In this document: one piece after another, positions 1 through 64,000 of the stretch
Position numbering within the stretch: position 1 is the first letter of the stretch
How the letters are laid out: each line of letters starts with the position of its first letter
The notes under the pieces: generated by a model
What the model was told of the DNA's origin: nothing
The model's input: the letters and a program-made list of their open reading frames with translations, nothing else
Database searches by the model: none
Made by a program: the position numbers and the translations under genes
DNA from: Isurus oxyrinchus
Taxonomy: Eukaryota
Reading direction: 5' to 3'
Length of the DNA stretch: 64,000 nucleotides
Assembly (NCBI GenBank): GCA_026770705.1
Contig: JANJGN010000007.1
Coordinates: forward strand, 112,778,001-112,842,000

Positions 1-380
1 TGCATTGCATATTTATATCATTTAGTTATCACATTTCACTATACTGTCCAGTACAACCTCCAGTTACATACCTAATGAGCAGAATTATTCAGGCTGCAGA
101 TGTCTCTGTTATCCCACTGGGAGGCTGGGAAATGCCTTAGTTCTAATGCCTCCCAGTCTGTCCTCTTATCACCCCAACATCTGTTTACCCATCCTATTAA
201 GGCCATTAAGTTTTATGACTTGTGATTGTTCGTTGAGTTCCCAAAGTATCATATCCGTTGGCTATATTTCCCATCATGCTTCGAAAAAGCTCTCATAACT
301 GCATTTGTCTACTTTTAAAGCTGTTAATGTACATCCTAATATCAGTCTTAATATCAAATTATTTCAAATACCCCATTTCA
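1..380 (-). repeat. 3' LTR (partial)
   Basis: Aligns by eye with about 9960-10339; on the minus strand it starts TGAAATGGGG directly after the PPT. Confidence 0.9.
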
Positions 381-392
381 GTCCCTCCTTTT
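381..392 (-). promoter_or_regulatory. Polypurine tract
   Basis: Minus strand reads AAAAGGAGGGAC immediately before the LTR TG. Confidence 0.85.
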
Positions 393-568
393 GGACACCT
401 GGTCAGGCACTACCTGGCCCAGGAGGGACATTCCCAAGATCCTCTGCCCACCAGCAACGCTAGGGATCCTACTAGAGTCTGGTGGGCTTTGGGTCTGCTA
501 TCCTACTATTCTCTCATGGTTTTGTCTAAATCCTATTGACTTAAGCTAGGCTCAGAACCATCATTTCA

Positions 569-2400
569 TTAAATTGCAAAATCCTCAGAAATGTTCCTGA
601 TTTTAGATTTCCCTGGGAGGGGAGTTTTATTTGCATTGGATACTGAGATATGCCCTTTACTGGCCAGCATTACCATATGTCCTGCTTGGGTTACTACCAG
701 TCTCTGATAACAGCAAATACAAAGGCTAACTATTAAGACTGCAACAGACACAAAGGCTGCTGCCACCCTCACTACTTCCCACCAGTTATATGGCATTCTT
801 GCCATCTTGACTGGATTTCTATCTGAGTCTTCCAGTTTCCTAGCCATCCCTGTGGCTAGGTTTACCTGCACCCTTCCCCTCATGATTGCTTGACGGCTTG
901 TTCCATAAACCTTCTGGTAGTGGTTAGGGCCCTCTCCACCACTACCTAGGGTGTCATCAATACTTAATGTACTGTCCCACCATGGGCTGAATATGTAAAC
1001 AGTGTGGGCCGTACACGCAAGATGAAAGTCCTCTACTGTAAAAGAGTCAGTGATCTGTAGACAGAAGGTGTGGTTATTGTCATATTCTAACCCTCCATAC
1101 ATGAATCTTGCCCGGTTAGTCAGAGACAGCACTACTGTGTAGGGGAGGTTTGGACTGCCTTCAAAGGCCCTTTCAAGAGGATTAATCAACAGAACGATGG
1201 CAGAATCGTTACTGATGGGTTTCAGGGTATTACACGAGTAGATGATTCAGTGCAACACCCGGGTTCCTACCTGATATTTCCTCCCACTCTTTTCCACCCC
1301 TTTGTATCTGAATTTATATTCCACCAGCAGCCCTCAGACCCCCCCCCCACTCCCCCGATATGTTCCGTCAGTATGTTCCTGTGGTATACTCTTCAGAAAT
1401 TTTATCGTGTCTCCCTTGCCTCCTGTCATGGGCTGTGTAACTACTAATTCCTGTTGTTCTTCCTGTAAATTGATAAGGTCCAATTTCTCCACAGTCCGAT
1501 ATATGTGTCAAAGCGCAGTGCCAAATCTTACACACCTAACATTATCTATCAAGTCCTGAGCCAACATGTCACATGCCCTCCCCTTAGACTCTGAGTCAGT
1601 TGTATTATTGACTTTTAACCCCTCTAGTATACCTTCCCCCTGAACTTGTATAGCTGCAATTTTATTCAGTTCCCTGCGCTTCAAATCACAGTCCTCCTGT
1701 GATCTCTTTTGCTAGCTAAGAGGCATAAGCGCTGTAACTTTTATTTTGTCCAATCAGCCAATAAGGTCAGGATGAGGTTGGTCAAACTGTAGGTCACCTC
1801 CAGCGTACCCATTGTAGAATCATGTAATATCACTTTGTTTTTCCCACTTCTAATTACCCCATTCAGGAGCAGTGACATGATGGCTGGACACAGTGGGTTT
1901 TTTGATACCCACATGTTGACAAATTAAAGCATCTCGTGTCGCTACAATCAAGCCGATTAACAATATTTACACATGGCTCTTGACAAGGTTTTCCCTCCAA
2001 TCCTGGCTCCTAAACAAATGGGGGAAAATTAGTCCATCCGCCATAGTGTTCAGTCCCGTGTTGGACATAGATACCATGCCCGAGCTGGTATTGTACACTC
2101 CTTTTACGCCCACGTTTCCAGCTGTGGCACTAGTGTAAAAGTTGGGGCAATGTTATCTGAGTCAGATTGTCCCCTATTTGAAAAGATAACCTGAACAACA
2201 CAATGACTACCAGTAGTGACTCTATCAGAAATCCAAATGTTCAGTTTCCTTATCCACTCTCCACTCCCTCTTTTAGGTAGCTGCATGTATTGTCCTGGAT
2301 GCAGATAGGTGACTTTATTGACGTTTACGGTGGGCGCCTCCCATGCTGCTGTTATTATTAAGAGGGTGATTACTGCTGCTGCTGTTCTCCAGATTGCCAT
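569..2400 (-). pseudogene. Env-like type-I membrane glycoprotein, about 600 codons, with stops and frameshifts
   Basis: Signal peptide MAIWRTAAAVITLLIITAA at 2400; hand translation continues through stops (several are TGA, compatible with CGA decay) into ORF 569-1189; NxT/S sites (NNT, NDS, NHT); NWW followed by TM VVRVAAAFVSVAVLIVSL and CICC; located just upstream of the PPT. Confidence 0.75.
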
Positions 2401-2416
2401 TGCTCTGAGGGTTTGT

Positions 2417-2432
2417 CTGAAACAAAATAGTT
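2417..2432 (-). promoter_or_regulatory. Putative splice acceptor upstream of the env-like ATG
   Basis: Minus strand ctattttgtttcAG about 16 nt before the ATG; a second candidate tctgtttctgtcAG lies near 2458-2472. Confidence 0.55.
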
Positions 2433-2517
2433 AAGCGAGCTGCTAGTTGCTTTCCTGCTGACAGAAACAGACTGAGATATAGGTTTCACCTGCAACCAAT
2501 GCTTCCAAACATACTGG

Positions 2518-2754
2518 TCATTCCAAAACCCCCTTAACCATTACCTTATCCATCACTTCTGCCATGTCCTGGGGGAGCCACTCCCCCTCAATTCTTTCCA
2601 CTACCTCCTGCAGCTGTCTCACCTTGGACCTCAATTCCTTAAGTTGTCTACACAACTCTACAATGCACCTTCTTATCCTATCTTTCAATGGCCCAATATC
2701 TTCACTTCTAGTGGTGGTTCTCTCTGGGAGCTGCATAACTCTGCCTGTCATCAT
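2518..2754 (-). CDS. Small predicted coiled-coil ORF (78 aa), possible accessory gene of the LTR element
   Basis: ATG-started open frame with heptad-like IVELCRQLKELRSKVRQLQEVVERIE, directly upstream of the env-like gene. Confidence 0.35.
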   Translation of the reverse strand: MMTGRVMQLPERTTTRSEDIGPLKDRIRRCIVELCRQLKELRSKVRQLQEVVERIEGEWLPQDMAEVMDKVMVKGVLE

Positions 2755-5339
2755 GGTGCTAATCCTGTGGTCCTACTTTTTGTAGCTCACAGGCACATTA
2801 ATATGGTCAGTAATACACCCACACATCTTTTTGCTAGCTCTCCCTTTACCTGTATCTATCTTGTGATAAATTGTTGTCAAGTATTATTTATTCTTAACCT
2901 TCAATTGCCTCAACCACAGATTCCTGATACTTCTACTTTAAATTTTTTTTTAACTCCCTCTGACCATGATCATCTTAAGATTCTCTTAGTCAGTTTCTCT
3001 ACTGCCTTGATCATTGAAAAATGTTTCCTTACTCTTTAGGCCATATTAACCATGTCATGTCAAAGGAGGTCTCTGTCTCTTGATTTTTGCTTATCTCCTC
3101 CTGTACAGTTCCAATGTTTCAGGCCAGATTATCAACTTCAGTTATCTTAAAAAGTTTGTATATTGTATCCTCTTTCCCTAGATATATCTCCTAACCTTAA
3201 TCATTTGCTCATACCATTTTACGTATGCAATAGTTATCATCTTATCCTGTTCAGGTTGTCTGGAGAGACTTTACAGTCCAATAAAGTATTCTCATAATAT
3301 TTTTAAAACAGAAATCAAACATTTCTATTCGATTCCAGACATTAACATGTTTTGCTTTGTCGTCTTCCCCTTAAACAACATTTTATTTTCTCAAAAGTAA
3401 CCCACTAGATTGTGTCTGACTTTTTTCTCGTTTTAAAATTATCCCAGATACAAAAAGCAGTGTTGTTGAGTTGCCTTCAACTCTGCCAAAAATTGGATCT
3501 CTTCCAAACTTCTTCAAGGCTCCAGGCTTATCTTTATATTTTGAGAATAGACTTACAAGTACATTTTAAACTTATTTTTCAGCATAGAAGCTTGCAGCAT
3601 TGAAATGGTATCAATTGTTATCAAACCTTTTAAACTTTTAAACCCTTTCCTTTTTGAGATCTTTCTCAGGAACCAACCTTAAATCTTTAAAATTTGTAAG
3701 AATTGTAATTTACACTATCAAAATTAAAACTACTTCTTTCTCTTGGGTATGGATTTGTATCCAGATTAAAAGTCCCACATGTTTAGCAACACATATTCTT
3801 TATCTTAGATGGCATCATAGTTTTTCAAAAGTAACTTGCTAAGAGGCCTGATACACATTGGTGAATGTGTTTGCATCAGATCCCCTGGCCTAATGGGTGA
3901 AGTCAATTTTTTTTAAGGTAAAGCTTCTAACCATGACTACGCTGTGGCACTGAAAATCTTCATATAAATTCTTAGATCCTTAAAGCTGCTAGAAATCTTG
4001 TTACATTTGCATTTATCTCGAAATAAAAGCACAAGGGTCCATTCTGCTTGAGGCGGAATGGATTGATTCATCAGCCTGGAAGCTGAAGCTGCTGGTGGAA
4101 AGAGTTACCTCCCTGTTAGTCTGAAACCTGCTGTATTTTCTTTAGAATATATTCAAATTGATTTTTGGCTAGAAATCTCAACTCGAACCTTATAACTTAA
4201 CATTGGTTTGTTTAATTATATTTTCCATCGCTCCGACTCTCAATCCACATTGTGAGGCTTTTAACTCAAAGTGCTGAAACTCCACACACAAATGACAATC
4301 CAGGGAAGAAAACACACCAAAGTTCACGCACAAATTTTTCATTGCCACAAATATATAAAGATATGAATATCTCTATTTTATAACATTTATCTTAACAACT
4401 TAAAACTTCCATACACTAAATGAAACTTCAGGTAGCACTGGGAAGAAAGGGATCTTTGAGACTTTCACCTACAGGGACAATCACATTCTCCTCTGCCCCT
4501 GCCTATTAACTGCTTATTAACCCCTCTACCCCCCCAAAGGGTTACCCTTCTCTCTCTCTCTTTTTCTCTCTCTCTCCCCAGCTTTAGTGACTTACATGAA
4601 TTTAATTTTTTTTCCCCCTTTTTTAAGTTATTTGCCAAAAATTCAGTGGGGATCCCTTCTGGTCCCTACTCTAGATTTTTGTCAGCAATGGCTGATGTTA
4701 GGTTTATAGTCCGACTACTATTATTGCTTTCTTACTAAGAGACGGATCCATCTCCAGTCTATGGTTCTCTCACTACACCAGACACAGGGAAACAGTCGAT
4801 ATCATTTTATTGCACCAGTTTTCTCATTACACTGGATACTAGGGGCAGGATTTTCCAGTTGGTGTGCGGGGGTGGGCCCCACATGTTCTCGTGTAAAATG
4901 ACGCGCGGTGACATCGGGTGAGCATCTCAACATCACCACACGCCATCTTGGTATTTTGTTGAGCAGGTGCGCGATGATATCCATTGCGCAACCGCCATTA
5001 ATTAACGGGCCACTTAAGGCCCTTGACTCACCAATTGACGCTGATTTTTTTGGCGCCCGTGCAATCTTCGGGTTGGTGCACAGGCACAATGGGCAGGCGG
5101 ATAGGACACGTTCATATAAACCTCATCCCAGGGGGTGATAAGAGGGCTCACTGGGGTCGTAAGGGTGCTTTCTCAAGTATTGAATTTTCAAAGTTATTGA
5201 AACTTGCCTGTGTGACCTGCAATACTTCAAAATGCATTCCAGCTGCTTTGTCTGGATTCTTAACCTTCAGGTGAGCACTCTGCAGTGAGGTATCTTTTTT
5301 GGGCCTGCAGGTTTCAGAAAGCCTTCCCTTAGCCTGGGA

Positions 5340-6528
5340 ATGGGAGCTAAACTGTCCACTGGAGGCACCTCCTCTTGAGGAGGAAGGGAGGGCTAGAAGA
5401 GGGAGGAGGCCAGGAGTGCACATTCATTCTCCAGGGGAGCCACCTTTGGGAGAGCCAAGGGGTAGGCCAAGGCAGAAGGGGGCCGCAGAAGACGCCACAA
5501 TCCTGCTGCCGGGATATACAGGCGGTGAAGCAATTACCTCAATGTGTCTGAGGTACAGTGCTGAAGGAGGCTCTGTCACTCAAGGGAGACAGTCAATTCT
5601 GTCTGATATCTCCGCTACCTGTGTGGGTGCATACCCCATGCAGGTGGCTCTAAAGATTACAGCTGCCCTCAACTTCTATGCCTCTGGCTCCTTCCAAGGA
5701 TCGGTGGGTGATCTTTGCAGTGTCTCCCAATCAGCTGTCCACACTTGTGTCAAACAGGTTACAGATGCTCTGTTTAGGCGTGCATTGGCCACTTCTGTTG
5801 AGACCTGGCAAGCCAGACACAGCAAACCAGAGTCTTTGCAGCGTTTGCAGGCTTCCCCCACATCCAGGGTGCAATAGACTGCACACACGTGGCCATCAAG
5901 GTACCACCAGGTGAGCCCAGTGCCTTCGTCAACAGGAAGGGCTTCCACTCCATGAATGTGTGTGATCACAGCATGCTGATATTACAAGTTTGTGCAAGGT
6001 ACCCAGGCAGCTCCCATGACATCTACATCCTCAGACACTCCCAGGTCCCGGGGCTATTCAGTGCTCTAGCCCGGCTTGATGGATGGCTGCTGGGTGACAA
6101 GGGCTATTCCCTCAGAAGGTGGCTCATGATGCCTCTCCGCCATCCAAGAACAGACGCTGAGCAGCGATACAATAGGTGCCATGCCTCCACAAAGACTGAG
6201 GTGGAGAGAACCATTGGTCTTCTCAAGATGCGCTTCCGATGCCTGGATCACTCAGGGTGCACACTCCAGTACCCCCCAGATTGTGTCAGTGATAGTGGTT
6301 GCATGCTGCACTCTCCGCAATCTTGTGCTGGAAAGGGGGGACGCAGTGGACGATGAAGACGTCGACGCAGTGTCTGCGGCTGCACGCGATGAGTCCAGCA
6401 ACGGGTCTGAGGATGAGCATGCACAGGGGAATGCTGAGGGGGTGGATGCTGACCTGGGCATGCTGCAGGGAGGCAGAGACATCAGGGAGGCTTTACCAGG
6501 ACAAGCCTGGGCAGTACTCACTACCTAA
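5340..6528 (+). pseudogene. Harbinger (HARBI1-like) DDE transposase, frameshifted
   Basis: Motifs ALNFYASGSFQ, GAIDCTHVAI, NRKGFHS, YPGSSHD, LLGDKGY, VERTIGLLKMRFRCLD spread over several frames. Confidence 0.92.
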
Positions 6529-6793
6529 ATGCCAAATCTGCCAGATTAGGAACAGTAACTAAGGGCCTTGTTAATAAAGCTGAATTTCCCACAAAGCACT
6601 CATAACATTTTTGGAAAACATGCACATAGAGAAGAAAAGAGGTACCCTCAGCCATGGTCACATGTCTGAATTTAATATCACAAGCAAAGAAACTTTAGCC
6701 AAACAAATGACAATGGTGTTCCAATTCAAAGCAAATTATAAAGACGTCATCTCGAGCCAACACAAAAACACCAGTGATAAACCCGTGGTGTGC

Positions 6794-9014
6794 CTAATGT
6801 ACGTTATGTTTATGTTTCCGGGTACTACGTCTTGATGCTGCCCCATTGCTGGGAGTGGCATCTGAGACAGCCTGCTGACTCTGCTGTCCTGTTGGCCTCA
6901 ATGACCTTGGCGGTTGTCCTCTAGCCCGTGGAGCCTGTGCTGGCCCCACCTGGGAGGGATCTGCCAGTTCCACAGCTGGCATCTCCCCAGTCGTCGTAGC
7001 CTCACCGGATGCTACGGTCACCGGGAGAAGGGCGGAGGAGCTGCCACCCTCACCTGGAGTGCCCTGAGAGGTACCCGCAGAGACGGCAGGCAGCTGCAGT
7101 GCCGACATGAAGTCGCTTCGGATATCCCTGCTCACCGTGGATGATAGGTACCGAGTTGGGAAACTTGGTGCCCAGACCATCCCCCACACTGGCACTGACC
7201 AGCTGAGGTTAATGCCGATGTGAGGGCTTGCTAGTCAGAGTGCGTCCCCAGGAAGCCCTGATGGGTCTCCTGGAAGAGCCTCTCCACGAGAGTCGCCATT
7301 CTCTCCATGGAGGACACATGGTGCTCAGACATGTGGCTCATTGCTTCGGCGATTGTCCGCATAGACTCCTCCACCATGGAGACCAAGCCAAGTATAGCCT
7401 CATGTATCTGCCCCAGATGCTCCCACACACCCGACTGCATTTCGTGCCCCTGCTGCATCGCGGACTCCATAGGCACATCATCAGGCATTGACTGAGCATG
7501 TACCTGGTCCCCTGCAGTCCTCTGACTGCTGGTGCCAGGGGCACTCTCTGCCTCTGCCAGCTCCTCCAGCGACTGTGAAGTGCCCTCATCGCTGTGCCCT
7601 GGGACACTAGCCGATGTTCTAACTCCCATCGAGGTGGTGGTTATGTGTGCTGGTGCCTGCCTGGCAGAGATGGTGTGACACTGGTGAGACTTAAGGGCAC
7701 TCAGGTGTGAGAGCGGGCCTCTGCTGCTGCTCCTCCCAGCCCTGCTCTGCTGATGCTGAAAGGAAGAACAAGGACATTGGATCAGTTAACGTGGAGACAA
7801 TGGCAAAGCGCATCCCTGTCTCCCAGATCATTATGTGCTCAACCTTCCATGGTCAAGCCATGTTGCAAAATTAAATCACTTAACATTCAGCACTGCTATG
7901 GCTGCTGGGAGAACAATGCTGACCTCACTGCTGGCCATACATACCTGGCTGTGGCATCCCAGCCTCACCGACACCAGTGGATGTGGACGCATGGTGCCTC
8001 TCCAAATCCAGGGCTTCCTGCTCAAACTGGCTGAAAATGGCTAACTGCGCCAGGCCGCAACCAAGCCTCACACGGTCTGCAGAATTATGAGCATTCTTCT
8101 CCTGAAAATGAAAGAAGAGCATTGATTTGTGCAAATTATACATGGAATCTTTTCGTGCACGGCCCACCCCAGCCAGAGTGGGATATATCAGGGCTCCAGT
8201 ACCTCCTCACCCTGCTGCTGACAAGCACTTGCACAAAGATGCTAGGCCAGTTCCCACCCCCCCACTTCTCCCTTGGACACATGCTGCCTACATCACATTA
8301 GGCACCACACGGTATATCCTTCCATAGCAAGGAGGCGCAAGCACGTGGACCACAGAGGACAGCAGATGGTTTGTTGCCACGCCAGCTTGAAGCTCCCCTC
8401 CCAGCATGTCATCACTCTGACTTGGACATGTCCTGCAGTTCAAGCACAGCGCCGAGGTGCAGCTCCTCCAGGCTGCCTCCAAAACAGTCATGTCGGTCTC
8501 AGTGTACCACATGCTGCAGGCGCAGAACCCATTTCTTCACCACCCTCTAAGGCTGACCTCGGCATGGGCAATATCTGATGGCCCACCCAGCAAAGGACAT
8601 ATGCTGTTAATGATTCAATGCACCCACTATATTCAGACGTAGGGGCGGAGGGGGGCGGGGTGTTGGAGCAGAGGGGAAAGCTGACCAGCTGGGTTAAGTG
8701 ACCAATGCCAACATTGTCCTCACCCTTCCAGAGCGCAACAGGTCATTGAAGCGCTTGCTTCACTGCAACACTGGATCCAGGTGCGCTGTACCACGTCACA
8801 GGAGCTCACTACCTCCTCCAAGGCACATTTTGTCATGTTGGTGGGGCCTCCTCCTCCTGTCCTGGGGAACCAGCACTTCCCGCTGTGCTGTCACTTCCTT
8901 GAGGAGGGCAGCAAGGCAGTCATCGGAAAAACAAGGGGCACACTGAGCCCCCACCCTACCTTCTGGTCTTGTGTCACCTCTATTGCCCCTCTGCAGAACC
9001 CTTCGCCCAGCCAT
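6794..9014 (-). pseudogene. Harbinger Myb/SANT-like DNA-binding gene, three exons (about 9014-8725, 8102-7945, 7756-6794)
   Basis: APCFSDDCLAALLKEV...KRFNDL; GT donor near 8724; acceptor ctttcattttcAG followed by EKNAHN; basic C-terminus RRSTRKHKH. Confidence 0.75.
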
Positions 9015-9240
9015 TGCGAGTAGCCTTTCCAAGGCTGCCAGGCCTTCCTTTATACAGGTCGCCGGGTCGCTATTGGACCTGGTGGTGCGTCCGCCACCGC
9101 CCATCCACTCTCGCTATGCATGGGAGTCGTGAGGTACACTGGGCCCGCCCATGAAAAATGGCAGTGTGGACTCGAGTCCCCCCGCCAGCCAGAAAATTCA
9201 GCCCTAGGAAACGGTCGATAGCATTTTACAACACCTTTTA

Positions 9241-9568
9241 AAAAAATATTCATTCATGGGATATGGGCATCACTGGCTAGGCCAGCATTTCTGGCCTATT
9301 GTTCAGAGGGAATTTTTAAGGGTCAACCACATTGCTGTGGGTCTGGAATCACATGTAAGCCAGACCAGGTAAGGTTGGCAGATTTCCTTTCCTGAAGGAC
9401 GTTAGTGAAACAGAAGGGTTTTTACGACAATCAACAATGGTTTCATTGACATCATCAGACTTTTAATTCCAGATTTTTTATTGAATTCAAATTTCACCAT
9501 CTGCCATGGCAGGATTCCAGGTCTCTGGAATACTAGTCTAGTGACAATACCACTATGCCACTGCATCC
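9241..9568 (-). mobile_element. tRNA-derived SINE with LINE-derived 3' tail
   Basis: Head TGGCATAGTGGTA; body shared with 19510 and 28035; tail ...cccatgaatgaa plus T/A run. Confidence 0.8.
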
Positions 9569-9765
9569 TTTTAGGTTTTCTCAGAGCTCTCTCTAGGAAA
9601 CGGTCTGTACTACCATTTTACTGCACGGTATTGGTTAATTGGCACCAAACTGTCCTTAGTTACTCCACTCACAGACCCATACTCTGGTTCGGATCCTCAA
9701 ACCAACCCACCGGTTTCCTGTCTTGAATGTCGACCGCCCTATCTAAATGGGTGGTAAGTGAACAT

Positions 9766-9774
9766 CCTCACCTG
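9766..9774 (-). promoter_or_regulatory. Putative major splice donor of the LTR element
   Basis: CAG/GTGAGG about 45 nt downstream of the PBS. Confidence 0.5.
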
Positions 9775-9816
9775 TCCTCAACGTTCGATCCGGTGCCATT
9801 GACTGATATTGCAAGG

Positions 9817-9834
9817 ATCCTACCGACTATGCCA
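9817..9834 (-). promoter_or_regulatory. Primer-binding site, tRNA-Ser
   Basis: TGGCATAGTCGGTAGGAT, 16/18 match to TGGCGTAGTCGGCAGGAT (complement of the vertebrate tRNA-Ser AGA/TGA 3' end), 2 nt from the LTR CA. Confidence 0.88.
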
Positions 9835-9836
9835 GT

Positions 9837-10339
9837 TGTTGTGGAAAAAGAAACCACTCAAGTCTGTAAGTTGCCAATAACCTAGGACTTTTATTTACAA
9901 GCATATGCTGGAAGACACAGCCTGGTTCTACAGCATGTCTCCCCAATACAAAGGCTGTGTAGTATATTTATATCTTTTATTTATCACATTTCACTATACT
10001 GCCTAGTACAACCTCCAGTTACATACTTAAAGAGCAGAATTATTCAGGCTGCAGATGTCTCTGTTATCTCACTGGGAGGCTGGGAAATGCCTCAGTTCTA
10101 CCCATCCTGTGAAGGTCATTAAGTTCTATGACTTATGATTGTTTGTTGGGTTCCCACAGTACCATACTCATCATTGTGTTGGTTATATTTCCCATGATGC
10201 TTAGGAAGAGCTCTCATAGCAATACTTGTATACTTTTAAAACTCTTAATGCTCATAACTACACATGTCTACTGTTAAAGCTATTAATGTACACCTTAATA
10301 ACAATCTTAATATTGAATTATTTCAATTACCCCACTTCA
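9837..10339 (-). repeat. 5' LTR (503 bp)
   Basis: TGAAGTGGGG...ACAACA on minus; TATAAAT near 9966-9972 and AATAAA near 9889-9894. Confidence 0.9.
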
Positions 10340-11649
10340 GAGTAATTGCAAAGATTTTTTGATCGGTTCAACTGAATGGGTGCTCAGACTAGACCAGACG
10401 CTTGTTTCGATGTGTTGACATTTAGTACTACGATACAGCACCTTAAATTTGAGAGTATTTTATTGCTCTTAAAACATTGAAAAAATTCAATCTGGAGAAA
10501 TGCATCCTTCAAGATCTCATCCTTGAGTGACTCAAAGACCATGAGATTAGTCATTTTTAACATGCTTCACATGTTAATCTTCCTGATGGTATCCTATTGC
10601 AACTGGTTTCGTAATAGTTCTTATGGCTGAGAATAGAAAATGTTATCCTTTAGCTTGGGAAGCTGAGAAAGTAAAAAGGGTAGTTAAAAGTTCTTTGGCT
10701 GCCTAAATAGTGGCTGTTGTGGAGGTAATGGATATGTGATTCTATTTGTCAAATAGAATTTTGAGTGTGATTTTGCACAATGGGTATACTGAAGATAGTA
10801 TACTGATTGAATGTAATGTAGATAATTGGTCATTGCAGGATAATGTACACTGTCTATAAAAAAATTGAGTAAAAAAGGTTTAATTTTGCTGGTTTGAAAC
10901 AAATACCAGAGGAAAAGGAAATATCCAAAATTAAATGGGTGGATCAAGTCACCTTATAAGAAGAAATGTACAAAGATTTCTTTGTACAAGCACATACAAA
11001 GAAATTGTTATGAGTCTGAGAGGAGGTGTGTGACTAGCAATGTAATGCTTTGCATAGAATATGAAGCTTTTTGATTTAGTTTATTTTGAAATTGTTGTTA
11101 TATTAACTCTATCTTATATTTAAACAGAGAGAGGAACTGTTAATTGTATATTAGTTGTTTAATTGCATACGGTAGTAATTCACTTGAATCACAATAAATA
11201 GACACAGACTGAAAATGTGATTGTTGGGTTAGGAGATGTATGCTTGTAATACATAATTTTGTAAATAAATAGAAAAGTGTGTAAAAATTGGCTCCAGTTC
11301 TATCCCACGCCAACTAGTTTCTGGAGTAAAACCAGAGTGGGAAGGGGCAGGGTGGTGGGTGGAATTAATGATTGGGATACCATGGCAATTGTTATGGGAT
11401 CCTGTTATTTAAAATTGTATATTCACTTCCTGAATCCAAGTAAATAACGTAAATTGGTCAAAATTGCCGATGATATGAATTAAGAGGGTAATTGAATCTG
11501 AAGAGAAGGCTTGGGAACTGCAAAATATGAACAGAAGTGGAACTATGACAGATGGTATTTTGTATGGAGAGGGGTAAATTACTGTGTGTTGGTAGAACAA
11601 AATGGGCAATGTTGTTATGTTATTATTTTAGGTCTAAATGTACCGATCA

Positions 11650-12505
11650 TACACAAGAATTAGCGAAACAATAAAATGGTTTCTTTGTTTGAAGATAAGT
11701 TTATTTACAGATAATATTCACTGGGAGCTAAGTATAGTAGATTTGATTTCTACCACTGCTGCTCAGAGACTGCCTAACAAGTCATGGAACTAATACATCA
11801 TATGTTGTTAAGGTTGGTAGTGATTGATGGTAGTTTAAGATATTCATCCTTAAAGGTATATGCACATCATATCACAAAAACCGTAATTACTCTTGTGAAT
11901 GGTGAACCAAGGTTGAAGTTAAAAGAAATTCCAAGAGTTTTAGTGTATCTGACACTGAACATGTCCAACAGCTTATGGAATAGCAATCAACAAAGCCAAC
12001 AGAATATTGAACAATAGAACCAGAATGGAATACAAGATGGAAAAAGTCATACTTAAAGTGCTCTGGTCTGTCCACACCTTGAGTACCATGAGATACAGAG
12101 AGATATTCAGGACTTGAAGGCAGAAGACAGTTCAGAAAAAAGTCACAAGGCTGACTGCTGACATCAGATGACAGTTGTAAGGAGCAACTGGAGAATCTTG
12201 GGCTTTTCAGACATCAAGTGAGGTGACATTATTGAGGTATATAAGATAGCTTCAGCATAGACAAGGTAGACACAGAACATTACTTCAAATTAAACTGTGA
12301 TGGTAGGACAAGAGGTTACTGGTTCAGACTAGTAAAAGGAAGTTTACACTTGATGGTGGGAGTGAGAATGAACACATGCGATCAACTTCCAAAATAAGGT
12401 AGTGTAACTGTAAATCTTGGAATCATTTAGGAAATAATTGGAATGCTGTGTTGGTGGGGATTACAGGGTCATGCTGGAAGGATGAGCCAAGATGATCTTG
12501 CTAAT
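11650..12505 (+). mobile_element. Old CR1-like LINE 3' fragment
   Basis: Degenerate RT C-terminal coding (VQKKVTRL, RGDIIEVYKI, RTRGYWFRL). Confidence 0.6.
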
Positions 12506-12514
12506 CAATAATGG

Positions 12515-12700
12515 CTCGATTGGTAGCACTCTCTGATGAGTATAAGTCCCACTCTAGGACATGAGCACATACTGTATACTGATATTCTAGTACAGGACTA
12601 ATTGAGTACTGTAATGTCAGAGATATCATTCTTGGCATGAGATATTAAATCAAAGCCCCATCTGTTGGTTTAGGTGAAAGATCCCATGACACTTTTTAAA
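12515..12700 (+). mobile_element. Deu-domain SINE 5' fragment
   Basis: Similar to 62350-62540 (gagatattaaatcaaagccccatctg...aaagatcccatgacact). Confidence 0.55.
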
Positions 12701-13131
12701 AGATGCTTTTATGTATGTGCTAGTTAATTTCCCTAAGCACAGATCTTGCACATCTAACTGTAAACTAAATGTAGGGCAGAGCTTTTTGTTCAGCATGCGG
12801 GCACATGCCTGACACACTCGAGTGTAAAATAGCATGCAATGAAGGCAGGTAAGTGTCTGGATGTCATTGCGCACTTGCGCGTTATTTCGCCTGGCGGGCA
12901 CGCGTGGGTGCTGGAGCCGTGTCAGCCATTAATTAAGAGGCCTGTTAGTCAATCGATGCCGATTTTTCATTATCCGTGTAATTTCTTATTAGTATATGGC
13001 AGCTTCATCTCTGTTCAGGGCTTCATTATTAGCATTTCCAGACTTCGTTTCAGGACTCTTTGGTGTCTCCAAGGACTGCAAAGAATTCAGACCATGTTGA
13101 CCCTTCCAGGTTATCAGATAGCCTTCTGGTA

Positions 13132-14341
13132 ATGGAAATTGTGGTCTCCGCTGTAGGCACCTCCTCTGAGGAGGAAGAGAGGGGCAGAAGGGAGAGGAAG
13201 CCAAGTGTCCCTATGCAGCTTCCAGGGGAGCAACCTATGGGGGGAGAGGTGCAGGCACAGGGAGCACAGGGCCAGCAGTAAGTCCAAGGCGGAGGGGGCA
13301 GCAGAAGACACCACTGTCCTGCAGCCAGGGTTTACACATGGCGATGCAGCTACCTCAATATGTCTGAGGTGCAAAGCCGAAGCTCAAGGGAGTCAGTGAC
13401 CCCTATCTGTCAGATGATTGGACCTGAGATCATTCCCCTCAATGTGGGCAGACACCCCATGCCAGTGACTCTGAAGGTCATAGGGGCCCTCAACTTCTTT
13501 GCCTCCAGCTCTTTCCAGGGGTCAGTGGGGGATCTGTGTGGAGTCTCCCAATCAGCTGTCCGCAGTTACGTCAAGCTGGTGACAAAAGCTCTGTTCAGGC
13601 GGGTATGACTTTTGTTCATTTCCGTACGGACAAGGCCAGCCAGGCTGAGCGAGCCAGGGGCTTTGCAGTGGTTGCTGGGTTCCCCTGAATCCAAGGTGCA
13701 GTTGACTGCACACATGTGGCCATCAAGGAGCCAGCGGTTCATCCGGGTGTCTTTGTTAACAGGAAGGGATTCCATTCCATTAACGTGCAGATAGTGTGTG
13801 ACCATAGGATGCATATCCTGAAAGTCTGTGCAAGGTACCCTGGCAGCTCCCATGACACTTACATCCTGAGACACTCCCAGGTGCCAAGGCTCTTCAGTGC
13901 TCCAGCCTGACTGGATGGATAGCTGCTGAAGGGTGACAAGGGCTATCCCTTGAAAAAGTGACTCATGACAGATGTCCACCGCCCAAGAACAGAGGCAGAT
14001 CAGTGGTATAACAGGAGCCATGCCTGCACAACTGCAGTGATAGAGAGGACCATAGGTCTTCTGAAACTCGCTTCCAATGCCTGGACCATTCAGAGGCAGC
14101 ACTACAATACCCCCAAAGCGGGTGTCATTGATAGTGGTTGCATGCTGCACTCTCAGCAATCTGGTACTGGTAATGGGGCATCCACTGGAAAAAGAGGACG
14201 ACGCAGCTGCACAGGCCACAGATGATGAATCCAGCACTGAGCCAGAAGAAGAGCACGGTGATGAGAATGCTGAGGGCATAGAGGCAGACCTCTGTAACCT
14301 CCAGGGAGACAGGGATGCCTTGATCCAATGAGCCTTTAGCT
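13132..14341 (+). pseudogene. Harbinger transposase, disrupted
   Basis: ALNFFASSSFQ, VDCTHVAI, NRKGFHSINVQ, YPGSSHD, GDKGY, IERTIGLLK. Confidence 0.9.
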
Positions 14342-14734
14342 AGGCTGCCAAATAAGCCCTACGACCTCAGGCCAGGGCTGCCGCCTCCATCTCAGATGTC
14401 TGAAATAGCCCTTTCCTTTGACCCCAAAGTCCACCCAGTGCCTGTGCAATAAAGTTTTCAGCCACCCACATCCAGCAGCATTACATACTGACATACCCTG
14501 CATCACATTAAATAAAAAAGGTGAAGCATACTCAGGTCATTACGACAAAAGAAAATTTACCTCATGTTGACAATCAAAACAAATTAACAGAACCTTCTCT
14601 GATCTTCAACCCCAGACCAGTTAAAATAAACAAAACATTGCACAACAGACGATCACCCGTGACTAGCCCCTCTTGTGCTCATAGTCCCTTAAACTTACAT
14701 TTGTGAGTGCTACGTCTCGGTGTTCTCTCCTCAC

Positions 14735-14980
14735 TGGGACATGTTTTTAATTCAAAAATAAAATTTTTATTTGATATTTATTTGCTGTAGGAAACCTCAT
14801 CCCACCCGTGGATGAGGTTTCCTAAAAAATGTAAAGGCCACTTGGCCTTTTTGTCTGCCCGCCAACTGTAAGGTTTGGCCGTAAGCAAGTACACGATGAT
14901 GTTGGGACGCACACCCGATGTCATTGCACATCATTTTATGCTCAGGCGCGCACCCGCACACCGAGCAGAATATTCTGCCC
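14735..14980 (-). mobile_element. Half copy of the Harbinger-type MITE
   Basis: Reverse-complement similarity to 20198-20525; ends AATATTCTGCCC followed by ATA. Confidence 0.75.
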
Positions 14981-15461
14981 ATAGATTTAAACAGACCCCT
15001 GGCAAAAGCACACTCTGGACAGTCAAATTCAAAATGAGTTTCTTTCAGCTCTGGGTCCTTGCAAAAAGCGGCTTGAGGCTTACAGGTTGGAGGCTTTAGA
15101 TCTTAGAATCCCTCTCTTTTACCAACAGCCTTCTTTTCCTTTATACATATTTTTCTGTTTGAAATTCTCATTGTTTCACTAGGTTTTTTGAACTTCGAAC
15201 AATAAAATTCTTTCACAGCACCAATTTTATTAGTAAGCTTTGGAAAAAATAAACACATTTCTAAACTTCACCTGGCTAGGTGACACATTTCACCCCTCCT
15301 TTGAAAACAATTTAGTCTGGTTTATTTCAAAATGCAAATGTTCCCTTGACACCCATGTTTCTAAACTTCCCCATGTTTATCTAATTAACGTTTCAAACCT
15401 AACCTCTCTTCATAGATCAAAGCACCCAGACTAGGTGTCTCTAATTCAATTAAATCTCACA

Positions 15462-15504
<43 letters not shown>

Positions 15505-15564
15505 TTAGGCACATCGCATTATTACCCTATTTTACAATAAATTTCAATATCATTATGAGAACTA
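14981..15564. repeat. Unclassified insert, possibly an LTR fragment, with a (CA)n tract at 15457-15502
   Basis: Has no counterpart in the first Harbinger; AT-rich with AATAAA motifs and a CA microsatellite. Confidence 0.35.
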
Positions 15565-17300
15565 TTATTTCTCCTTGACACCTTGATGACCTTGGCAGTC
15601 CTGGGAGGAAGCGGCCAGTTTCACGGCTGGCATCTCCACATTCACCTCAGCACCATCAGATGCCCTGGTCACCGGCAGAGGGGTGGAGGAGCTGCTGCTG
15701 TCATCCATAGCACCCTGAGAGGAGCCCGCAGAGACGACAGGCAGCTCGTGTGCCAATATGAGGTCGCTATGGACTTCCCTGCTCACCATTGAAAGACAGG
15801 CATCTAGCTGGGATACCGGGTATCTCATCCATCTCCCACATGAACACTGACTGCCTGAGGTCAGTGCCTATGTGAGAGCTTGTAGGTCCGAGCGCAACCC
15901 CAGGAATCCAATTCTGTTTCTGGAGCTGCCTCTCCATGAGGGATCACCACTCTCTCAATGGAGGAGGCAGTGCGCTCACCATGAGGGTCAACACAGTGCT
16001 CATGCTCCACATGAACTCCTCCGTGATGGAGACCATAGCATGCAGACCCTCATGGATCTCCAGCAGATCTTCCTGCATGTCTCACTGGATATTCAGCATC
16101 TGTCGCCTAATGGATGACTCCAGATGCTCATCATCTGCCTTCAACTGAGCATTGTCCTGGTCTGCAGCAGTCCTCCGACTGCCGGTGCCCTAGGCACCCT
16201 CTGCCTCTGCCTGCACCTCATGCGAGTATGAAGTGCCCTCACTGCTGTGCATCCACATTCCAGCTGAAGATCTAAGGCCCACCAAGGTGCTGGTATCTGC
16301 GCTGGTGCCTGGTTCAGAGAATGGATGCGACACAGGTGCATCTGAAGCCTGGCAGTCCTCTGGCATCGGGGTGGGTCTTCGGGGTCCTGCGTTTGGGTGC
16401 ATGCTGGCAAACCCAAGGGGGAACAACGACATGTCATTAGTTTATGTCATCACACTCTCACTGTGCATACCAGGCACCCTGGTGAGACCATGGAGATCTG
16501 CATCATGGTGCCATTGTCTTTCAGTGATCAATGGGGAATCCAGTTTTGAGGCTGCCATCAGTGATAAGACTACACAAGAATGTTTGCATCATCTGAAACT
16601 CTCACCTCAGTGCATGCACTCTTACCTTCGCCTGACACCCCGGCCTCTCTGGGGCTGGTTTACCGAGGTGCCTCTCCAGCTCCAAGGTGTCCTGCTGGTA
16701 TCTAATAGGATTAGGAGGTTAGCGGGGCCTCCACCGGTCTGCAACTCTTTAATGTTTTTATAGGCCATCTTCTCCTGAAAGGATAGAGGAGCATTGATTA
16801 GTCCACTCTCTACCTGTAGCGCCATTGCAGCCTGGACAGCCCCACTTGAGGAGCACCTTGCAGGGCACATTTGAGCTGCAGCCCTAGAGCCACAAGGCAC
16901 TCAGTCCAAGCAGCCAGGACTCACCTCCTTTGCCAACTCTGGCGTCATTGACAATTGGCACTCAGACTCTAACACCCCTGAGCTCTACTGGGGGACGACC
17001 AGCCCATAACACTTCAGCACATTGATCCATTCCAACATGGTACTCACCTTTCCTGAGTGCAGCAGGTCGTTAAACCTCTTGCAGCACTGGGCCCAGGTGC
17101 GCCACACAACATCATGGCTGCTGACCAGCAGTGCCATCTCCTCCAAGCTCTTTTTGTAAGGTGTGGTGGCCTCCTCCTTCCATCCTTGGGGACAAGGGCA
17201 GCCACCTCGTCCAGGAGGACCACTCATTTGAAAACCAGGGGCTGAGTGTCCACCTGACCTTCCTCCCCACCTGGCATTTGCAGCCACATTGGAATGCATA
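15565..17300 (-). pseudogene. Myb/SANT-like gene of the second Harbinger
   Basis: WRTWAQCCKRFNDLLHSGK then GT donor; acceptor ctatcctttcAG then EKMAYKN...ELQTGGGP; 3' exon similar to 6900-7600. Confidence 0.7.
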
Positions 17301-17814
17301 ATTTTTACATCTCCTGCTGACAACACCGAAGATGTCTTCCTAACCAGCAGCCTTCCAGGGCCTGAATGTGCTGATTTTAAACCGGTTGCTGGGCCGCCAT
17401 TGGACCCGGCAGCCGACAGGCCCCTGCACCCTCCTTCCCAATCATTGTGGAGCAGCCATTCATCACTCAGCAGCCCTTAATTGGCTTGCCAGCATGAGAT
17501 CGCGGTCGGGGGCTGATCGCAGGTGACGGGCCGTTTCCCACCCACTCCCAAGCCTACTGACCGCGCCCGCCCACTGAACTCAGAATTCTGGCCATAAAAT
17601 TGCCAGGACTTCATAGACTGGCTTTCTGAAAGACCCACTGATTTTTAATGGATCCTCTCAATTACTGAACTCTGAGCCCTGGAGGTTATATTGTTAGCTT
17701 GCAGTCAGCAAACTTGGGGAACCTATAGTAAGTAGTGCAACACACAGGCATCAAAGTACCAAAGTTGAACACTTAATTCTCCGAACAATTGAGCCAATAT
17801 TTTTCCCCTCCCAA

Positions 17815-17980
17815 CAAAAACAAATTAAGTGATCATTGATCTCATTTCCATTTGTGGGATCTTGTTGTGCAAAACGTTTGCTATATTTGTTAGACGTGGA
17901 AGGTTTGTACTTCAAAGTAATTCATTGTGTGTAAAGCCATTAGATGTTTGTAATCAGGTATTCTATAAAGATGCTATTTT
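17815..17980 (+). mobile_element. Deu-domain SINE 3' fragment
   Basis: tttgtgggatcttgttgtgcaaa...cttcaaagtaattcattg, similar to 62640-62730. Confidence 0.55.
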
Positions 17981-19509
17981 ACTAAACAAAATCAGTGTGT
18001 AGAATCCTAAAATTTTCTGAGATACGAATCTTTAAAATGTGGCTCATTATAGACACTTTTATGACAATGAATTTAGGATGTACAGTGAAAAGAGTTTGTT
18101 CCACTAGGTTGATTTCCAGTGATGCACAGACCTGCCATTGTGATTAAATGGTTCCAGAAATAAGACGGCATCATTTTTTCATTCCACTTCTAAAAGATCT
18201 GTCCATTCATCTCTGCCCTGTGCAATATTACAAGCTTTTTGCGATGCTCAGATGTGGTTACATTTTTGTGATTTGTGAAATAGAACATTCAAATTATTTG
18301 AGACCTATTTATTTTATAGCCACATACTCAGCAGAGCATTGAAACAGTGAGAAATCAATAGGTCCCATGGGTTGTTCAAAGAAACTGCAAAATCTATTAT
18401 AAATATGAGTACTGGACTGGTAAGCATGAAGAGCTGATCTTACCTTTAGAAAGACTTACGATCTGGAATTTAGCAGCAGGTTATCATAAGACATGTATCA
18501 GGACTGCCACCAGGAATACAAAAAGTCTTACAGACCATACTTCAAGCTGTTTTTATTTTTATGATTTTGCTGTTTTTTATATCTGCTGTATTTTGCAGTT
18601 TTTAACATTTTCTACTTTGCACACTAGATAATATATTCTCATTGCCCTGGACAACACAGCAGTTTATGTTTAAGACAATAGAACTGTTTATGTGATAGCT
18701 AAGGGAGCAGGATAAACTGCATTGCCAGTGGCATTAGTCTCAGTGGTTCATATTAATAGGGGTGAATAGGAACAAGTCAGACTAGGGAAAGGGGGAAGGA
18801 GTTTAGGAAGCAAAGGAAATTGGAGAATTACTGTCCCTGGAAGTGCTAGCTGTATTTTGGTGTTGACTGTGTTGCAGCTGGAATGTACATCATTGCACTA
18901 CTGTGGTAGAATGTTTTGCCTTCAACTTATCTCTTCCAATTAGGACATTTCCTTTTATAGGAAGGAAAGGCTGAGATGAGGTTACTGCAAAAGTTGTCTG
19001 ATGAACACAGTGTTCTCATACTGAGGGCTCAAAGGTAAAACCAGCATATTCAGAGAAATTACTATCCACTTCCATTGACTTGTTCATTAACAGGTCAAGT
19101 CAATTGTGAACAATTGGACTTTTTCATCATTGAACCACTTAAAGAAGCCATTCAGCCCACAGAATCTGTCCCAGCTCTTTGTGAGAGCAATCTAAAATTG
19201 ATCTCACTGTTCTCATTACATAGCACTGTGTCTTCCTCTGCTTAAAATGTTTATCCATTTTTCCCTTAAATTATGAAATGGTCTCTGCCCCAACCATTCT
19301 CTGTTGCAAAGCATTTCATGCTCTTACAATACTCAATAACTTTCTCCTAACTTTGCTCAACTGTTTAGCAACAATTTTAAATTGTTGACCCTTTCTTATC
19401 ACTGACTCCCCAACCAAAGGAAATAGGATAAATCAGGAAGACTATCAGAATCCTCAAGATACAAAACAATTCAATTGCATTTCCTCTTAATCTTCACCAC
19501 TCCAGGGGT

Positions 19510-19915
19510 ATAATAGCAGTGGTCATGTTACTGGACAAGCAATTCAGAGGCCTAATGATGTGGAGACATGAGTTCAAATCCTACCATGGCAGCTGAGGAA
19601 TTTAAATTCAATTAGTTGAAAGATAATCTCGAATAAAAGCTAGTATCAGCAATAGTGACCATGAAACTACCAGATTGTCATAAAGTTCCAATGGTTCACT
19701 AATACTCTTCAGGGAATGAAATCAGCTGTCCTTATCTGGATTGGTTTATGTGTGTGTCTCCAGGCCCCCAGCAAAGTGGTCGTCTCTTAATTGCCCTCTA
19801 AAATGGCCTTAACAAACCACTCAGTTGTATTCAAGTCAGCTCACCACCACCCGCTTGAGGTCAATTGGGGATGAGCCTTATCAGTAACAGACTCATCCAG
19901 TGAATAAATTTTATA
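19510..19915 (+). mobile_element. tRNA-derived SINE (head, body and LINE tail)
   Basis: A-box-like sequence near 19513-19523; B box AGTTCAAATCC at 19571-19581; body ends ccactcagttgta at 19829, followed by a tail matching the LINE 3' end at 21775-21880. Confidence 0.82.
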
Positions 19916-20197
19916 AAAGCTCCAGTGGAAATCGTCTAGTCCTTATTCTCAAAACAATTATTTCCCATCTCTGGCATAATACCAGCATCTATGTTGGATG
20001 TACCTCATTGATTTACTATCTTTTCTATATTAGGATGCCCAAAATTATACACAGTGCTCAAGTTGTAGACCTAACCATTAATTTTCATTGCTTCTTCACT
20101 CTTGTACTCTGCGCTTCTATGTATAAAACCCAAAATACTGTTGGCCTTTTGAATGATTTTATCACACTTTCGGGGAATTATGTATTTAAATCCCTAT

Positions 20198-20856
20198 GGC
20201 CAGAATTTCTAGCTCAGCGGGCGGGTGCGCGCCTGATCTGACCAAGTGCGAAATGACGCGCGATGACGTTGGCCGAGCGTGCCGACATCAATGTGCAGTC
20301 GCGCAATAGTTCGGTCGGTGGTCATGCGCCGGAGCCGGCAGTGCACCCGCCAACAATTAAAAGGCCTATTAAGGCCATTAAATTATCAATTGCCGTTAAT
20401 TTTTTACTGCCCATTCAACCTAAAGGTTGGTGGGCAGGCGAAAAGGCCAAGCGGGCGGGATGAGGTTTCCAAAAGCAAATACAAATAAAATGAAAACTTT
20501 ATTTTTTAATTAAAAACATATCCTGCTCATGTGTTGGAGTCACATGAGGGGACATGCTTTATTACATTTTTCTGCTGTTTAATAATTTTTTCAATATCTT
20601 TTTCATCTCCCTGAGGCAGCTCCGTGCCTCAGGGAGATTATTAAGTCCTTTCTCACATGCTTGCGCAAAGTTCACACGAGGCCTGCTCGCCCTCCTCCCC
20701 CTGCCCGTACAGGCAGTGCTCAGTGATGCTGCTCATGTATCACGCAGGGTGGGCTTTAATTGGCCCACCAACGTGAAATCATGATGCGCTGTCGATTTGA
20801 GGGCGGCTTCCCGACCGCCCCTGCCGATCCCTCATGCCAAAGGCAAAATTCTGCCC
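20198..20856 (+). mobile_element. Harbinger-type MITE (659 bp)
   Basis: TIRs GGCCAGAATTT and AAAATTCTGCCC; perfect TSD TAT at 20195-20197 and 20857-20859; no coding capacity. Confidence 0.9.
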
Positions 20857-21772
20857 TATGTCTCTAGTTTGAAAATTTGTGTCCATCCATTTTTCTTTAG
20901 CATCTTTTCACTGACTGCATATCCCTATTCCTTGTCTTTCCTGCCAAAATATATCACTTTTTTTTTATCATTTATGGGATGTGGACGTCGCTGGCTAGGC
21001 CAGCATTTATTGCCCATCCCTAATTGCCCTCTGATCATCCCACAAACATTCCTATTCCTCTTTAAATCTTTTACACTCTTTTTTGCTATCTGACAAGTTC
21101 CATAGTTTTGTGCCATTCTCTCTCCGCCCGAGAGCAAAAGTAGATCCAGCACTGACACCTGACATGCACCACTTCCAGTCATTGTTTAATCTGAGTGATA
21201 TCCATTGATTTTAACCTTTCTCCTCTTGCTCATGGTCCAATTATTTATCTATGTTTTTTTGCTTGTACAATATACTTGAATTTTTGTAAAAAGCCTCCTG
21301 TGAAACAGCTTATAAAAAGCCTTCTAAAAATCCATGAACACAATATCTATTGCATTACCCTTATCCAATTGGCATTTCTTCAATTGAAGCTCTGTTAAAT
21401 TTGTCACAGTTTGTCTTTAAAAATTCTATGCTGGTTGTCCTTGATTAAGCCAAGCATTTCTCAATGCTCACTAATTTTATCTCAAATTATAAATTATTAT
21501 AGTTTGTTCATAACTGACATTAAACAAATTGGTCTGTAAATTTCCCAGTTTGGCTTTCTGACCCTTCTTGAACAGAGGTGTTAGTTACACTGACTGCACT
21601 CCATTTCCAGGCACAGTTTAGTCAGCCATATTTGGTGATTTATGTCCCCTTTACATTTAACTTAATCCAAATTACACGAGACACATCAAGTGCTGCTAAG
21701 TTTTCTTACTGACATGTTTGATGTTCAAGGTAAATATTAATTGTTATTAAAAGGCTATCTATACATAGACTT

Positions 21773-22650
21773 CTTTTTTATTCATTCATGGGATGTGGGC
21801 ATCATTGGCTAGGCCAGCATTTTCTGCCAATCCCTAATTGCCCTTGATAAGGTGATGATGAGCTGCCTTCTTGAACCACTGCAGGGGAGTTCTAGGATTT
21901 TGACAGTGATGGAATGGTGATATATTTCCAAGTCAGAATGCTGAGTGGCTTGGAGGGGAACGTCCAAGTGATAGTGTTCCCATGTGCCTGCTGCCTTTGT
22001 CTTTCTGGATTGTTGCGTTCATGGATTTGGAAGGTGCTCTCTAAGCAGCCCTGGTGTGTTCCTGCAGTGCATCTTGTAGATGGTACACACAACTGCCACT
22101 GTGCGTCGGTGATGGAGGGAGTGAATGTTTATGCCAATCAAGCGGGCTCTTTGCCCTGGATGGTGTCAAGCTTCTTGAGTGTTGTTGGAGCTGCAGTCAC
22201 ACAGACAAGTAGAGAGTATTCCATCACACTCCTGACTTGTGCCTTGTAGATGATGGACAGGCTTTGGGGAGTTAGGAGGTGAGTTGTAGCTACAGTATTT
22301 ATATGGCTAGTTCAGTTCAGTTTCTGGACAATGGTAACCCCCAGGATGTTGATAATGGGGAATTCAGTGATGGTAATGCCATTGAATGTTAAGGGGTGAT
22401 GGTTAGTTTCTCTATTGTTGGAGATGGCCATTGCCTGGCACTTGTGCGATGTGAATGTTACCTGACAGTTGTCAGCTTGAGTCTAGATATTGTCCAGTTC
22501 TTGCTGCATTTGGACATGGACTACTTTGGTATCTGAGGAGTCACGAATGGTGCTGAACATTGTGCAATCATCAGCAAACATCTTCACTTCTGACCTTATG
22601 ATGGAAGGAAGGTCATTGATGAAGCAGCTGAAGATGGTTAGGCCTAGGAC
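21773..22650 (-). mobile_element. 3' part of the APE-RT LINE (same family as 28035-30900)
   Basis: LGLTIFSCFINDL...MFADDCT; 3' tail ...cacatcccatgaatgaataaaaaa. Confidence 0.88.
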
Positions 22651-22679
22651 ATATGCACATATAAAGGTGTCAGGAAATA

Positions 22680-23085
22680 TATATGGCAGGTAGGTCTGGG
22701 ACCAGCATATCAGAACATATTGATAGACGTACTGGTTCAGGGTCCAGAAGAAAACTAATTGGCTGAGAGTAATACTGGTTCGAAGTTTCTGGAGGATTGG
22801 GGTAGATTGAGAGATGTACTGGTTCACAGATCCTGGGAGAGACTAGGACAGACTGCAAGATATACCGGCTCAAATTCTGGGAGAGACTGGGACACACTGT
22901 TAGATGCACCGGTGCACTGAGACCTGTAGGTACCTGGGTAGACTGAGGGTGATACTGGTTTACAGAATCCAGAACTGATGGAGTTATGAGATGTCCTGGC
23001 ACAGAATATAGGAGCGACTGGGACAGAGTGAAAGAGGTATTGGTTTATAGAGTGACCAGGATAGACTGAGAGAGATACAAGTTCC
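22680..23085 (+). repeat. Degenerate minisatellite, period about 44-45 bp
   Basis: actggttc-like motif recurs near 22731, 22774, 22818, 22864, 22908 and 22954. Confidence 0.6.
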
Positions 23086-24079
23086 CAAGTGTCGCTGTTG
23101 TGTTGCTGCTTTAATCCCTGTTTAATGTGGAAGTCATCACAATCATCTCAGCATTTGTCCACTTGTTATTTTCAGCTAATGCTGGTTTAATGTGGACAAA
23201 CCTACGATCTAGCTATGTTAAGTGGTTATGATTTTTACATTGTGAACCTACTTTTCCACCCCAATACATTTACTTAGAAAGGGGTTGATAAATCTATAAT
23301 TCTGAATGATATGATGGAATTTAGCACAGAGAACCCCAATACCTCTTATAGAAATTGTGTCCTTTCAATAAACCTAAATATGTTACATTAACAGTACTTA
23401 AGCTGAAAAGGGAACTACTTGTTTGGTCCAGTTATTTTCCTAGACTTGTTGGCACAGGAGGCTAAACATTAAGAGCTCCGGTGTGAACCAGGTAAACTTA
23501 GGCAGTTGTGAAAATACTGAGCAAATGGAAATATTCACAAGCATAATTGGGAAAGCAGCTAAACTGTTTCAAACTAGGCCAGCAGCCGTGTAATCCTGTA
23601 AATTGGTTATTTTCTAAACTCCCCAGCTTTCTAGCTTCTGATAGCTGTAGCCTGGTAGAAAATATTGACTGACTACTGATATTTCGGTGGCAACAGATGG
23701 TGGATATGTGCAAAACACCAGCAGTACAGCTACAGGTTGCACTGTCACAAAGTTGCCTTGAGCCTGGACATAGAATGCTGAGCCTTGGGGTAAAGTAGGG
23801 TTGCTAAACCTTCAGGAGAGTCCAAAAGTTAAAAATTAAATTTCCAGACATTGTTGTGAGCAATATATTAGAAAAAAAAGCTTATTTTTCATTTTCTTTG
23901 AGTTGTTTGACTGTTTGAAAAGTTGAGTTGAGACGTCATGTGATGAAACCTCCAGGAGTTCATCTAATCAGTGTCCAACTAATAAGTGCTCATGGACTCT
24001 ATTGTTATGAAAATTGAGACCATGGATGGAACTTTTTTACATTAGTCCCTGCTGGAATCTCCTATTTGTGTGCCTTGTG

Positions 24080-25540
24080 GTTGCTCTTTTCCAGAACAAA
24101 CTAATTATCAGCCTGCCTCTGGGCTCGCCGACCAATCAGAGAGGGTGGGTAGGATGACGGACCTGAAGCAGTAATGAAGGGACTCTGGCAGGAATACAAA
24201 TGGCAGCAGTAATTGCAGGAAACAATCCAGTGTGAAGGAGGAAAAAGCAGCATGGATGGAAGGTGTGGATAAGCTGTCCCCTGGTTTGCAGACTTACCTG
24301 TGGATGAGGGCATGGAGAGAAGACCTCTTCCTTGAGGATGGCAGGAGGAGGCCAGCCAGCCAGCCTCACCAAGCTAGTTTGGCTTCAAGTAGCTGAGGCT
24401 GCCAGTAGCCATCGTAGCCAGGACATGGATCCAATGCTGGAAAAGGTTCAGTAACCAACAAGATAGATATCCTGCAACCATCACTCTCTAACCTTCCTAG
24501 CAGTATTCTGTACTGCAAACCTCTGACCAACACACCTTGCCAGCAACACGCACATGCCTTTCTCTCCAGACACCACCTCAAAACTCCAATTCAAGAGATG
24601 CATTCACACTCACATTCCATGCTACCATTCCTCACAATTACCCTCCTAAAATTTTAACCCTTTATCCTCAGCAGTCAGTTAATTCCCACATTCCTAACTC
24701 TCTGCCCTTTCTCACTGCAGGAGAAGAGAGCACACAACTTCAGGGAGACAGAGAATAGGGCATGGAGCTGCAGCCATGATCAATATGCTCTTTTCCAGAT
24801 CTGACCTCAATAGCGGAGGAAGCCCTGGAGAGCATCAAGTTGACACCTGTGCAGGCTGTTACCAATGGAGAGGTGGGGGTGGCCCAGAGACATAGTGATG
24901 AAATTATATATCACACTGCCACTTGGCACTTAATTGTCACTTACATTGAATCAAAATCACCATTACATTAAATGTCATGATCTACACTGTGCTAATTTGG
25001 AACCCTATTTCACACAGATTCAGCACTAACTCATGTCTTTCATATCCCACAGGTGCATTGCTGACACTGGAGGAGATGAAGGATGAGCTGAGGAGTCCCC
25101 TGGGGAGGACGAGCACTCTGAGGATGCACCATCACATGACTCTGCACACCCTCTAGCAGCATAGATATTTTCATCTCCAGGTCTGGCTTCTCAGACAGAT
25201 AGGGTGGCACATTGTAGGGAACACATCACATGTGAGCAGGCACAGGAGACAGGCACAGTAGTGCAAAGTCCCTGTCGGGGAGTACAGGACACTTCAAGCT
25301 CTACTTAGCTAGATACAGATGCTGAGCCTCGGGGGTCATACCTTAAATGGGTACTTGTGGAACAACTGTGGGAAATGTGTGTCTTTCTGTTAGAATTTCC
25401 AGAGGCAGTGTGCACCCTTGCAAAGAAAATGGAGGAGTCCATCTCTTGTGTGAGTGCCATGATATCTCAGGCATTTGCACCGATGACCACCTCCTTCAAA
25501 AGAGTGGCGAACCTTATGGAGAATCAGCCTTCTATCACCT
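24080..25540 (+). pseudogene. Remnant Harbinger Myb/SANT-like gene
   Basis: Acceptor ctttctcactgcAG then EKRAHNFRETE; CWKRFSN; LAKKMEESISCVS..FKRVANLME, paralogous to the other Harbinger ORF2 copies. Confidence 0.6.
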
Positions 25541-25574
25541 AACTAATCTCCTAACCTAACCCAATCAATAATTT

Positions 25575-25675
25575 AAATATAAACAGAAAATGCTGGAAAC
25601 ACTCAGCAGGCGTCTGGCAGCATCTGTGGAGATAGAAACAGAATTAATGTTTCGACTCCGTATGATTCTTCCAGT
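25575..25675 (-). mobile_element. Penelope-like pLTR fragment
   Basis: aaacagaaaatgctggaaacactcagcagg...catctgtggaga, similar to 37400-37520. Confidence 0.65.
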
Positions 25676-25859
25676 CAATAATTTGCCTTCAGTTCCATGA
25701 GTTTAATCTTAGCTAACAAACTCTTATGTGGAACTTTTTAGAACACCTTCTGGAAGTCCACATAAGCTACACCCTAGACATTCCCCAGTTTACTACTTTA
25801 GTTACTTGCTGAAAAAAATCAATTAGATTCATTAGACATGCCCAACATTTACAAATCCA

Positions 25860-28030
25860 GAGAACCATAGAAAAGTTATGATGCAGAAAGAGGCCATTCA
25901 GCCCATTGTGTCTGCGCTGAACAAAAAGAGAAAAAGAAACGAGCTGCTCATTTTAATCCCACTTTCCAACACCTGGTCCATAGTCTCGCAGGTTACAGCA
26001 CTTCAGGTGAAGATCCAGGTACCTTTTAAATGAGTTGAGCATTTCAGCCTCAACCACTAACTTAGGCAGTGAATTCCAGATTCCCACCATCCTCTGGGTG
26101 AGAAAGTTTTTCCTCATGTTCCCTCTAACCCTTCTACCAATCATCTTAAATCTATGCCCCCCCCCCCACCCCCCACTAATTGACCCCTCAACTAGGGGAA
26201 ACAAGTCTTTCCTGTCTCTCCTATCTAGGCCCCTCATAATTTTGTACAGCTCAATTAGATCACCTGTTAGTCTCCTCTTTTCTAAGGAAAACAACCCTAG
26301 CCTATCCAATCTGCCCTGGTAGCTGCATTTTTCAAGCCCTGGCAACATTCTTGTAAATCTCCTCTGCACTCTCCCCAGAGCAATTATGTTCTTCCTGTAC
26401 TGTGGTAACTAGAACTGTACTCAAAATTCCAGCTATGGCCTAACCAGCATTTTATATAGTTCCATCATTACATCCCTGCTTTTGTATTCAATACCTTGCT
26501 CAATAAAGGAAAGCATTCCAAATGCTTTCTTGATCATCTTGTCCATCTGTCCTGCTACCTTCAAGGACCTGTGGACATGCACTCCAAGGTCTCATTTCAA
26601 TAACTTCCTATTTATTGAATATTCCCTTGCTTTGTTTACACCCCCCCTCCCACTCCCCCCAAATGCATTACCTCACATTTCTCTGGATTGAATTCCATTT
26701 GCCATTTCTCCACCCACTCAGCCAAACCATTGATATCATTCTGGAGTCAACAGCTGTCCTCTTCACTTGCACAGTCAATTTTTGTGTCATCTGCAAATTT
26801 CCCAATTATGCCTCCCACATTTAGATCTAAATCATTAATATATACAACAAATTGCAAGGGCCCTAACACTGAACCCTGTGGAACACCACTGAAAATTTTC
26901 CAATCTCAAAATCCATTGACCATTACCCTTTGTTTCCTGTCACTGAGCCAATTTTGGATCCAACCTCACCCTGCCACCTTACCCTGTATCCCATGAGATC
27001 TCACTTTCCTGACCAGTCTGCCATGCAGGACCTTGTCAAATGCCTTACTGAAATCCATGCAGACAACATCCACTGCACCACCCTCATCAATCCTCCTTGT
27101 TACTTCCTCAAAAAATTCTATCAAGTTAGTAAGTCATGATCTTCTCCTAACAAAACCATGCTGACTATCCCTGATCAATCTGTGCCTTTCTAAATGACAG
27201 TTTATTCTGTCTCTCAGATTCCAATCATTTGCCCACCACTGAAGTCAGACTGATCGGCCTATAATTTTCTGGCCTATCCCTCGCACCCCTTTTAAATAAT
27301 GGTACAATGTTCGCAGACTCCAATCCTCTGGGACCTCACCTATATTTAGTGAGGATTGGAAAATGATCCCCAGAGCATTCGCTAATTGCCCCTAGCTTCC
27401 TTTAACAGCCTGGGATACAATTCATCTGGCCCTGATGATTTATCCACCTGCAAGGATGCCAGTCCCTCCAGTACTTCTTCTCTCACTATGTTTATTGTAT
27501 CTAATATTTCATACTGCTCCTCATGAGCTAGAATGTCTGCATCATTCCTCTCCTTAGTGAAGACAGAGAAAAAGTACTCATTGAAATCCCTGCCTATATC
27601 TTCAGCATCAACCCACAGGTTACCAGGTTACAGGTACATCTTTGATAGGTCCTACCTTTTCTTTAGTTATTCTCTTGCTCTTAATGTACTGGTAAAATGT
27701 CTTAGGATTTTCTTTGATTTAACTGGCCAATTTTTTTCATATCCTCTCTTTGCTTTCCTAATTTCCATTTTTACTTCACCCCTGTCCTTTCTAAATTCCT
27801 CTAGGCTGTCTATAGTATTACATGTTTTGAGAGTGTCATAAACTTTCTTTTTCTGTTTTATCTTGGCCTGTTTGCGTCTAGATAACCAGGGGGCTCTAGA
27901 TTTGGCCGTACCAGCCCTTTTCTTTGTGGGGACATATCTACACAGTGCCGTAGAATCTCACCTTTGAATGCCTCCCACTGATTTGACATGGTGTTTCCTT
28001 CTAATAGTCGTATCCAGTCCACTCTCGCCA
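25860..28030 (-). mobile_element. CR1 LINE ORF2 3' half, decayed
   Basis: QRRFTRMLPGL...LFSLEKRRLTGDLIELYKIMRG; GVPQGSVLGP; KFADDTK; CR1-type 3' UTR near 25860-25920. Confidence 0.88.
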
Positions 28031-28034
28031 GGAT

Positions 28035-30900
28035 GACGATGACGTAGTGGTATTTTCAATGCACTAGTAAACCAGGGTAAGGCTCTGGGGACCCAGGTTT
28101 GAATTCTGCCATGGCACATGGTGGAATTTGAATTTAGTAAAAATCTGGAATTAAAAGTCTGATGATGACCATGAAACTATTGTTGATTGTTGTCCTTTAG
28201 GGAAGGAAATCTGTCGTCTTTACCTGGTTTGGTCTACATGACACCAGACCCACAGCAATGTGTTTGAGTCTTAAATGGCCGAGTAAGCCACTCAGTTGTA
28301 ACAAACCGCTACAAAAAGGAATAAACCTGGCATCAACCAAGGCACCGGAAACGACAACGGCAGTCTCAACCCTGTTGACCCTGAAAAGTCCTCGTTACTA
28401 ACATCTGGGGGCTAGTGCCACAATTGGGAAAGCTGTCTCACAGACTTGTCAAGCAATAGCCTGACATAGTCATCCTCACAGAATCATACCTCACAGATAA
28501 TGTCTCAGACACCATCACCATCCCTGGGTGTGTCCTGTCCTACTGGTGGCAGCACAGTGGTATACAGTTGGGAGGGAGTTGCCCGGAGAGTCCTCAACAT
28601 TGACTCTGGACCCCATGAAGTCTCATAGTATCAGGTCAAACATGGGCAAGGAAACCTCTTGCTGATTACCATGTACCACCCTCCCTCAGCTGATGAATCT
28701 TGTTAATTCACCACTTGGGGGAAGCACTGAGGGTGGCAAGGGTGCAGAATGTACTCTGGGTCTTCAATGGACTTCAATGTCCATCACCAAGAGTGGCTTG
28801 GTAGCACCATTACTGACTGAGCTGGCCAAACCCTAAATACATAGCAGTTATGACTGGGTCTGCGGCAGGTGGTGAGGGAACCAACAAGAGGGAAAAACAT
28901 ACTTGACTTCATCCTCACCAACCTGCCTGCAGCAGATGCATCTGTCCAAGACAATATTGGTAGGAGTGACCACCGCACAGTCATTGTGGAGGCGTAGTCC
29001 TGCCTTTGCATTGAGGATATCCTCCATCATGTTGTGTGGCACTACCATTGTGCTAGATGGTAGTGCCACAAAAATAGGATAAATTTTGAATAGATCTAGC
29101 AACTGAAGACTGGGCATCCATCAGCAACAACAGAATTGTACTAGAACACAATCTGTAATCTCATGGCCCGGCATATCCCCCACTCTACCATTACCATCAA
29201 GCCAGGGAATCAACCCTGGTTCAATCACGTGTGCAGGAGGGCATGCCTGGAACAGCACCTGGCATACCTAAAAATGAGGTGTCAACCTGGTGAAGCTATA
29301 ACACAGGACTACTTGTGTGCCAAGCAGCAAGTGATAGACAGGGTTAAGCAATCCCACAATCAATGGATCAGATCTAAGGTTAAACAATCCCACAATCAAC
29401 AGATCAGATCTAAGCTCTGCAGTCCTGCCACATCCAGTTGTGAATGATGGTGGACAATTAAACAACTCACTGGAGGAGGAGGTTCCACAAATATCCCCAT
29501 CCTCAATGATGGAGCCCAGCATATCAGTGCAAAAGATAAGGCTGAAGCATTTGCGACAATCTTCAGCCAGAAGTGCTGAGTGGATGATTCATCTCAGCCT
29601 CTTCCAGAGGTCCCCAGCATCACAGATGCCAGTCTTCAGCCAATTTGATTCAATCCACGTGATAACAAGAAACAGCTGAAAGCACTGGATAGTGCAAAGG
29701 TTATGGGGCCTGACAATATTCCAGCAGTGGTACTGAAGACTTGTGCTCCAGAACTTGCCGTGCCCCTAGTCAAGCTGTTCCAGTACAGCTACAACACTGG
29801 CATCTACCTGGCTATGTGAAAATTGCCCAGGTTTGTCCTGTACACAAAAGCAGGACAAATCCATCCCAGCCAATTACCACCCCATCAACCTACTCTCCAT
29901 CATTAGTAAAGTAATGGAAGGGTCATCAACAGTGCTATCAAATGGCTCTTGCTTAGCAATAACCTGCTCATTGAGCACAGTTTGGGTTCCGCCTGGGTCC
30001 CTCAGCTCCTGACCTCATTACAGCCTTGGTTTAAATATGGACAAAGGAGCTGAACTCCCAAGGTGAGGAGAGAATGACTGCCATTGACATCAAGGCCGCA
30101 TTTGACTGAGTGTGGCATTAAGGAGCCCTAGCAAAACTGGAGTCAATGGGAATCATGGGGAAAACTCTGCTGGTTGAAGTCATACCGAGCACAAAGGAAA
30201 ATGGTTGTGGTTGTCGGAGGTCAGTCACCCCAGCTCCAGGACATCACCACAGGAGTTCCTCAGGGTAGTGTCCTGGGCCCAACCATCTTCAACTGTATCA
30301 TCAATGATCTTCCTTCTATCATAGGGTCAGAAGTGAAGATGTTCACTGATGATTGCACAATGCTCAGCACCATTCACGACTCCTCAGATACTGAAGCAGT
30401 CCATGTCCAGATGCAGCAAGACTTGAACAATATCCAGGTTTGGGCTAACAAGTGGCATGTAACATTCACACCACACAAGTGTCAGGCAAAGACCATCTCC
30501 AACAAGAGAGAATCCAACCATCGTCCCTTGATGTTGAATGGCATTACCATCACTGAATCCCCCACTGTCAACATCCTGGGGGTTGACCATTGACCAGAAA
30601 CTGAACTGGGTTAGCCATATAAATACTTTGGCTCCAAGAGCAGGTCAGAGGCGAGGAATCATGCGACAAGTAACCCACCTCCTGACTCTCCAAAGCCTGT
30701 CCACCATCTACAAGGCACAAGTCAGGAATGTAATGGAATACTCCCCATTTGCCCAGATGAGTGCGGCTCCTACAACACTGAAGAAGCTGGACACCATCCA
30801 GGACAAAGCAGTCCGCTTGATTGGCACCACATCCACAAACATTCACTCTCTGCACCACTGACACAGGGTAGCAGCAGTGTGTACCATCTACAAGATGCAC
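28035..30900 (+). mobile_element. APE-RT non-LTR retrotransposon (CR1/L2-Jockey group) with tRNA-like 5' head and no ORF1; decayed and 3'-truncated
   Basis: A box TGACGTAGTGG at 28040-28050; B box GGTTTGAATTC at 28096-28106; APE motifs NIWGL and PDIVILTES from about 28400; RT motifs GPDNIP, DIKAAFD, GVPQGSVLGP, FTDD. Confidence 0.88.
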
Positions 30901-31499
30901 AATGGGAATTAAGGTGTTTTTATTTTGGGGTCACTAACATTGCAAACAGTTGCTGCCCTGAACAGGATTGTCCCAATGCCTCAGACTGACAGCTCTGCTG
31001 CAGTGAAGCACCGAAAGGGGCCTATGCTCATTCCGTTCCTTGTTGTTATTTGCTCGGTCATTATTTAGTTGAGAACTACACACAGGCTTATGGATGGGAG
31101 GCTAATGATGACATCATCTCCGTGCATGGTGTGACTGCGATGATGTCGTTCCCCGTGCCGCTGCACTGCTGGTCTGGTGTCTAATATTCTTGACCTCCAT
31201 CAGTGTGGCCACCTTAGATGTTAGACTAACTGATCTATAATTTCCTGAATTCTCTCACTCGCTTTTCTTAAATATTGAAGTTACATTTGCAATTTTCCAA
31301 TCTAAAGGGACAATTCCTGAATCAAGACAACTTTAGAAAATTCTAAAGCATCTGCAATTTCCTCACCTTTCTTTAAAATAATCAGGTCATGAGGTTTGTC
31401 AGCCTTCAGTGCATTATGTTTTCTAATATTGCTTTCATACTTAACGATAACTTTTAGTGAGTTGATTCCCTAGTATTGTCACATATATTCTCTTGCTCT

Positions 31500-32950
31500 G
31501 CTGTGGATACTCCTCTGCTGTGAATACTGACAGCAAAGTCAGCAGGACGTTGCTTCATCACAACAGGGACCTCTGGACAACCTGGATACAAATGCAAAAC
31601 TTTGCCGTTTCTGTAACAGCCGCCGATCTATTTCTCCAGCCAGCTCTTGAGTGAAAGCTACTGCCGTGGCCTACTTTCTGCTGCTCATTAATTTTTCAGT
31701 GCGTATCAGACTGGGAGCCTGCAGGAGAGCCTCCCCCCGTCTTGGCTGCGCACTGTTTTGCAAAGGATTCGTCTATCTCAGTTCTCCGATGAAGGCTGAA
31801 ACAGAGAAAGAAGGCAGCTTTTTATTAATGGGAGTGCAGGCGCCGCGGGTACTAGCAGCCAGCGTACGTCTTCCTTGCTGGAGAAAGTATCGGTGTACCG
31901 CCGAGCTGGGAGACCCTTAGACCCATTCAGTCTTAATATCTGCGAGAAATCTATTTAAAAACACGATTTATTTTTCAGGACTATACGGCTAATGTAACTT
32001 TCTGTTGATTTCCCTCGTGTGACATTCTTTGATCCCAGAACACTGTACAGCCAGAACATCCTCAGTGATTTTGTTGATATTTAGATACAGGCGGAAGGGG
32101 TAATGAATAGGAAGTCTTATTCGCGGACAGCTGAGGAGGGTGGAAATAAAACCTGGGATGGGAGGGAGAGGAGTGGGTAAACATCACGCACAAATGAAAC
32201 AATTTTAAAGACCAATAGAAGGCTCAGTTGGTGAAAGCATCTTCAAAAGTGGTACTGAGTAGCAGTGTCCCAAACCACTGCCGAGTTAGCGGAATGAAGC
32301 TGTGAAGAGTTCGAAAGGCTTCATTTGTGTTCAGTGGTGGAGGGAATGAATGTTTAGGGTGGGGGATGACTCCCATTTCTGGAAAGTGCGGATTGGGCTT
32401 GACTTTGATCTCCTACATGGTAAAATAGTCTGCTGACACTCGCCGGTAAGCTCACATGAAGAATGGCCACTTAGTTGAGATACTAAAAGACTTGCAGTGT
32501 ATGTAAAATGCACACGTGTGAACCAGTGACTTCAGGAGAGGGTAAACGTTAAATCGATATTTAATTTGAGCACTTACAAAATTGCAGTGATTACTGAAGT
32601 TCTTGTCAGACACCTTCAATGTTTCTTTTAAATGCTTGATTTTCGCTGAATTGTATTATGTTCATCAAAGCGAGAGATGGTGAATTACAACTTTTTATTC
32701 CGTTGGACATCCAGTATCGGCATCAAGTGCTGAAAGGTCAAGCGTAGTATGGCTTAGCTGAGGAATTAAATTTCTTTTCCACAGCCATAGAAAACGGAGA
32801 ATCAGGCTGACAGATTCCACCTCCAGTAGGGAAATGGATGCTTCACGTGCACAATAGGCAGACCACCTGAGACTTTAGATGGATTAAATTAGCCTTTCGC
32901 ATGTAGAATAAACAAGAAATTAGCCCATTAAAACCATTTTAATTAAGCAC
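31500..32950. promoter_or_regulatory. CpG-rich unique segment, candidate promoter or first exon
   Basis: Many retained CpGs (for example GGCGCCGCGGG and CGCGG) in apparently non-repeat DNA, against a CpG-poor background. Confidence 0.4.
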
Positions 32951-33007
32951 CCGACGATTCAGTTACCAAAGCATACTGTTCATTGACCAGTGGGATTTTG
33001 CAGGTTT

Positions 33008-33290
33008 CTTTTTCATTCATAGGATGTGGGTGTTGCTGGCTAGGCCAGCATTTATTGTCCATCCCTAACTGCCCTTGAGAAGGTGATAGTGAGCTGCCTT
33101 GTTAAACTGCAGCAGTACATGTGGTGTAGGCACATCCACAGTGCTGTTAGAGACGGAGTTCCAGGATTTTGAGCCAGTGCAATTGAAGAAATGGCAATAT
33201 ATTTCCAAGTCAGGATGGTGAGTGGCTTGTAGGGGAACTTCCGCTTGGTGGTGTTCCCATGTGTCTTCTGATATGCTTTTCCTGGCTTTG
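33008..33290 (-). mobile_element. 3' end fragment of the APE-RT LINE family
   Basis: Matches 21775-22000. Confidence 0.8.
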
Positions 33291-33544
33291 CACACAACCT
33301 CAAAGTAAGTAAGTTGATTGTATTAAAACTAGATTTATTTTCACTTTCTCCTTCTCTCCAGCTCTTCCTTTAAAATACTGGTTCTTTCAGCGGTGTCAAA
33401 GCAAACAACAATGGTCTAGCAACCATCCACTTAGTGTCAGGCTATCCTTTGTTAATTAATATGAATTAACATTTAAGAAAGCAGAAATTATCCTAGGGTG
33501 TAAACCTCCTCTTAGCTGTCTTCCTTTGCCCAGTTAATTTCCCT

Positions 33545-33795
33545 GACTCTCTCTCTGTCTCAGTCTCTCTCTCTCTCTCATTGATCCTCTCTTTCTCTAA
33601 CCATCTGTTGATTTATTTTGGCCTTTCTACTTTGGTCTTTCTTTCCCTTGATCTTTCGCTCTTTTCCAATATGTCTCTTTGTCCCGGTCTCCTTTCATGC
33701 TCTTGTTATTTTTTTCTCTCTCTGTCTGCCTCTTTGTTGATTTCTCTTTCCCTTTCCCTTTCTCTTTCTGTCATCATGTTTCTTTCTCATCCTGC
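33545..33795. repeat. CT-rich low-complexity tract
   Basis: Polypyrimidine (CT)n-like sequence. Confidence 0.7.
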
Positions 33796-36104
33796 CCCAT
33801 ATTTCCTGCTTGAATTTGACCAGGATGAAATGCAGTATGATTTGATGTGATGTTCCATCTGTGTATGTTTCCTGGGCATCAGTTCCACTGGTTGGTTGCT
33901 TCATGATTTTCTGTCCATTAAGAAGCAAACTATGCATTGATTAGAGAACTAACAGCTCAAATGTCAAAGCTCTTATTTCCAGATATATGCTGTATTTGCC
34001 GATTTGTTTTCACTCCCCAGTCCATGTTTATAATTGCTGGGCTGATGGTTCAATTCATGGAAGCTATAAATGGTATAACATCCAATTTTAGATGTGGCCC
34101 ATTAAGCAGAATATGCCTGCTAACAGTGTACCAATAACATATGCCTCTAAGGGCAGCACTTTAATTGTATCTCCATCAGTTTCCATTTTACCAGTTTAGT
34201 GAAAGGCTACATTAAATGAGCACAATCGAACTGAAAACTCTGTGATGAACCATATTATGCTTGAGTGCGATCGATGCCCTTTGTACATGGTGCAAAACCA
34301 CTGCAAAGAAAATTCCATCTGTAACCATTCTGTGATTCAAAATACATTTTTCACTGACAGTAACATTTGAGAGTGCAACAGGTGTTAAAAATAGGTTACT
34401 GACAGTTGGCTGCACTGAGTACATTTATATATGCATATAGAGTCTCCATGTCTGTGGATGTGTTTGTAACAGTACATTAAATATTTCTTGGAACACCTTA
34501 GCATATATGTTGACATGGTGTATCTACATTTCCTATTTATGTTTAAATAGCTACACAATAAATACATGTCTACACAGTATGTCTGCATTTGTGTACATAT
34601 TACTCACACGTATGATTGAAATGTGCATTGGATTACAGCTGTGTGGTTATGGATGCATTGCATGCATGTTTGTCTTATTTATTTATATATATGTCTGTAT
34701 TTTAAATATGTTTAATGTATTTGTAACATATTTTGTGATTTTAATGCTTTTTCTTGTCCTCAGTATTGAACCGTATGCTGAAATTCTTTGGTCAATACTT
34801 TAACCCATATCATTTGTGGATTTTAAAATGCCAGGATAGAGAGGAATCTTTGTCTCGCATCATAAGCCTTGTATAACAGGAGGTATCCATCAGTCACTTG
34901 ATAGTTGCTGTTTTCATGGAGCATTTTGATTCATTCTCATTGTCTAAAAATCCAAGACCATCCAAACACCGAGTCCTATTCCAAATATCAACTGATTTAA
35001 TGTCCGCAAACACATCGCTTCCAGCTTTTATACCCTATCTCCTCCAAACCCAATAGTAATGTTTCTATTACCAAACAAGTACTACCATAGTGATACTGAC
35101 AGCTACAACCCTCATACAATTTCTAATTTTGCACAACTATCTTCCACAACTCTCTTTTGTCTTGGCATGTTAGATAATATAATAGAGTTATCTAGTGTAC
35201 AGCTAAAGAAAACCATAACATCTACAGCTGTCTCTCAGATTTAGCCCTGGCAATTGCCAGAACAAAGATTTTAGTACCTACAGTCGGGTCATGGATTTCT
35301 CATATTGTGTGCAAACTCCAGTAACCCTGATTAACAAATGATTGACTGTACATTTTAACTGAGGATTGGAACCACCTTCCACTTTAGAATCAACAGATCA
35401 CATAATGCATTATCGGATCAGATACACTGAGGGTTAGGCGCAGGATAAAATATTCATTACTTCTAGTAAACACATACAGACAAGTATAAAATGTGGTAAA
35501 TATGAATAAAGTATCCTCTACACATCTTGCTGCAGTATTTCCTCAAATTCTTTACATTTTTAATCATGATGGCAAAAATGAAGTAGTTTTGTTTGCATAG
35601 ATTTAAAGGAACAGCTGTCATAGTAAATGAGCAGTTTGAAGCTGACTAAAGTGCAAAATTCAATCAGCTGCAAGCTTTAGAAGGGAATAATGGAAAGTTA
35701 AACAATGCTGTGTGATTGATTCAGTTAGTGTAAAACAAATGTGAAATGTGAAGCAAAGGAACTGTGCTGTTAGAATCAAGGTTCACTTTGAAAATCTTTG
35801 AGACAGACAGTTTAAAACTCCTGAGAGATAAAAATTGGCTTAAAACTTCCAGTAGGTAAGTTTGATTAAATCTGTCTTCCAGAGTGATAAGAAATCTCAT
35901 AAAAGAAACCCAGTATAATATAAAAGTTACTTTCAAAAGATTAGCTTTCTACTTAGAGCAGTGAACCTCTTATTGTTTTTCCACTTAATTTAGGAGGAAG
36001 GATTTCTGCTGTAAGTATTTAGCTGTACTATATGACTGTTACGAATTTGCTTATTTAATTTTTTGTTACATGTATTCATTTAGTTGTTTTAAATTCTAAC
36101 AATT

Positions 36105-36320
36105 ATAGAATTACACAGAAAGAGGCCATTTGACCCATCATGCCTCTGCTGGCTCTATGAAAGAGCTCTCTGATTAGGCCCATTCTCCTGCTCTTTTCCC
36201 ATAGCCCTGCAACTTGCTGAGTATTTGCCAATTACCTTAAATCAGTGTCCTCTAGTTACTGACCCTCTTGCCAGTAGAGACAGTTTCTCCTCCTTGTGCT
36301 CAAGATTATCAAGGGTTTTG
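36105..36320 (-). mobile_element. CR1 3' end fragment
   Basis: acagaaagaggccatt...tttcccatagccctgc. Confidence 0.55.
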
Positions 36321-37392
36321 ACAGAGTAAAAGATGTGACCCTCCGTTCACTCATTGGAAATGAGAGTGATTTTGATTTTATAATGGCCCAGAGAAAGTCC
36401 AGTAGTTAAAAGCAATTGATAGACAGGGTTTTCTGCTCAATACTGAGCATTTACTGAGATTTCAAGACTAGGATGGAAACTACTGAAGGTAGTACTATAG
36501 GTGTGTTGGACTTGCCCATGAGGCCAATGGAAAACAAGAGAGCTAAAATAATCTAGAATAAGAAGAAAAGATTCAAGCATATACCAGTTGCCTGAGTAAC
36601 CATTCTTCATGTGTGAACTTAGTGTTAACTAAGTACAGGCCAAAAATCAAACCTGGATAATTAAGTCTGCTATCACAGCAGCTGGCACATTTATTCACTG
36701 GCCCATTAGGAGTGACTGCAGGTCAAGTGTAGTGTTAAGCAATGCCTCCTTTGTTCCAACAAAGTGTGCTAGAAGAGCATGCTTTGCTGCTGCAGTGTGT
36801 CTCTTGCATTTCCTATACCAACTGTTTTTGAAGCCTTTCAGTCAGACCAGCAATTTGCTGACAATTAGCATTGAATAATGGGCAATTTTGTGCCATGGTT
36901 GCATGGCAACTGGGAGCTAAGTTGAGACACTTCAACCTCAATTCACCCAGTACTTTTAACAGTTGGCAGAAAAAGATTTTTACTGCACCATCTGAACTGG
37001 ATTCAAACACAAAATTTCAATATGACTGCACTGGCAGTCTTAATTTGTAAACATATTAAACAGTTCAGTGAAAAGTGTACCTCAAGACTGGGAGGTCTGC
37101 ATGATGCAGCCTATAGTGCTGCATTTACTTTACCACTTGTCATCATATCATGTAAATGAAGTGATGCATTACTTCATTTACTTGACTATGGTAGCACAAA
37201 GAACCCACTTCAAGAGGAAAGGTTCAATATCTGAAATGTTAATTTGTGTTCTCTTCTGCAATCCTGTTGACTGTTTCCTGTTTTTGTTTCGGATTTCCAA
37301 CTTATGCAACATTTTGCTTATTTTTCTCTGCCACGTCACGAAAAGTAGCAAAGTTAATGCAGCAATATACAAAGCAGTCACTGTTACTGACT

Positions 37393-37850
37393 TAAAATAA
37401 AAGCAAAATACTGCGGATGCTGGAAATCTAGAACAAAAGCAAAAATACTTGAAAAACTCAGCAGGTCTGAGAGCATCTGCGGAGAGGGATACAGTTGACG
37501 TTTCGAGTCCGTATGACCCTTCATCAGAACTAAAAAATATAGAAATGAGATGAAATATAAGCTGGTAGAGGGGGGTGGGATAGGAGGAGCTTGATAGGGG
37601 GCCAGGGATAGCTGAAGGCCAAGAAGAGACTGCCAAAGATGTCATAGACAAAAGGACAAAGGGGTGTTGATGGTGGTGATATTATCTAAAGGATATGCTA
37701 ATAGGGACATTAAGGGTGGCAAGCAGGACAAGCTAGAGACACAGATAGTCCTTGTGGGGGTGGGGTAGGGAGAAGGGATCGAAATGGACTAAAAGGTGGA
37801 GATGAAACAATAGATTGAAATAAATTTAAAAGTAGGTGAGAAAAGAAAAC
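37393..37850 (-). mobile_element. Penelope-like pLTR and 3' region
   Basis: aaatactgcggatgctggaaatc...; colinear with 45172-45610. Confidence 0.85.
37493..37531 (-). ncRNA. Minimal type-I hammerhead ribozyme with canonical core
   Basis: AGUU CUGAUGA A GGGUC auacg GACUC GAAAC GUC AACU: stem I AGUU/AACU, a 5-bp stem II, palindromic ACGU stem III and a GUC cleavage triplet. Confidence 0.85.
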
Positions 37851-39589
37851 TGTTGCTGACTTGTATGGTCCTTCCCAGCCTGCAATGGTTACAAATGCAA
37901 AGACACATATACTGTTGTTTTTCTGTTATTGCTGACACTATGGAATCTGCCTAGAATGTAAATGGGGCAGAATATTATAAAAATTAATATAATGCCTTTT
38001 ATGCTGAACAGTCTCAAAGCACTTTAGGCCATGAACTACTTTTTCAAGTGCAGTGACTGTTGTTATGTAAGTTACATAGAAATAGAACACCTTACTTAGT
38101 GATCTGTTTAACATAAAGTCACAAAGATGACTCTCTTCAAGCAAAACGTCACATGAACTAGAACTGGAAGGTATAGCATGAGATTCTTAATTAACACAGT
38201 CAGTCAGGTTAACAGCTTCTCTTCAGCCTAAGTTAGTTCACTGAAATGAAATCAGATAAATATTTAAAGAATGTTTGTTCTGGTCAGTTAACCATTGACA
38301 TATATTGTTACAAGGAATGACAGCAAATAAACAGCCAGTGCAGCTGAAATACATAGTGGTTTAAGGTGATAGCAGCCACAAAGGTTGCCAGTCTGTGACC
38401 ACCCTTCTCTAATCATTAGCTTTGATACAGTACATGATAGTAACAATGTGGAGATGTCTGAGACCAAGAACGAAGGGCAGATGGAAAGGACTGTTGGTTT
38501 TATAGATGTACATCGACCAGAAACTTGACAGTTGTCTGACAGTTTGACATAATAAACAGTGTATGTGAGAGAGAAAGAGAGAGCGAGGGAGGAAGAGAGA
38601 AAGGAAGGAAGAAAGTCAGAAATATAGGAAGATAGAAATAAAGGAAGGCAGAAAGGAAAACAGGAAGAAATTCAGTGAGGGTTGATGTACATTTTGTAGT
38701 TTCGATTGCACACCAATCCTTGTTGGCATTGCCACATCAACTGCCCAAAATACAGATACTATGATCATCATACCTATTTCAGTCAGTTAGCACATTGTCT
38801 TTTCACCTTTGGGATTTGGCTTTCAGTCTTGCGTGGTTGATGGGAGCAAATTATTTCCCTTCCTTTCTCTTGGGTGTAAGTGATGGAAAAATTTCAGGTA
38901 GTCTCAGCCCACTTCAGTTTGTGAGCTCACACCATAAAATAGCTTGTAATTTTAGCAATCTCAGAAAAAGGCACCATGCAGATAATTGACCTGGGAAATG
39001 GAAACATGGCACAGTGAGGAATACTTGCTGAGATTGAAGGGATATTTAATCTGGGCACTGAGTTTTTGGTATTGTATTTTTTAAGATTTATTAACCAAAA
39101 GGGAGTAAATCAGAAAGTGGTGTTATTTTGATGCCAAACATGAGTTTTTAAAACCCTGAGGATTAAATAGTTGTTTGGTAGTACAGAACTTCGAAAAGCT
39201 TTGACAAAATGTCTTTGTTCAGCAATAATCCTGAAGATTGTAGGAAAAGGGGAAATTTGAGAGGATAAAGAGTTCTTTTTTTTATGTTCTTGGAAAGAAT
39301 GAATAAGAGTAGGAAACTATGTCATAAGTTATTATTTTAAAACAAAGCTGATATAGGAGAGACGACATACTATATATATATATACATATGCAATAACATA
39401 TTTGAAACTTGGAAGAAGCAAGAGAGGAAACTTCAGAAAAGCAGCAACTGTAGCAATGTCATTAAGAGAGAAAGTAACAAGAATAGTTAAGACAAGAAAA
39501 GTAATTCACTATCAGATGATAATCTTTCTTACATCCATTCAGGAGTGCAAGAAAGGACTTTGCAGACTCTTCACAGCATTGCTACAACA

Positions 39590-40595
39590 ATACGAAAGCA
39601 AAATGCTGTGGATGCTGGATATCTGAAATAAAAGCATAATGTGCTGAAAATACTCAGTAGGCCTGCCAGCATATGCAGAGAGAAATAAACAGAGTCAATG
39701 CTGCAGGTCAATGACCTGTCATCAGTTATGGAATAAACTGGAAATGTAACAGATAGAGAAGTACTAAGGAAGGGAAAGGTGGTGGGTGGTGGTCGAAGGG
39801 AGGAAAGGTCTGTGATAGGGTGGAAGGCAGGATAAATTCAATGTCAAAAGGGATGATAATGCAAGGCAAAAGGGTATGTTAATAGGACAAGTAAGGAAAC
39901 AAAGTAAGAAAAGGTCCAGAAGAGGTGTAATGACAATAGCAGAATCATCACCAACTGCTGCCATGTGCAAAACTGGGGGCAGAGGTTATGATCTGAAATT
40001 GTTGAACTCAGTTTTGATTCCAGAAGTCTGTGAAGTGCCTAATCAAAGGATGAGGTACTTGCTCTTCCTTTAGCTTACGCTGAGCTTTATTGAAACAGTT
40101 GAAAAAGCAATTATTTGATTTGCATTCAGTTTCCCTAATGAAGAGGAGACCACATTGTGAACAGCGAATACAATATACTAAATCGAAAGACGTACATATA
40201 AATTGCTGTTTCACCTGGAAAGAGTGTTTGGGACCTTGGGTGGTAAGGAGACAGGAGATCAAAGGGCAGGTGTTGCATCTCCCGCACTTGCATGGGAAGG
40301 TACAATGGGAAGAGGAAGAGTGTGTTCAGGCTAATTGAGGAGCAGACTCCAGGATGTTTCAGAGGGAACAGTCCCTTTGGAATGATGAAATGGGAGACAA
40401 GGGGTGAATGTGTTTGGTGGTGGCATCAGGCTGAAGGTGTTGGAAATACCAGAGGATGACCTGTTTGAAATGAAGACTGATGGGGGTGGAAGGTGAGGAC
40501 AAGCAGATCTAATCATGGTTCAGGGAGCGGGGTAAGTGATGAGGGTGGATGTGTGGGAAATGAAATGGACACAGTTGAGGGCCCTGTCAATCAGC
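39590..40595 (-). mobile_element. Older Penelope-like 3' half with decayed GIY-YIG
   Basis: QGPKHSFQVKQQFICTSFDLVYCIRCSQCGLLFIRETE; pLTR with a decayed hammerhead near 39690-39730. Confidence 0.8.
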
Positions 40596-40999
40596 ATTGC
40601 CTTTGTCATTAAACTGATGAGATTAGGTAACCGGACCTGGTTCATGAGGTTGAATACATTCTACTTGTTCAATTGGGGTTAGAATTGGATAGACTGTGTA
40701 ATTACATAGGTGAAGCATATACTACAGGGTGAATAAGATGGATAGGCTCTGCCTATACTATTGAGTGGATGGGATGGATAGGTGGTGCATATACTGCTGG
40801 GCTGAATAGGATGGATTGGTGGCACCTGTACTTCGTGAATGGAATTGAATAAGTTGTGGATGTACTGCTAGGTTCAATAAAATGGATTGGTGTTGCTTGG
40901 TACTGCTGGGTGAATAAGAAGTTATAATTACTTTGTAAATGGACCTTGTAGAAAAGAAATAAGGCAGCTGGCTAAAACTGGCCTCATCAGCTCTTGAAC

Positions 41000-41190
41000 T
41001 CAATTAAGTTGCCTCCTGGCATAATTCCCATGTCCACCTTATCAAGACCATTCAGGATCTTATATACTCCAATCAAGTCACCCCTCATGCTCCTGAACTC
41101 CACTGGAAAAAAGCCTAGCTTGTCAAACCTATCCTCGTAAGACAATCCGCTCATTCCAGGTACCAATCTAGTAAACCTCCTCTGTCCCTG
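41000..41190 (-). mobile_element. CR1 fragment
   Basis: QRRFTRLVPGMSGLSYEDRFDKLGFF-type coding. Confidence 0.65.
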
Positions 41191-42879
41191 CCATTAAGAA
41201 TGGTGCATGATAACATTTCCTATTGGTATCCATCCTATTTATTTGCATATATTACTATATATTTGCACATAATCTCGCTGTTTACCAGGTAATAAAGGCT
41301 GTATTCAAATTAAACTTGACTTTGTGGAAGGGTGGAAAGTTCTCCACTGTGGGGAGCAGTTGATTGGCTTACAGTTAAGTTGATCTGAGAGAAAGTAACC
41401 ATATTTTGTTTGTGGACAATGAAATCATTCCCTTCAATTGAATCAATTTAATTTCTCAGAGCTGATTCTGATCCTGTTTTTGCTAGCATATGCAAGCACT
41501 GGATATAATTAAGGGTAGGAATTATTGTTAATGTTTGTCTATCCCTCGACCAAGGGATACTAAAGTCAATTGTACTGTGCAACTTACATCAAACTGTGAT
41601 CAACTAACTCAACAAAGATTGATGATCAAACCTTGGGCCTTCAAGTGTATGGTTTGGTAGAACACTAGGAAGTATCTCCATCCATGAAGCGAACAGGGAG
41701 GCTATGGTAAGGAGCATTAATTGTTCAAATACTGCAATCCCACCTACTTTAACAAAAGAAAAGGGGGGTGTAATTGCTCTTGGTCAGTAGCACAAAATAA
41801 GCAGTAGCAAATCAGCTGCCTGTTTTACTTGCAGTCATGGAAAAGAAACTCAGGTGGAGTGAAAAGCTGATTTACTATCACCATAATACATTACAAACCA
41901 AGATCATTTACACCTCGAGCAGTCTGTGTTTTTTCAAATGGTGTAAACTGAAAAATGTTCTATGCATTTACTATTTGAACTTGATATGAATTGATTTTGC
42001 ACACAACACCTTAAGCAATACAGTGCTACCTGTGGTATAGTTAGTACACATATTGTAATGCCCACAGCCCAGACTTCTGGGGGTAGAGCAGCCAGGGAGT
42101 TACCTCTGGTGATCAGATTAAAAAGTCCAATAAGTGAAGGAAGTAAAAAAAAGGAAATGTAAATGCATCCATTACTTTTTGATCACTCAAACAGGAAATC
42201 TATAAGCGTGCATTCAGATTCTGCAGATTAAGCATTGTTGCAAAGCTGCTTCAAAATGACACTAAACTTGGAATGTAGTGAGGTGTCAAGGCTTGAACAG
42301 ACTCCACATTGAAGCAGAGTGTTGTTGCCTTCTTCACAGAATTTCACTTAGCTTGGTTCCAGTGCCAGGTTGTGCCCTAGTGCCTGACTTGGGTTTCATT
42401 TATGTTGTATTGCAGTGTTGATGCAAGGCAAAACATCTTCACCCTGCCAGTATGGTTGCAGTGTGAATGCCACCTGGTGAAATCTAGAATCCAAGGACAC
42501 GCAAGGCATTGATAATGCCACTGGCTGAAGAAACCCAGGAAACTGTGAATGCAGTAATTGTACAGCTATGTGTTGAAAGTTGTCACCAGGCAACAGCCTT
42601 TCAAATGTACTACAGAGGAAATAGTTTCTGATCCTAATGGATTGAATTCTGAGAAGCAAAGGAACTGAGTTACATTAAGCAGCAGCTGAAAGCTCGAGCA
42701 AAGTTTCACCATATCATAGACAATATGTATAGAAGCACGACTAGCCAAAGGTTTAAAACATTGCACATTGGCACTTAATCATGTATATGAATAGCTACAA
42801 TTATAGGTCATTATTATGTTGCTAATGGACTTTTCTATTTGGTACTGTGTTTGTGTAGATGTAGCTGACAGCAGTGTAT

Positions 42880-43250
42880 TGAATCACGGAATCTCACAGA
42901 ATCACAGTGCAGAAGAGGCCCTTCGGCTCATCGAGTCTGCACCGACATGTGAGAAATGCCTGACCTACCTACCTAATCCCATTTACCAGCACTTGGCCCG
43001 TAGCCTTGAATGTTATGACCTGCCAAGTGTTCATCCAGGTACTTTTTAAAGGATGTGAGGCAACCCGCCTCCACCACCCTCCCAGGCAGTGCATTCCAGA
43101 CCGTCACCACCCTCTGGGTAAAAAAGTTTTTCCTCACATCCCCCCTAAACCTCCTGCCCCTCACCTTGAACTTATGCCCCCTTGTGACTGACCCTTCAAC
43201 TAAGGGGAAGAGCTGCTCCCTATCCACGCCTCTCATAATCTTGTACACCT
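42880..43250 (-). mobile_element. Relatively young CR1 3' end
   Basis: VYKIMRG...TRGHKFKVRGRRFRGDVRKNFFTQRVVTVWNALP...AGKWD; 3' tandem (attctgtg)-like tail. Confidence 0.88.
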
Positions 43251-43389
43251 GCAATGATATTGACACTGTATTTGCAATATCAACGTAGTATCATAGAGAA
43301 TTAGTACATTACTGAAAGGTACCCCAATAGGGAGTGTAGAGTGCACATCTACTCACCAGGTTGAATCATGTATTATCCCCAGCCTCATC

Positions 43390-43700
43390 AATCGGATGAT
43401 GAGATGTTAAGCCAAGGCCTTGTCTGTCCTATTAAGTGGACATAAAAGATCCACTGACACTATTCAAAGAAGAGCATGGCAGTTCGCTTCAGTGTTCTGG
43501 CCCATATTTATCCCTTAACCAATATCACAAAAAACAGATTATCTACTCATTATCTCATTGCTGTTTTTGGAATCTTGTTATATTTAAATTGGCTACCACG
43601 TTTTCTACATTACAAAAGTGACTTCACTTCAAAAGTATTAAATTGACTGTGAAGTACTTTGGGATGTTGTGAAAGGTGCTTTATATTCCAAGTTTTTTCT
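43390..43700 (+). mobile_element. Deu-domain SINE (AmnSINE1/SacSINE1-like)
   Basis: atatttatccc..aaccaa..cagattatct..cattgctg core. Confidence 0.7.
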
Positions 43701-44607
43701 TTTAACTGTAGTGCCATATATTGTGTGCAGCATGATACTTTGCCCCAGAGCAGACTAAAAATTGTACCCCAGCATCAAACAGGCAGCAATATACTGTACT
43801 TCAAAAGAGTGCATTGTACTTTATTGTACTCTCAATATCAGTAAGACTACATTATACCCCAGTCTTCATCAAATCCCAATATCCTCAATATTGATCCCAG
43901 TACTGTACTACACACTAATATAAAACATACAATACCTTCCTATCTTCTAGTAGAGATAATAAAGAAGACACAATTGACAGCACAGGAGTTCATTCTGTCC
44001 ATCATTCATGTGCTGACTCATTGCCAGAATAATCAAAAACTAATCCTACTACCCTGCTTTCCATCACCATATCTTCCTCTACTTCAAGTGTTTACCTGCA
44101 TTTCCTTTCAAACACACAATTGTTTCTGCTTTAACTACTTCCTGTAGCAGAGCATCCCATACTCCAACAAAACTCAGTGTAAAGACATTTCTCCTGTCTC
44201 CAATATAAATAATGACGCTATCTAAAGTTTCTACTCATATGTGTAATCTCTCATCCTTTATCTCATGCTGGTATATATTGTGTGCTAATATTAATCAGAT
44301 TGCAACTAATATAGGCTATGTAGTACTGCATTGAAAAATAGAACTGCTATTGTAAAGTATTTCACTAGTGTGAACTAACTAACTGATCACACTACTATAC
44401 ACAAGTGTACATAAACATATGTACTCCAATACAGATCCAATGGTGTATTAATGCATCTCAATACCAGGTAATACTAAGGTACAGTGTCTCAACACTAGTA
44501 ATAACATATTGTACCTCTATACACTGTACTTATATGAACTCAAATTGGAAAATACTGCACTGTACTCCAGTACAGATAAATGCTGTACCTTATTACAGAT
44601 TATAAAT

Positions 44608-45062
44608 GAAAGAACTTTGCCTTTTTATAGCACTTCTTTGAACCTCATGATGTTCCTTGAATGTTCTACACCAGTGAGGTAGTTCTGGAATGTAGTCACT
44701 GTTGTAATGTAGGGAAACAGAGCAGCTAATTGCACATAGCAAGGTTCTACTATCAGCAATGAAATAATGACCAGATAATCTGTTTTTGTACTATTAGTTG
44801 AGGGATAAATATTGGGCATGACTTCATGGGAAACTCTGCAGCACCTTCTCAAATAGTGCCACGTGATATTTTACATCCAACTGAGAAGGCAGGCAGAATC
44901 TCTCTTTAAAGCTTCATCTGAAAGATGGCACCTCTAATAGTGCAACACTCCTTTAGTATTGCAAAGAAATATGTACTTAGGTTGTGTAGGCAAGTCCTAG
45001 AGTGGGACTGGTACCCCAACCTTCTGATTCTGAGGCAAAAGTGCTATCACTGAGCCAAGGCT
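44608..45062 (-). mobile_element. Deu-domain SINE, near full length
   Basis: Head TGGCTCAGTG...AGTCCCACT; Deu core; 3' aagttctttc. Confidence 0.75.
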
Positions 45063-45232
45063 GTGGTGTATGTACTGCAGCTAAAATACTGCAGTGTACT
45101 CTGATACAAATCACAAAATATTGTAGTGTATTCCTATGTAGACTACACAAATTCAGCTTATAAATTACTTAACAAAAACAGAATTACCTGGAAAAACTCA
45201 GCAGGTCTGGCAGCATCGGCGGAGAAGAAAAG

Positions 45233-45271
45233 AGTTGACGTTTCGAGTCTTCATGACCCTTCGACAGAACT
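45233..45271 (-). ncRNA. Hammerhead-like motif with CUGUCGA core
   Basis: Reverse complement of the 47810-47848 motif. Confidence 0.7.
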
Positions 45272-45338
45272 TGATTTCGAGTCCAGGAAAGAGTTGAAAT
45301 ATAAGCTGGTTTAAGGTGTGTGGCGGGGGGGGGGGGGG

Positions 45339-45379
<41 letters not shown>

Positions 45380-45687
45380 GTGCTTGTGTAGACAAACAAG
45401 CAGTGATAGAAGCAAATCATCAAAAGATGTCAGTGACAATGGGACAAAAGAACACATAGGTGTTAAAGTTAAAGTTGGTGATATTATCTAAACGAATGTG
45501 CTAATTAAGAATGGATGGTAGGGCACTCAAGGTACAGCTCTAGTGGGGGTGAGGGGAGCATAAAAGATTTTAAAATATTTAAAAATAGTGGAAATAGGTG
45601 GGAAAAGAAAAATCTATAAAATTTATAGGGAAAAAAAAGGGGAAAAAAAGGGGGAAACAGAAAGGGGGTGGGGATAGGGGAGGGAGC

Positions 45688-46315
45688 TCACGACCTAAAG
45701 TTATTGAATTCAATATTCAGACCGGAAGGCTGTAAGGTGCCTAGTCGGAAGATGAGGTGTTGTTCCTCCAGTTTGCGTTGGGCTTCACTGGAACAATGCA
45801 GTAAGCCAAGGACAGACATGTGGGCAAGAGAGCAGGGTGGAGTGTTAAAATGGCAAGCGACAGGGAGGTTTGGGTCATTCTTGCGGACAGACCGCAGGTG
45901 TTCTGCAAAGCGGTCGCCCAGTTTACGTTTGGTCTCTCCAATGTAGAGGAGACCACATTGGGAGCAACGAATGCAGTAGACTAAGTTGGGGGAAATGCAA
46001 GTGAAATGCTGCTTCACTTGAAAGGAGTGTTTGGGCCCTTGGACGGTGAGGAGAGAGGAAGTGAAGGGGCAGGTGTTACATCTTTTGCGTGGGCATGGGG
46101 TGGTGCCATAGGAGGGGGTTGAGGAGTAGGGGGTGATGGAGGAGTGGACCAGGGTGTCCCGGAGGGAGCGATCCCTACGGAATGCCGATAGGGGGGGTGA
46201 AGGGAAGATGTGTTTGGTGGTGGCATCATGCTGGAGTTGGCGGAAATGGCGGAGGATGATCCTTTGAATGCGGAGGCTGGTGGGGTGATAAGTGAGGACA
46301 AGGGGGACCCTATCA
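45688..46315 (-). CDS. Penelope C-terminal Zn-linker and GIY-YIG endonuclease (fragment, open frame)
   Basis: CPRKRCNTC...NLVYCIRCSQCGLLYIGETKRKLGDRFAEH...EQHLIFRLGTLQPSGLN. Confidence 0.88.
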
Positions 46316-47714
46316 TGTCCACCCCAGCCTGTCCCTCCGTCCCCACCCCATCTTCCAATCCCAGCCCCAGCCGTGTATTCACTATACCCCCTGACCTTCC
46401 CCTCTCCGATGCTGAACGTTCAGTGCTCAGCAAAGGACTTAGTTTCATACCCTTACGCCCTCACCTCAATGAATTTCGGGCTCGGCATGATACTGAACTC
46501 TTCTTTCGCCGTCTTCGTCTCCGGGCTCACTTCTTTGGGCAGGAGTCCTCTCCCAGTTCAACGGATCCTTTTACCCATCTCCAATATTCTCCCTCCACCT
46601 GGACCCCTCCCTCTGGATTCTTACCTTCTCTTGATCTTTTCATTGAGAACTGTCGGCGCGACATTAGTCGTCTCAATTTCTCTGCTCCTCTCACCCATTC
46701 TAACCTGTCTCTCTCTGAACTTACTGCACTCCATTCTCTCAGGTCCAACCCTGACATTGTCATCAAACCCGCTGACAAGGGTGGTGCTGTTGTTGTCTGG
46801 CGCACTGACCTCTACCTCGCGGAGGCTGAGCGTCAACTCGCAGACACTTCCTCCTACCTCTCCCTGGACCATGACCCCACCACTGAACATCAAGCCATTG
46901 TTTCCAGGACTGTCACTGACCTCATCTCCTCTGGGGATCTCCCTCCCACAGCTTCCAACCTGATAGTCGCCCAACCTCGGACGGCCCGCTTCTATCTCCT
47001 ACCCAAAATCCACAAACAGAACTGCCCCGGTAGACCGATCGTCTCAGCTTGCTCCTGCCCCACAGAACTCATTTCTCATTATCTTGACTCCCTTCTCTCT
47101 CCCCTTGTCCAGTCCCTTCCCACCTACATCCGTGATTCCTCCGACACCTTACGTCACATCAACAATTTCCAGTTCCCTGGCTCCAACCGCTTCCTCTTCA
47201 CCATGGACGTCCAATCCCTCTACACCTCCATCCCCCACCAGGATGGTCTGAGGGCCCTTAGCTTCTTCCTCGAACAGAGGCCCGAACAATCCCCATCCAC
47301 CACTACTCTCCTCCGTCTGGCTGAACTTGTTCTCACGTTGAACAATTTCTCCTTCAACTCCTCTCACTTTCTCCAAATAAAAGGTGTGGCTATGGGTACC
47401 CGCATGGGCCCCAGCTATGCCTGTCTCTTTATGGGATATGTGGAACATTCCTTGTTGCAGTCCTACCCCGGCCCCCTTCCACAACTTTTTCTCCGGTACA
47501 TCGATGATTACTTCGGTGCCGCTTCATGCTCTCGTCGGGACTTGGAAAAATTTATTAATTTTGCTTCCAATCTCCACCCCTCCATCATTTTCACGTGGTC
47601 CATCTCTGACACTTCCCTTCCCTTCCTTGACCTCTCTGTCTCAATCTCTGGTGATAGACTGGATGATCTGCTTCTATCACTGCTTGTTTGTCCCTACAAC
47701 CACACCCCCACTCC

Positions 47715-47745
<31 letters not shown>

Positions 47746-47883
47746 CACCTCCCACACACACACAACTTAAACCAGCTTATATTTCAACTCTTTCCTGGAC
47801 TCGAAATCAAGTTCTGTCGAAGGGTCATGAAGACTCGAAACGTCAACTCTTTTCTTCTCCGCCGATGCTGCCAGACCTGCTGA
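46315..47883 (+). CDS. Penelope-type reverse transcriptase (open frame; truncated at about 47660 and running into the pLTR)
   Basis: KPADKGGAVVV, LPKIHK, GRPIVS, MDVQSLYTSI, GVAMGTRMGPSYA, RYIDD, PFLDL. Confidence 0.92.
47810..47848 (+). ncRNA. Hammerhead-like motif with CUGUCGA core (tandem copy 1)
   Basis: AGUU CUGUCGA A GGGUC augaa GACUC GAAAC GUC AACU. Confidence 0.72.
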
Positions 47884-47943
47884 GTTTTTCCAGGTAATTC
47901 TGTTTTTGTTTTATATTTCAACTCTTTCCTGGACTCGAAATCA

Positions 47944-47982
47944 AGTTCTGTCGAAGGGTCATGAAGACTCGAAACGTCAACT
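47944..47982 (+). ncRNA. Hammerhead-like motif with CUGUCGA core (tandem copy 2)
   Basis: Identical to 47810-47848, 134 nt downstream. Confidence 0.72.
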
Positions 47983-48663
47983 CTTTTCTTCTCCACCGAT
48001 GCTGCCAGACCTGCTGAGTTTTTCCAGGTAATTCTGTTTTTGTTTTGTATTTCCAGCATCCGCAGTTTTGTTTTGTCTTTATAAATTACTTAGTACATCT
48101 TAATGCGGATTGTAAAATTTTGTAGTTTACCTCAAGTTTGTATTCTGTGCCCCAGTAGAGATTATGCAATGCTGATTAAACACTTTTAGACTACCCCATT
48201 ACAGATAATACTGTCCCTCCCTTTAGATAACATACCATCAAACAGATAGTATTGTAATACATGCCAATACAGACTGGAAAATATATTGTACCTAAATATA
48301 ATGTAGTTGACTGCAAAACTATAAACTAGTTCAATGTCTACACACAGTTGAAAGTGTCAGATTTTGTTACAGATGTAAAAATATACAGAAAGAAAAATAG
48401 TTGTTGATCTAGAGCGTGAGATTTAGATGCAGTTGCAACTGCTATCTGACCACAACAATTGATAAGCAGCTACAAAACTTGATTTACCTGACTTACACCA
48501 GTGGCCTCTATCTATTTATTTATCTAATATCTCTATCTCTCTATTTCTCTATCTCCCTCTCTCTCTTTCTGATTTTATTTGAGGTGTAATACTTCAGATA
48601 TTATAGAAAGAAAGTAGTTAATTGATGTTCTTTCTGAGCTTGTGGAGGAATCAATGTACAACC

Positions 48664-49854
48664 TGTTAAGATCAGGTGAGGAGAGGTGAATTGGCTCGCC
48701 TCTATTCAACCTCCTGGGTAGATCACAACAAAAGTTTACGTTTCTTTATCATGAGTATATCCGAATCAGAATGTATTTAACAATTTAAGCTATGATCAAT
48801 AAGGAACCAAACAAAGTTTTGTTGAGTCAAAGGAAGAACAAATTTAATAACCACTAAACCTGAGAAAAATAATAAAAACACAACATCAAGCATTTGGCCA
48901 TCATGCAGTTGGGGCCACACACACACACAAACACACAGATATCAGAAATAAGTGGAGTTAGAGTACAATTTTTTAAAAAGGCAAAATAATATACATTTAA
49001 TGGTTCTTTGATTGTCCTTGAGGCATAGATTTTAAAACAAAAACAGAATTACCTGGAAAAACTCAGCAGGTCTGGCAGCATCGGCGGAGAAGAAAAGAGT
49101 TGACGTTTTGAGTCCTCATGACCCTTCGACAGTTCTGTCGAAGGGTCATGAGGACTCGAAACGTCAACTCTTTTCTTCTCCGCCGATGCTGCCAGACCTG
49201 CTGAGTTTTTCCAGGTAATTCTGTTTTTGTTTTGGATTTCCAGCATCCGCAGTTTTTTTTTTGTTTTTTTTTGTTTTTATAGATTTTAAACACTGTGGCA
49301 AAATGTGGTTAGCTGGTTTCTTGGATACAGTCAGATGTAGAAGATGTTGCAATAATTACAAGATCTCAGTTAACTGGTAGGTTTCTGGTAGAGTTGGCTT
49401 CTCGAACCGGGGAACAGAGTTATTCCAAAAGAGAGAGAGAGGGAGAGAGAGCAGCTTGTTTCCTCTACTGAAGACTTCCTTGACACTGCCTATATCATGT
49501 GCAATCTCTCTCTAGTGCCTGGGCTGTCGTGCCTTGAAATTCTTCATCCATTGCGTATTTCCAAGAGATTTTGAATGTGTCTGTCTGTGACAGCCATTGT
49601 TTCAAAATCCAGTACTTTACATTTTTAATGTCCCTTCCTTCGACAGTTACAAGTTTCGATGGGTGTGTGTATTATAGGAAATGTCTCCCTTTTCACATTC
49701 CCCTGAGGGCGATTTGTTTATTTCTCATCTTCACCTCAGAATGTGGCCTTGCATTTTTAAGCAGTTTGCACCTCAGTTCAGATTGCAAAATTTCCAGTCA
49801 GTTGAAAGTTGAAAAATCATATTTTCAAAAATAAAAGGACAAAGCCTCGTGATA
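48664..49854 (-). repeat. 3' LTR (contains a pLTR palindrome)
   Basis: TGTTAAGA...GTGATA; colinear with 61352-62280. Confidence 0.88.
49037..49278. mobile_element. Palindromic Penelope pLTR mini-insertion
   Basis: Inverted repeat centred near 49133; 12-bp TSD ATAGATTTTAAA at 49025-49036 and 49279-49290; absent from the other LTR. Confidence 0.9.
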
Positions 49855-50095
49855 CGTCCCCATCACAAGAAATGAAATGAGATTCACTCTCATTTCATTA
49901 TGAGGTATAAAAAACACAAAACAAAATAAAACACATTCACTTCCGTTCACTCTCTCAGTCTTGGCCTGATTATCCAATCAGCTTTAATTGGGTCTCTTTA
50001 AGTTCAGGGGAACATCCGCAATCGCACTTGATTTCCCTGCAGTGTTGGTGATTTTTAGGTGATATGGTTGGAGAAACAAACTCCAATAGAGTAAC

Positions 50096-50261
50096 TAAGA
50101 TAAAAGCAAAAAATGCTGGAAATCCAAAACACAAACAAAAATACCTGAAAAAACTCAGCAGTTCTGGTGGAGAGTCACACGGACTCGAAACGTTAACTGT
50201 ACTCCTCTCCAAAGATGCTGTCAGACCTGCTGAGTTTTTCCAGGTATTTTTGTTTTTGTTT
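50096..50261. mobile_element. Older inverted Penelope pLTR mini-insertion
   Basis: Flanks ccaatagagtaac and ccaatagaataac; decayed hammerhead CTGGTGGA..GAAACGTTAACT. Confidence 0.8.
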
Positions 50262-50374
50262 CCAATAGAATAACCTTGCATTCTGAGTTTTGAATTTCTC
50301 CACGAAGGTCAAAATGTTGTGGTTGGTTTAAACTGTGATCTCCCTGTATTCGTTTTAGTTTTTGCTCTACTACA

Positions 50375-51282
50375 GGGGAAGAAGTTAGCTGTTTGTTGAG
50401 TAACTGGTGAGTGGTTAAAGTTTATTCTATTCCTAAGGTTTAAAATAGGACAGGGACTTGTGGTAAGATTTATAAAATACATAAAAGGAAATAAATAATT
50501 GAATAAAATAATTGAGTAATTAATTAAAATACATAAGATGGCAGAACAGGCAATGTATCATGGCTGCAACATGTGGGAAGTCCTGGATACCAGTGTGACC
50601 CAGGGCAAACAGGTGTGCAGTAAGTGTCTGTGGCATGAGGAGCTTTGGTTCAGATTCATTGAGCTGGATGCTGAGTTACGGACACTGCAATGCATCAGGG
50701 AGGGGGAAAGTTATCTGGACATTTTGTACTAGGAGATGGTCAAACCCCTTAGGATAGGGTCTTACTTGAAAGGTGGTCAGGGATGGGGGTGGGTTGTGGG
50801 GGGGGGGGGGGGGGGGGGGGGGGGGGTGGTGGGGAGGTGGGGGCGTGGGGTGGTGTGACTGCAGCTGAGGCAGGTGTGGAGGCCCAGGTGGCAAGGGTGA
50901 AGGAGTGTCAGCCTCTGCAATTGTCCAACAAGTTTGAGGTTCTTTCAGCTTGTTTGGATGCGAGTAGGGGATGTAGGGCAGATGAGCTGACTGACCATGG
51001 CACTGTGGTACAGGAAGCCAATCAAGTGGGGGAGCAAAACGGAATGTAGTGGTACTAGGGGACAATATAGTGAGGGGGAACTGAAACTGTTCTCTGTAGC
51101 AAAGAGTGAGAGCCCAGGCAGCTATGTTGCCAGGGTTTGATACATTTGCTCAGGGCTGGAGAGGAACTTACAGTGGGAAGGGGAGGATCCAGTTGAGATA
51201 GGGCATGTAGGTACCAATGACATAGTCAGGATGAGGAAGGAAATTCTGCATTGTCAGTATGAGGGGCTAGGGCCCAAATTAA
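50375..51282 (+). mobile_element. CR1 ORF1 (zinc finger/leucine zipper and SGNH esterase), decayed
   Basis: CNMWE..CSKC..ELDAELRTL; LSNKFEVL; VVLGDNIVRG; HVGTND. Confidence 0.8.
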
Positions 51283-53062
51283 TAATCGCTGCAAATGTGG
51301 ATGGTCTTATCTGGTTTCAGTACAAGGACAATAGGTGCTGCCCATTCCGAAAATTGAACCGGATGTATGATGCCTAGTTGCTCCAGTCTGTTTAACTCAG
51401 CATCCGCTTTTTCTCTTAAAGCATATGGTACCGGTCTTGCTTTGATAAATCAGAGAATTGCCTCTGGATCAACATAAATCTTGGCTTGCAAGCCTTTGAT
51501 TTTTCCTTATTTGTTGTGAAAGATGCTGTCTTCTTTTTTTATCAATTCTAGCAGTCCTCCTGCCCGCACTTGAAAAATCTTGGACCAATTTAACTTGGTT
51601 TCTTTTAGCTAATCACGGCCCAGAAGGCTTGGTCCTTCCCTAGTCACTATTATTACTGGGGGCTGGGCTGACTGCTGCCCATAGTTCATAGGTACCATGG
51701 CAGTGCCTTTTACTTTTATGGCTTCTCCCATGTAAGTCTTCAACAGAGCAGAAGTTCTCTCCAGGCTTAAGGGTTGGGTACCTTCACTCAGATACTGAAA
51801 TGTGCGCTCACCCATCACTGTGACTGATGCCTCTGTATCCACCTCCATAACTAGAGGCTTCCCGTTTTACGTGAAGTGTGACAGTAATAGGGTTTGCCTT
51901 GACTGCTTTGTTATTTCAGGCTCTTTCACATTATGCACTTCTAACATCTTTGCTGGCTGGTTACTTGGCAGTCTAGGCTTAACTCTACGCTATTTTATCA
52001 AATGTCCTCTTTTGCGACAGTAGTGGCACTCGGCCTCCTTAAATCTACGTTTCAGGATTGTGGTTACCCCCACATCGGTAACAATTCAACTTCAGGATTG
52101 TTGTCTGATTGCCTCTGGTATACTTTTTTGATTTCTGGGTGATTGGGAATGATTTCAGCTTCACAGTTGTTTCCGCAGTTTTGGCACCACGCCTGGCTGC
52201 AGATTCCCACCCTAACAGGGAAACGGTGCCATTTTGCAAGCTCTGTGGCTTCTCCATATCTTTTTCAGCACTTTCCATGGCCAGTGCTACCTCCATTTCT
52301 TGTTTAAAATATATATGGACTTCTGCCAGCAATTGACGCTGAATGGTGTCATTGCGCACACCACAAACTAATTGATCCTGTAGCATACTTTCAAGCTTGC
52401 TCCGCAATCACAATGCTTTGACAATTGCTTCAACTTAGCGACATAAGTCGTGAGCAAGTCTCCTGAGGCCCTCACCCTCGTATTAAATTTGAATCTTTGA
52501 ATAATGACTGATGGTTTAGGTTGAAAATGTGCCTTCACTAAATCCACGAGCTCGCTGTACGATTTGGAGTCCAGCGTGCTTGGGGCTGTGAGACTGTGAA
52601 TAAGGTTGTAGGTTTCACTCCCACAGATGCTTAAGAGAATTGTTTTGCCTCCTCCCCTATTTCGTTGGCCTGGAAATAAAACCTGAGGTGCTCGATGTAT
52701 TAAGTCCAGTCCACCCCTTAAGGGGAGAAATATGTGTCGATCCTCCCAAAGAGAGGCATCCTGGTGAGTATATATATTTTTCCTTCTTTAAAACGAGATA
52801 CCCACAGCTGTTGGGTGAGAGACAGTGCCAGGATCATTTATCCTCATCATCAGATATCGAGATACACTACCGAGAGGCTGACAAACTTAATTTACAGTGC
52901 TGCTGGATTAGCTGCAGGCCTCTAGCAAGGCTATAATACACTGTAGACTAGGAAAGCTCTGCAATTTAAAAGCTTCCCTGTGCTCGGTGTTGATTGGCTG
53001 TTCTGACCATGTGACTCTTACTCAGTAAGGCTGGCCTTAAAGCAGCAATCACCACAGTAACA
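51283..53062 (-). mobile_element. Gypsy 5' half (LTR, gag, protease, start of RT)
   Basis: LQDQLVCGV; CYRCGGNH and CHYCRKRGH knuckles; MEVDTEASVT...SLLGRD; ARPVPYA...SEWAAPIV; putative LTR at about 52855-53062. Confidence 0.82.
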
Positions 53063-54257
53063 CATTGGCATGGATAAATGATTGGCTAGACAACAGGAAA
53101 TCAAGACTTGGCATAAATGGGTCTTTTTCTGGTTGGCAGGATGTAATCAATGGTGTGCCATAGGGATCAGTGTTGGGGTCTCAACTTTTTACAATTTATA
53201 TGAATGACTTGGATTAAGGGACCAAAGGTATGTTTGCTAAATGTGCTGATGACACAAAGATAGGTAGGAAATTAAGTTGTGATGAGGCCGTAAGGAGTCT
53301 ACAAAGGGACATAGATAGGTTAACTAAGTGGGCAAAGTTCTGGCAAATGGAGTATAATGTGGGAAAATGTGAAATTGTTCATTTTTGGTAAGAAGAATGA
53401 AAAATGCTTATTATCTAAATGGGGAATGCAGAGCTCTGAATTTCAGAGGGATCTGGGTGTCCTAGTGCATGAATAACAAAAGACTAGTATGCAGGTACAG
53501 CAGGTAATTAGGACAGGTAATAGAATGTTATTGTTTATTGTGAGGGGAATTGAATATAAAAGTAGGGAGGTTATGCTTCAGTTGTACAGGGCACTGGTGA
53601 GATCACATCTGGAGTATTGTGTACAGTATTGATCTCCTTTATTTCAGGAAAGATTTAAATGCATTGGAAGCAGTTCAGAGAAGCTTTACTAGGCTAATAC
53701 CAGGAATGGCGGGTTGTCTTACAAGGAAAGGTTGGATGGGCTAGACTTGTGTCCACTGGAGTTCAGAAGAGTAAGAAGCGACTTGATTGAAACCTTTAAG
53801 TTCCCAAGGGGTCTTGACAGGGTGGATGTGGAGAGTATGTTTCTCCTTGTGGGAGAATCTAGAACAAGGGGTCTCTGTTTAAAAATAAGGGGTCATCCAC
53901 TTAAGACAGAGATGAGGAGAATTTTTTCTCTCAGAGGATCATGAGTCTTTGGAATACTCTTCCTCAAAAGGCAGTGGAAGCAGGGTCTTTGGGTGGAATT
54001 GTCCCAGATTTGCACTATGTGCAGTGGTGGACGGGAAAAACAATGTTTTACCCACCGGCCACAATGGCGGCTTCTCACACGATATTGTCTCTATCCCTCC
54101 GCATTAATTATGCATTCCCAGAAAACATGCTGTTTTGGTGGTGGCGGGCTCTCATTCGCCATCACCTCACCACTTCCTCACACCTGGTGCCATATTTAAA
54201 TTGGATCTACACACACACATCTCAGTGCTTCCAACCCAGGACTGCTGCACAGAAGAC

Positions 54258-55918
54258 ATGGCCCCGAAAGGCAAGAAGACTGCAACCCCCTGGTTTAATG
54301 ACGCATCCCTCAAGCGCCTTTTGGACACATTGGAGGCCTGCCGTGATGTCCTCTACCCCAGCTCTGGCCGAAGGAGGGGCAGCAACATCATTAATCCATC
54401 ATGGGAGGTCGTGGCAGCGGTGGTCACCGCCCATGCCCTGCCAAAAATGACAGACACCTAGTGCCGCAACAGGATGAATGTTCTCATCTATTCTTCCAGG
54501 GTAAGTCACTCTTCTCATCACTCTCAACTCACACACTCTCAAACCCATCACAGATCCACAGGGATCTCACACCTCAAGGGACAACACCACTAACTCTCAC
54601 ACCCACCCTCACATCTCCATCAGGCTTGTATCCTCTGCAACTCTCATCCTCATCCCATCCATGCCTCCACTCACTACAGAAACATTTATGCAATGCCATG
54701 TGTTCTCTTCACACTCCACCTATTTACGTGCAGGAGAAGCTGGCTCACAACAGCAGGGCGTGCTCCCAGACCGGGGGTGAAGTGGCCCACATTAGACCCC
54801 TCACTCACTTTGAGTAGCGTGTCATCATGCTGACTGGTGAGGATGTGGACAGTGCCTGCTGCGATTGTCAGGTTGGCAGTGAACACCCAGTGTACCACAT
54901 CATCCCTCTCCCATTGCACATGTGAGTGCTCTCTCTCCTGCATTTGACTGTTGGTTCACAGGGAGCTCTGCCAAGTGACCGACACTCTCAGCCAGCCAGG
55001 CCTCAGCTCCATCCACATCCTCACCTCCAGCCAAGAGGACGCCTCCATTGATGAGCTGGAAATAAGCAGCCTGGAAAACCTGTCAAAGCGCTTACCCACG
55101 CCCTCCACCAGCGCAGAGACAGTCACTCCTCAGTGGGACCTAGATCTAGAGCAGGCTTGGGTTCACAATCTGGTGGTCACTGCACAGACACGTGTCCAGA
55201 GCAGGAGGAGACAGGTTCAGCAGAGTTTCCTGGCACTCAGAGGACTGCTGGAGAAGAGTCAGATGAGCTCTGAATTCGGCCTTCTAACTCATCGTGGAGA
55301 GTCAGCAGAAGATGGGGGGACATCACACAGAGTTGTTGAAAGTCCTCAAAAAATTGGCATGTGAGTCGAAGGAATGCATCCGCCTGCTCTCAGATAAAGT
55401 GGTGCCCACCTGTACACATATGGAGGTCTCCATGGGGAGGATGGCGGATGCCATGGGACCCTGGTCCAGGAAAATATGAAGATGTGTGCACAACTACATT
55501 CCATCGCGATAGTCATGGCTAAGTTCCTGCATTGGCGACGTGAGAGGGAAATGGGGCACCTCGACGTTCCCTTCAGGAAGTCAGGCTAGGGCCCTCGGGC
55601 AGCCAAAGGGAGGAGGAGCGGCAGCTGGACACCCCTGGATCATCCACTAAGGAATCCCAGAGGCTGTCCGCTCCCTATGAGTCCCCTTTGCCTGTGACCC
55701 CCTCAGCCTCATCCTCTGCCACTACAGAGGGAACAGCTGGCACATAGGAGGGCAGCCAAAGCAAGCCAGGGCCCCCAAGGCCTCAGCTCTCCAGAAGACC
55801 CACGCTGAAAGCATCATAGGTAACAGGGCCAACCAGTACATGAGCTGTCTCCACCCCTGCTGTGGATGTCAGGGCAGCAACTAGAAGCCTAAGGTATTCA
55901 AAAGTTAAGAAATTCTGA
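54258..55918 (+). pseudogene. Myb/SANT-like gene, three exons (54258-54500, 54734-54921, 54962-55918)
   Basis: MAPKGKKTATPWFNDASLKRLLD...WEVVAAVV...CRNRMN then GTAAGT; acceptor gcAG then EKLAHNSRACSQTGG; several stops. Confidence 0.75.
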
Positions 55919-57062
55919 TCACAGTTGGTTGCAGGGGTGAATACATTTTGTCACTTTACAATCTGGAAATGTATTCACTTTCACTGAATAATGTGTAATG
56001 GTGTCTTTCAGCTTCATTGACAGGCTGTACAAGTCCTCCCACTGCATCCCCCTGCACCCCCCCCCCCCTCCCCCCACACTAACAGTTCAGCTGCATGCAG
56101 ACGGCCCATGAGTGATTCTGGTGGAAGAAGTGTGTAACAGGGCCTGTTGGAGCCTCAAGGAAGCACTCTCCCATGCACACGAACCTTTTCCGCATCACAC
56201 TCATCTCAATGTCCTGAACATTTTCAATGCTGACCATCTGAACTGGCCTGCATCTTCATGAAGCACCTGATCTCGCCCACAATGTCTCTCGTTTAACGCT
56301 TGATTTAGCTAGCATGGTAGTGCTACAGTTTTTCTTGTGCTTCCCCATCCTTTCCCCTCCTCCAGTCACCCATTTTCTTTCCCCCATCACTGTCGACCCT
56401 CCCTGGCATCACCTTCCACCTCCCCTCTGTGACTGACCGGCCACAACCCTTTTCTTTCAGGGATGTGAAGGTGAATGCACGTTCCCTTCCTTCCCGAAAA
56501 TCCCACCCCACCCGCATTAACCTCCCCTGATCTCCTCCTTCCCACCACTAGGTTCAATGTCTGCCTCAGAGTCCCCACCAACTACCCTCGCCGTCCCTCC
56601 ATCGATACCATTGAATGCCCACCCTTGCACCTTACTGCCTCACTGTGCCCTTGGTCATTCTTAGCATCCCCTCGTACCATGCCCACCCTCAGTTTGCTCC
56701 ACAGGAGGCAGTCATGGACTCATCAGATCCCTCCCTTGCATGTTCAACTGGACATCCATCCCTCTGGACTCCTTCACTGTGTGGATCTCCTTCCCCCCTT
56801 AGATCTCCTCCCCTCCCCCACCCCCTTCCCCTCCCTGGAACTCCTTGCCCCCCCCGCACAAACTCCCCTCCGCCACCCCTCCTTTCTCACCACCCCACCC
56901 CAGTGGATTCCCCCTCCCCGGACTTCCATCGCTCCCACCCTTAGTCCTTTGTCCTTCCTGATCCTTCATACACCCTTATTTCTTTTTCCAGCCCTTACTC
57001 TTCTCCCTTCCTGACTCCTCCCTCCACCCTTACTCCTTCCCCTCTCTGCATTCCTTCCTCCA

Positions 57063-57860
57063 CTGGACTCCTCCCCCTCTCTGGACTCCTTCCTCCCCCT
57101 CTCTGGACTCCTTCCTCCCCCTCTCTGGACTCCTTCCTCCCCCTCTCTGGACTCCTCCTTCCCCCACTCTGGACTCCTTCCTCCCCCTCTCTGGACTCCT
57201 TCCTCCCCCTCTCTGGACTCCTTCCTCCCCCTCTCTGGACTCCTTCCTCCCCCTCTCTGGACTCCTTCCTCCCCCTCTCTGGACTCCTTCCTCCCCCTCT
57301 CTGGACTCCTTCCTCCCCCTCTCTGGACTCCTTCCTCCCCCTCTCTGGACTCCTTCCTCCCCCTCTCTGGACTCCTTCCTCCCCCTCTCTGGACTCCTTC
57401 CTCCCCCTCTCTGGACTCCTTCCTCCCCCTCTCTGGACTCCTTCCTCCCCCTCTCTGGACTCCTTCCTCCCCCTCTCTGGACTCCTTCCTCCCCCTCTCT
57501 GGACTCCTTCCTCCCCCTCTCTGGACTCCTTCCTCCCCCTCTCTGGACTCCTTCCTCCCCCTCTCTGGACTCCTTCCTCCCCCTCTCTGGACTCCTTCCT
57601 CCCCCTCTCTGGACTCCTTCCTCCCCCTCTCTGGACTCCTTCCTCCCCCTCTCTGGACTCCTTCCTCCCCCTCTCTGGACTCCTTCCTCCCCCTCTCTGG
57701 ACTCCTTCCTCCCCCTCTCTGGACTCCTTCCTCCCCCTCTCTGGACTCCTTCCTCCCCCTCTCTGGACTCCTTCCTCCCCCTCTCTGGACTCCTTCCTCC
57801 CCCTCTCTGGACTCCTTCCTCCCCCTCTCTGGACTCCTTCCTCCCCCTCTCTGGACTCCT
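57063..57860 (+). repeat. 22-bp minisatellite, about 36 near-identical copies
   Basis: Unit CTGGACTCCTTCCTCCCCCTCT. Confidence 0.97.
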
Positions 57861-58414
57861 TCCCTTACACCTTCCACTCCCCTTATGCCTGCCTCCCCAG
57901 TTGCCTTCTTCTTCCCCATTACCTCCTCCTCCCTTACTCCTACCTCCCTAGTTGCCATCTTCTCTCCCATTACCACCTCCTCCCTCCACAGTTTTCCCTG
58001 ACCCCTTTGCTCCCCTCTCATCTGCCTCCCCTGACCTTTTCCACTCCCCTGCCCCCAACACCCCTTCCTCTCCCAGTCAATCCTTGATCTTCCTTTCCCA
58101 AACCCCCGGTACATCTTCCTCTCCCAAACACAGCTTGACTTTCTGCACCCCCTTGACCATCATCCATTGTGAGCAGCCCCTCCATGGTGACTTTACACTT
58201 TCTGTGAGTTGCTTCGCGGCAGAGCCATGTGCCTGAGAATCCACCCAGCATGCCATGGACGTTCCTCCAGGGTTCCATTGCTGTCAGGCTCCAGCATCTT
58301 CTGCTCTTTGGATGTCTGCGATGTAAGCAAGGCCCTGCCATTAAGTCCCGACTTCTGCACATTACGCTCATCTGCACCGGCATGTTTTCCCACCGACATG
58401 GGCGGACGATCCAG

Positions 58415-58840
58415 TGTCATAGAGTCATAGAGGTCTACAGCACAGAAAAAGGCCCTTTGGCCCATCGAGTCTGCACCAGTCAAACAAGTACCAAACTATT
58501 CTAATCCCATTTTCCAGCACTAGGCCCATAGCCTTGTATGCCATGGCTTCGCAAGTGCACATCCAAATACTTCTGAAATGTTCTGCCTCTATCACCCTTT
58601 CAGGCAGTGAGTTCCAGATTCCTACCACCCTCTGGGTGAAAAAAATTCCTCCTCACATCCCCTCTAAACCTCCTGCTCCTTACCTTAAATCAATACCCCC
58701 TGGTTATTGATCCTTCCACCAAGGGGAAGAGTTCATTCCTGTCTACTCTATCTATGCCTCTCATAATATTATACACCTCAGTCATGTCCCCCCTCAATCT
58801 CCTCTGCTCCAAGGAAAATAATCCCAGTGTATCCAATCTC
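58415..58840 (-). mobile_element. CR1 3' end inserted within the Harbinger
   Basis: LGLFSLEQRRLRGDMTEVYNIMRG...; (ctatgact)n tail. Confidence 0.85.
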
Positions 58841-61351
58841 GGTGTGGGGGAATGATTCCGGCAGGTTGGCCTTATAATGATATGCAGATATGCTACAATG
58901 AGGTTCACGATGTCCAATGGTGGGAAACATGCCTGCCATTGACAGGCGGAGTGGACAATCTCAAATTGGTTTCACGACATCGTGAAACCAATTTTTGGCC
59001 TTCTCGCCATATTGTCCGCTCATGCTGCCAAACACGCCTGAATCCAGCGGGCACAGAAATTTCTGTCCTTTGAATATTTTTAAGGCAGAGCTAGGTAGAT
59101 TCTTGATAAGCTAGGGGGTGAAAGGTTATTGGGGCCAGGTGGTAATGTGGAGTTGAGATTACAGCCATGATCTTATTGAAGGGCGGAGCAGGCTTGAGGA
59201 GCCAAGTGGCCTACTCCTGCTCCTAATTCGCATGTTCATATGAGGGGGTCTCCACTTCCTCATCAGCACTTCATTTTTAATGTAGTAACTTTCAGAGATT
59301 GCCTCTGCCTCAGCTTCAGTTTGGGAAGCCTGATCTAACTTTTGTAACAACGGGTCAGCTTGCTGAGCTGCAACCATGGAAAACCTACTTGGGGTCCTCT
59401 GGACTCCCAAAAATGATGTCAGATAACTAGACAGTAGTGTCATCTGTTTGCAGTGCCACTTCAGCCACCTCAGATGGAGTTTTTCTGGCCATAGACCAGG
59501 CTAACACACCACCAGGGAAAATGCCAGACATTTCCTCCTCCAGCTGTTCTGTCTCCCTGCCCTCGGTCAGCTTCTTTGAGTCTACTGGGGATGCTATCAC
59601 TTTTGATGTTGCCAGGTCATTGCCAAGGAGCAGGTCAACTCTGACCACAGGCAAACTGGGGATGATTCCCACGGTCACCAGTCCTGACACATGGTTGAAT
59701 TCCAGGTGCCTCTGGTATAAGAGGATTGGCATGTACCCTCCTTCAATACCCTTTACCAACACCTTGGGCAGTTACTGCACTCTCTGGTGGAAAGGTCGTG
59801 CCTTTTCTCAGCAATAGAGTTTGGTTGGCTCCTGTGTCTCTCAGTATCACTATAGTCTTACTTGCCTCGCTCTGGGGAAATATAGCCACTTTTCCTTCTG
59901 ATGCAAAATCTTTGTAACTCACAGATTTTTTTAAACTCACTTGCATTCAGTAGTACGTTTACAGGGATTTGCTGCTGCAGTCAAAGCCATAGCTTGTCCT
60001 GCTATGCGCTGTGTCTGACTCCCATTTTCTGTGCGGGGTTTGTGTTTTCCAACAAATCCACGAGTTTTTCCCCGTAACATCCAGCAATCAGCACAGATGT
60101 GTTCTGACTTGTGTCAGTTAAAACACTCCTCAGCAGCATCCTTTCTGGCCTGAGGAGGGTCCCTTGTGTTTCCAGCTGTCCCTTCTCTCCCATGAGTACT
60201 CAGTTTCCTATCACTCTCCCACCTTCTATCCTTCTCATTTGGTTGGGGGTGACTAGGGAAGGATTTCCTTTGGGATGAGGGTTTGCGGACAAGCTCATAA
60301 TTATCAGCCAGGGCTGCTGCCTGTGTGACCCATGTTACTCTCTGTTCCTCTATGTAATTCTTATCAGGAAAGGTATGGAAGTTTTCAACTCCTCAAGGAG
60401 AATTATTTCACAAAGGTTGCTCAATTTTAAGTGCATGTACCCACTGTCAAAAGCAAGCTGCATAAGCCATTCAAATTCCAGGTACGTTTGTCAGGTCGTT
60501 TCCTAAGGGTAAGGAATTTATGACTATACACTTCTGGCACTAACTGTTATGCATTTAGAATCACCCTTTTTGCTGCCTCATGGATTGTTGCACTTTCCTC
60601 AGGCAAGAGGGAGTAAACCTCATGAGTTTTTCCTGTCACCTTACTCTGCAACAGCAGAGACCAGTGTTGGGCTGGCCACTTTGACTGCTGTGCCAACCAT
60701 TCAAAAGAAGTGAAGAAGGCACCCATCGCTTCTTCATCAAACTTGGGTTTAAATGGGCAAACTGGAACACCTCAGCCCCGAAGATGGTTCCCTCACCAGG
60801 GGTGTCTTCAATGGGCACAGTGGGACCATTCGTTCACAGCTTGAGCTGTTTTAATTTAAACTCCCTTTCCTTTTCTCTTTCCTAGAATTCTCTTTCCTCC
60901 TTCAGTTCCTGCATTTCTCTCTTTTTCCCATTCCTGCCTCTGTCTCTCTTTATCCTGTTCCTCAAACTCCAGTTCCAATTTCTGCTACTCCACTCTTAAT
61001 TTCTCTGCCGCTAATTTATCTATTTCAGTGTCCTCAATTTCAACCTCCAGATTTTTTGCCACCCATTTTAAAATTTCAATTTCTCTGGCTTTCGGGCAGA
61101 ACTCCACCTCTAAATGCCGAGCTACACCTTTTAATAGTTCCAAGGACAGTGCTCATAACTTCTCACCAGATACCTCATCCTTGTCTATGAAAGTGTTGAT
61201 ATCGATTGTGGACATTTTAGCACTTTAGTATTGCAAACCCAAGGAAACCTTTTGTAGTTTGTTTAATTGCTTTTGAAGGGACAATTTACTTTCCCCACTC
61301 CAATTCTCTTGTCAGTCTGTAGGAACAATTCCGGGCATTAGGCCCCAAATT

Positions 61352-62280
61352 TGTTATGACCTGATTAGAAGGGGCAAATTGGCTCACTTCTATACAACCT
61401 CCTCATTTGGTCACAACAAAGGCTTAAGTTTCTTTTTCATGAGGATATGCTTTTTCCAAATCATAATGTATTTAACTATTTAAGCTGTGAGCAATAAGGA
61501 ACCGATCAAGCAACTTTTTCTTAAGTCAAAGAAAGTGCAAATTTAATAACCACTAATAATAATAAAAATGTGACATCAAGCATTCAGCCCTCATGCAGTC
61601 ATTCAAGCCCACACACACACAGGTATCAGAAATAAGGGGAATTAGAGTCCAATAAAAAAAGATAAAAGAATATCCAGTTAAGTGTCCTTTGTTTGTCTTG
61701 AGGCGTAGATTACAAGTGCTGCGATCAGTTTGAGTTAGCTGGTTTCTTGGATGTGGCCAGATGTAGGAGATGTTGCAATTATCACAAGATCTCAGTTCAC
61801 TGATAGGTTTCTGGTAGAATTGGCTTCTCAAACCAGGAGTATGTTTATTCCAAAAGAGAGAGAGGGAGAGAGAGCAGCCTTCAATTGTTTCCTCTGCTGA
61901 AGACTTTCTTGACACTGCCTGTATCACCTGCAATCTCTCTCTAGTGTCTGGGCAGCCTTGCCTTGAAATATTTCACTCATTGTGTATTTCCAAGAGGTTG
62001 TCTGTCTGTCAGTCTGTCTGTCTGTGGCAACCATTGTTTCAATATCCAGTAGTTTGCATTTTTAGTGTCCCTTCCTTTGACAGTTAGAAGTTTCGATGGG
62101 TGTCTGGATTATGGAAAATGTCTTTCTTTTCACACTCACCTGAGGGTGATTTGTTTGGTTCTCCCCTTCACCTTGGAATGTGACCTTGCATTTTTAAGCA
62201 GTTTGCTCTGTCTCAGTTCAGATTGCAAAATTTCCAGTCAGTTGAAATTTTCAAAAATAAAGGGGCATAGCCTTGTGACA
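61352..62280 (-). repeat. 5' LTR of the Gmr1-like element
   Basis: TGTTATGA...GTGACA. Confidence 0.88.
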
Positions 62281-62344
62281 AATCACCCTCTAAGAGGAAT
62301 TATTCACCACTGAACCTATCAAACCATCAGTTCCAACTTAGCAG

Positions 62345-62790
62345 CAGTTGCATGGTATTAATTATACTCCTGTCAGTACTCTCACCTCCTTTAGGTTGTG
62401 AGTTTGAGCACATGAACTAGACTGTCACTCCAGTGAGGTACTGAGGGAGTCCTTCACTGTCAGAGGGCCCATCTTTTAGATGAAATGTTAAAACGAAGCC
62501 CTGTCTGCCTTCTCAGATAGTTGTCAAAGTTCCCATGGTACTTGAAGAAAAGCAAGTGTGATCTACCTAGTGTGGTGCTCAATATTAATCCTGCAACCAA
62601 TGTCACTGAAATAGATTATCTGTCCATTTATCACATTGCTGTTTGTGGGAGCTTGCTATGTGCAAATTGACTGCCACATTTCCTACATGATAAGAGTGAC
62701 TGCATTTCAAAACACTTCATTGACCATAAAATGCTTTGGGATGTCCTGATGTCATGAAAGGTGCTAAATGAAAACAAGTTCTTTCTTCTT
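62345..62790 (+). mobile_element. Deu-domain SINE
   Basis: Core cagattatctgtccatttatcacattgctgtttgtggga-like; 3' aagttctttc. Confidence 0.72.
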
Positions 62791-63510
62791 TGTTCTTGTA
62801 AAGCATCAAATTCCCAATTATCCTCAATTTACTGTGAACAATGTCACAGCAGATCTAAGAGTAGGGTACGCAGTTTAAAAAAAAATCAGAATATTCTTCC
62901 TGTGTGATAGAATTAGAAGTGCATTCTTAGAGCTAGGTTTCTGAAACAGGGAACTCATTCAGATTTCAGTGTCCAATAATGAAGAAGTCAAAGTGGAGAA
63001 AAGATTGAAACAGAACTGATATTTTGTCCATGGATGTCTTCAATGTGAATGTGTTAGTAATATCTCATGGGAGAACATCACTTCTGCACTCGAATTAGTT
63101 ACATGTAAATTGAGGGTGTCCAGTGCGGACATTCAGAATCATTTCTATGATCGCTAACTGGAAAGCCAAAAATTAAATACATGATTGGGCCATTTGGCCA
63201 GATTGAACCATGCCACTGGGCACCTAGACCGTGGAAGTGAATAAGTTTAATGCTCATATAATTCTGTAGTATTGTGGCCATGTAACCCTATGTGATAACT
63301 AGCCAGTAGGTTACTTGTTCCTCTTTATGATAGATACCATGTGGTACATTCCAGTTAAATAACTTCTACATCTGACCATGTCCAAGAAACTAGCTAACCC
63401 AAATTGACTGCAGCATTTATAATCTATGCTTCAAGACAATCAAAGGACATTTAACTGTATATTCTTTTACCTTTTATTTATTGGACTCTATTTCTCCTAA
63501 TTTCTGATAC

Positions 63511-63550
63511 GTGTGTGTGTGTGTGTGTGTGTCTGTGTCTGTGTGTGTCT

Positions 63551-63584
<34 letters not shown>
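63511..63584. repeat. (GT)n/(GTGTCT)n microsatellite
   Basis: Directly visible. Confidence 0.95.
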
Positions 63585-64000
63585 TCGCATAACTGCATGA
63601 GGGCTGAATGCGCTCTTGATTAATTAGGTGCTCTTTAAAGGGATAGTGATTCCCTATAGGCTCCATGCAACAATATCTTTGTTGAAGGTCGATATCTCCT
63701 ATAGGTTAGCGTTCCATGGTTAGAAAACTATTCCATAAGTGTGTTATTGTGCTTCACAATAAACCTATCTTGTTTAAGGATACTCAGGAGGTGGCAGCAC
63801 GGTACTCCAACAGTGTTGAGGCCATTTGTTAAAAAGCAACAATTTCTGGGCCCCCTTCTAGTTGCCACCTTACAGATAATGACATCATAGTATAATGGCT
63901 GTGGGAGAGCACTTGCAATATAAAGTGATTACCTCCTGCTTCTAATTGTATATTCATGTGTCCTTCGTTAATACCAGTCCAATTAGGTCTGCATCTTGAG

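Follow-up and report, generated by a model that had tools for sequence, protein, structure and literature searches.

An old, broken and pol-less endogenous retrovirus copy with a predicted F-type envelope gene in the shark Isurus oxyrinchus

Can an endogenous retrovirus (ERV) that keeps its cis signals and an envelope gene spread without gag and pol of its own? The question is raised by positions 381..9836 of a 64,000-nucleotide stretch of Isurus oxyrinchus DNA (contig JANJGN010000007.1, positions 112,778,001 to 112,842,000; hereafter the window), for which a preliminary description had proposed a non-autonomous satellite that carries an envelope-like gene alone and is mobilized in trans by a helper. 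The locus is a real ERV feature on the minus strand, namely an old, broken, multi-copy and pol-less copy with a predicted F-type env (Table 1). Paired LTRs with TG...CA ends, a primer binding site (PBS) and a polypurine tract (PPT) are present, as is a 3′ env gene behind an acceptor; this gene is broken and has a signal peptide, a heptad region and a transmembrane helix. The LTRs and the PBS with its 2-nt spacer are confirmed, the 5′ LTR falling outside 381..9836, and the PPT, the donor, the acceptor and the ATG lie at the places assigned to them before. We take the PBS to be of the tRNA-Ser type. Sixteen of its 18 letters equal those of the PBS of CmiERV scaffold 2 from the elephant shark, as printed in the accessible part of Han 2015 (PMC4422223). 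An Rfam search returned no match.

Table 1. Positions in the window of the parts of the element and of the insertions that it carries
Feature	Position	Strand	Remarks
3′ LTR	1..380	-	Cut by window start; its 3′ end lies outside the window
PPT	381..392	-	Read from sequence
Broken env	569..2400	-	Signal peptide, Cys-rich surface part, heptad region, transmembrane helix, short tail
env start ATG	2400	-	Read from sequence
Predicted branch point, pyrimidine tract and env acceptor	2417..2435, cut 2417/2416	-	Consensus match alone
Likely integrase C-terminal remnant, frameshifted	2480..2894	-	Profile-aligned 2894-2539; 2539-2480 by eye alone
Leader continuation and A-rich tract	2895..4842	-	Without detectable gag, PR, RT, RNase H or integrase core
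Harbinger-type DNA transposon, decayed	4843..9204	+	Terminal inverted repeats, TAG target duplication, PF13359
SINE in leader	~9247..9561	+ (nominal)	Very deep contig cover, with loose ends both at 9247 and at 9561
Predicted splice donor, leader	9766..9772, cut 9772/9771	-	Consensus match alone
PBS	9817..9834	-	2-nt spacer after LTR; tRNA-Ser type (assumed)
5′ LTR	9837..10339	-	TG...CA, 503 bp; TATA-like and AATAAA motifs

The 5′ and 3′ LTRs are 88% identical over 339 aligned columns, with three indels and a K2P distance of 0.134. At the rates of 2.2e-9 and 2.2e-10 per site per year quoted in the available text of Han 2015 (PMC4422223), this distance corresponds to an insertion ~30 to 300 million years ago, and the insertion is old under either rate.

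The Harbinger-type transposon within the element matches DDE_Tnp_4 (PF13359) at E 7e-28, and a second Harbinger copy of 72% identity lies near 13100-17200. Once the Harbinger and the SINE are subtracted, the internal region measures ~4.77 kb, in good agreement with the ~4.8 kb claimed previously. The distance from the PBS to the env acceptor amounts to ~2.7 kb, compared with 6.1 kb of gag-pol in snakehead retrovirus (SnRV), and thus leaves too little room for gag-pol, which bears out the non-autonomous structure suggested in the preliminary description.

The region from 2860 to 4240 is 38% A, compared with 29-32% A in env of the same copy, and contains 29-39 stops per frame, as had been remarked of an AT-rich, stop-rich interval at 2800-4800. 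CCHC, DTG/DSG, YxDD and LPQG motifs are absent from the three minus frames, confirming the earlier statement for CCHC, DTG and YxDD. By Pfam, tblastn and frameshift-tolerant profiles, neither gag, PR, RT, RNase H nor the integrase core was detected in 2860-4850. Pfam gave no match on env or on the six frames of 2381-4860, ORFs from 48 + 5 + 1 viral loci found nothing significant in the element by tblastn, and the best result with Gag of five viruses on two regions stood at 2 of 30 shuffles. The same frameshift-tolerant method scores env at 534, with a maximum of 55 from 40 shuffles, using relatives of ~24-50% identity. Since the Pol profiles were built on distant references (two SnRV-like Pols), strongly decayed pol may escape detection. 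Integrase-like words do occur in 3012-3966 (at 3933, 3788, 3612, 3412 and 3012), out of order and not significant. The by-eye idea that 2900-3970 represents a tandemly duplicated integrase failed in three tests, and we therefore do not claim it: the self match reached 26.8 bits against a shuffle maximum of 32.6, the chained alignment was equalled by 19 and 9 of 150 shuffles and by 20 and 28 of 56 real windows, and the block test returned 448, 614 and 135 of 1000.

Directly upstream of the env acceptor, on the correct strand and in the correct place, integrase profiles are collinear with 2894-2539. In a test segment that was picked after the motif had been noticed, a profile of nine mixed sequences scored above all 300 shuffles and all 210 real windows of 600 bases, and an SnRV-like profile of two sequences was equalled by one of the 300 shuffles and one of the 210 windows. 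Across the whole 2.5 kb, one shuffle in 100 did as well with each of these two profiles. Profiles of gamma or of foamy sequences alone gave no signal on this segment, and neither did SnRV alone (19 of 60 shuffles). One frame crosses the segment with 2 stops in 126 codons, and a search for longer proteins with the 84-residue ORF of the tail yielded a match in 0 of 21. Judged from these alignments, 2894-2539 is likely an integrase C-terminal remnant, with modest support above the level of chance. The earlier statements that no integrase motif is present and that env is the sole gene therefore have to be revised.

The envelope gene itself is no longer functional. Its match to an intact teleost relative (P0018; 744 residues with a signal peptide, an RSKR site and a transmembrane helix) is spread across three frames. 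Along the alignment path 2036-701, 8 stops and 7 frameshifts were called, some of the frameshifts being likely alignment artefacts, and ~57 P0018 residues around the furin site and the fusion peptide have no counterpart in the window. One open stretch comprises 225 codons and includes an out-of-frame segment. Owing to these stops and frameshifts no glycoprotein can come from this copy, which contradicts, for this copy, the proposed supply of a spliced glycoprotein; the element now encodes nothing functional and is inert.

With X placed at stops, the env frame matched 16 proteins at E <=0.001 among 1.84 billion; one of them, the bacterial cadherin-like P0013, was removed as a chance match. Names were obtained for eight of the ten relatives looked up, which belong to a catshark, the loggerhead turtle, three cyprinids including zebrafish, two catfish and a mormyrid, the cloudy catshark protein matching with 35% identity at E 8e-37. 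No Pfam family fits these relatives, and six of them failed to match PF00523. When homologues of the env frame were sought by a word-based method, 0 of 7,999 candidates matched, the PDB searched by sequence returned chance matches alone, and when the relatives were sought in their DNA context, 9 viral-contig and 88 metagenome-contig stretches fitted the pattern, none of them confirmed.

Regarding the type of fusogen, Atlas features give P0018 a value of 0.88 to clusters of PF00523 (82% of members) and of Baculo_F, which we treat as a lead only. In global alignments P0018 reached z 5.5 with a hand-picked segment of SnRV Env (0 of 300 shuffles), compared with z 2.2-3.1 for three foamy Envs and z -0.3 to 1.3 for five gamma, delta and epsilon Envs. 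The third Atlas neighbour of SnRV Env is also the first neighbour of P0018. Comparison of the env alignment with SnRV Env by hhalign gave E 0.47, and hmmsearch was not significant. An AlphaFold model was unusable at pLDDT 34.5, which renders Foldseek on it meaningless. The immunosuppressive domain (LQNR motif) of gamma-type env is absent from the element. We predict that this env family is F-type (class Ib), that is, paramyxovirus-F-like, and closest to SnRV Env. In the literature searched, mostly open-access and without Repbase, we found no description of this env family, and none of a shark ERV that has env but no pol. Even on an ordinary reading, the locus contributes an ERV family of sharks with an env, predicted to be F-type, from an unnamed group without a Pfam family, and it bears on the question of whether an F-like fusogen was used by basal retroviruses.

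Is the structure confined to this copy? The stretch or part of it is present in 20 of the 24 sequencing runs listed, from two organisms. Contigs of four runs, in which every piece is shorter than 800 bases, were compared with the window at 80% likeness; summed contig depth was not taken as copy number. Pieces from organism A are identical to the window and those from organism B ~98% identical, and they coexist with diverged pieces of ~82-88% identity. Contigs bearing a letter other than that of the window numbered, per run, at least 16-28 at LTR position 231, at least 17-27 at env positions 1406 and 1481, at least 2-5 at 2090-2127, at least 6-9 at 3478, at least 12-14 at 3847, at least 10-17 at leader positions 4684-4687 and at least 11-14 at the PBS (9822). 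At 3637-3642 their cover falls to 0-2 per run among the matches listed. One diverged piece (262-899) spans LTR, PPT and env, and another (2133-2514) spans env, the acceptor and the integrase tail. Three more, 2518-3064, 2686-3110 and 2686-3123, connect the integrase tail with the AT-rich tract at ~83% identity, and two further pieces cover 3963-4299.

These contigs suggest that there are several sister copies, which would have the PBS, the leader, the AT-rich tract and env in common, and this argues against a one-off deletion at this locus. Because diverged pieces bridge the tail and the tract, the non-coding-like tract beside the tail appears to be a family trait. A working integrase core of that age should be as visible there as env is, and so pol function was likely lost before the sister copies spread. 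Among the matches listed, neither 3123-3963 nor 4299-9800 is crossed by any diverged piece, and none spans the element; gag-pol may thus be present in those intervals in sister copies. Neither a helper nor a target-site duplication showed up in these short contigs.

We rate as about an even chance the model that the locus belongs to a defective, env-retaining, likely SnRV-like ERV subfamily that spread by complementation in trans, an established route according to the accessible portion of PMC10435555. The progenitor would probably already have been devoid of gag-pol function, with its cis signals and predicted F-type env kept. Its full-length RNA, carrying the PBS, a packaging signal and the PPT, would have been offered to the Gag-Pol of a helper, and an autonomous relative would have carried out packaging, reverse transcription and integration, while Env would have been made from an RNA spliced from 9772 to 2416. 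The integrase tail may have been kept because the env acceptor sits directly behind it. After insertion, this copy presumably decayed neutrally and then gained the Harbinger and the SINE. Pol-less copies of this kind would escape RT-based ERV surveys.

Absence of gag-pol could alternatively be a matter of this locus, which would have lost ~3 kb of gag-pol after insertion from a member of a full provirus family, the 2.7 kb left being a decayed patchwork of leader, gag and pol. We regard this as rather unlikely: the sister copies align collinearly across tail and tract at ~83% identity, and the integrase core is undetectable in the tract even though the equally old env is readily found. It would nevertheless accord with the age of the insertion (K2P 0.134), its many indels, the presence of an integrase tail together with the scattered integrase-like words at the five positions given above, and the fact that no sister copy is seen end to end among contigs of <800 bases. 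A bipartite system, in which a satellite with env alone and a gag-pol element lacking env, alike in LTR ends and PBS, depend on each other, had also been raised in the preliminary description and seems to us improbable. The pol side is far more eroded and richer in A than env (38% A versus 29-32%), as expected if env was under selection for longer, and env is covered by at least 17-27 other contigs per run; however, no partner is seen among the contigs of <800 bases, LTR, PPT and env may have been kept merely as a 3′ block, and long env ORFs are intact in the teleost relatives. It is equally hard to credit that the env of the satellite was kept by selection while pol eroded, and we would give no better prospects to a segmented vertebrate retrovirus in sharks, in which the F-type fusogen of the satellite lends infectivity to a tRNA-Ser-primed env-less partner. 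The bipartite reading, if true, would amount to a segmented retroviral life style.

An F-type env also invites comparison with the lokiretroviruses, and a divergent derivative of these would be new to cartilaginous fish. In the available portions of Wang and Han 2021 (PMC7947760), lokiretroviruses have an F-related Env with an RXKR site, an integrase tail that is similar and has the same motifs by eye, and a host range that overlaps that of the env relatives; the Atlas lead points in the same direction. Yet the lokiretrovirus PBS, given there in three places, differs in sequence from that of the element, and a Ser-type PBS does not appear in the accessible part of the supplement, where line breaks can hide matches. 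As far as these portions go, Loki Env has a short surface subunit, its cleavage site being preceded by ~110 residues as opposed to ~315 in P0018, carries none of the three motifs of this env family and is detectable with PF00523; neither PF00523 similarity, unmatched in the six relatives, nor a surface subunit of this short type is found for the env of the element. The same source records lokiretroviruses in 0 of 6 chondrichthyan genomes, and we consider such an origin highly improbable. Co-option of the env locus by the host can be given hardly any weight. The single 225-codon open stretch and the apparent presence of the locus in a second organism at ~98% identity would suit it, but stops and frameshifts throughout env, together with the out-of-frame segment inside that stretch, contradict it for this copy.

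By its sequence features the element is likely SnRV-like (class III). Closest in cis signals and, by eye, in the integrase tail is CmiERV lineage I, an SnRV-like group of the elephant shark (PMC4422223, available part). Like the element, it has a short spacer, a donor just past the PBS, an acceptor right behind the integrase end, a PPT whose last four letters ahead of TG are those of the element, and the integrase-tail motifs (by eye). In contrast to the element, CmiERV scaffold 2 possesses both gag and pol, and its env is gamma-type with an immunosuppressive domain (by eye), as far as the available part of that source goes. That a tRNA-Ser relative in the elephant shark apparently has a gamma-type env gives the locus a bearing on the exchange of env genes within the SnRV-like clade.

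The SnRV reference (L054; 10,688 bases, recognized by a published primer) likewise has its donor shortly past the PBS. The SnRV-like profile picks up the integrase tail of the element at the level given above, with motifs that lokiretroviruses also have, and SnRV Env may be weakly homologous through P0018 by the z score and the common Atlas neighbour described above. SnRV differs in having another PBS, a complete gag-pol, an env frame of 1134 codons and a 3′ ORF, and its direct comparison with the window gave no significant match. A study on an endogenous foamy virus of cartilaginous fish has reportedly been published and could bear on the lineage. According to the accessible parts of PMC11468914, PMC5210030 and PMC5512871, the Env core of foamy viruses and fish foamy-like ERVs is related to paramyxo/pneumovirus F, and this group has a Lys/Asn/Thr PBS, a GGGTG PPT-LTR junction and accessory genes past env, in all of which the element differs. 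It has neither a Lys/Asn/Thr PBS nor a GGGTG junction, and the similarity of foamy Envs to P0018 is a weak, global one. A defective family of another class is the chicken EAV-HP, which is without most of pol. As described in the available portion of PMC4607243, EAV-HP is alpharetroviral, recent and has a known exogenous partner, and in these respects it differs from the element; like it, EAV-HP consists of multi-copy defective proviruses with env, which are believed to have been spread by a helper.

A better entry point to the Env type of the window ERV is probably provided by the cluster around P0018, an intact teleost env relative of 744 residues. At 90% identity this cluster comprises 444 members, several with long open env frames, and both named members are cyprinid; it likely represents a young family in which env is intact. 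Among the proteins related to env, the catfish protein P0010 combines Ig domains of butyrophilin-like type with a partial sequence from the window ERV's env family, a fusion that is possibly an annotation chimera.

For Pol, intact proteins encoded in public assemblies (P0033 and P0037) display 33% identity to the integrase of snakehead retrovirus (SnRV). Their source is an undescribed retrovirus, either SnRV-like or related. At the start of Env, SnRV appears to differ from the window ERV, with its Env start placed in its own leader exon. In the window ERV, an ATG is located in the leader exon, and the predicted splice would create a short upstream frame (9797-9772 and 2416-2370) that runs, out of frame, over the env start.

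Contigs compared with the window at 80% likeness yielded a summed depth over 2479-3894 about ten times that of env. This depth is very uneven, for example 41 contigs at 3786 versus 1 at 3637 in run X1, and short parts of the interval may match another repeat family. Within 3012-3966 we observed isolated words that resemble integrase in scrambled order, as well as a 39-base repeat of 72% (3363-3401 versus 3797-3835); compared with shuffled sequences, neither the words nor the repeat in this stretch reached significance.

Other repeats in the window, with presumed assignments
Feature	Position	Remarks
Second Harbinger-like copy	13100-17200	piecewise 68-72% identity to 5355-8873
560-codon frame with reverse-transcriptase-like motifs and 243-codon frame with GIY-YIG-like motifs, opposite listing	45688-47883	presumably Penelope-like
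Long tandem array, G/C-skewed	56950-58100	unit about 22 codons by eye; several frames open
Two fragments	25953-26408; 30132-30593	presumably CR1-type LINE reverse transcriptase

Follow-up and report, generated by a model that had tools for sequence, protein, structure and literature searches.

Nearly all of the sequence of two short retroposons in a 64-kb window (the whole stretch of DNA that was analysed) comes from the initial ~270-300 bases of a LINE and, joined to these, the poly-A tail of the same family. The unusual part is that their tRNA-like head is carried by the autonomous LINE itself, across sharks and rays. This LINE is best explained as a shark/ray Zenon element, that is, a member of the CR1 group with one ORF, a poly-A tail and a length of ~3.2-3.3 kb. 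We suggest that a tRNA-derived head was probably captured once, long ago, by a Zenon LINE and that repeated internal deletions then gave rise to the SINE-like forms. A first, sequence-only reading of this DNA had offered two alternatives, i.e., deletion of the ORF or capture of a SINE head by the LINE. Our analysis supports that interpretation, and the two alternatives are probably successive, with the capture first and the deletions after it.

Zenon-type retroposons in the window

Among named proteins, shark gene models are the nearest matches to this DNA, which is thus shark- or ray-like. Seven pieces of a Zenon-type retroposon family lie in the 64 kb: one LINE copy with its 5' end (L28), four 3' ends and two short elements (S19 and S9). 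In a search with a profile built from the three heads, exactly three copies in the window have the head, namely S19, S9 and L28. S19 (19506-19912, plus strand, ~407 bases) is made up of a tRNA-like head, a body and the LINE tail, and its head is of the Squalus type, as judged by eye against published consensus rows. S9 (9244-9570, minus strand, ~327 bases) is made up of a head, a body and a shorter LINE tail. Its head is of the Carcharodon type, and a deletion of ~21 bases has removed the B box. Both are built from the 5' and 3' ends of the LINE.

L28 is a broken LINE on the plus strand with a single ORF. Its head and body occupy 28030-28300 and include an A-box-like motif (28040-28050), a decayed B box and two internal deletions. 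The LINE-specific part (28301-30898) begins with ~90 bases and continues into the broken ORF, in which Pfam identifies an endonuclease (PF14529, ~28767-28982) and a reverse transcriptase (RT; PF00078, ~30195-30584). There is no room for an ORF1, as only those ~90 bases separate the head from the endonuclease start. L28 ends at ~30898 and has no in-line tail of its own. It is connected to the tails through T21 (21772-22651, minus strand), a 5'-truncated copy with the RT end, the 3' UTR and an A-rich tail, because T21 holds both a tail and an RT region that matches L28 (497 of 583 bases identical, 30269-30898). The remaining 3' ends are T33 (33005-33288, minus strand), the tail-only copy T20 (20956-21032, minus strand) and an old, diverged one (8320-8618, plus strand; matched by the query T33 at an nhmmer E of 1.3e-12). 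The poly-A tail expected of a Zenon element is seen in the A-rich ends of T21, T33 and T20.

T33 restarts ~55 LINE-map bases past the point where L28 stops and lies on the opposite strand, which suggests an inversion of ~2.4 kb with one breakpoint inside the LINE. T33 is thus probably the 3' end of L28 itself. No target-site duplication that would confirm L28 and T33 as one insertion was found. Twin priming was rejected as the origin of this layout, since the pieces lie in an order that a plain inversion explains.

The 5' sequence of L28 matches the elasmobranch Zenon consensus rows over the initial 400 bases of those rows, both in motif searches and by eye, and the estimated length of the LINE is ~3.2 kb as against 3244-3314 for five consensus rows. 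The published elasmobranch Zenons (CarCar/HypSab/RhiTyp/ScyCan/SquAca_Zenon; PMC13343379) are like L28 in their 5' 400 bases, single ORF, A-rich tail and length. A search for full-length close relatives gave seven matches, of which four are single-ORF elements of distant relationship and three are gene models from sharks that contain pieces of LINE. The nearest full-length relatives of L28 are single-ORF elements (27-33%), and the head-to-LINE join is spanned by none of the seven. The shark gene models P0006, P0007 and P0008 have exons from the ORF of an L28-type LINE and are probably annotation artefacts. A 36-base tandem duplication lies within the L28 ORF (29342-29414). The stretch adjoining L28 (27700-28029) reads as the minus-strand remnant of another LINE ORF2, presumably CR1-like, and has no Pfam match.

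Other features of the window belong to different elements. Pieces of a Penelope-like element are located at 45163-48074, 49033-49261, 50096-50261, 37393-37566 and 25572-25671. Its RT frame (46201-47880, plus) and GIY-YIG frame (45691-46419, minus) are on opposite strands, and its repeats of 100-134 bases are in tandem and inverted arrangements. There are two related copies of a Harbinger-like transposon (5275-7686 and 13147-16338), with a DDE_Tnp_4 transposase at 5802-6350, and a 22-base unit in 36 tandem copies with 99% matches (57069-57863). An open frame of 225 codons on the minus strand (572-1246) has a hydrophobic stretch and no Pfam match, and is possibly a host exon.

Head, body and tail of the short elements

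S19 had been described as following the LINE 5' end and then jumping to the LINE 3' tail, and both parts of this description hold. S19 parallels the LINE 5' end through a 13-base stretch, in which 19817-19829 is identical to 28288-28300, and the two sequences diverge straight after. Compared with the LINE start, S19 and S9 give nhmmer E values of 3.9e-20 and 4.6e-35, local alignment scores of 173.5 and 267.5 (with maxima of 60.5 and 54 over 200 shuffles for each), and 192 of 277 and 190 of 243 identical aligned columns. The tail match of S19 is genuine yet decayed. It amounts to 58/78 identical bases against 33005-33105 and 54/78 against 21778-21872, with nhmmer E values of 7.5e-5 for the 33 kb reference and 0.008 for the 21.8 kb reference. 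The alignment scores (68.5 and 56) exceed all 200 shuffles, the maxima of which are 42 and 44. The element at 9.2 kb, S9, has head, body and tail in common with the LINE as had been proposed, with 42 of 45 tail bases identical to the 21.8 kb copy and the head at the E value of 4.6e-35. S9 and both tail references are on the minus strand.

We took the criteria for a SINE from the SINEBase definition (PMC3531059). S19 and S9 are short (<700 bp) and non-autonomous, and both have a tail in common with the partner LINE. As in a short internally deleted element (SIDE), the 5' and 3' ends of the LINE explain the whole length, fully for S19 and except for 7 bases for S9.

The head in Zenon LINEs of sharks and rays

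The head starts all seven elasmobranch Zenon consensus rows, from five species, and none of the three rows from hagfish and coelacanth (PMC13343379, Supplementary Table 2, first 400 bases). The rows with the head are from Carcharodon, Hypanus, Rhincodon, Scyliorhinus and Squalus (three rows), and those without it are two from hagfish and one from coelacanth. That no LINE family carries the head, the outcome named beforehand as fatal to the sequence-only reading, is therefore ruled out. The head-to-LINE join is identical in the seven elasmobranch rows and continues into LINE-specific sequence. In addition, of 1,003 consensus rows, each compared over its first 400 bases, those seven are the only ones in which four short head motifs co-occur. 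The same source (PMC13343379) counts 2313 near-full-length copies for the Carcharodon Zenon family and says that no elasmobranch Zenon had previously entered a repeat library.

We also compared the translated head and body with 16 proteins that have an endonuclease N-terminus. The N-termini of P0011, P0015 and P0024 match at p 0.001, which is the floor of a test with 1000 background windows, and that of P0010 matches weakly (p 0.03). The N-terminus of P0018 fits by eye alone and is not significant, and the N-termini of P0022 (58 residues) and P0026 (40 residues) do not match the head. Nine begin too late or are too short to judge, and most of the 16 are gene models that are possibly spliced. 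Because seven of seven elasmobranch rows start with the head and the join is spanned by three of the 16 proteins, which are encoded at other loci, the head is, as judged from these rows and proteins, a family-wide part of the LINE and not a chance insertion.

When the junction-spanning frame was compared with longer proteins, none of 37 candidates scored. P0012, one of eight matches, was discarded as an unrelated protein of low complexity, and the atlas look-alikes of P0015 gave no usable match. A search for stray shark DNA in bacterial and archaeal genomes gave three exact 19-base matches versus ~4.3 expected by chance, none of which extends.

tRNA likeness of the head

The A and B boxes were scanned with a general box consensus. 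In S19 the B-box-like motif (19572-19580, plus strand) is the sole match at <=1 mismatch in the first 120 bases, and the A-box-like motif (19512-19522) is degraded. An A box is seen in S9 and L28 and a B box in S19, and both boxes are plain in the published rows. By eye, the head has an anticodon-like stem-loop that reads as Thr. The decayed heads in the window are not called as tRNA by ARAGORN or Rfam, and the folding of heads, tails and the whole of S19 is no better than that of shuffles, so the putative tRNA origin of the head rests on the box motifs. A SIDE, as described for Persaeus, has neither tRNA homology nor a pol III promoter; the elements here depart from this, since box motifs are present.

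The sense strand of L28 has no run of five T and two runs of four, one of which is a private change, and T21 and T33 have neither kind of run. Such a depletion could point to pol III read-through, but it is not significant against shuffles, and a transposase control is free of four-T runs too.

The two junctions

In S19 the LINE 5'-shared part extends to 19829 and the tail-derived part follows directly (junction region 19817-19835, plus strand). There is no filler, since nothing private to S19 separates the part shared with the LINE 5' end from the part shared with the LINE 3' end, and the join has a microhomology of 3-5 bases inside a looser match. In S9 (9278-9310, minus strand) the junction falls at 9302/9301. 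Compared with S19, S9 exits the body ~25 bases earlier and enters the tail ~45 bases later. Thus, LINE 5' sequence in S19 reaches ~25 bases past the S9 join, and S19 has ~45 more tail bases. Of the earlier claim that S9 joins its parts sooner, at ccctctgaa/caat, the earlier exit of ~25 bases stands, but the join is less clean than was read, because 7 extra bases follow it.

These 7 bases complete a perfect 8-bp inverted repeat beyond the junction (arms 9298-9291 and 9285-9278). In the in-window alignment, both S9 and L28 have many private deletions. Given the extra inverted-repeat bases and the other private deletions in S9, the S9 join may have changed once the element had inserted, and its "earlier" junction may be a private deletion. 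Each junction is represented by a single copy in the window. No target-site duplication adjoins S9, and S19 has a weak 6-bp candidate (19500-19505, plus strand, with its partner at 19920-19925), so short that it could be due to chance. A 13-bp direct repeat around S9 (9206-9218 and 9590-9602) is not a plain target-site duplication, since it is offset by ~27-31 bases from each end of the element.

Two types of head

Substitutions and several indels set the Squalus rows apart from those of Carcharodon, Scyliorhinus and Rhincodon. We typed the heads at 19 positions that distinguish the Carcharodon row from the Squalus-1 row, and these were scored by eye rather than computed. S19 is of the Squalus type at 16 of the 19 positions, of the Carcharodon type at two and of neither at one. 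S9 is of the Carcharodon type at all 14 scorable positions, as is L28 at 17 of 18, with the Squalus type at the other one. The in-window alignment gives the same split, with indels common to S9 and L28 against S19, and 45 shared columns versus 24 and 24. The typing concerns the heads; the published rows are visible for their first 400 bases, and the tails fall outside. What is new here, by eye, is the Squalus-type head of S19 as against the Carcharodon-type head of S9 and L28.

On this typing, the head of each short element would also occur on a full-length LINE. As the short elements have heads that are found on LINEs and joins that differ, the short form appears to have arisen, or to have been re-headed, at least twice. 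The by-eye typing would fit short elements that nest within partner LINE lineages.

Pairing between the body and the tail

For the final ~90 bases of the S19 body, pairing with three LINE tails exceeds background (p 0.005-0.01, with 400 background windows and many windows tested). S9 and L28 have no such body-tail pairing, and part of that stretch is lost in both. The body end of S19 (19786-19799) is reverse-complementary to the conserved tail start in T20 (21020-21032) at 12 of 13 bases, which none of 200 shuffles equalled. Among 24 comparisons of direct and inverted 13-base head-tail matches, this one (S19 body versus T20, inverted) is the only one to beat shuffles. A 5'-3' helix in the LINE RNA is possible, and the pairing could possibly guide deletions.

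Discussion

The explanation that we favor, one capture followed by repeated deletions, would proceed in the following way. Before the shark-ray split, one Zenon ancestor would have gained a 5' end of ~300 bases, which comprised a tRNA-like head with A and B boxes and the body. The source of this head was most likely a SINE, by template switch or read-through. We infer the direction of capture from the outgroup Zenons, which are without the head, and from the consideration that a tRNA-like head must derive from a tRNA or a SINE. The captured head would then have diverged together with the LINE, giving at least two head types. Short non-autonomous copies would have appeared when the whole ORF was lost, presumably because the reverse transcriptase jumped, or a deletion occurred, at short matches located near the body end and in the 3' UTR. 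The absence of private sequence, the microhomology and the head types together suggest that this ORF loss took place in different LINE lineages, with S19 probably from a Squalus-type and S9 probably from a Carcharodon-type lineage. In SINE/LINE biology, a promoter region and a tail suffice for mobilisation in trans. A short copy that retains the promoter-bearing head and the tail bound by the LINE protein would thus be a ready-made SINE, and each short form could have been amplified as a family, with use of the pol III promoter.

Several observations argue for deletion. S19 has no private sequence and S9 has 7 extra bases, as deletion predicts, and a single LINE-side join in the seven rows stands against two different body-to-tail joins in S19 and S9. 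Against repeated deletion, there is one copy per junction, and S9 has private deletions and a rearranged junction.

The main rival, a SINE-first origin with repeated head exchange, is rather unlikely. An ordinary SINE with head, body and Zenon tail would have donated its head and body to the LINE, the short elements would be the descendants of that SINE, and the heads would have been swapped since by template switching or gene conversion in the shared body. The requirement that a tRNA-like head originate from a tRNA or a SINE is consistent with this rival. The 5'-side breaks of S19 and S9 are within ~25 bases of each other, as expected of one ancestral junction, and the body end in the published rows repeats ~12 of 13 tail bases (by eye), possibly as a vestige of a SINE tail that was captured. 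Furthermore, the exchange of modules among SINEs is well described (PMC4824008, PMC11481361). However, the capture point would have to coincide exactly with the body/tail join of the SINE, with no SINE-only sequence left. One of the two joins would also have to be remade from LINE sequence regardless, since S19 has ~25 more LINE 5' bases and ~45 more tail bases than S9. If a separate SINE lineage and the LINE exchanged heads within the body that they have in common, the resulting pattern would be identical to the one that we see.

It is improbable that the short elements are one-off products, that is, LINE insertions deleted internally, or deleted after insertion, that were never amplified and founded no SINE families. 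Such an origin would fit the single copy per junction in the window, the many private deletions in S9 and L28, and the target-site duplication, which is weak (6 bp) for S19 and absent beside S9. Yet of the three copies in the 64 kb that bear the head, two are short, and what these two lack is just the ORF. Their breakpoints fall within ~25 and ~45 bases on a map of ~3.2 kb, which would be rare for random private deletions unless short repeats strongly steer them. That L28 is merely a SINE that came to lie directly upstream of a 5'-truncated LINE is scarcely credible, even though there is a single such copy in the window and chimeric SINE/LINE insertions in sense orientation are known for Alu and L1 (bioRxiv 10.1101/2025.02.02.635956), because the join is present in seven of seven elasmobranch rows and in proteins of other loci, and the single loci L28, P0015 and P0024 oppose a mis-extension of the consensus rows through SINE copies.

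The capture-and-deletion explanation can be taken further, to a bolder proposal that is doubtful. Shark and ray Zenons might run on the captured SINE pol III promoter, and the end of the 5' UTR might pair with the 3' UTR and loop out the ORF. Jumps of the reverse transcriptase might then keep making full head-body-tail SINE families, and the body might be the remnant of an ancient conserved SINE domain. The low number of T runs, not significant against shuffles, and the pairing of the S19 body with the tails, not seen for S9 or L28, are consistent with this proposal, as hints that fall short of proof.

Some BovB LINEs bear SINE pieces at their 5' end. RTE-1_DAn and the elements related to it are also LINEs with tRNA-like sequence, which matches many SINE2 elements; unlike the shark LINE, they belong to the RTE clade, and the passages of PMC5786205 that concern them mention them as matches to remove and describe no derived short forms. 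The background claim of the sequence-only reading, that SINEs normally share just the tail with the partner LINE, is too strong, as bipartite SINEs of RTE and Vingi LINEs and Zenon derivatives in Lepidoptera are known. Bipartite SINEs with both 5' and 3' LINE parts are reported for RTE and Vingi, the only LINEs that contributed 5' parts in a Repbase survey (PMC5786205). These SINEs, including Bov-tA, AfroSINE and CoeSINE4/5, resemble the shark elements in that body and tail both match the LINE; in contrast, their RNA head was added to a deleted LINE and is missing from the autonomous LINE (PMC5786205). In the shark case the head sits on the autonomous LINE, which is of the CR1 group.

The closest precedent is Persaeus of Lepidoptera, a deletion derivative of Zenon without a tRNA head, which originated at least four times when Zenon underwent internal deletion at sites of microhomology (PMC6740152). 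This SIDE is like the shark elements in being a short 5' plus 3' derivative of Zenon with a poly-A tail, breakpoint microhomology and several independent origins. It is unlike them in that it is reported to have no tRNA or 5S homology, no pol III promoter and a taxon-specific middle (PMC6740152), whereas the shark elements lack a middle, and the 5' part that they share with the LINE is a tRNA-like head with A/B boxes. The main text of PMC13343379, on the elasmobranch Zenons, describes neither the head nor short derivatives; the terms "tRNA", "promoter", "polymerase III" and "non-autonomous" do not occur in it, and "SINE" occurs once, in a reference title. Our full-text literature search found no account of a SINE-headed Zenon or of short shark derivatives; subscription papers were mostly outside its range, and annotation in Repbase, Dfam or SINEBase is possible.

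Among the SINEs of cartilaginous fishes, HE1 was considered as the identity of the short elements. The HE1 tail is a CR1-type microsatellite and is not A-rich like that of the shark Zenon elements. A motif from a bivalve V-SINE primer, which we take to be part of the V domain, is absent from the window elements. The pair of HE1 and HER1 was set aside on these grounds and is probably a different family, though this V-SINE and LINE of sharks and rays are similar to our elements in combining a tRNA-derived SINE and a partner LINE with a common tail (PMC3747384). SacSINE1 and the CmiSINEs are likewise tRNA-headed SINEs of cartilaginous fishes, but the domains that they carry are Deu or CORE and their tail is of the L2 type (PMC5499810), as against the Zenon-type tail of the elements here. 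We also looked for the 66-base Meta domain of MetaSINEs after the head and found no by-eye likeness to the bivalve Meta rows given in PMC4824008. Motif searches of SINE supplements of PMC4824008 and PMC11481361 did not find the body motifs, which divergence would hide there. Two blocks of 12-15 bases in the body (28150-28200, 19655-19700) resemble, in order and by eye, the Deu part of bivalve BivaMD-SINE1 (PMC4824008), which is a lead only. The head resembles, by eye, that of BivaCORE-SINE1 (PMC4824008).

How SINE bodies originate is an open question, and in the standard model LINE-derived parts acquire an RNA head only once the ORF has been lost. In the Zenon of sharks and rays, a LINE of the CR1 group itself bears the head and the body, and does so in thousands of near-full-length copies. 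Existing genomes allow a direct test of whether SINEs repeatedly arise from one LINE lineage and of whether pol III can drive a LINE that codes for protein. Annotation is affected too, because short copies will be mistaken for LINE fragments and the LINE's 5' end for a SINE.

Follow-up and report, generated by a model that had tools for sequence, protein, structure and literature searches.

The window analysed here is a 64,000-nt stretch of Isurus oxyrinchus DNA. At positions 28035-30897 of its plus strand lies a SINE-headed LINE copy, in which a head, a body and an apurinic-type endonuclease-reverse transcriptase (APE-RT) frame are contiguous and in which no SINE tail is present. The tRNA-derived head (28035..28106, plus strand) was delimited by a motif scan and by alignment to the heads of two local SINEs, to which it is homologous. 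A preliminary description of this DNA had placed A and B boxes at 28040-28050 and 28096-28106, and the motif scan found both of them there. The A-box-like TGACGTAGTGG has one mismatch to the consensus TRGCNNAGTGG, and the B-box-like GGTTTGAATTC has two mismatches to GGTTCGANNCC. At the same tolerance, four pairs of A and B boxes occur in the real window vs. 0.7 expected per shuffled window. The head also contains a TTTT at 28053, and the same place is free of T4 in both SINE copies.

The earlier suggestion that the head is tRNA-like stood as far as the boxes and the homology to SINE heads are concerned, but not for a cloverleaf. Rfam recognized a tRNA in none of the three heads (by gathering score for all three, and at E ≤ 10 for two of them), and ARAGORN called none of the three down to -ps80, with inconsistent calls at -ps60. 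The label "tRNA-like" is therefore based on the boxes and the SINE homology. Two Rfam near-matches in the head and body, FTX_4 (E = 0.41) and CLRN1-AS1 (E = 2.3), were dropped as chance-level.

Downstream of the head, a body of ~190 nt (28107..28296, plus strand) is shared with the SINEs, as determined by blastn, nhmmer and alignment. Homology to APE begins at 28334 (with P0130) or 28385 (tblastn), i.e., ~40-90 nt past the end of the SINE-shared part, in agreement with the described order of a ~200-nt body followed by APE-RT coding near 28400. The stretch in between (28297..28384, plus strand) is LINE-specific and absent from the SINEs; it comprises the end of the 5′ UTR and a basic N-terminal region before the APE, and no ATG is left in the APE frame. 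We read the whole 5′ UTR of the LINE copy (~290 nt) as made up of the tRNA-derived head and the body. An ORF1 had been described as absent, and indeed only a 66-aa out-of-frame stretch reaches at least 30 aa between head and APE. A protein search with this open stretch, which spans the junction (28201-28398), gave one candidate and no matches.

Coding region and 3′ end

The decayed APE domain (28385..29000, plus strand) changes frame near 28544 and was traced by tblastn to P0060, P0053 and P0130. Among full-length relatives P0060 is the nearest, with ~27 aa ahead of its APE (Exo_endo_phos at 60-249). Because the APE homology starts so shortly after the SINE-shared part and P0060 has so few residues before its APE, the ORF of the LINE copy is read from these alignments as 5′-complete. 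One piece of the window, 28857-28994, gave a weak Exo_endo_phos_2 match (E = 0.028), below the Pfam cut-off. The decayed reverse transcriptase domain (29863..30590, plus strand) was located by Pfam RVT_1 and tblastn, and the RVT_1 match on 30174-30590 is clear (E = 2e-13, 51 bits vs. a cut-off of 29.6). An RT domain with an apurinic-type endonuclease N-terminal to it marks the element as an APE-type LINE, and its RT is putatively CR1/L2-like and not RTE-like. Relatives of the RT region are family fragments of 60-81% identity from sharks, with Rhincodon, Heterodontus and Pristiophorus among the sources.

The frame of this copy is dead, with 23 in-frame stops and at least five frame changes, and P0060 aligned poorly with the 14 stop-free pieces of the window. 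Two private features add to the picture: a palindrome of 42-44 nt (29032..29075), found by self-matches just upstream of the TTTT at 29084-29087, and a tandem duplication of two 36-nt copies in the linker region (29342..29414, plus strand; Tandem Repeats Finder), which is skipped by contigs with joints near 29323-29402. No intact family ORF was found in the best 150 of 33,543 matches from a search of 1.84 billion protein representatives, so the family looks extinct.

The C-terminal region of the ORF (30595..30897, plus strand) was identified by alignment with a second LINE copy at 21790..22651 on the minus strand, which is 79% identical to 30269-30900. This second copy is 5′-truncated and has a natural 3′ UTR and tail, ending ...CATGAATGAATAAAAAA; the last 55-100 nt of the tail are common to the local SINEs. 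The end at 30900 given in the preliminary description is not the natural one: the head-bearing copy is cut at ~30897, short of the 3′ end of copy 2, and lacks the 3′ UTR and tail, which make up the final ~285 nt of the family. A contig loose end at 30900 carries on in the manner of copy 2, and beyond 30948 the flank has a depth of ~100. With the 3′ end lost at ~30897, target site duplications (TSDs) are unreadable at the LINE copy. On its 5′ side it is flanked by a different LINE in minus-strand orientation. We considered the two flanks as halves of one host LINE and rejected this, as 31195-31344 (minus strand) repeats the RT segment of 27230-27385 (minus strand) with no continuation. Since these flanking RT segments duplicate each other, the boundaries of the insertion are not definable from the flanks.

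SINE copies and the shared breakpoint

The body matched SINE copies at 9315-9560 (minus strand) and 19516-19828 (plus strand) by blastn and nhmmer. In SINE copy A (9250..9561, minus strand), the head and body are followed directly by the final ~55 nt of the LINE tail. In SINE copy B (19510..19900, plus strand), they extend to the position corresponding to 28296, after which come the final ~100 nt of the LINE 3′ region, from TTCAAG onwards. Similarity between the LINE copy and copy B stops at ...CCACTCAGTTGTA (28296), and the breakpoint of copy B shows a CAGTkG microhomology. Both SINE copies are short and non-coding, with the LINE-derived 3′ tail straight after the body. In the LINE copy the body is followed by an APE-RT frame of 2.5 kb and no tail lies between them, which is not SINE2-like, and no SINE remainder was found downstream of it. 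The body of the LINE copy also has private deletions near 28191 and 28240, with contig loose ends at both.

Because SINE copy B matches the LINE 5′ part as far as 28296 and thereafter switches to the LINE 3′ tail, we read the SINEs as internal-deletion derivatives. Internal deletion of a head-bearing LINE would explain the breakpoint of copy B with no coincidence needed. The proposal that a single-ORF APE-RT LINE has the head and body as its 5′ UTR was supported for the one copy examined, and the SINE and LINE breakpoints in the window speak for it as well.

Abundance in the genome

Both the LINE and the SINE families are extremely abundant, with hundreds of thousands of contigs aligned. At position 28369, within the LINE-specific stretch, 118 and 119 contigs aligned at ≥80% in two DNA runs. 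Summed depth at this position was 65k-103k vs. ~25-125 on the single-copy flank; these values are summed contig k-mer depths that swing 100-fold between neighbouring sites, are not copy numbers, and were read solely for multi-copy status and for a step at 28369-28421. The LINE-specific 5′ stretch thus exists in multiple genomic copies. In all four runs, each made up of contigs, summed depth drops 5- to 10-fold from 28421-28447 to 28369, so the 5′ UTR may be another one, or further diverged, in many of the copies that extend to the ORF start. A contig of 326 nt aligned down to 28325 only, followed by 105 unaligned nt, and some contigs join the SINE body to internal points of the LINE (28177>28545, 28181>30201). 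Two DNA patterns, for the junction and the ORF start, had no match among metagenome contigs, and no relatives of the locus were found in the genome contigs or viral contigs searched.

Scarcity of T runs

The sense strand had been described as having a single TTTT run after the B box and frequent AAAA runs. Counting bore this out, with exactly one TTTT at 29084 and 13 A4+ runs after the B box; together with the one in the head at 28053, this makes up the T4 runs of the decayed copy. Copy 2 (21790-22651, minus strand) was likewise found to have no T4. The density of T4+ runs was 0.40/kb in the LINE copy and 0 in copy 2; two other LINEs reached 4.5 and 4.1/kb, and the window as a whole 6/kb. The T4 count was low against mononucleotide shuffles (1 vs. 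5.9, P = 0.014), and not significantly so against dinucleotide-preserving shuffles (1 vs. 3.19 ± 1.60, P = 0.13) or Markov-1 chance (P = 0.17-0.31). The scarcity of T4 is real relative to other LINEs, yet within chance by dinucleotide shuffling.

Synonymous-codon permutation over 2040 in-frame nt gave six T3+ runs vs. 11.9 expected (P = 0.005), a P value weaker than it looks because several run-length tests were made. The same permutation gave no T4+ vs. 1.95 expected (P = 0.11), and A runs were as expected. A co-resident LINE used as control showed no deficit (T3+ 28 vs. 27.5, T4+ 7 vs. 8.1). In the LINE copy, the probability of a further T falls along the run, with P(T|T) = 0.18, P(T|TT) = 0.15 and P(T|TTT) = 0.06, and A runs are flat. 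T3 is not depleted in its 5′ UTR (8 vs. 4.4-5.3). The argument from T runs, on which the preliminary description had built its case for Pol III, is thereby narrowed: a T3+ deficit that is absent from the control LINE stands, but the T4 count it had relied on is not significant against dinucleotide shuffles. The proposed comparison of T4+ runs with synonymous-codon shuffles and with the co-resident LINE came out in the same way, negative for T4+ itself and positive for T3+.

A candidate Pol III-transcribed LINE

A SINE-headed LINE family is probably real, with one head-bearing copy examined, and we consider it quite likely that the head is the 5′ end at the level of the family. If so, the chances that Pol III makes the mobile template appear evenly balanced. 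Our overall reading, offered tentatively and at somewhat short of even chances, is that the locus holds a dead copy, 5′-complete and 3′-truncated, of a highly abundant single-ORF APE-RT LINE of sharks, whose head-borne template would have been made by Pol III and of which the SINEs would be deletion derivatives. Pol III transcription of the family is plausible. An element that carries its head at the very 5′ terminus requires a template RNA beginning there, and the simplest way to obtain one would be the internal A/B-box (type 2) promoter of the head, i.e., Pol III. That polymerase would then have to traverse ~3.1 kb with few T runs. Its RNA, lacking a cap, would be translated either with low efficiency or independently of a cap, and the LINE protein would recognize the 3′ tail and use target-primed reverse transcription to copy the LINE as well as the SINEs that arose from it by deletion. 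Doubtful in its full form is the most explicit version, an autonomous shark LINE transcribed by Pol III over ~3.1 kb and purged of T runs, with an uncapped RNA that served as both messenger and template and with SINEs as internal deletions. We know of no ~3 kb Pol III products described as acting as mRNA, and a literature search in one collection of papers returned no report of a Pol III-transcribed, tRNA-headed or SINE-headed LINE.

The same architecture could instead have been served by Pol II, with the LINE RNA a capped product of an internal promoter in the head or body, Pol III making the SINEs only, and the T-run deficit a quirk of codon context or composition. Passages of two specialist accounts agree with this, in stating that LINEs and other non-LTR elements use Pol II and that the processivity of Pol III limits element length (PMC10886601, PMC5786205). 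So do the non-significant T4 count, under dinucleotide shuffling or codon permutation, and a 5′ UTR that is not depleted in T runs. Against it, initiation by Pol II precisely on the first nucleotide of the tRNA-derived head would call for a newly acquired internal promoter, and the sense-strand T3+ deficit is missing from the control LINE; we regard transcription by Pol II as possible, if on the unlikely side. The joint between head and LINE could also be a chimera and not the master form, made by a template switch near the 5′ end of a LINE RNA to SINE RNA or by 5′ transduction, with read-through of a LINE situated behind a SINE fragment, either once or recurrently via the shared body. Chimeras of LINEs with small RNAs by template switching are known, such as L1/U6 (10.1101/2025.02.02.635956), and the depth step from 28421 to 28369 is compatible with more than one type of 5′ end in the family. 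However, a switch onto SINE RNA should begin at the 3′ end of that RNA, tail included, and no tail is seen; moreover, the switch point must equal the body/tail junction of SINE copy B, which by our estimate holds for ~6 in 330 positions. A chimeric origin therefore seems improbable to us.

Chance adjacency, in which a LINE landed in or beside an older, unrelated SINE, would profit from the extreme abundance of both families, from contigs that join the SINE body to internal LINE points, and from the loss of readable TSDs with the 3′ end. It would nevertheless need a LINE truncated within ~50 nt before its ORF start, where most copies are strongly 5′-truncated, and a SINE broken exactly at the body/tail junction of copy B with no remainder after the element, which makes it very unlikely. 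The head could also act as an RNA-processing signal: a tRNA-like fold in Pol II read-through RNA would be cut on its 5′ side by RNase P, and this cut would set the 5′ end. HDV-like ribozymes define the 5′ end in R2 and RTE elements in a comparable manner. Processing of this kind would account for a head at the extreme 5′ end, and would do so without a promoter or a lengthy transcript made by Pol III. None of the three heads scores as a tRNA, however (Rfam E ≤ 10, ARAGORN at normal thresholds), and the T-run deficit would be left unexplained, so that we give this explanation hardly any weight.

In passages of the specialist accounts, LINEs are assigned to Pol II and SINEs to Pol III, and SINE bodies are attributed to a head added to an already deleted LINE (PMC5786205, PMC10886601). 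A coding LINE with a SINE head would turn this succession around for a repeat system that is among the most abundant in elasmobranchs, and it would give a one-step origin of a SINE superfamily. Should transcription by Pol III prove true, the element would be the first natural case of a Pol III-made messenger and template of ~3 kb, raising questions on cap-independent translation and on escape from Pol II-linked silencing. If Pol II made the RNA, a tRNA-derived 5′ UTR in a LINE would still be unusual.

Comparison with known systems

The 3′ tail shared by the HE1 SINE and the HER1 LINE reportedly goes back to work by Ogiwara in 1999. HE1 (a V-SINE) and HER1 of sharks and rays combine a tRNA-derived SINE and a LINE with a common 3′ tail, as set out in passages of PMC3747384 and PMC2911107. 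By description, the present system resembles them in that the local SINEs share their last 55-100 nt with LINE copy 2. It differs in that those accounts, in their passages on the pair, give a shared 3′ tail only, with no SINE head and body on the 5′ end of the LINE. The SINEs of Kojima 2018 (PMC5786205) are described there as a small-RNA head followed by a LINE 5′ part and a LINE 3′ part, as found here, and the same source, which also deals with bipartite non-autonomous LINEs, lists RIME/Ingi, NARTc/L1Tc and Bov-A/Bov-B as internally deleted LINE derivatives. In the model given in its relevant passages, the autonomous LINE is headless and the head is added later to a deleted derivative, whereas here a coding LINE copy bears the head; the LINE 5′ contributors to SINE bodies named in those passages belong to the RTE and Vingi clades only (PMC5786205).

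L1/U6 and other template-switch chimeras likewise place the sequence of a small Pol III RNA 5′ of LINE sequence. They are one-off, dead-end insertions with variable joints, whereas the SINE part here comes without a 3′ end of its own and is joined at the breakpoint of a SINE subfamily. Similar to the proposal of a borrowed Pol III promoter are the TRIMp3 elements (Cassandra, Helenus, Ajax), which are presented in parts of PMC10886601 as retrotransposons that adopted the Pol III promoter of a small RNA and whose autonomous partners are argued there to need Pol II. As described in that source, TRIMp3 are non-coding LTR elements of 0.3-1.3 kb, whereas the element proposed here would be a coding non-LTR element of ~3.1 kb.

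Organization and decay of the LINE copy

The APE-RT LINE copy at 28035-30897(+) is dead, and the window in which it lies contains no N letters. As the preliminary description had it, an A-box-like motif (28040-28050(+)) and a B-box-like motif (28096-28106(+)) are followed by a body and then by an APE-RT frame. This layout was recovered at those positions, with the qualification that a motif scan gave 1 and 2 mismatches, respectively, to the boxes' consensus sequences. The body measures ~190 nt (+), and the decayed endonuclease-reverse transcriptase frame opens ~90 nt 3' of it. The frame includes RVT_1 at 30174-30590(+) (Pfam, E=2e-13) and, by tblastn to the related LINE proteins P0060, P0053 and P0130, an endonuclease from 28334/28385 to about 29000(+). 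The Pfam match to the endonuclease was weak (E=0.028, under the cut-off) and added little support. The reading path carries 23 in-frame stops and 5 frame changes, and a 36-nt tandem duplication (29342-29414) and a palindrome (29032-29075) are private to this copy.

The family match ends at ~30897; the 3' end is lost and TSDs are unreadable. A second, 5'-truncated copy (21790-22651(-)), which shares 79% identity with 30269-30900, extends ~285 nt beyond the break to a tail ending ...CATGAATGAATAAAAAA, and sequencing-run contigs beyond 30900 continue in the same copy-2-like manner, with loose ends. Since both run past ~30897, the whole element would be about 3.15 kb long. In the 5' flank, a different LINE (25959-27948(-)) adjoins the head with its truncated 5' end, head-to-head; it is C-poor, comprises the RT and a C-terminal part, and has about 40% identity to two further LINE proteins, P0103 and P0114. 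RT fragments of other LINE families were located by tblastn at 53041-54021(+), 41032-41184(-), 43000-43254(-) and 58566-58869(-). A short RT fragment of yet another LINE copy, at 31174-31362(-), was considered as the other half of a split host and rejected, since the RT segment it spans is already represented at 27230-27385(-).

Abundance and 5' ends of the family

Logan contigs from two DNA runs and two putative RNA runs were aligned to the window. The family is enormous: the DNA runs gave 250,517 and 320,274 aligned contigs. The LINE-specific position 28369 was covered by 118 and 119 contigs in the DNA runs, with a summed depth of 65k-103k, compared with about 25-125 for the single-copy 3' flank. 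The LINE-specific 5' stretch is thus multi-copy, and the contigs are silent on the sequence upstream of it in those copies. In 4/4 runs summed depth drops 5- to 10-fold from 28421-28447 to 28369, and the alignment of one 326-nt contig broke off at 28325, leaving a further 105 letters unaligned. Both observations count against a single 5' end throughout the family: the UTR may diverge faster than the start of the ORF, or the family may have several 5' ends. For X15 and X17, the small putative RNA runs, depth in the SINE-body bin exceeded that in the LINE 5' bins 7- to 22-fold, the corresponding excess in the DNA runs being about 2.4-fold; contig depths are poor measures.

The best protein relatives were fragments with 60-81% identity from whale shark, horn shark, sawshark and ENA/JGI contigs. 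No intact family ORF occurred in the best 150 of 33,543 matches, and the family looks extinct. Scans of public contig collections, both with DNA patterns and protein-guided, yielded no further copies, and a protein search with the junction peptide gave no matches, so that the head-LINE junction is read from one head-bearing copy.

Relation of the head to local SINEs

By nhmmer, 28040-28275 aligns with 9560-9315(-) (E=2e-35) and 28044-28299 with 19516-19828(+) (E=2e-19). These matches belong to two ordinary SINEs, SINE_A (9250-9561(-)) and SINE_B (19510-19900(+)), each built of a head, a body and the terminal 55 or ~100 nt of the LINE 3' region. ARAGORN found no tRNA in the whole window and none in the three heads down to -ps80, with inconsistent calls only at -ps60; Rfam reported no tRNA in the three heads at gathering score and none at E<=10 in two of them. 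At the tolerance of the studied copy, shuffled windows yield 0.7 A/B pairs on average, compared with 4 in the real one. Since neither tool calls a tRNA and such pairs can arise by chance, the earlier designation of the head as tRNA-like rests on homology to SINEs with better-kept boxes. The complete 141-nt model of the Rfam lncRNA conserved region FTX_4 aligned to 28049-28191(-) in the head and body (E=0.41, 20.7 bits, well under gathering score), probably by chance or through a shared old SINE-like core.

Retrotransposition of a SINE in front of the LINE was excluded because the SINE-like part has neither a SINE tail nor an A-rich end ahead of the ORF. The nearest full-length relative found, P0060 (983 aa, a single ORF, from 3.6-3.8 kb contigs, 35% identity), has an endonuclease preceded by only about 27 residues, most of them basic, and a similar basic stretch lies at 28334-28384. 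By this comparison the ORF must start at about 28300-28335, directly after the SINE-shared part, which ends at 28296; no ATG is kept in the APE frame there. Judged from the alignments, the LINE is complete on its 5' side. SINE_B tracks the 5' part of the LINE exactly, as far as ...CCACTCAGTTGTA (28296), where it passes into LINE 3' sequence beginning TTCAAG..., with the microhomology CAGTkG on both sides of the breakpoint. If SINE_B arose by internal deletion of a head-bearing LINE, this match of breakpoints follows by construction. Had the LINE instead landed in a SINE, or switched onto SINE RNA, chance would be needed: the break would have to coincide with SINE_B's own body/tail junction, an agreement estimated at ~6 in 330 positions. 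Taken together, the missing tail, the 5'-completeness and the SINE_B breakpoint point to the head as part of the LINE. The proposed joining of a SINE-type head to a LINE is thus supported for the studied copy, and the head is probably the 5' end at the level of the family.

At its end, the body shared by SINE and LINE head carries the 11-mer AAGCCACTCAG (28283-28293(+)), which recurs in the 3' UTR of the second copy (21940-21965(-)), about 100 nt upstream of where the SINE_B tail begins. The body end may itself come from the LINE 3' region.

Scarcity of T runs in the sense strand

The preliminary description had counted a single TTTT after the B box, frequent A runs and a T4-free second copy; the counts were confirmed (one TTTT, at 29084, versus 13 runs of at least four A; none in copy 2). 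The head holds another TTTT, at 28053, a position at which no T4 is present in the SINE copies. Runs of at least four T (T4+) occur at 0.40 per kb in the studied element and at 0 per kb in copy 2; two other LINEs of the window have 4.5 and 4.1 per kb in their sense strands, and the window overall has 6 per kb. For 28107-30900, the one T4+ observed compares with 3.19 expected from dinucleotide-preserving shuffles (P=0.13), 3.18 under Markov order 1 (P=0.17), 2.26 under order 2 (P=0.33) and 5.9 from mononucleotide shuffles (P=0.014). The deficit grows with run length: f(T)=0.23, P(T|T)=0.18, P(T|TT)=0.15 and P(T|TTT)=0.06, while the equivalent conditional values for A are 0.28, 0.26 and 0.30. 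The other LINEs showed no T-run avoidance.

Synonymous-codon permutation of 2040 in-frame nt gave 0 T4+ versus 1.95 expected (P=0.11) and 6 runs of at least three T (T3+) versus 11.9 (P=0.005), with A runs as expected. In the control, the LINE at 25959-27948(-) with normal T-run content (4.5 T4+/kb), there were 28 T3+ versus 27.5 and 7 T4+ versus 8.1. T3 runs are not depleted in the 5' UTR (8 versus 4.4-5.3 expected), and the 286-nt 3' UTR of copy 2 has no T3+ (1.6-1.7 expected, P=0.17). The coding part therefore shows a real but modest avoidance of sense-strand T runs beyond amino-acid and codon usage, which the neighbouring LINE lacks, as measured on one decayed copy with several tests. The earlier argument from T4 scarcity is weaker than first put, its T4+ counts lying within the dinucleotide and codon expectations, but it keeps some force through the T3+ deficit and the unaffected control. 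The avoidance fits selection against Pol III terminators, without proving it. Directly after the SINE tails, T runs were seen (T8, 9240-9262(-); T4, 19895-19905(+)); after copy 2 there is only an A run. With n=2, the T runs could represent a terminator at the SINE end or slightly past it, a target-site preference or mere chance.

Transcription of the mobile template

Inheritance of the head at the extreme 5' end, if it holds, requires a template RNA that begins at the first bases of the head. A type 2 Pol III promoter fixes exactly such a start, which is the reason that SINEs use it (PMC5786205). Pol III would then initiate at the head and read through the T-run-poor 3.1 kb, giving the mobile template. 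A close rival is that Pol II makes the LINE template. An uncapped Pol III messenger would be poorly translated, as Gunnery and Mathews reportedly found in 1995. According to PMC10886601, LINEs are transcribed by Pol II, and the length of an element is limited by the processivity of Pol III. For Pol II to start at that same base, a new internal promoter would be required, and for this reason we prefer Pol III. Granted the architecture, the chances that Pol III makes the mobile template appear about even; overall, transcription by Pol III is a tentative proposal, somewhat short of even, and still the single most likely route.

Comparison with known elements

In the literature searched, we found no LINE described as tRNA-headed or as transcribed by Pol III. 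TRIMp3 elements have Pol III promoters and are short non-coding LTR elements (PMC10886601). By description, the studied SINE and LINE resemble the shark and ray pair HE1/HER1, in which a tRNA-derived V-SINE shares its LINE's 3' tail (PMC3747384). The SINEs of Kojima 2018 have bodies from LINE 5' UTRs, of RTE and Vingi only (PMC5786205). There the head was joined after deletion, whereas here the coding LINE copy itself bears the head.
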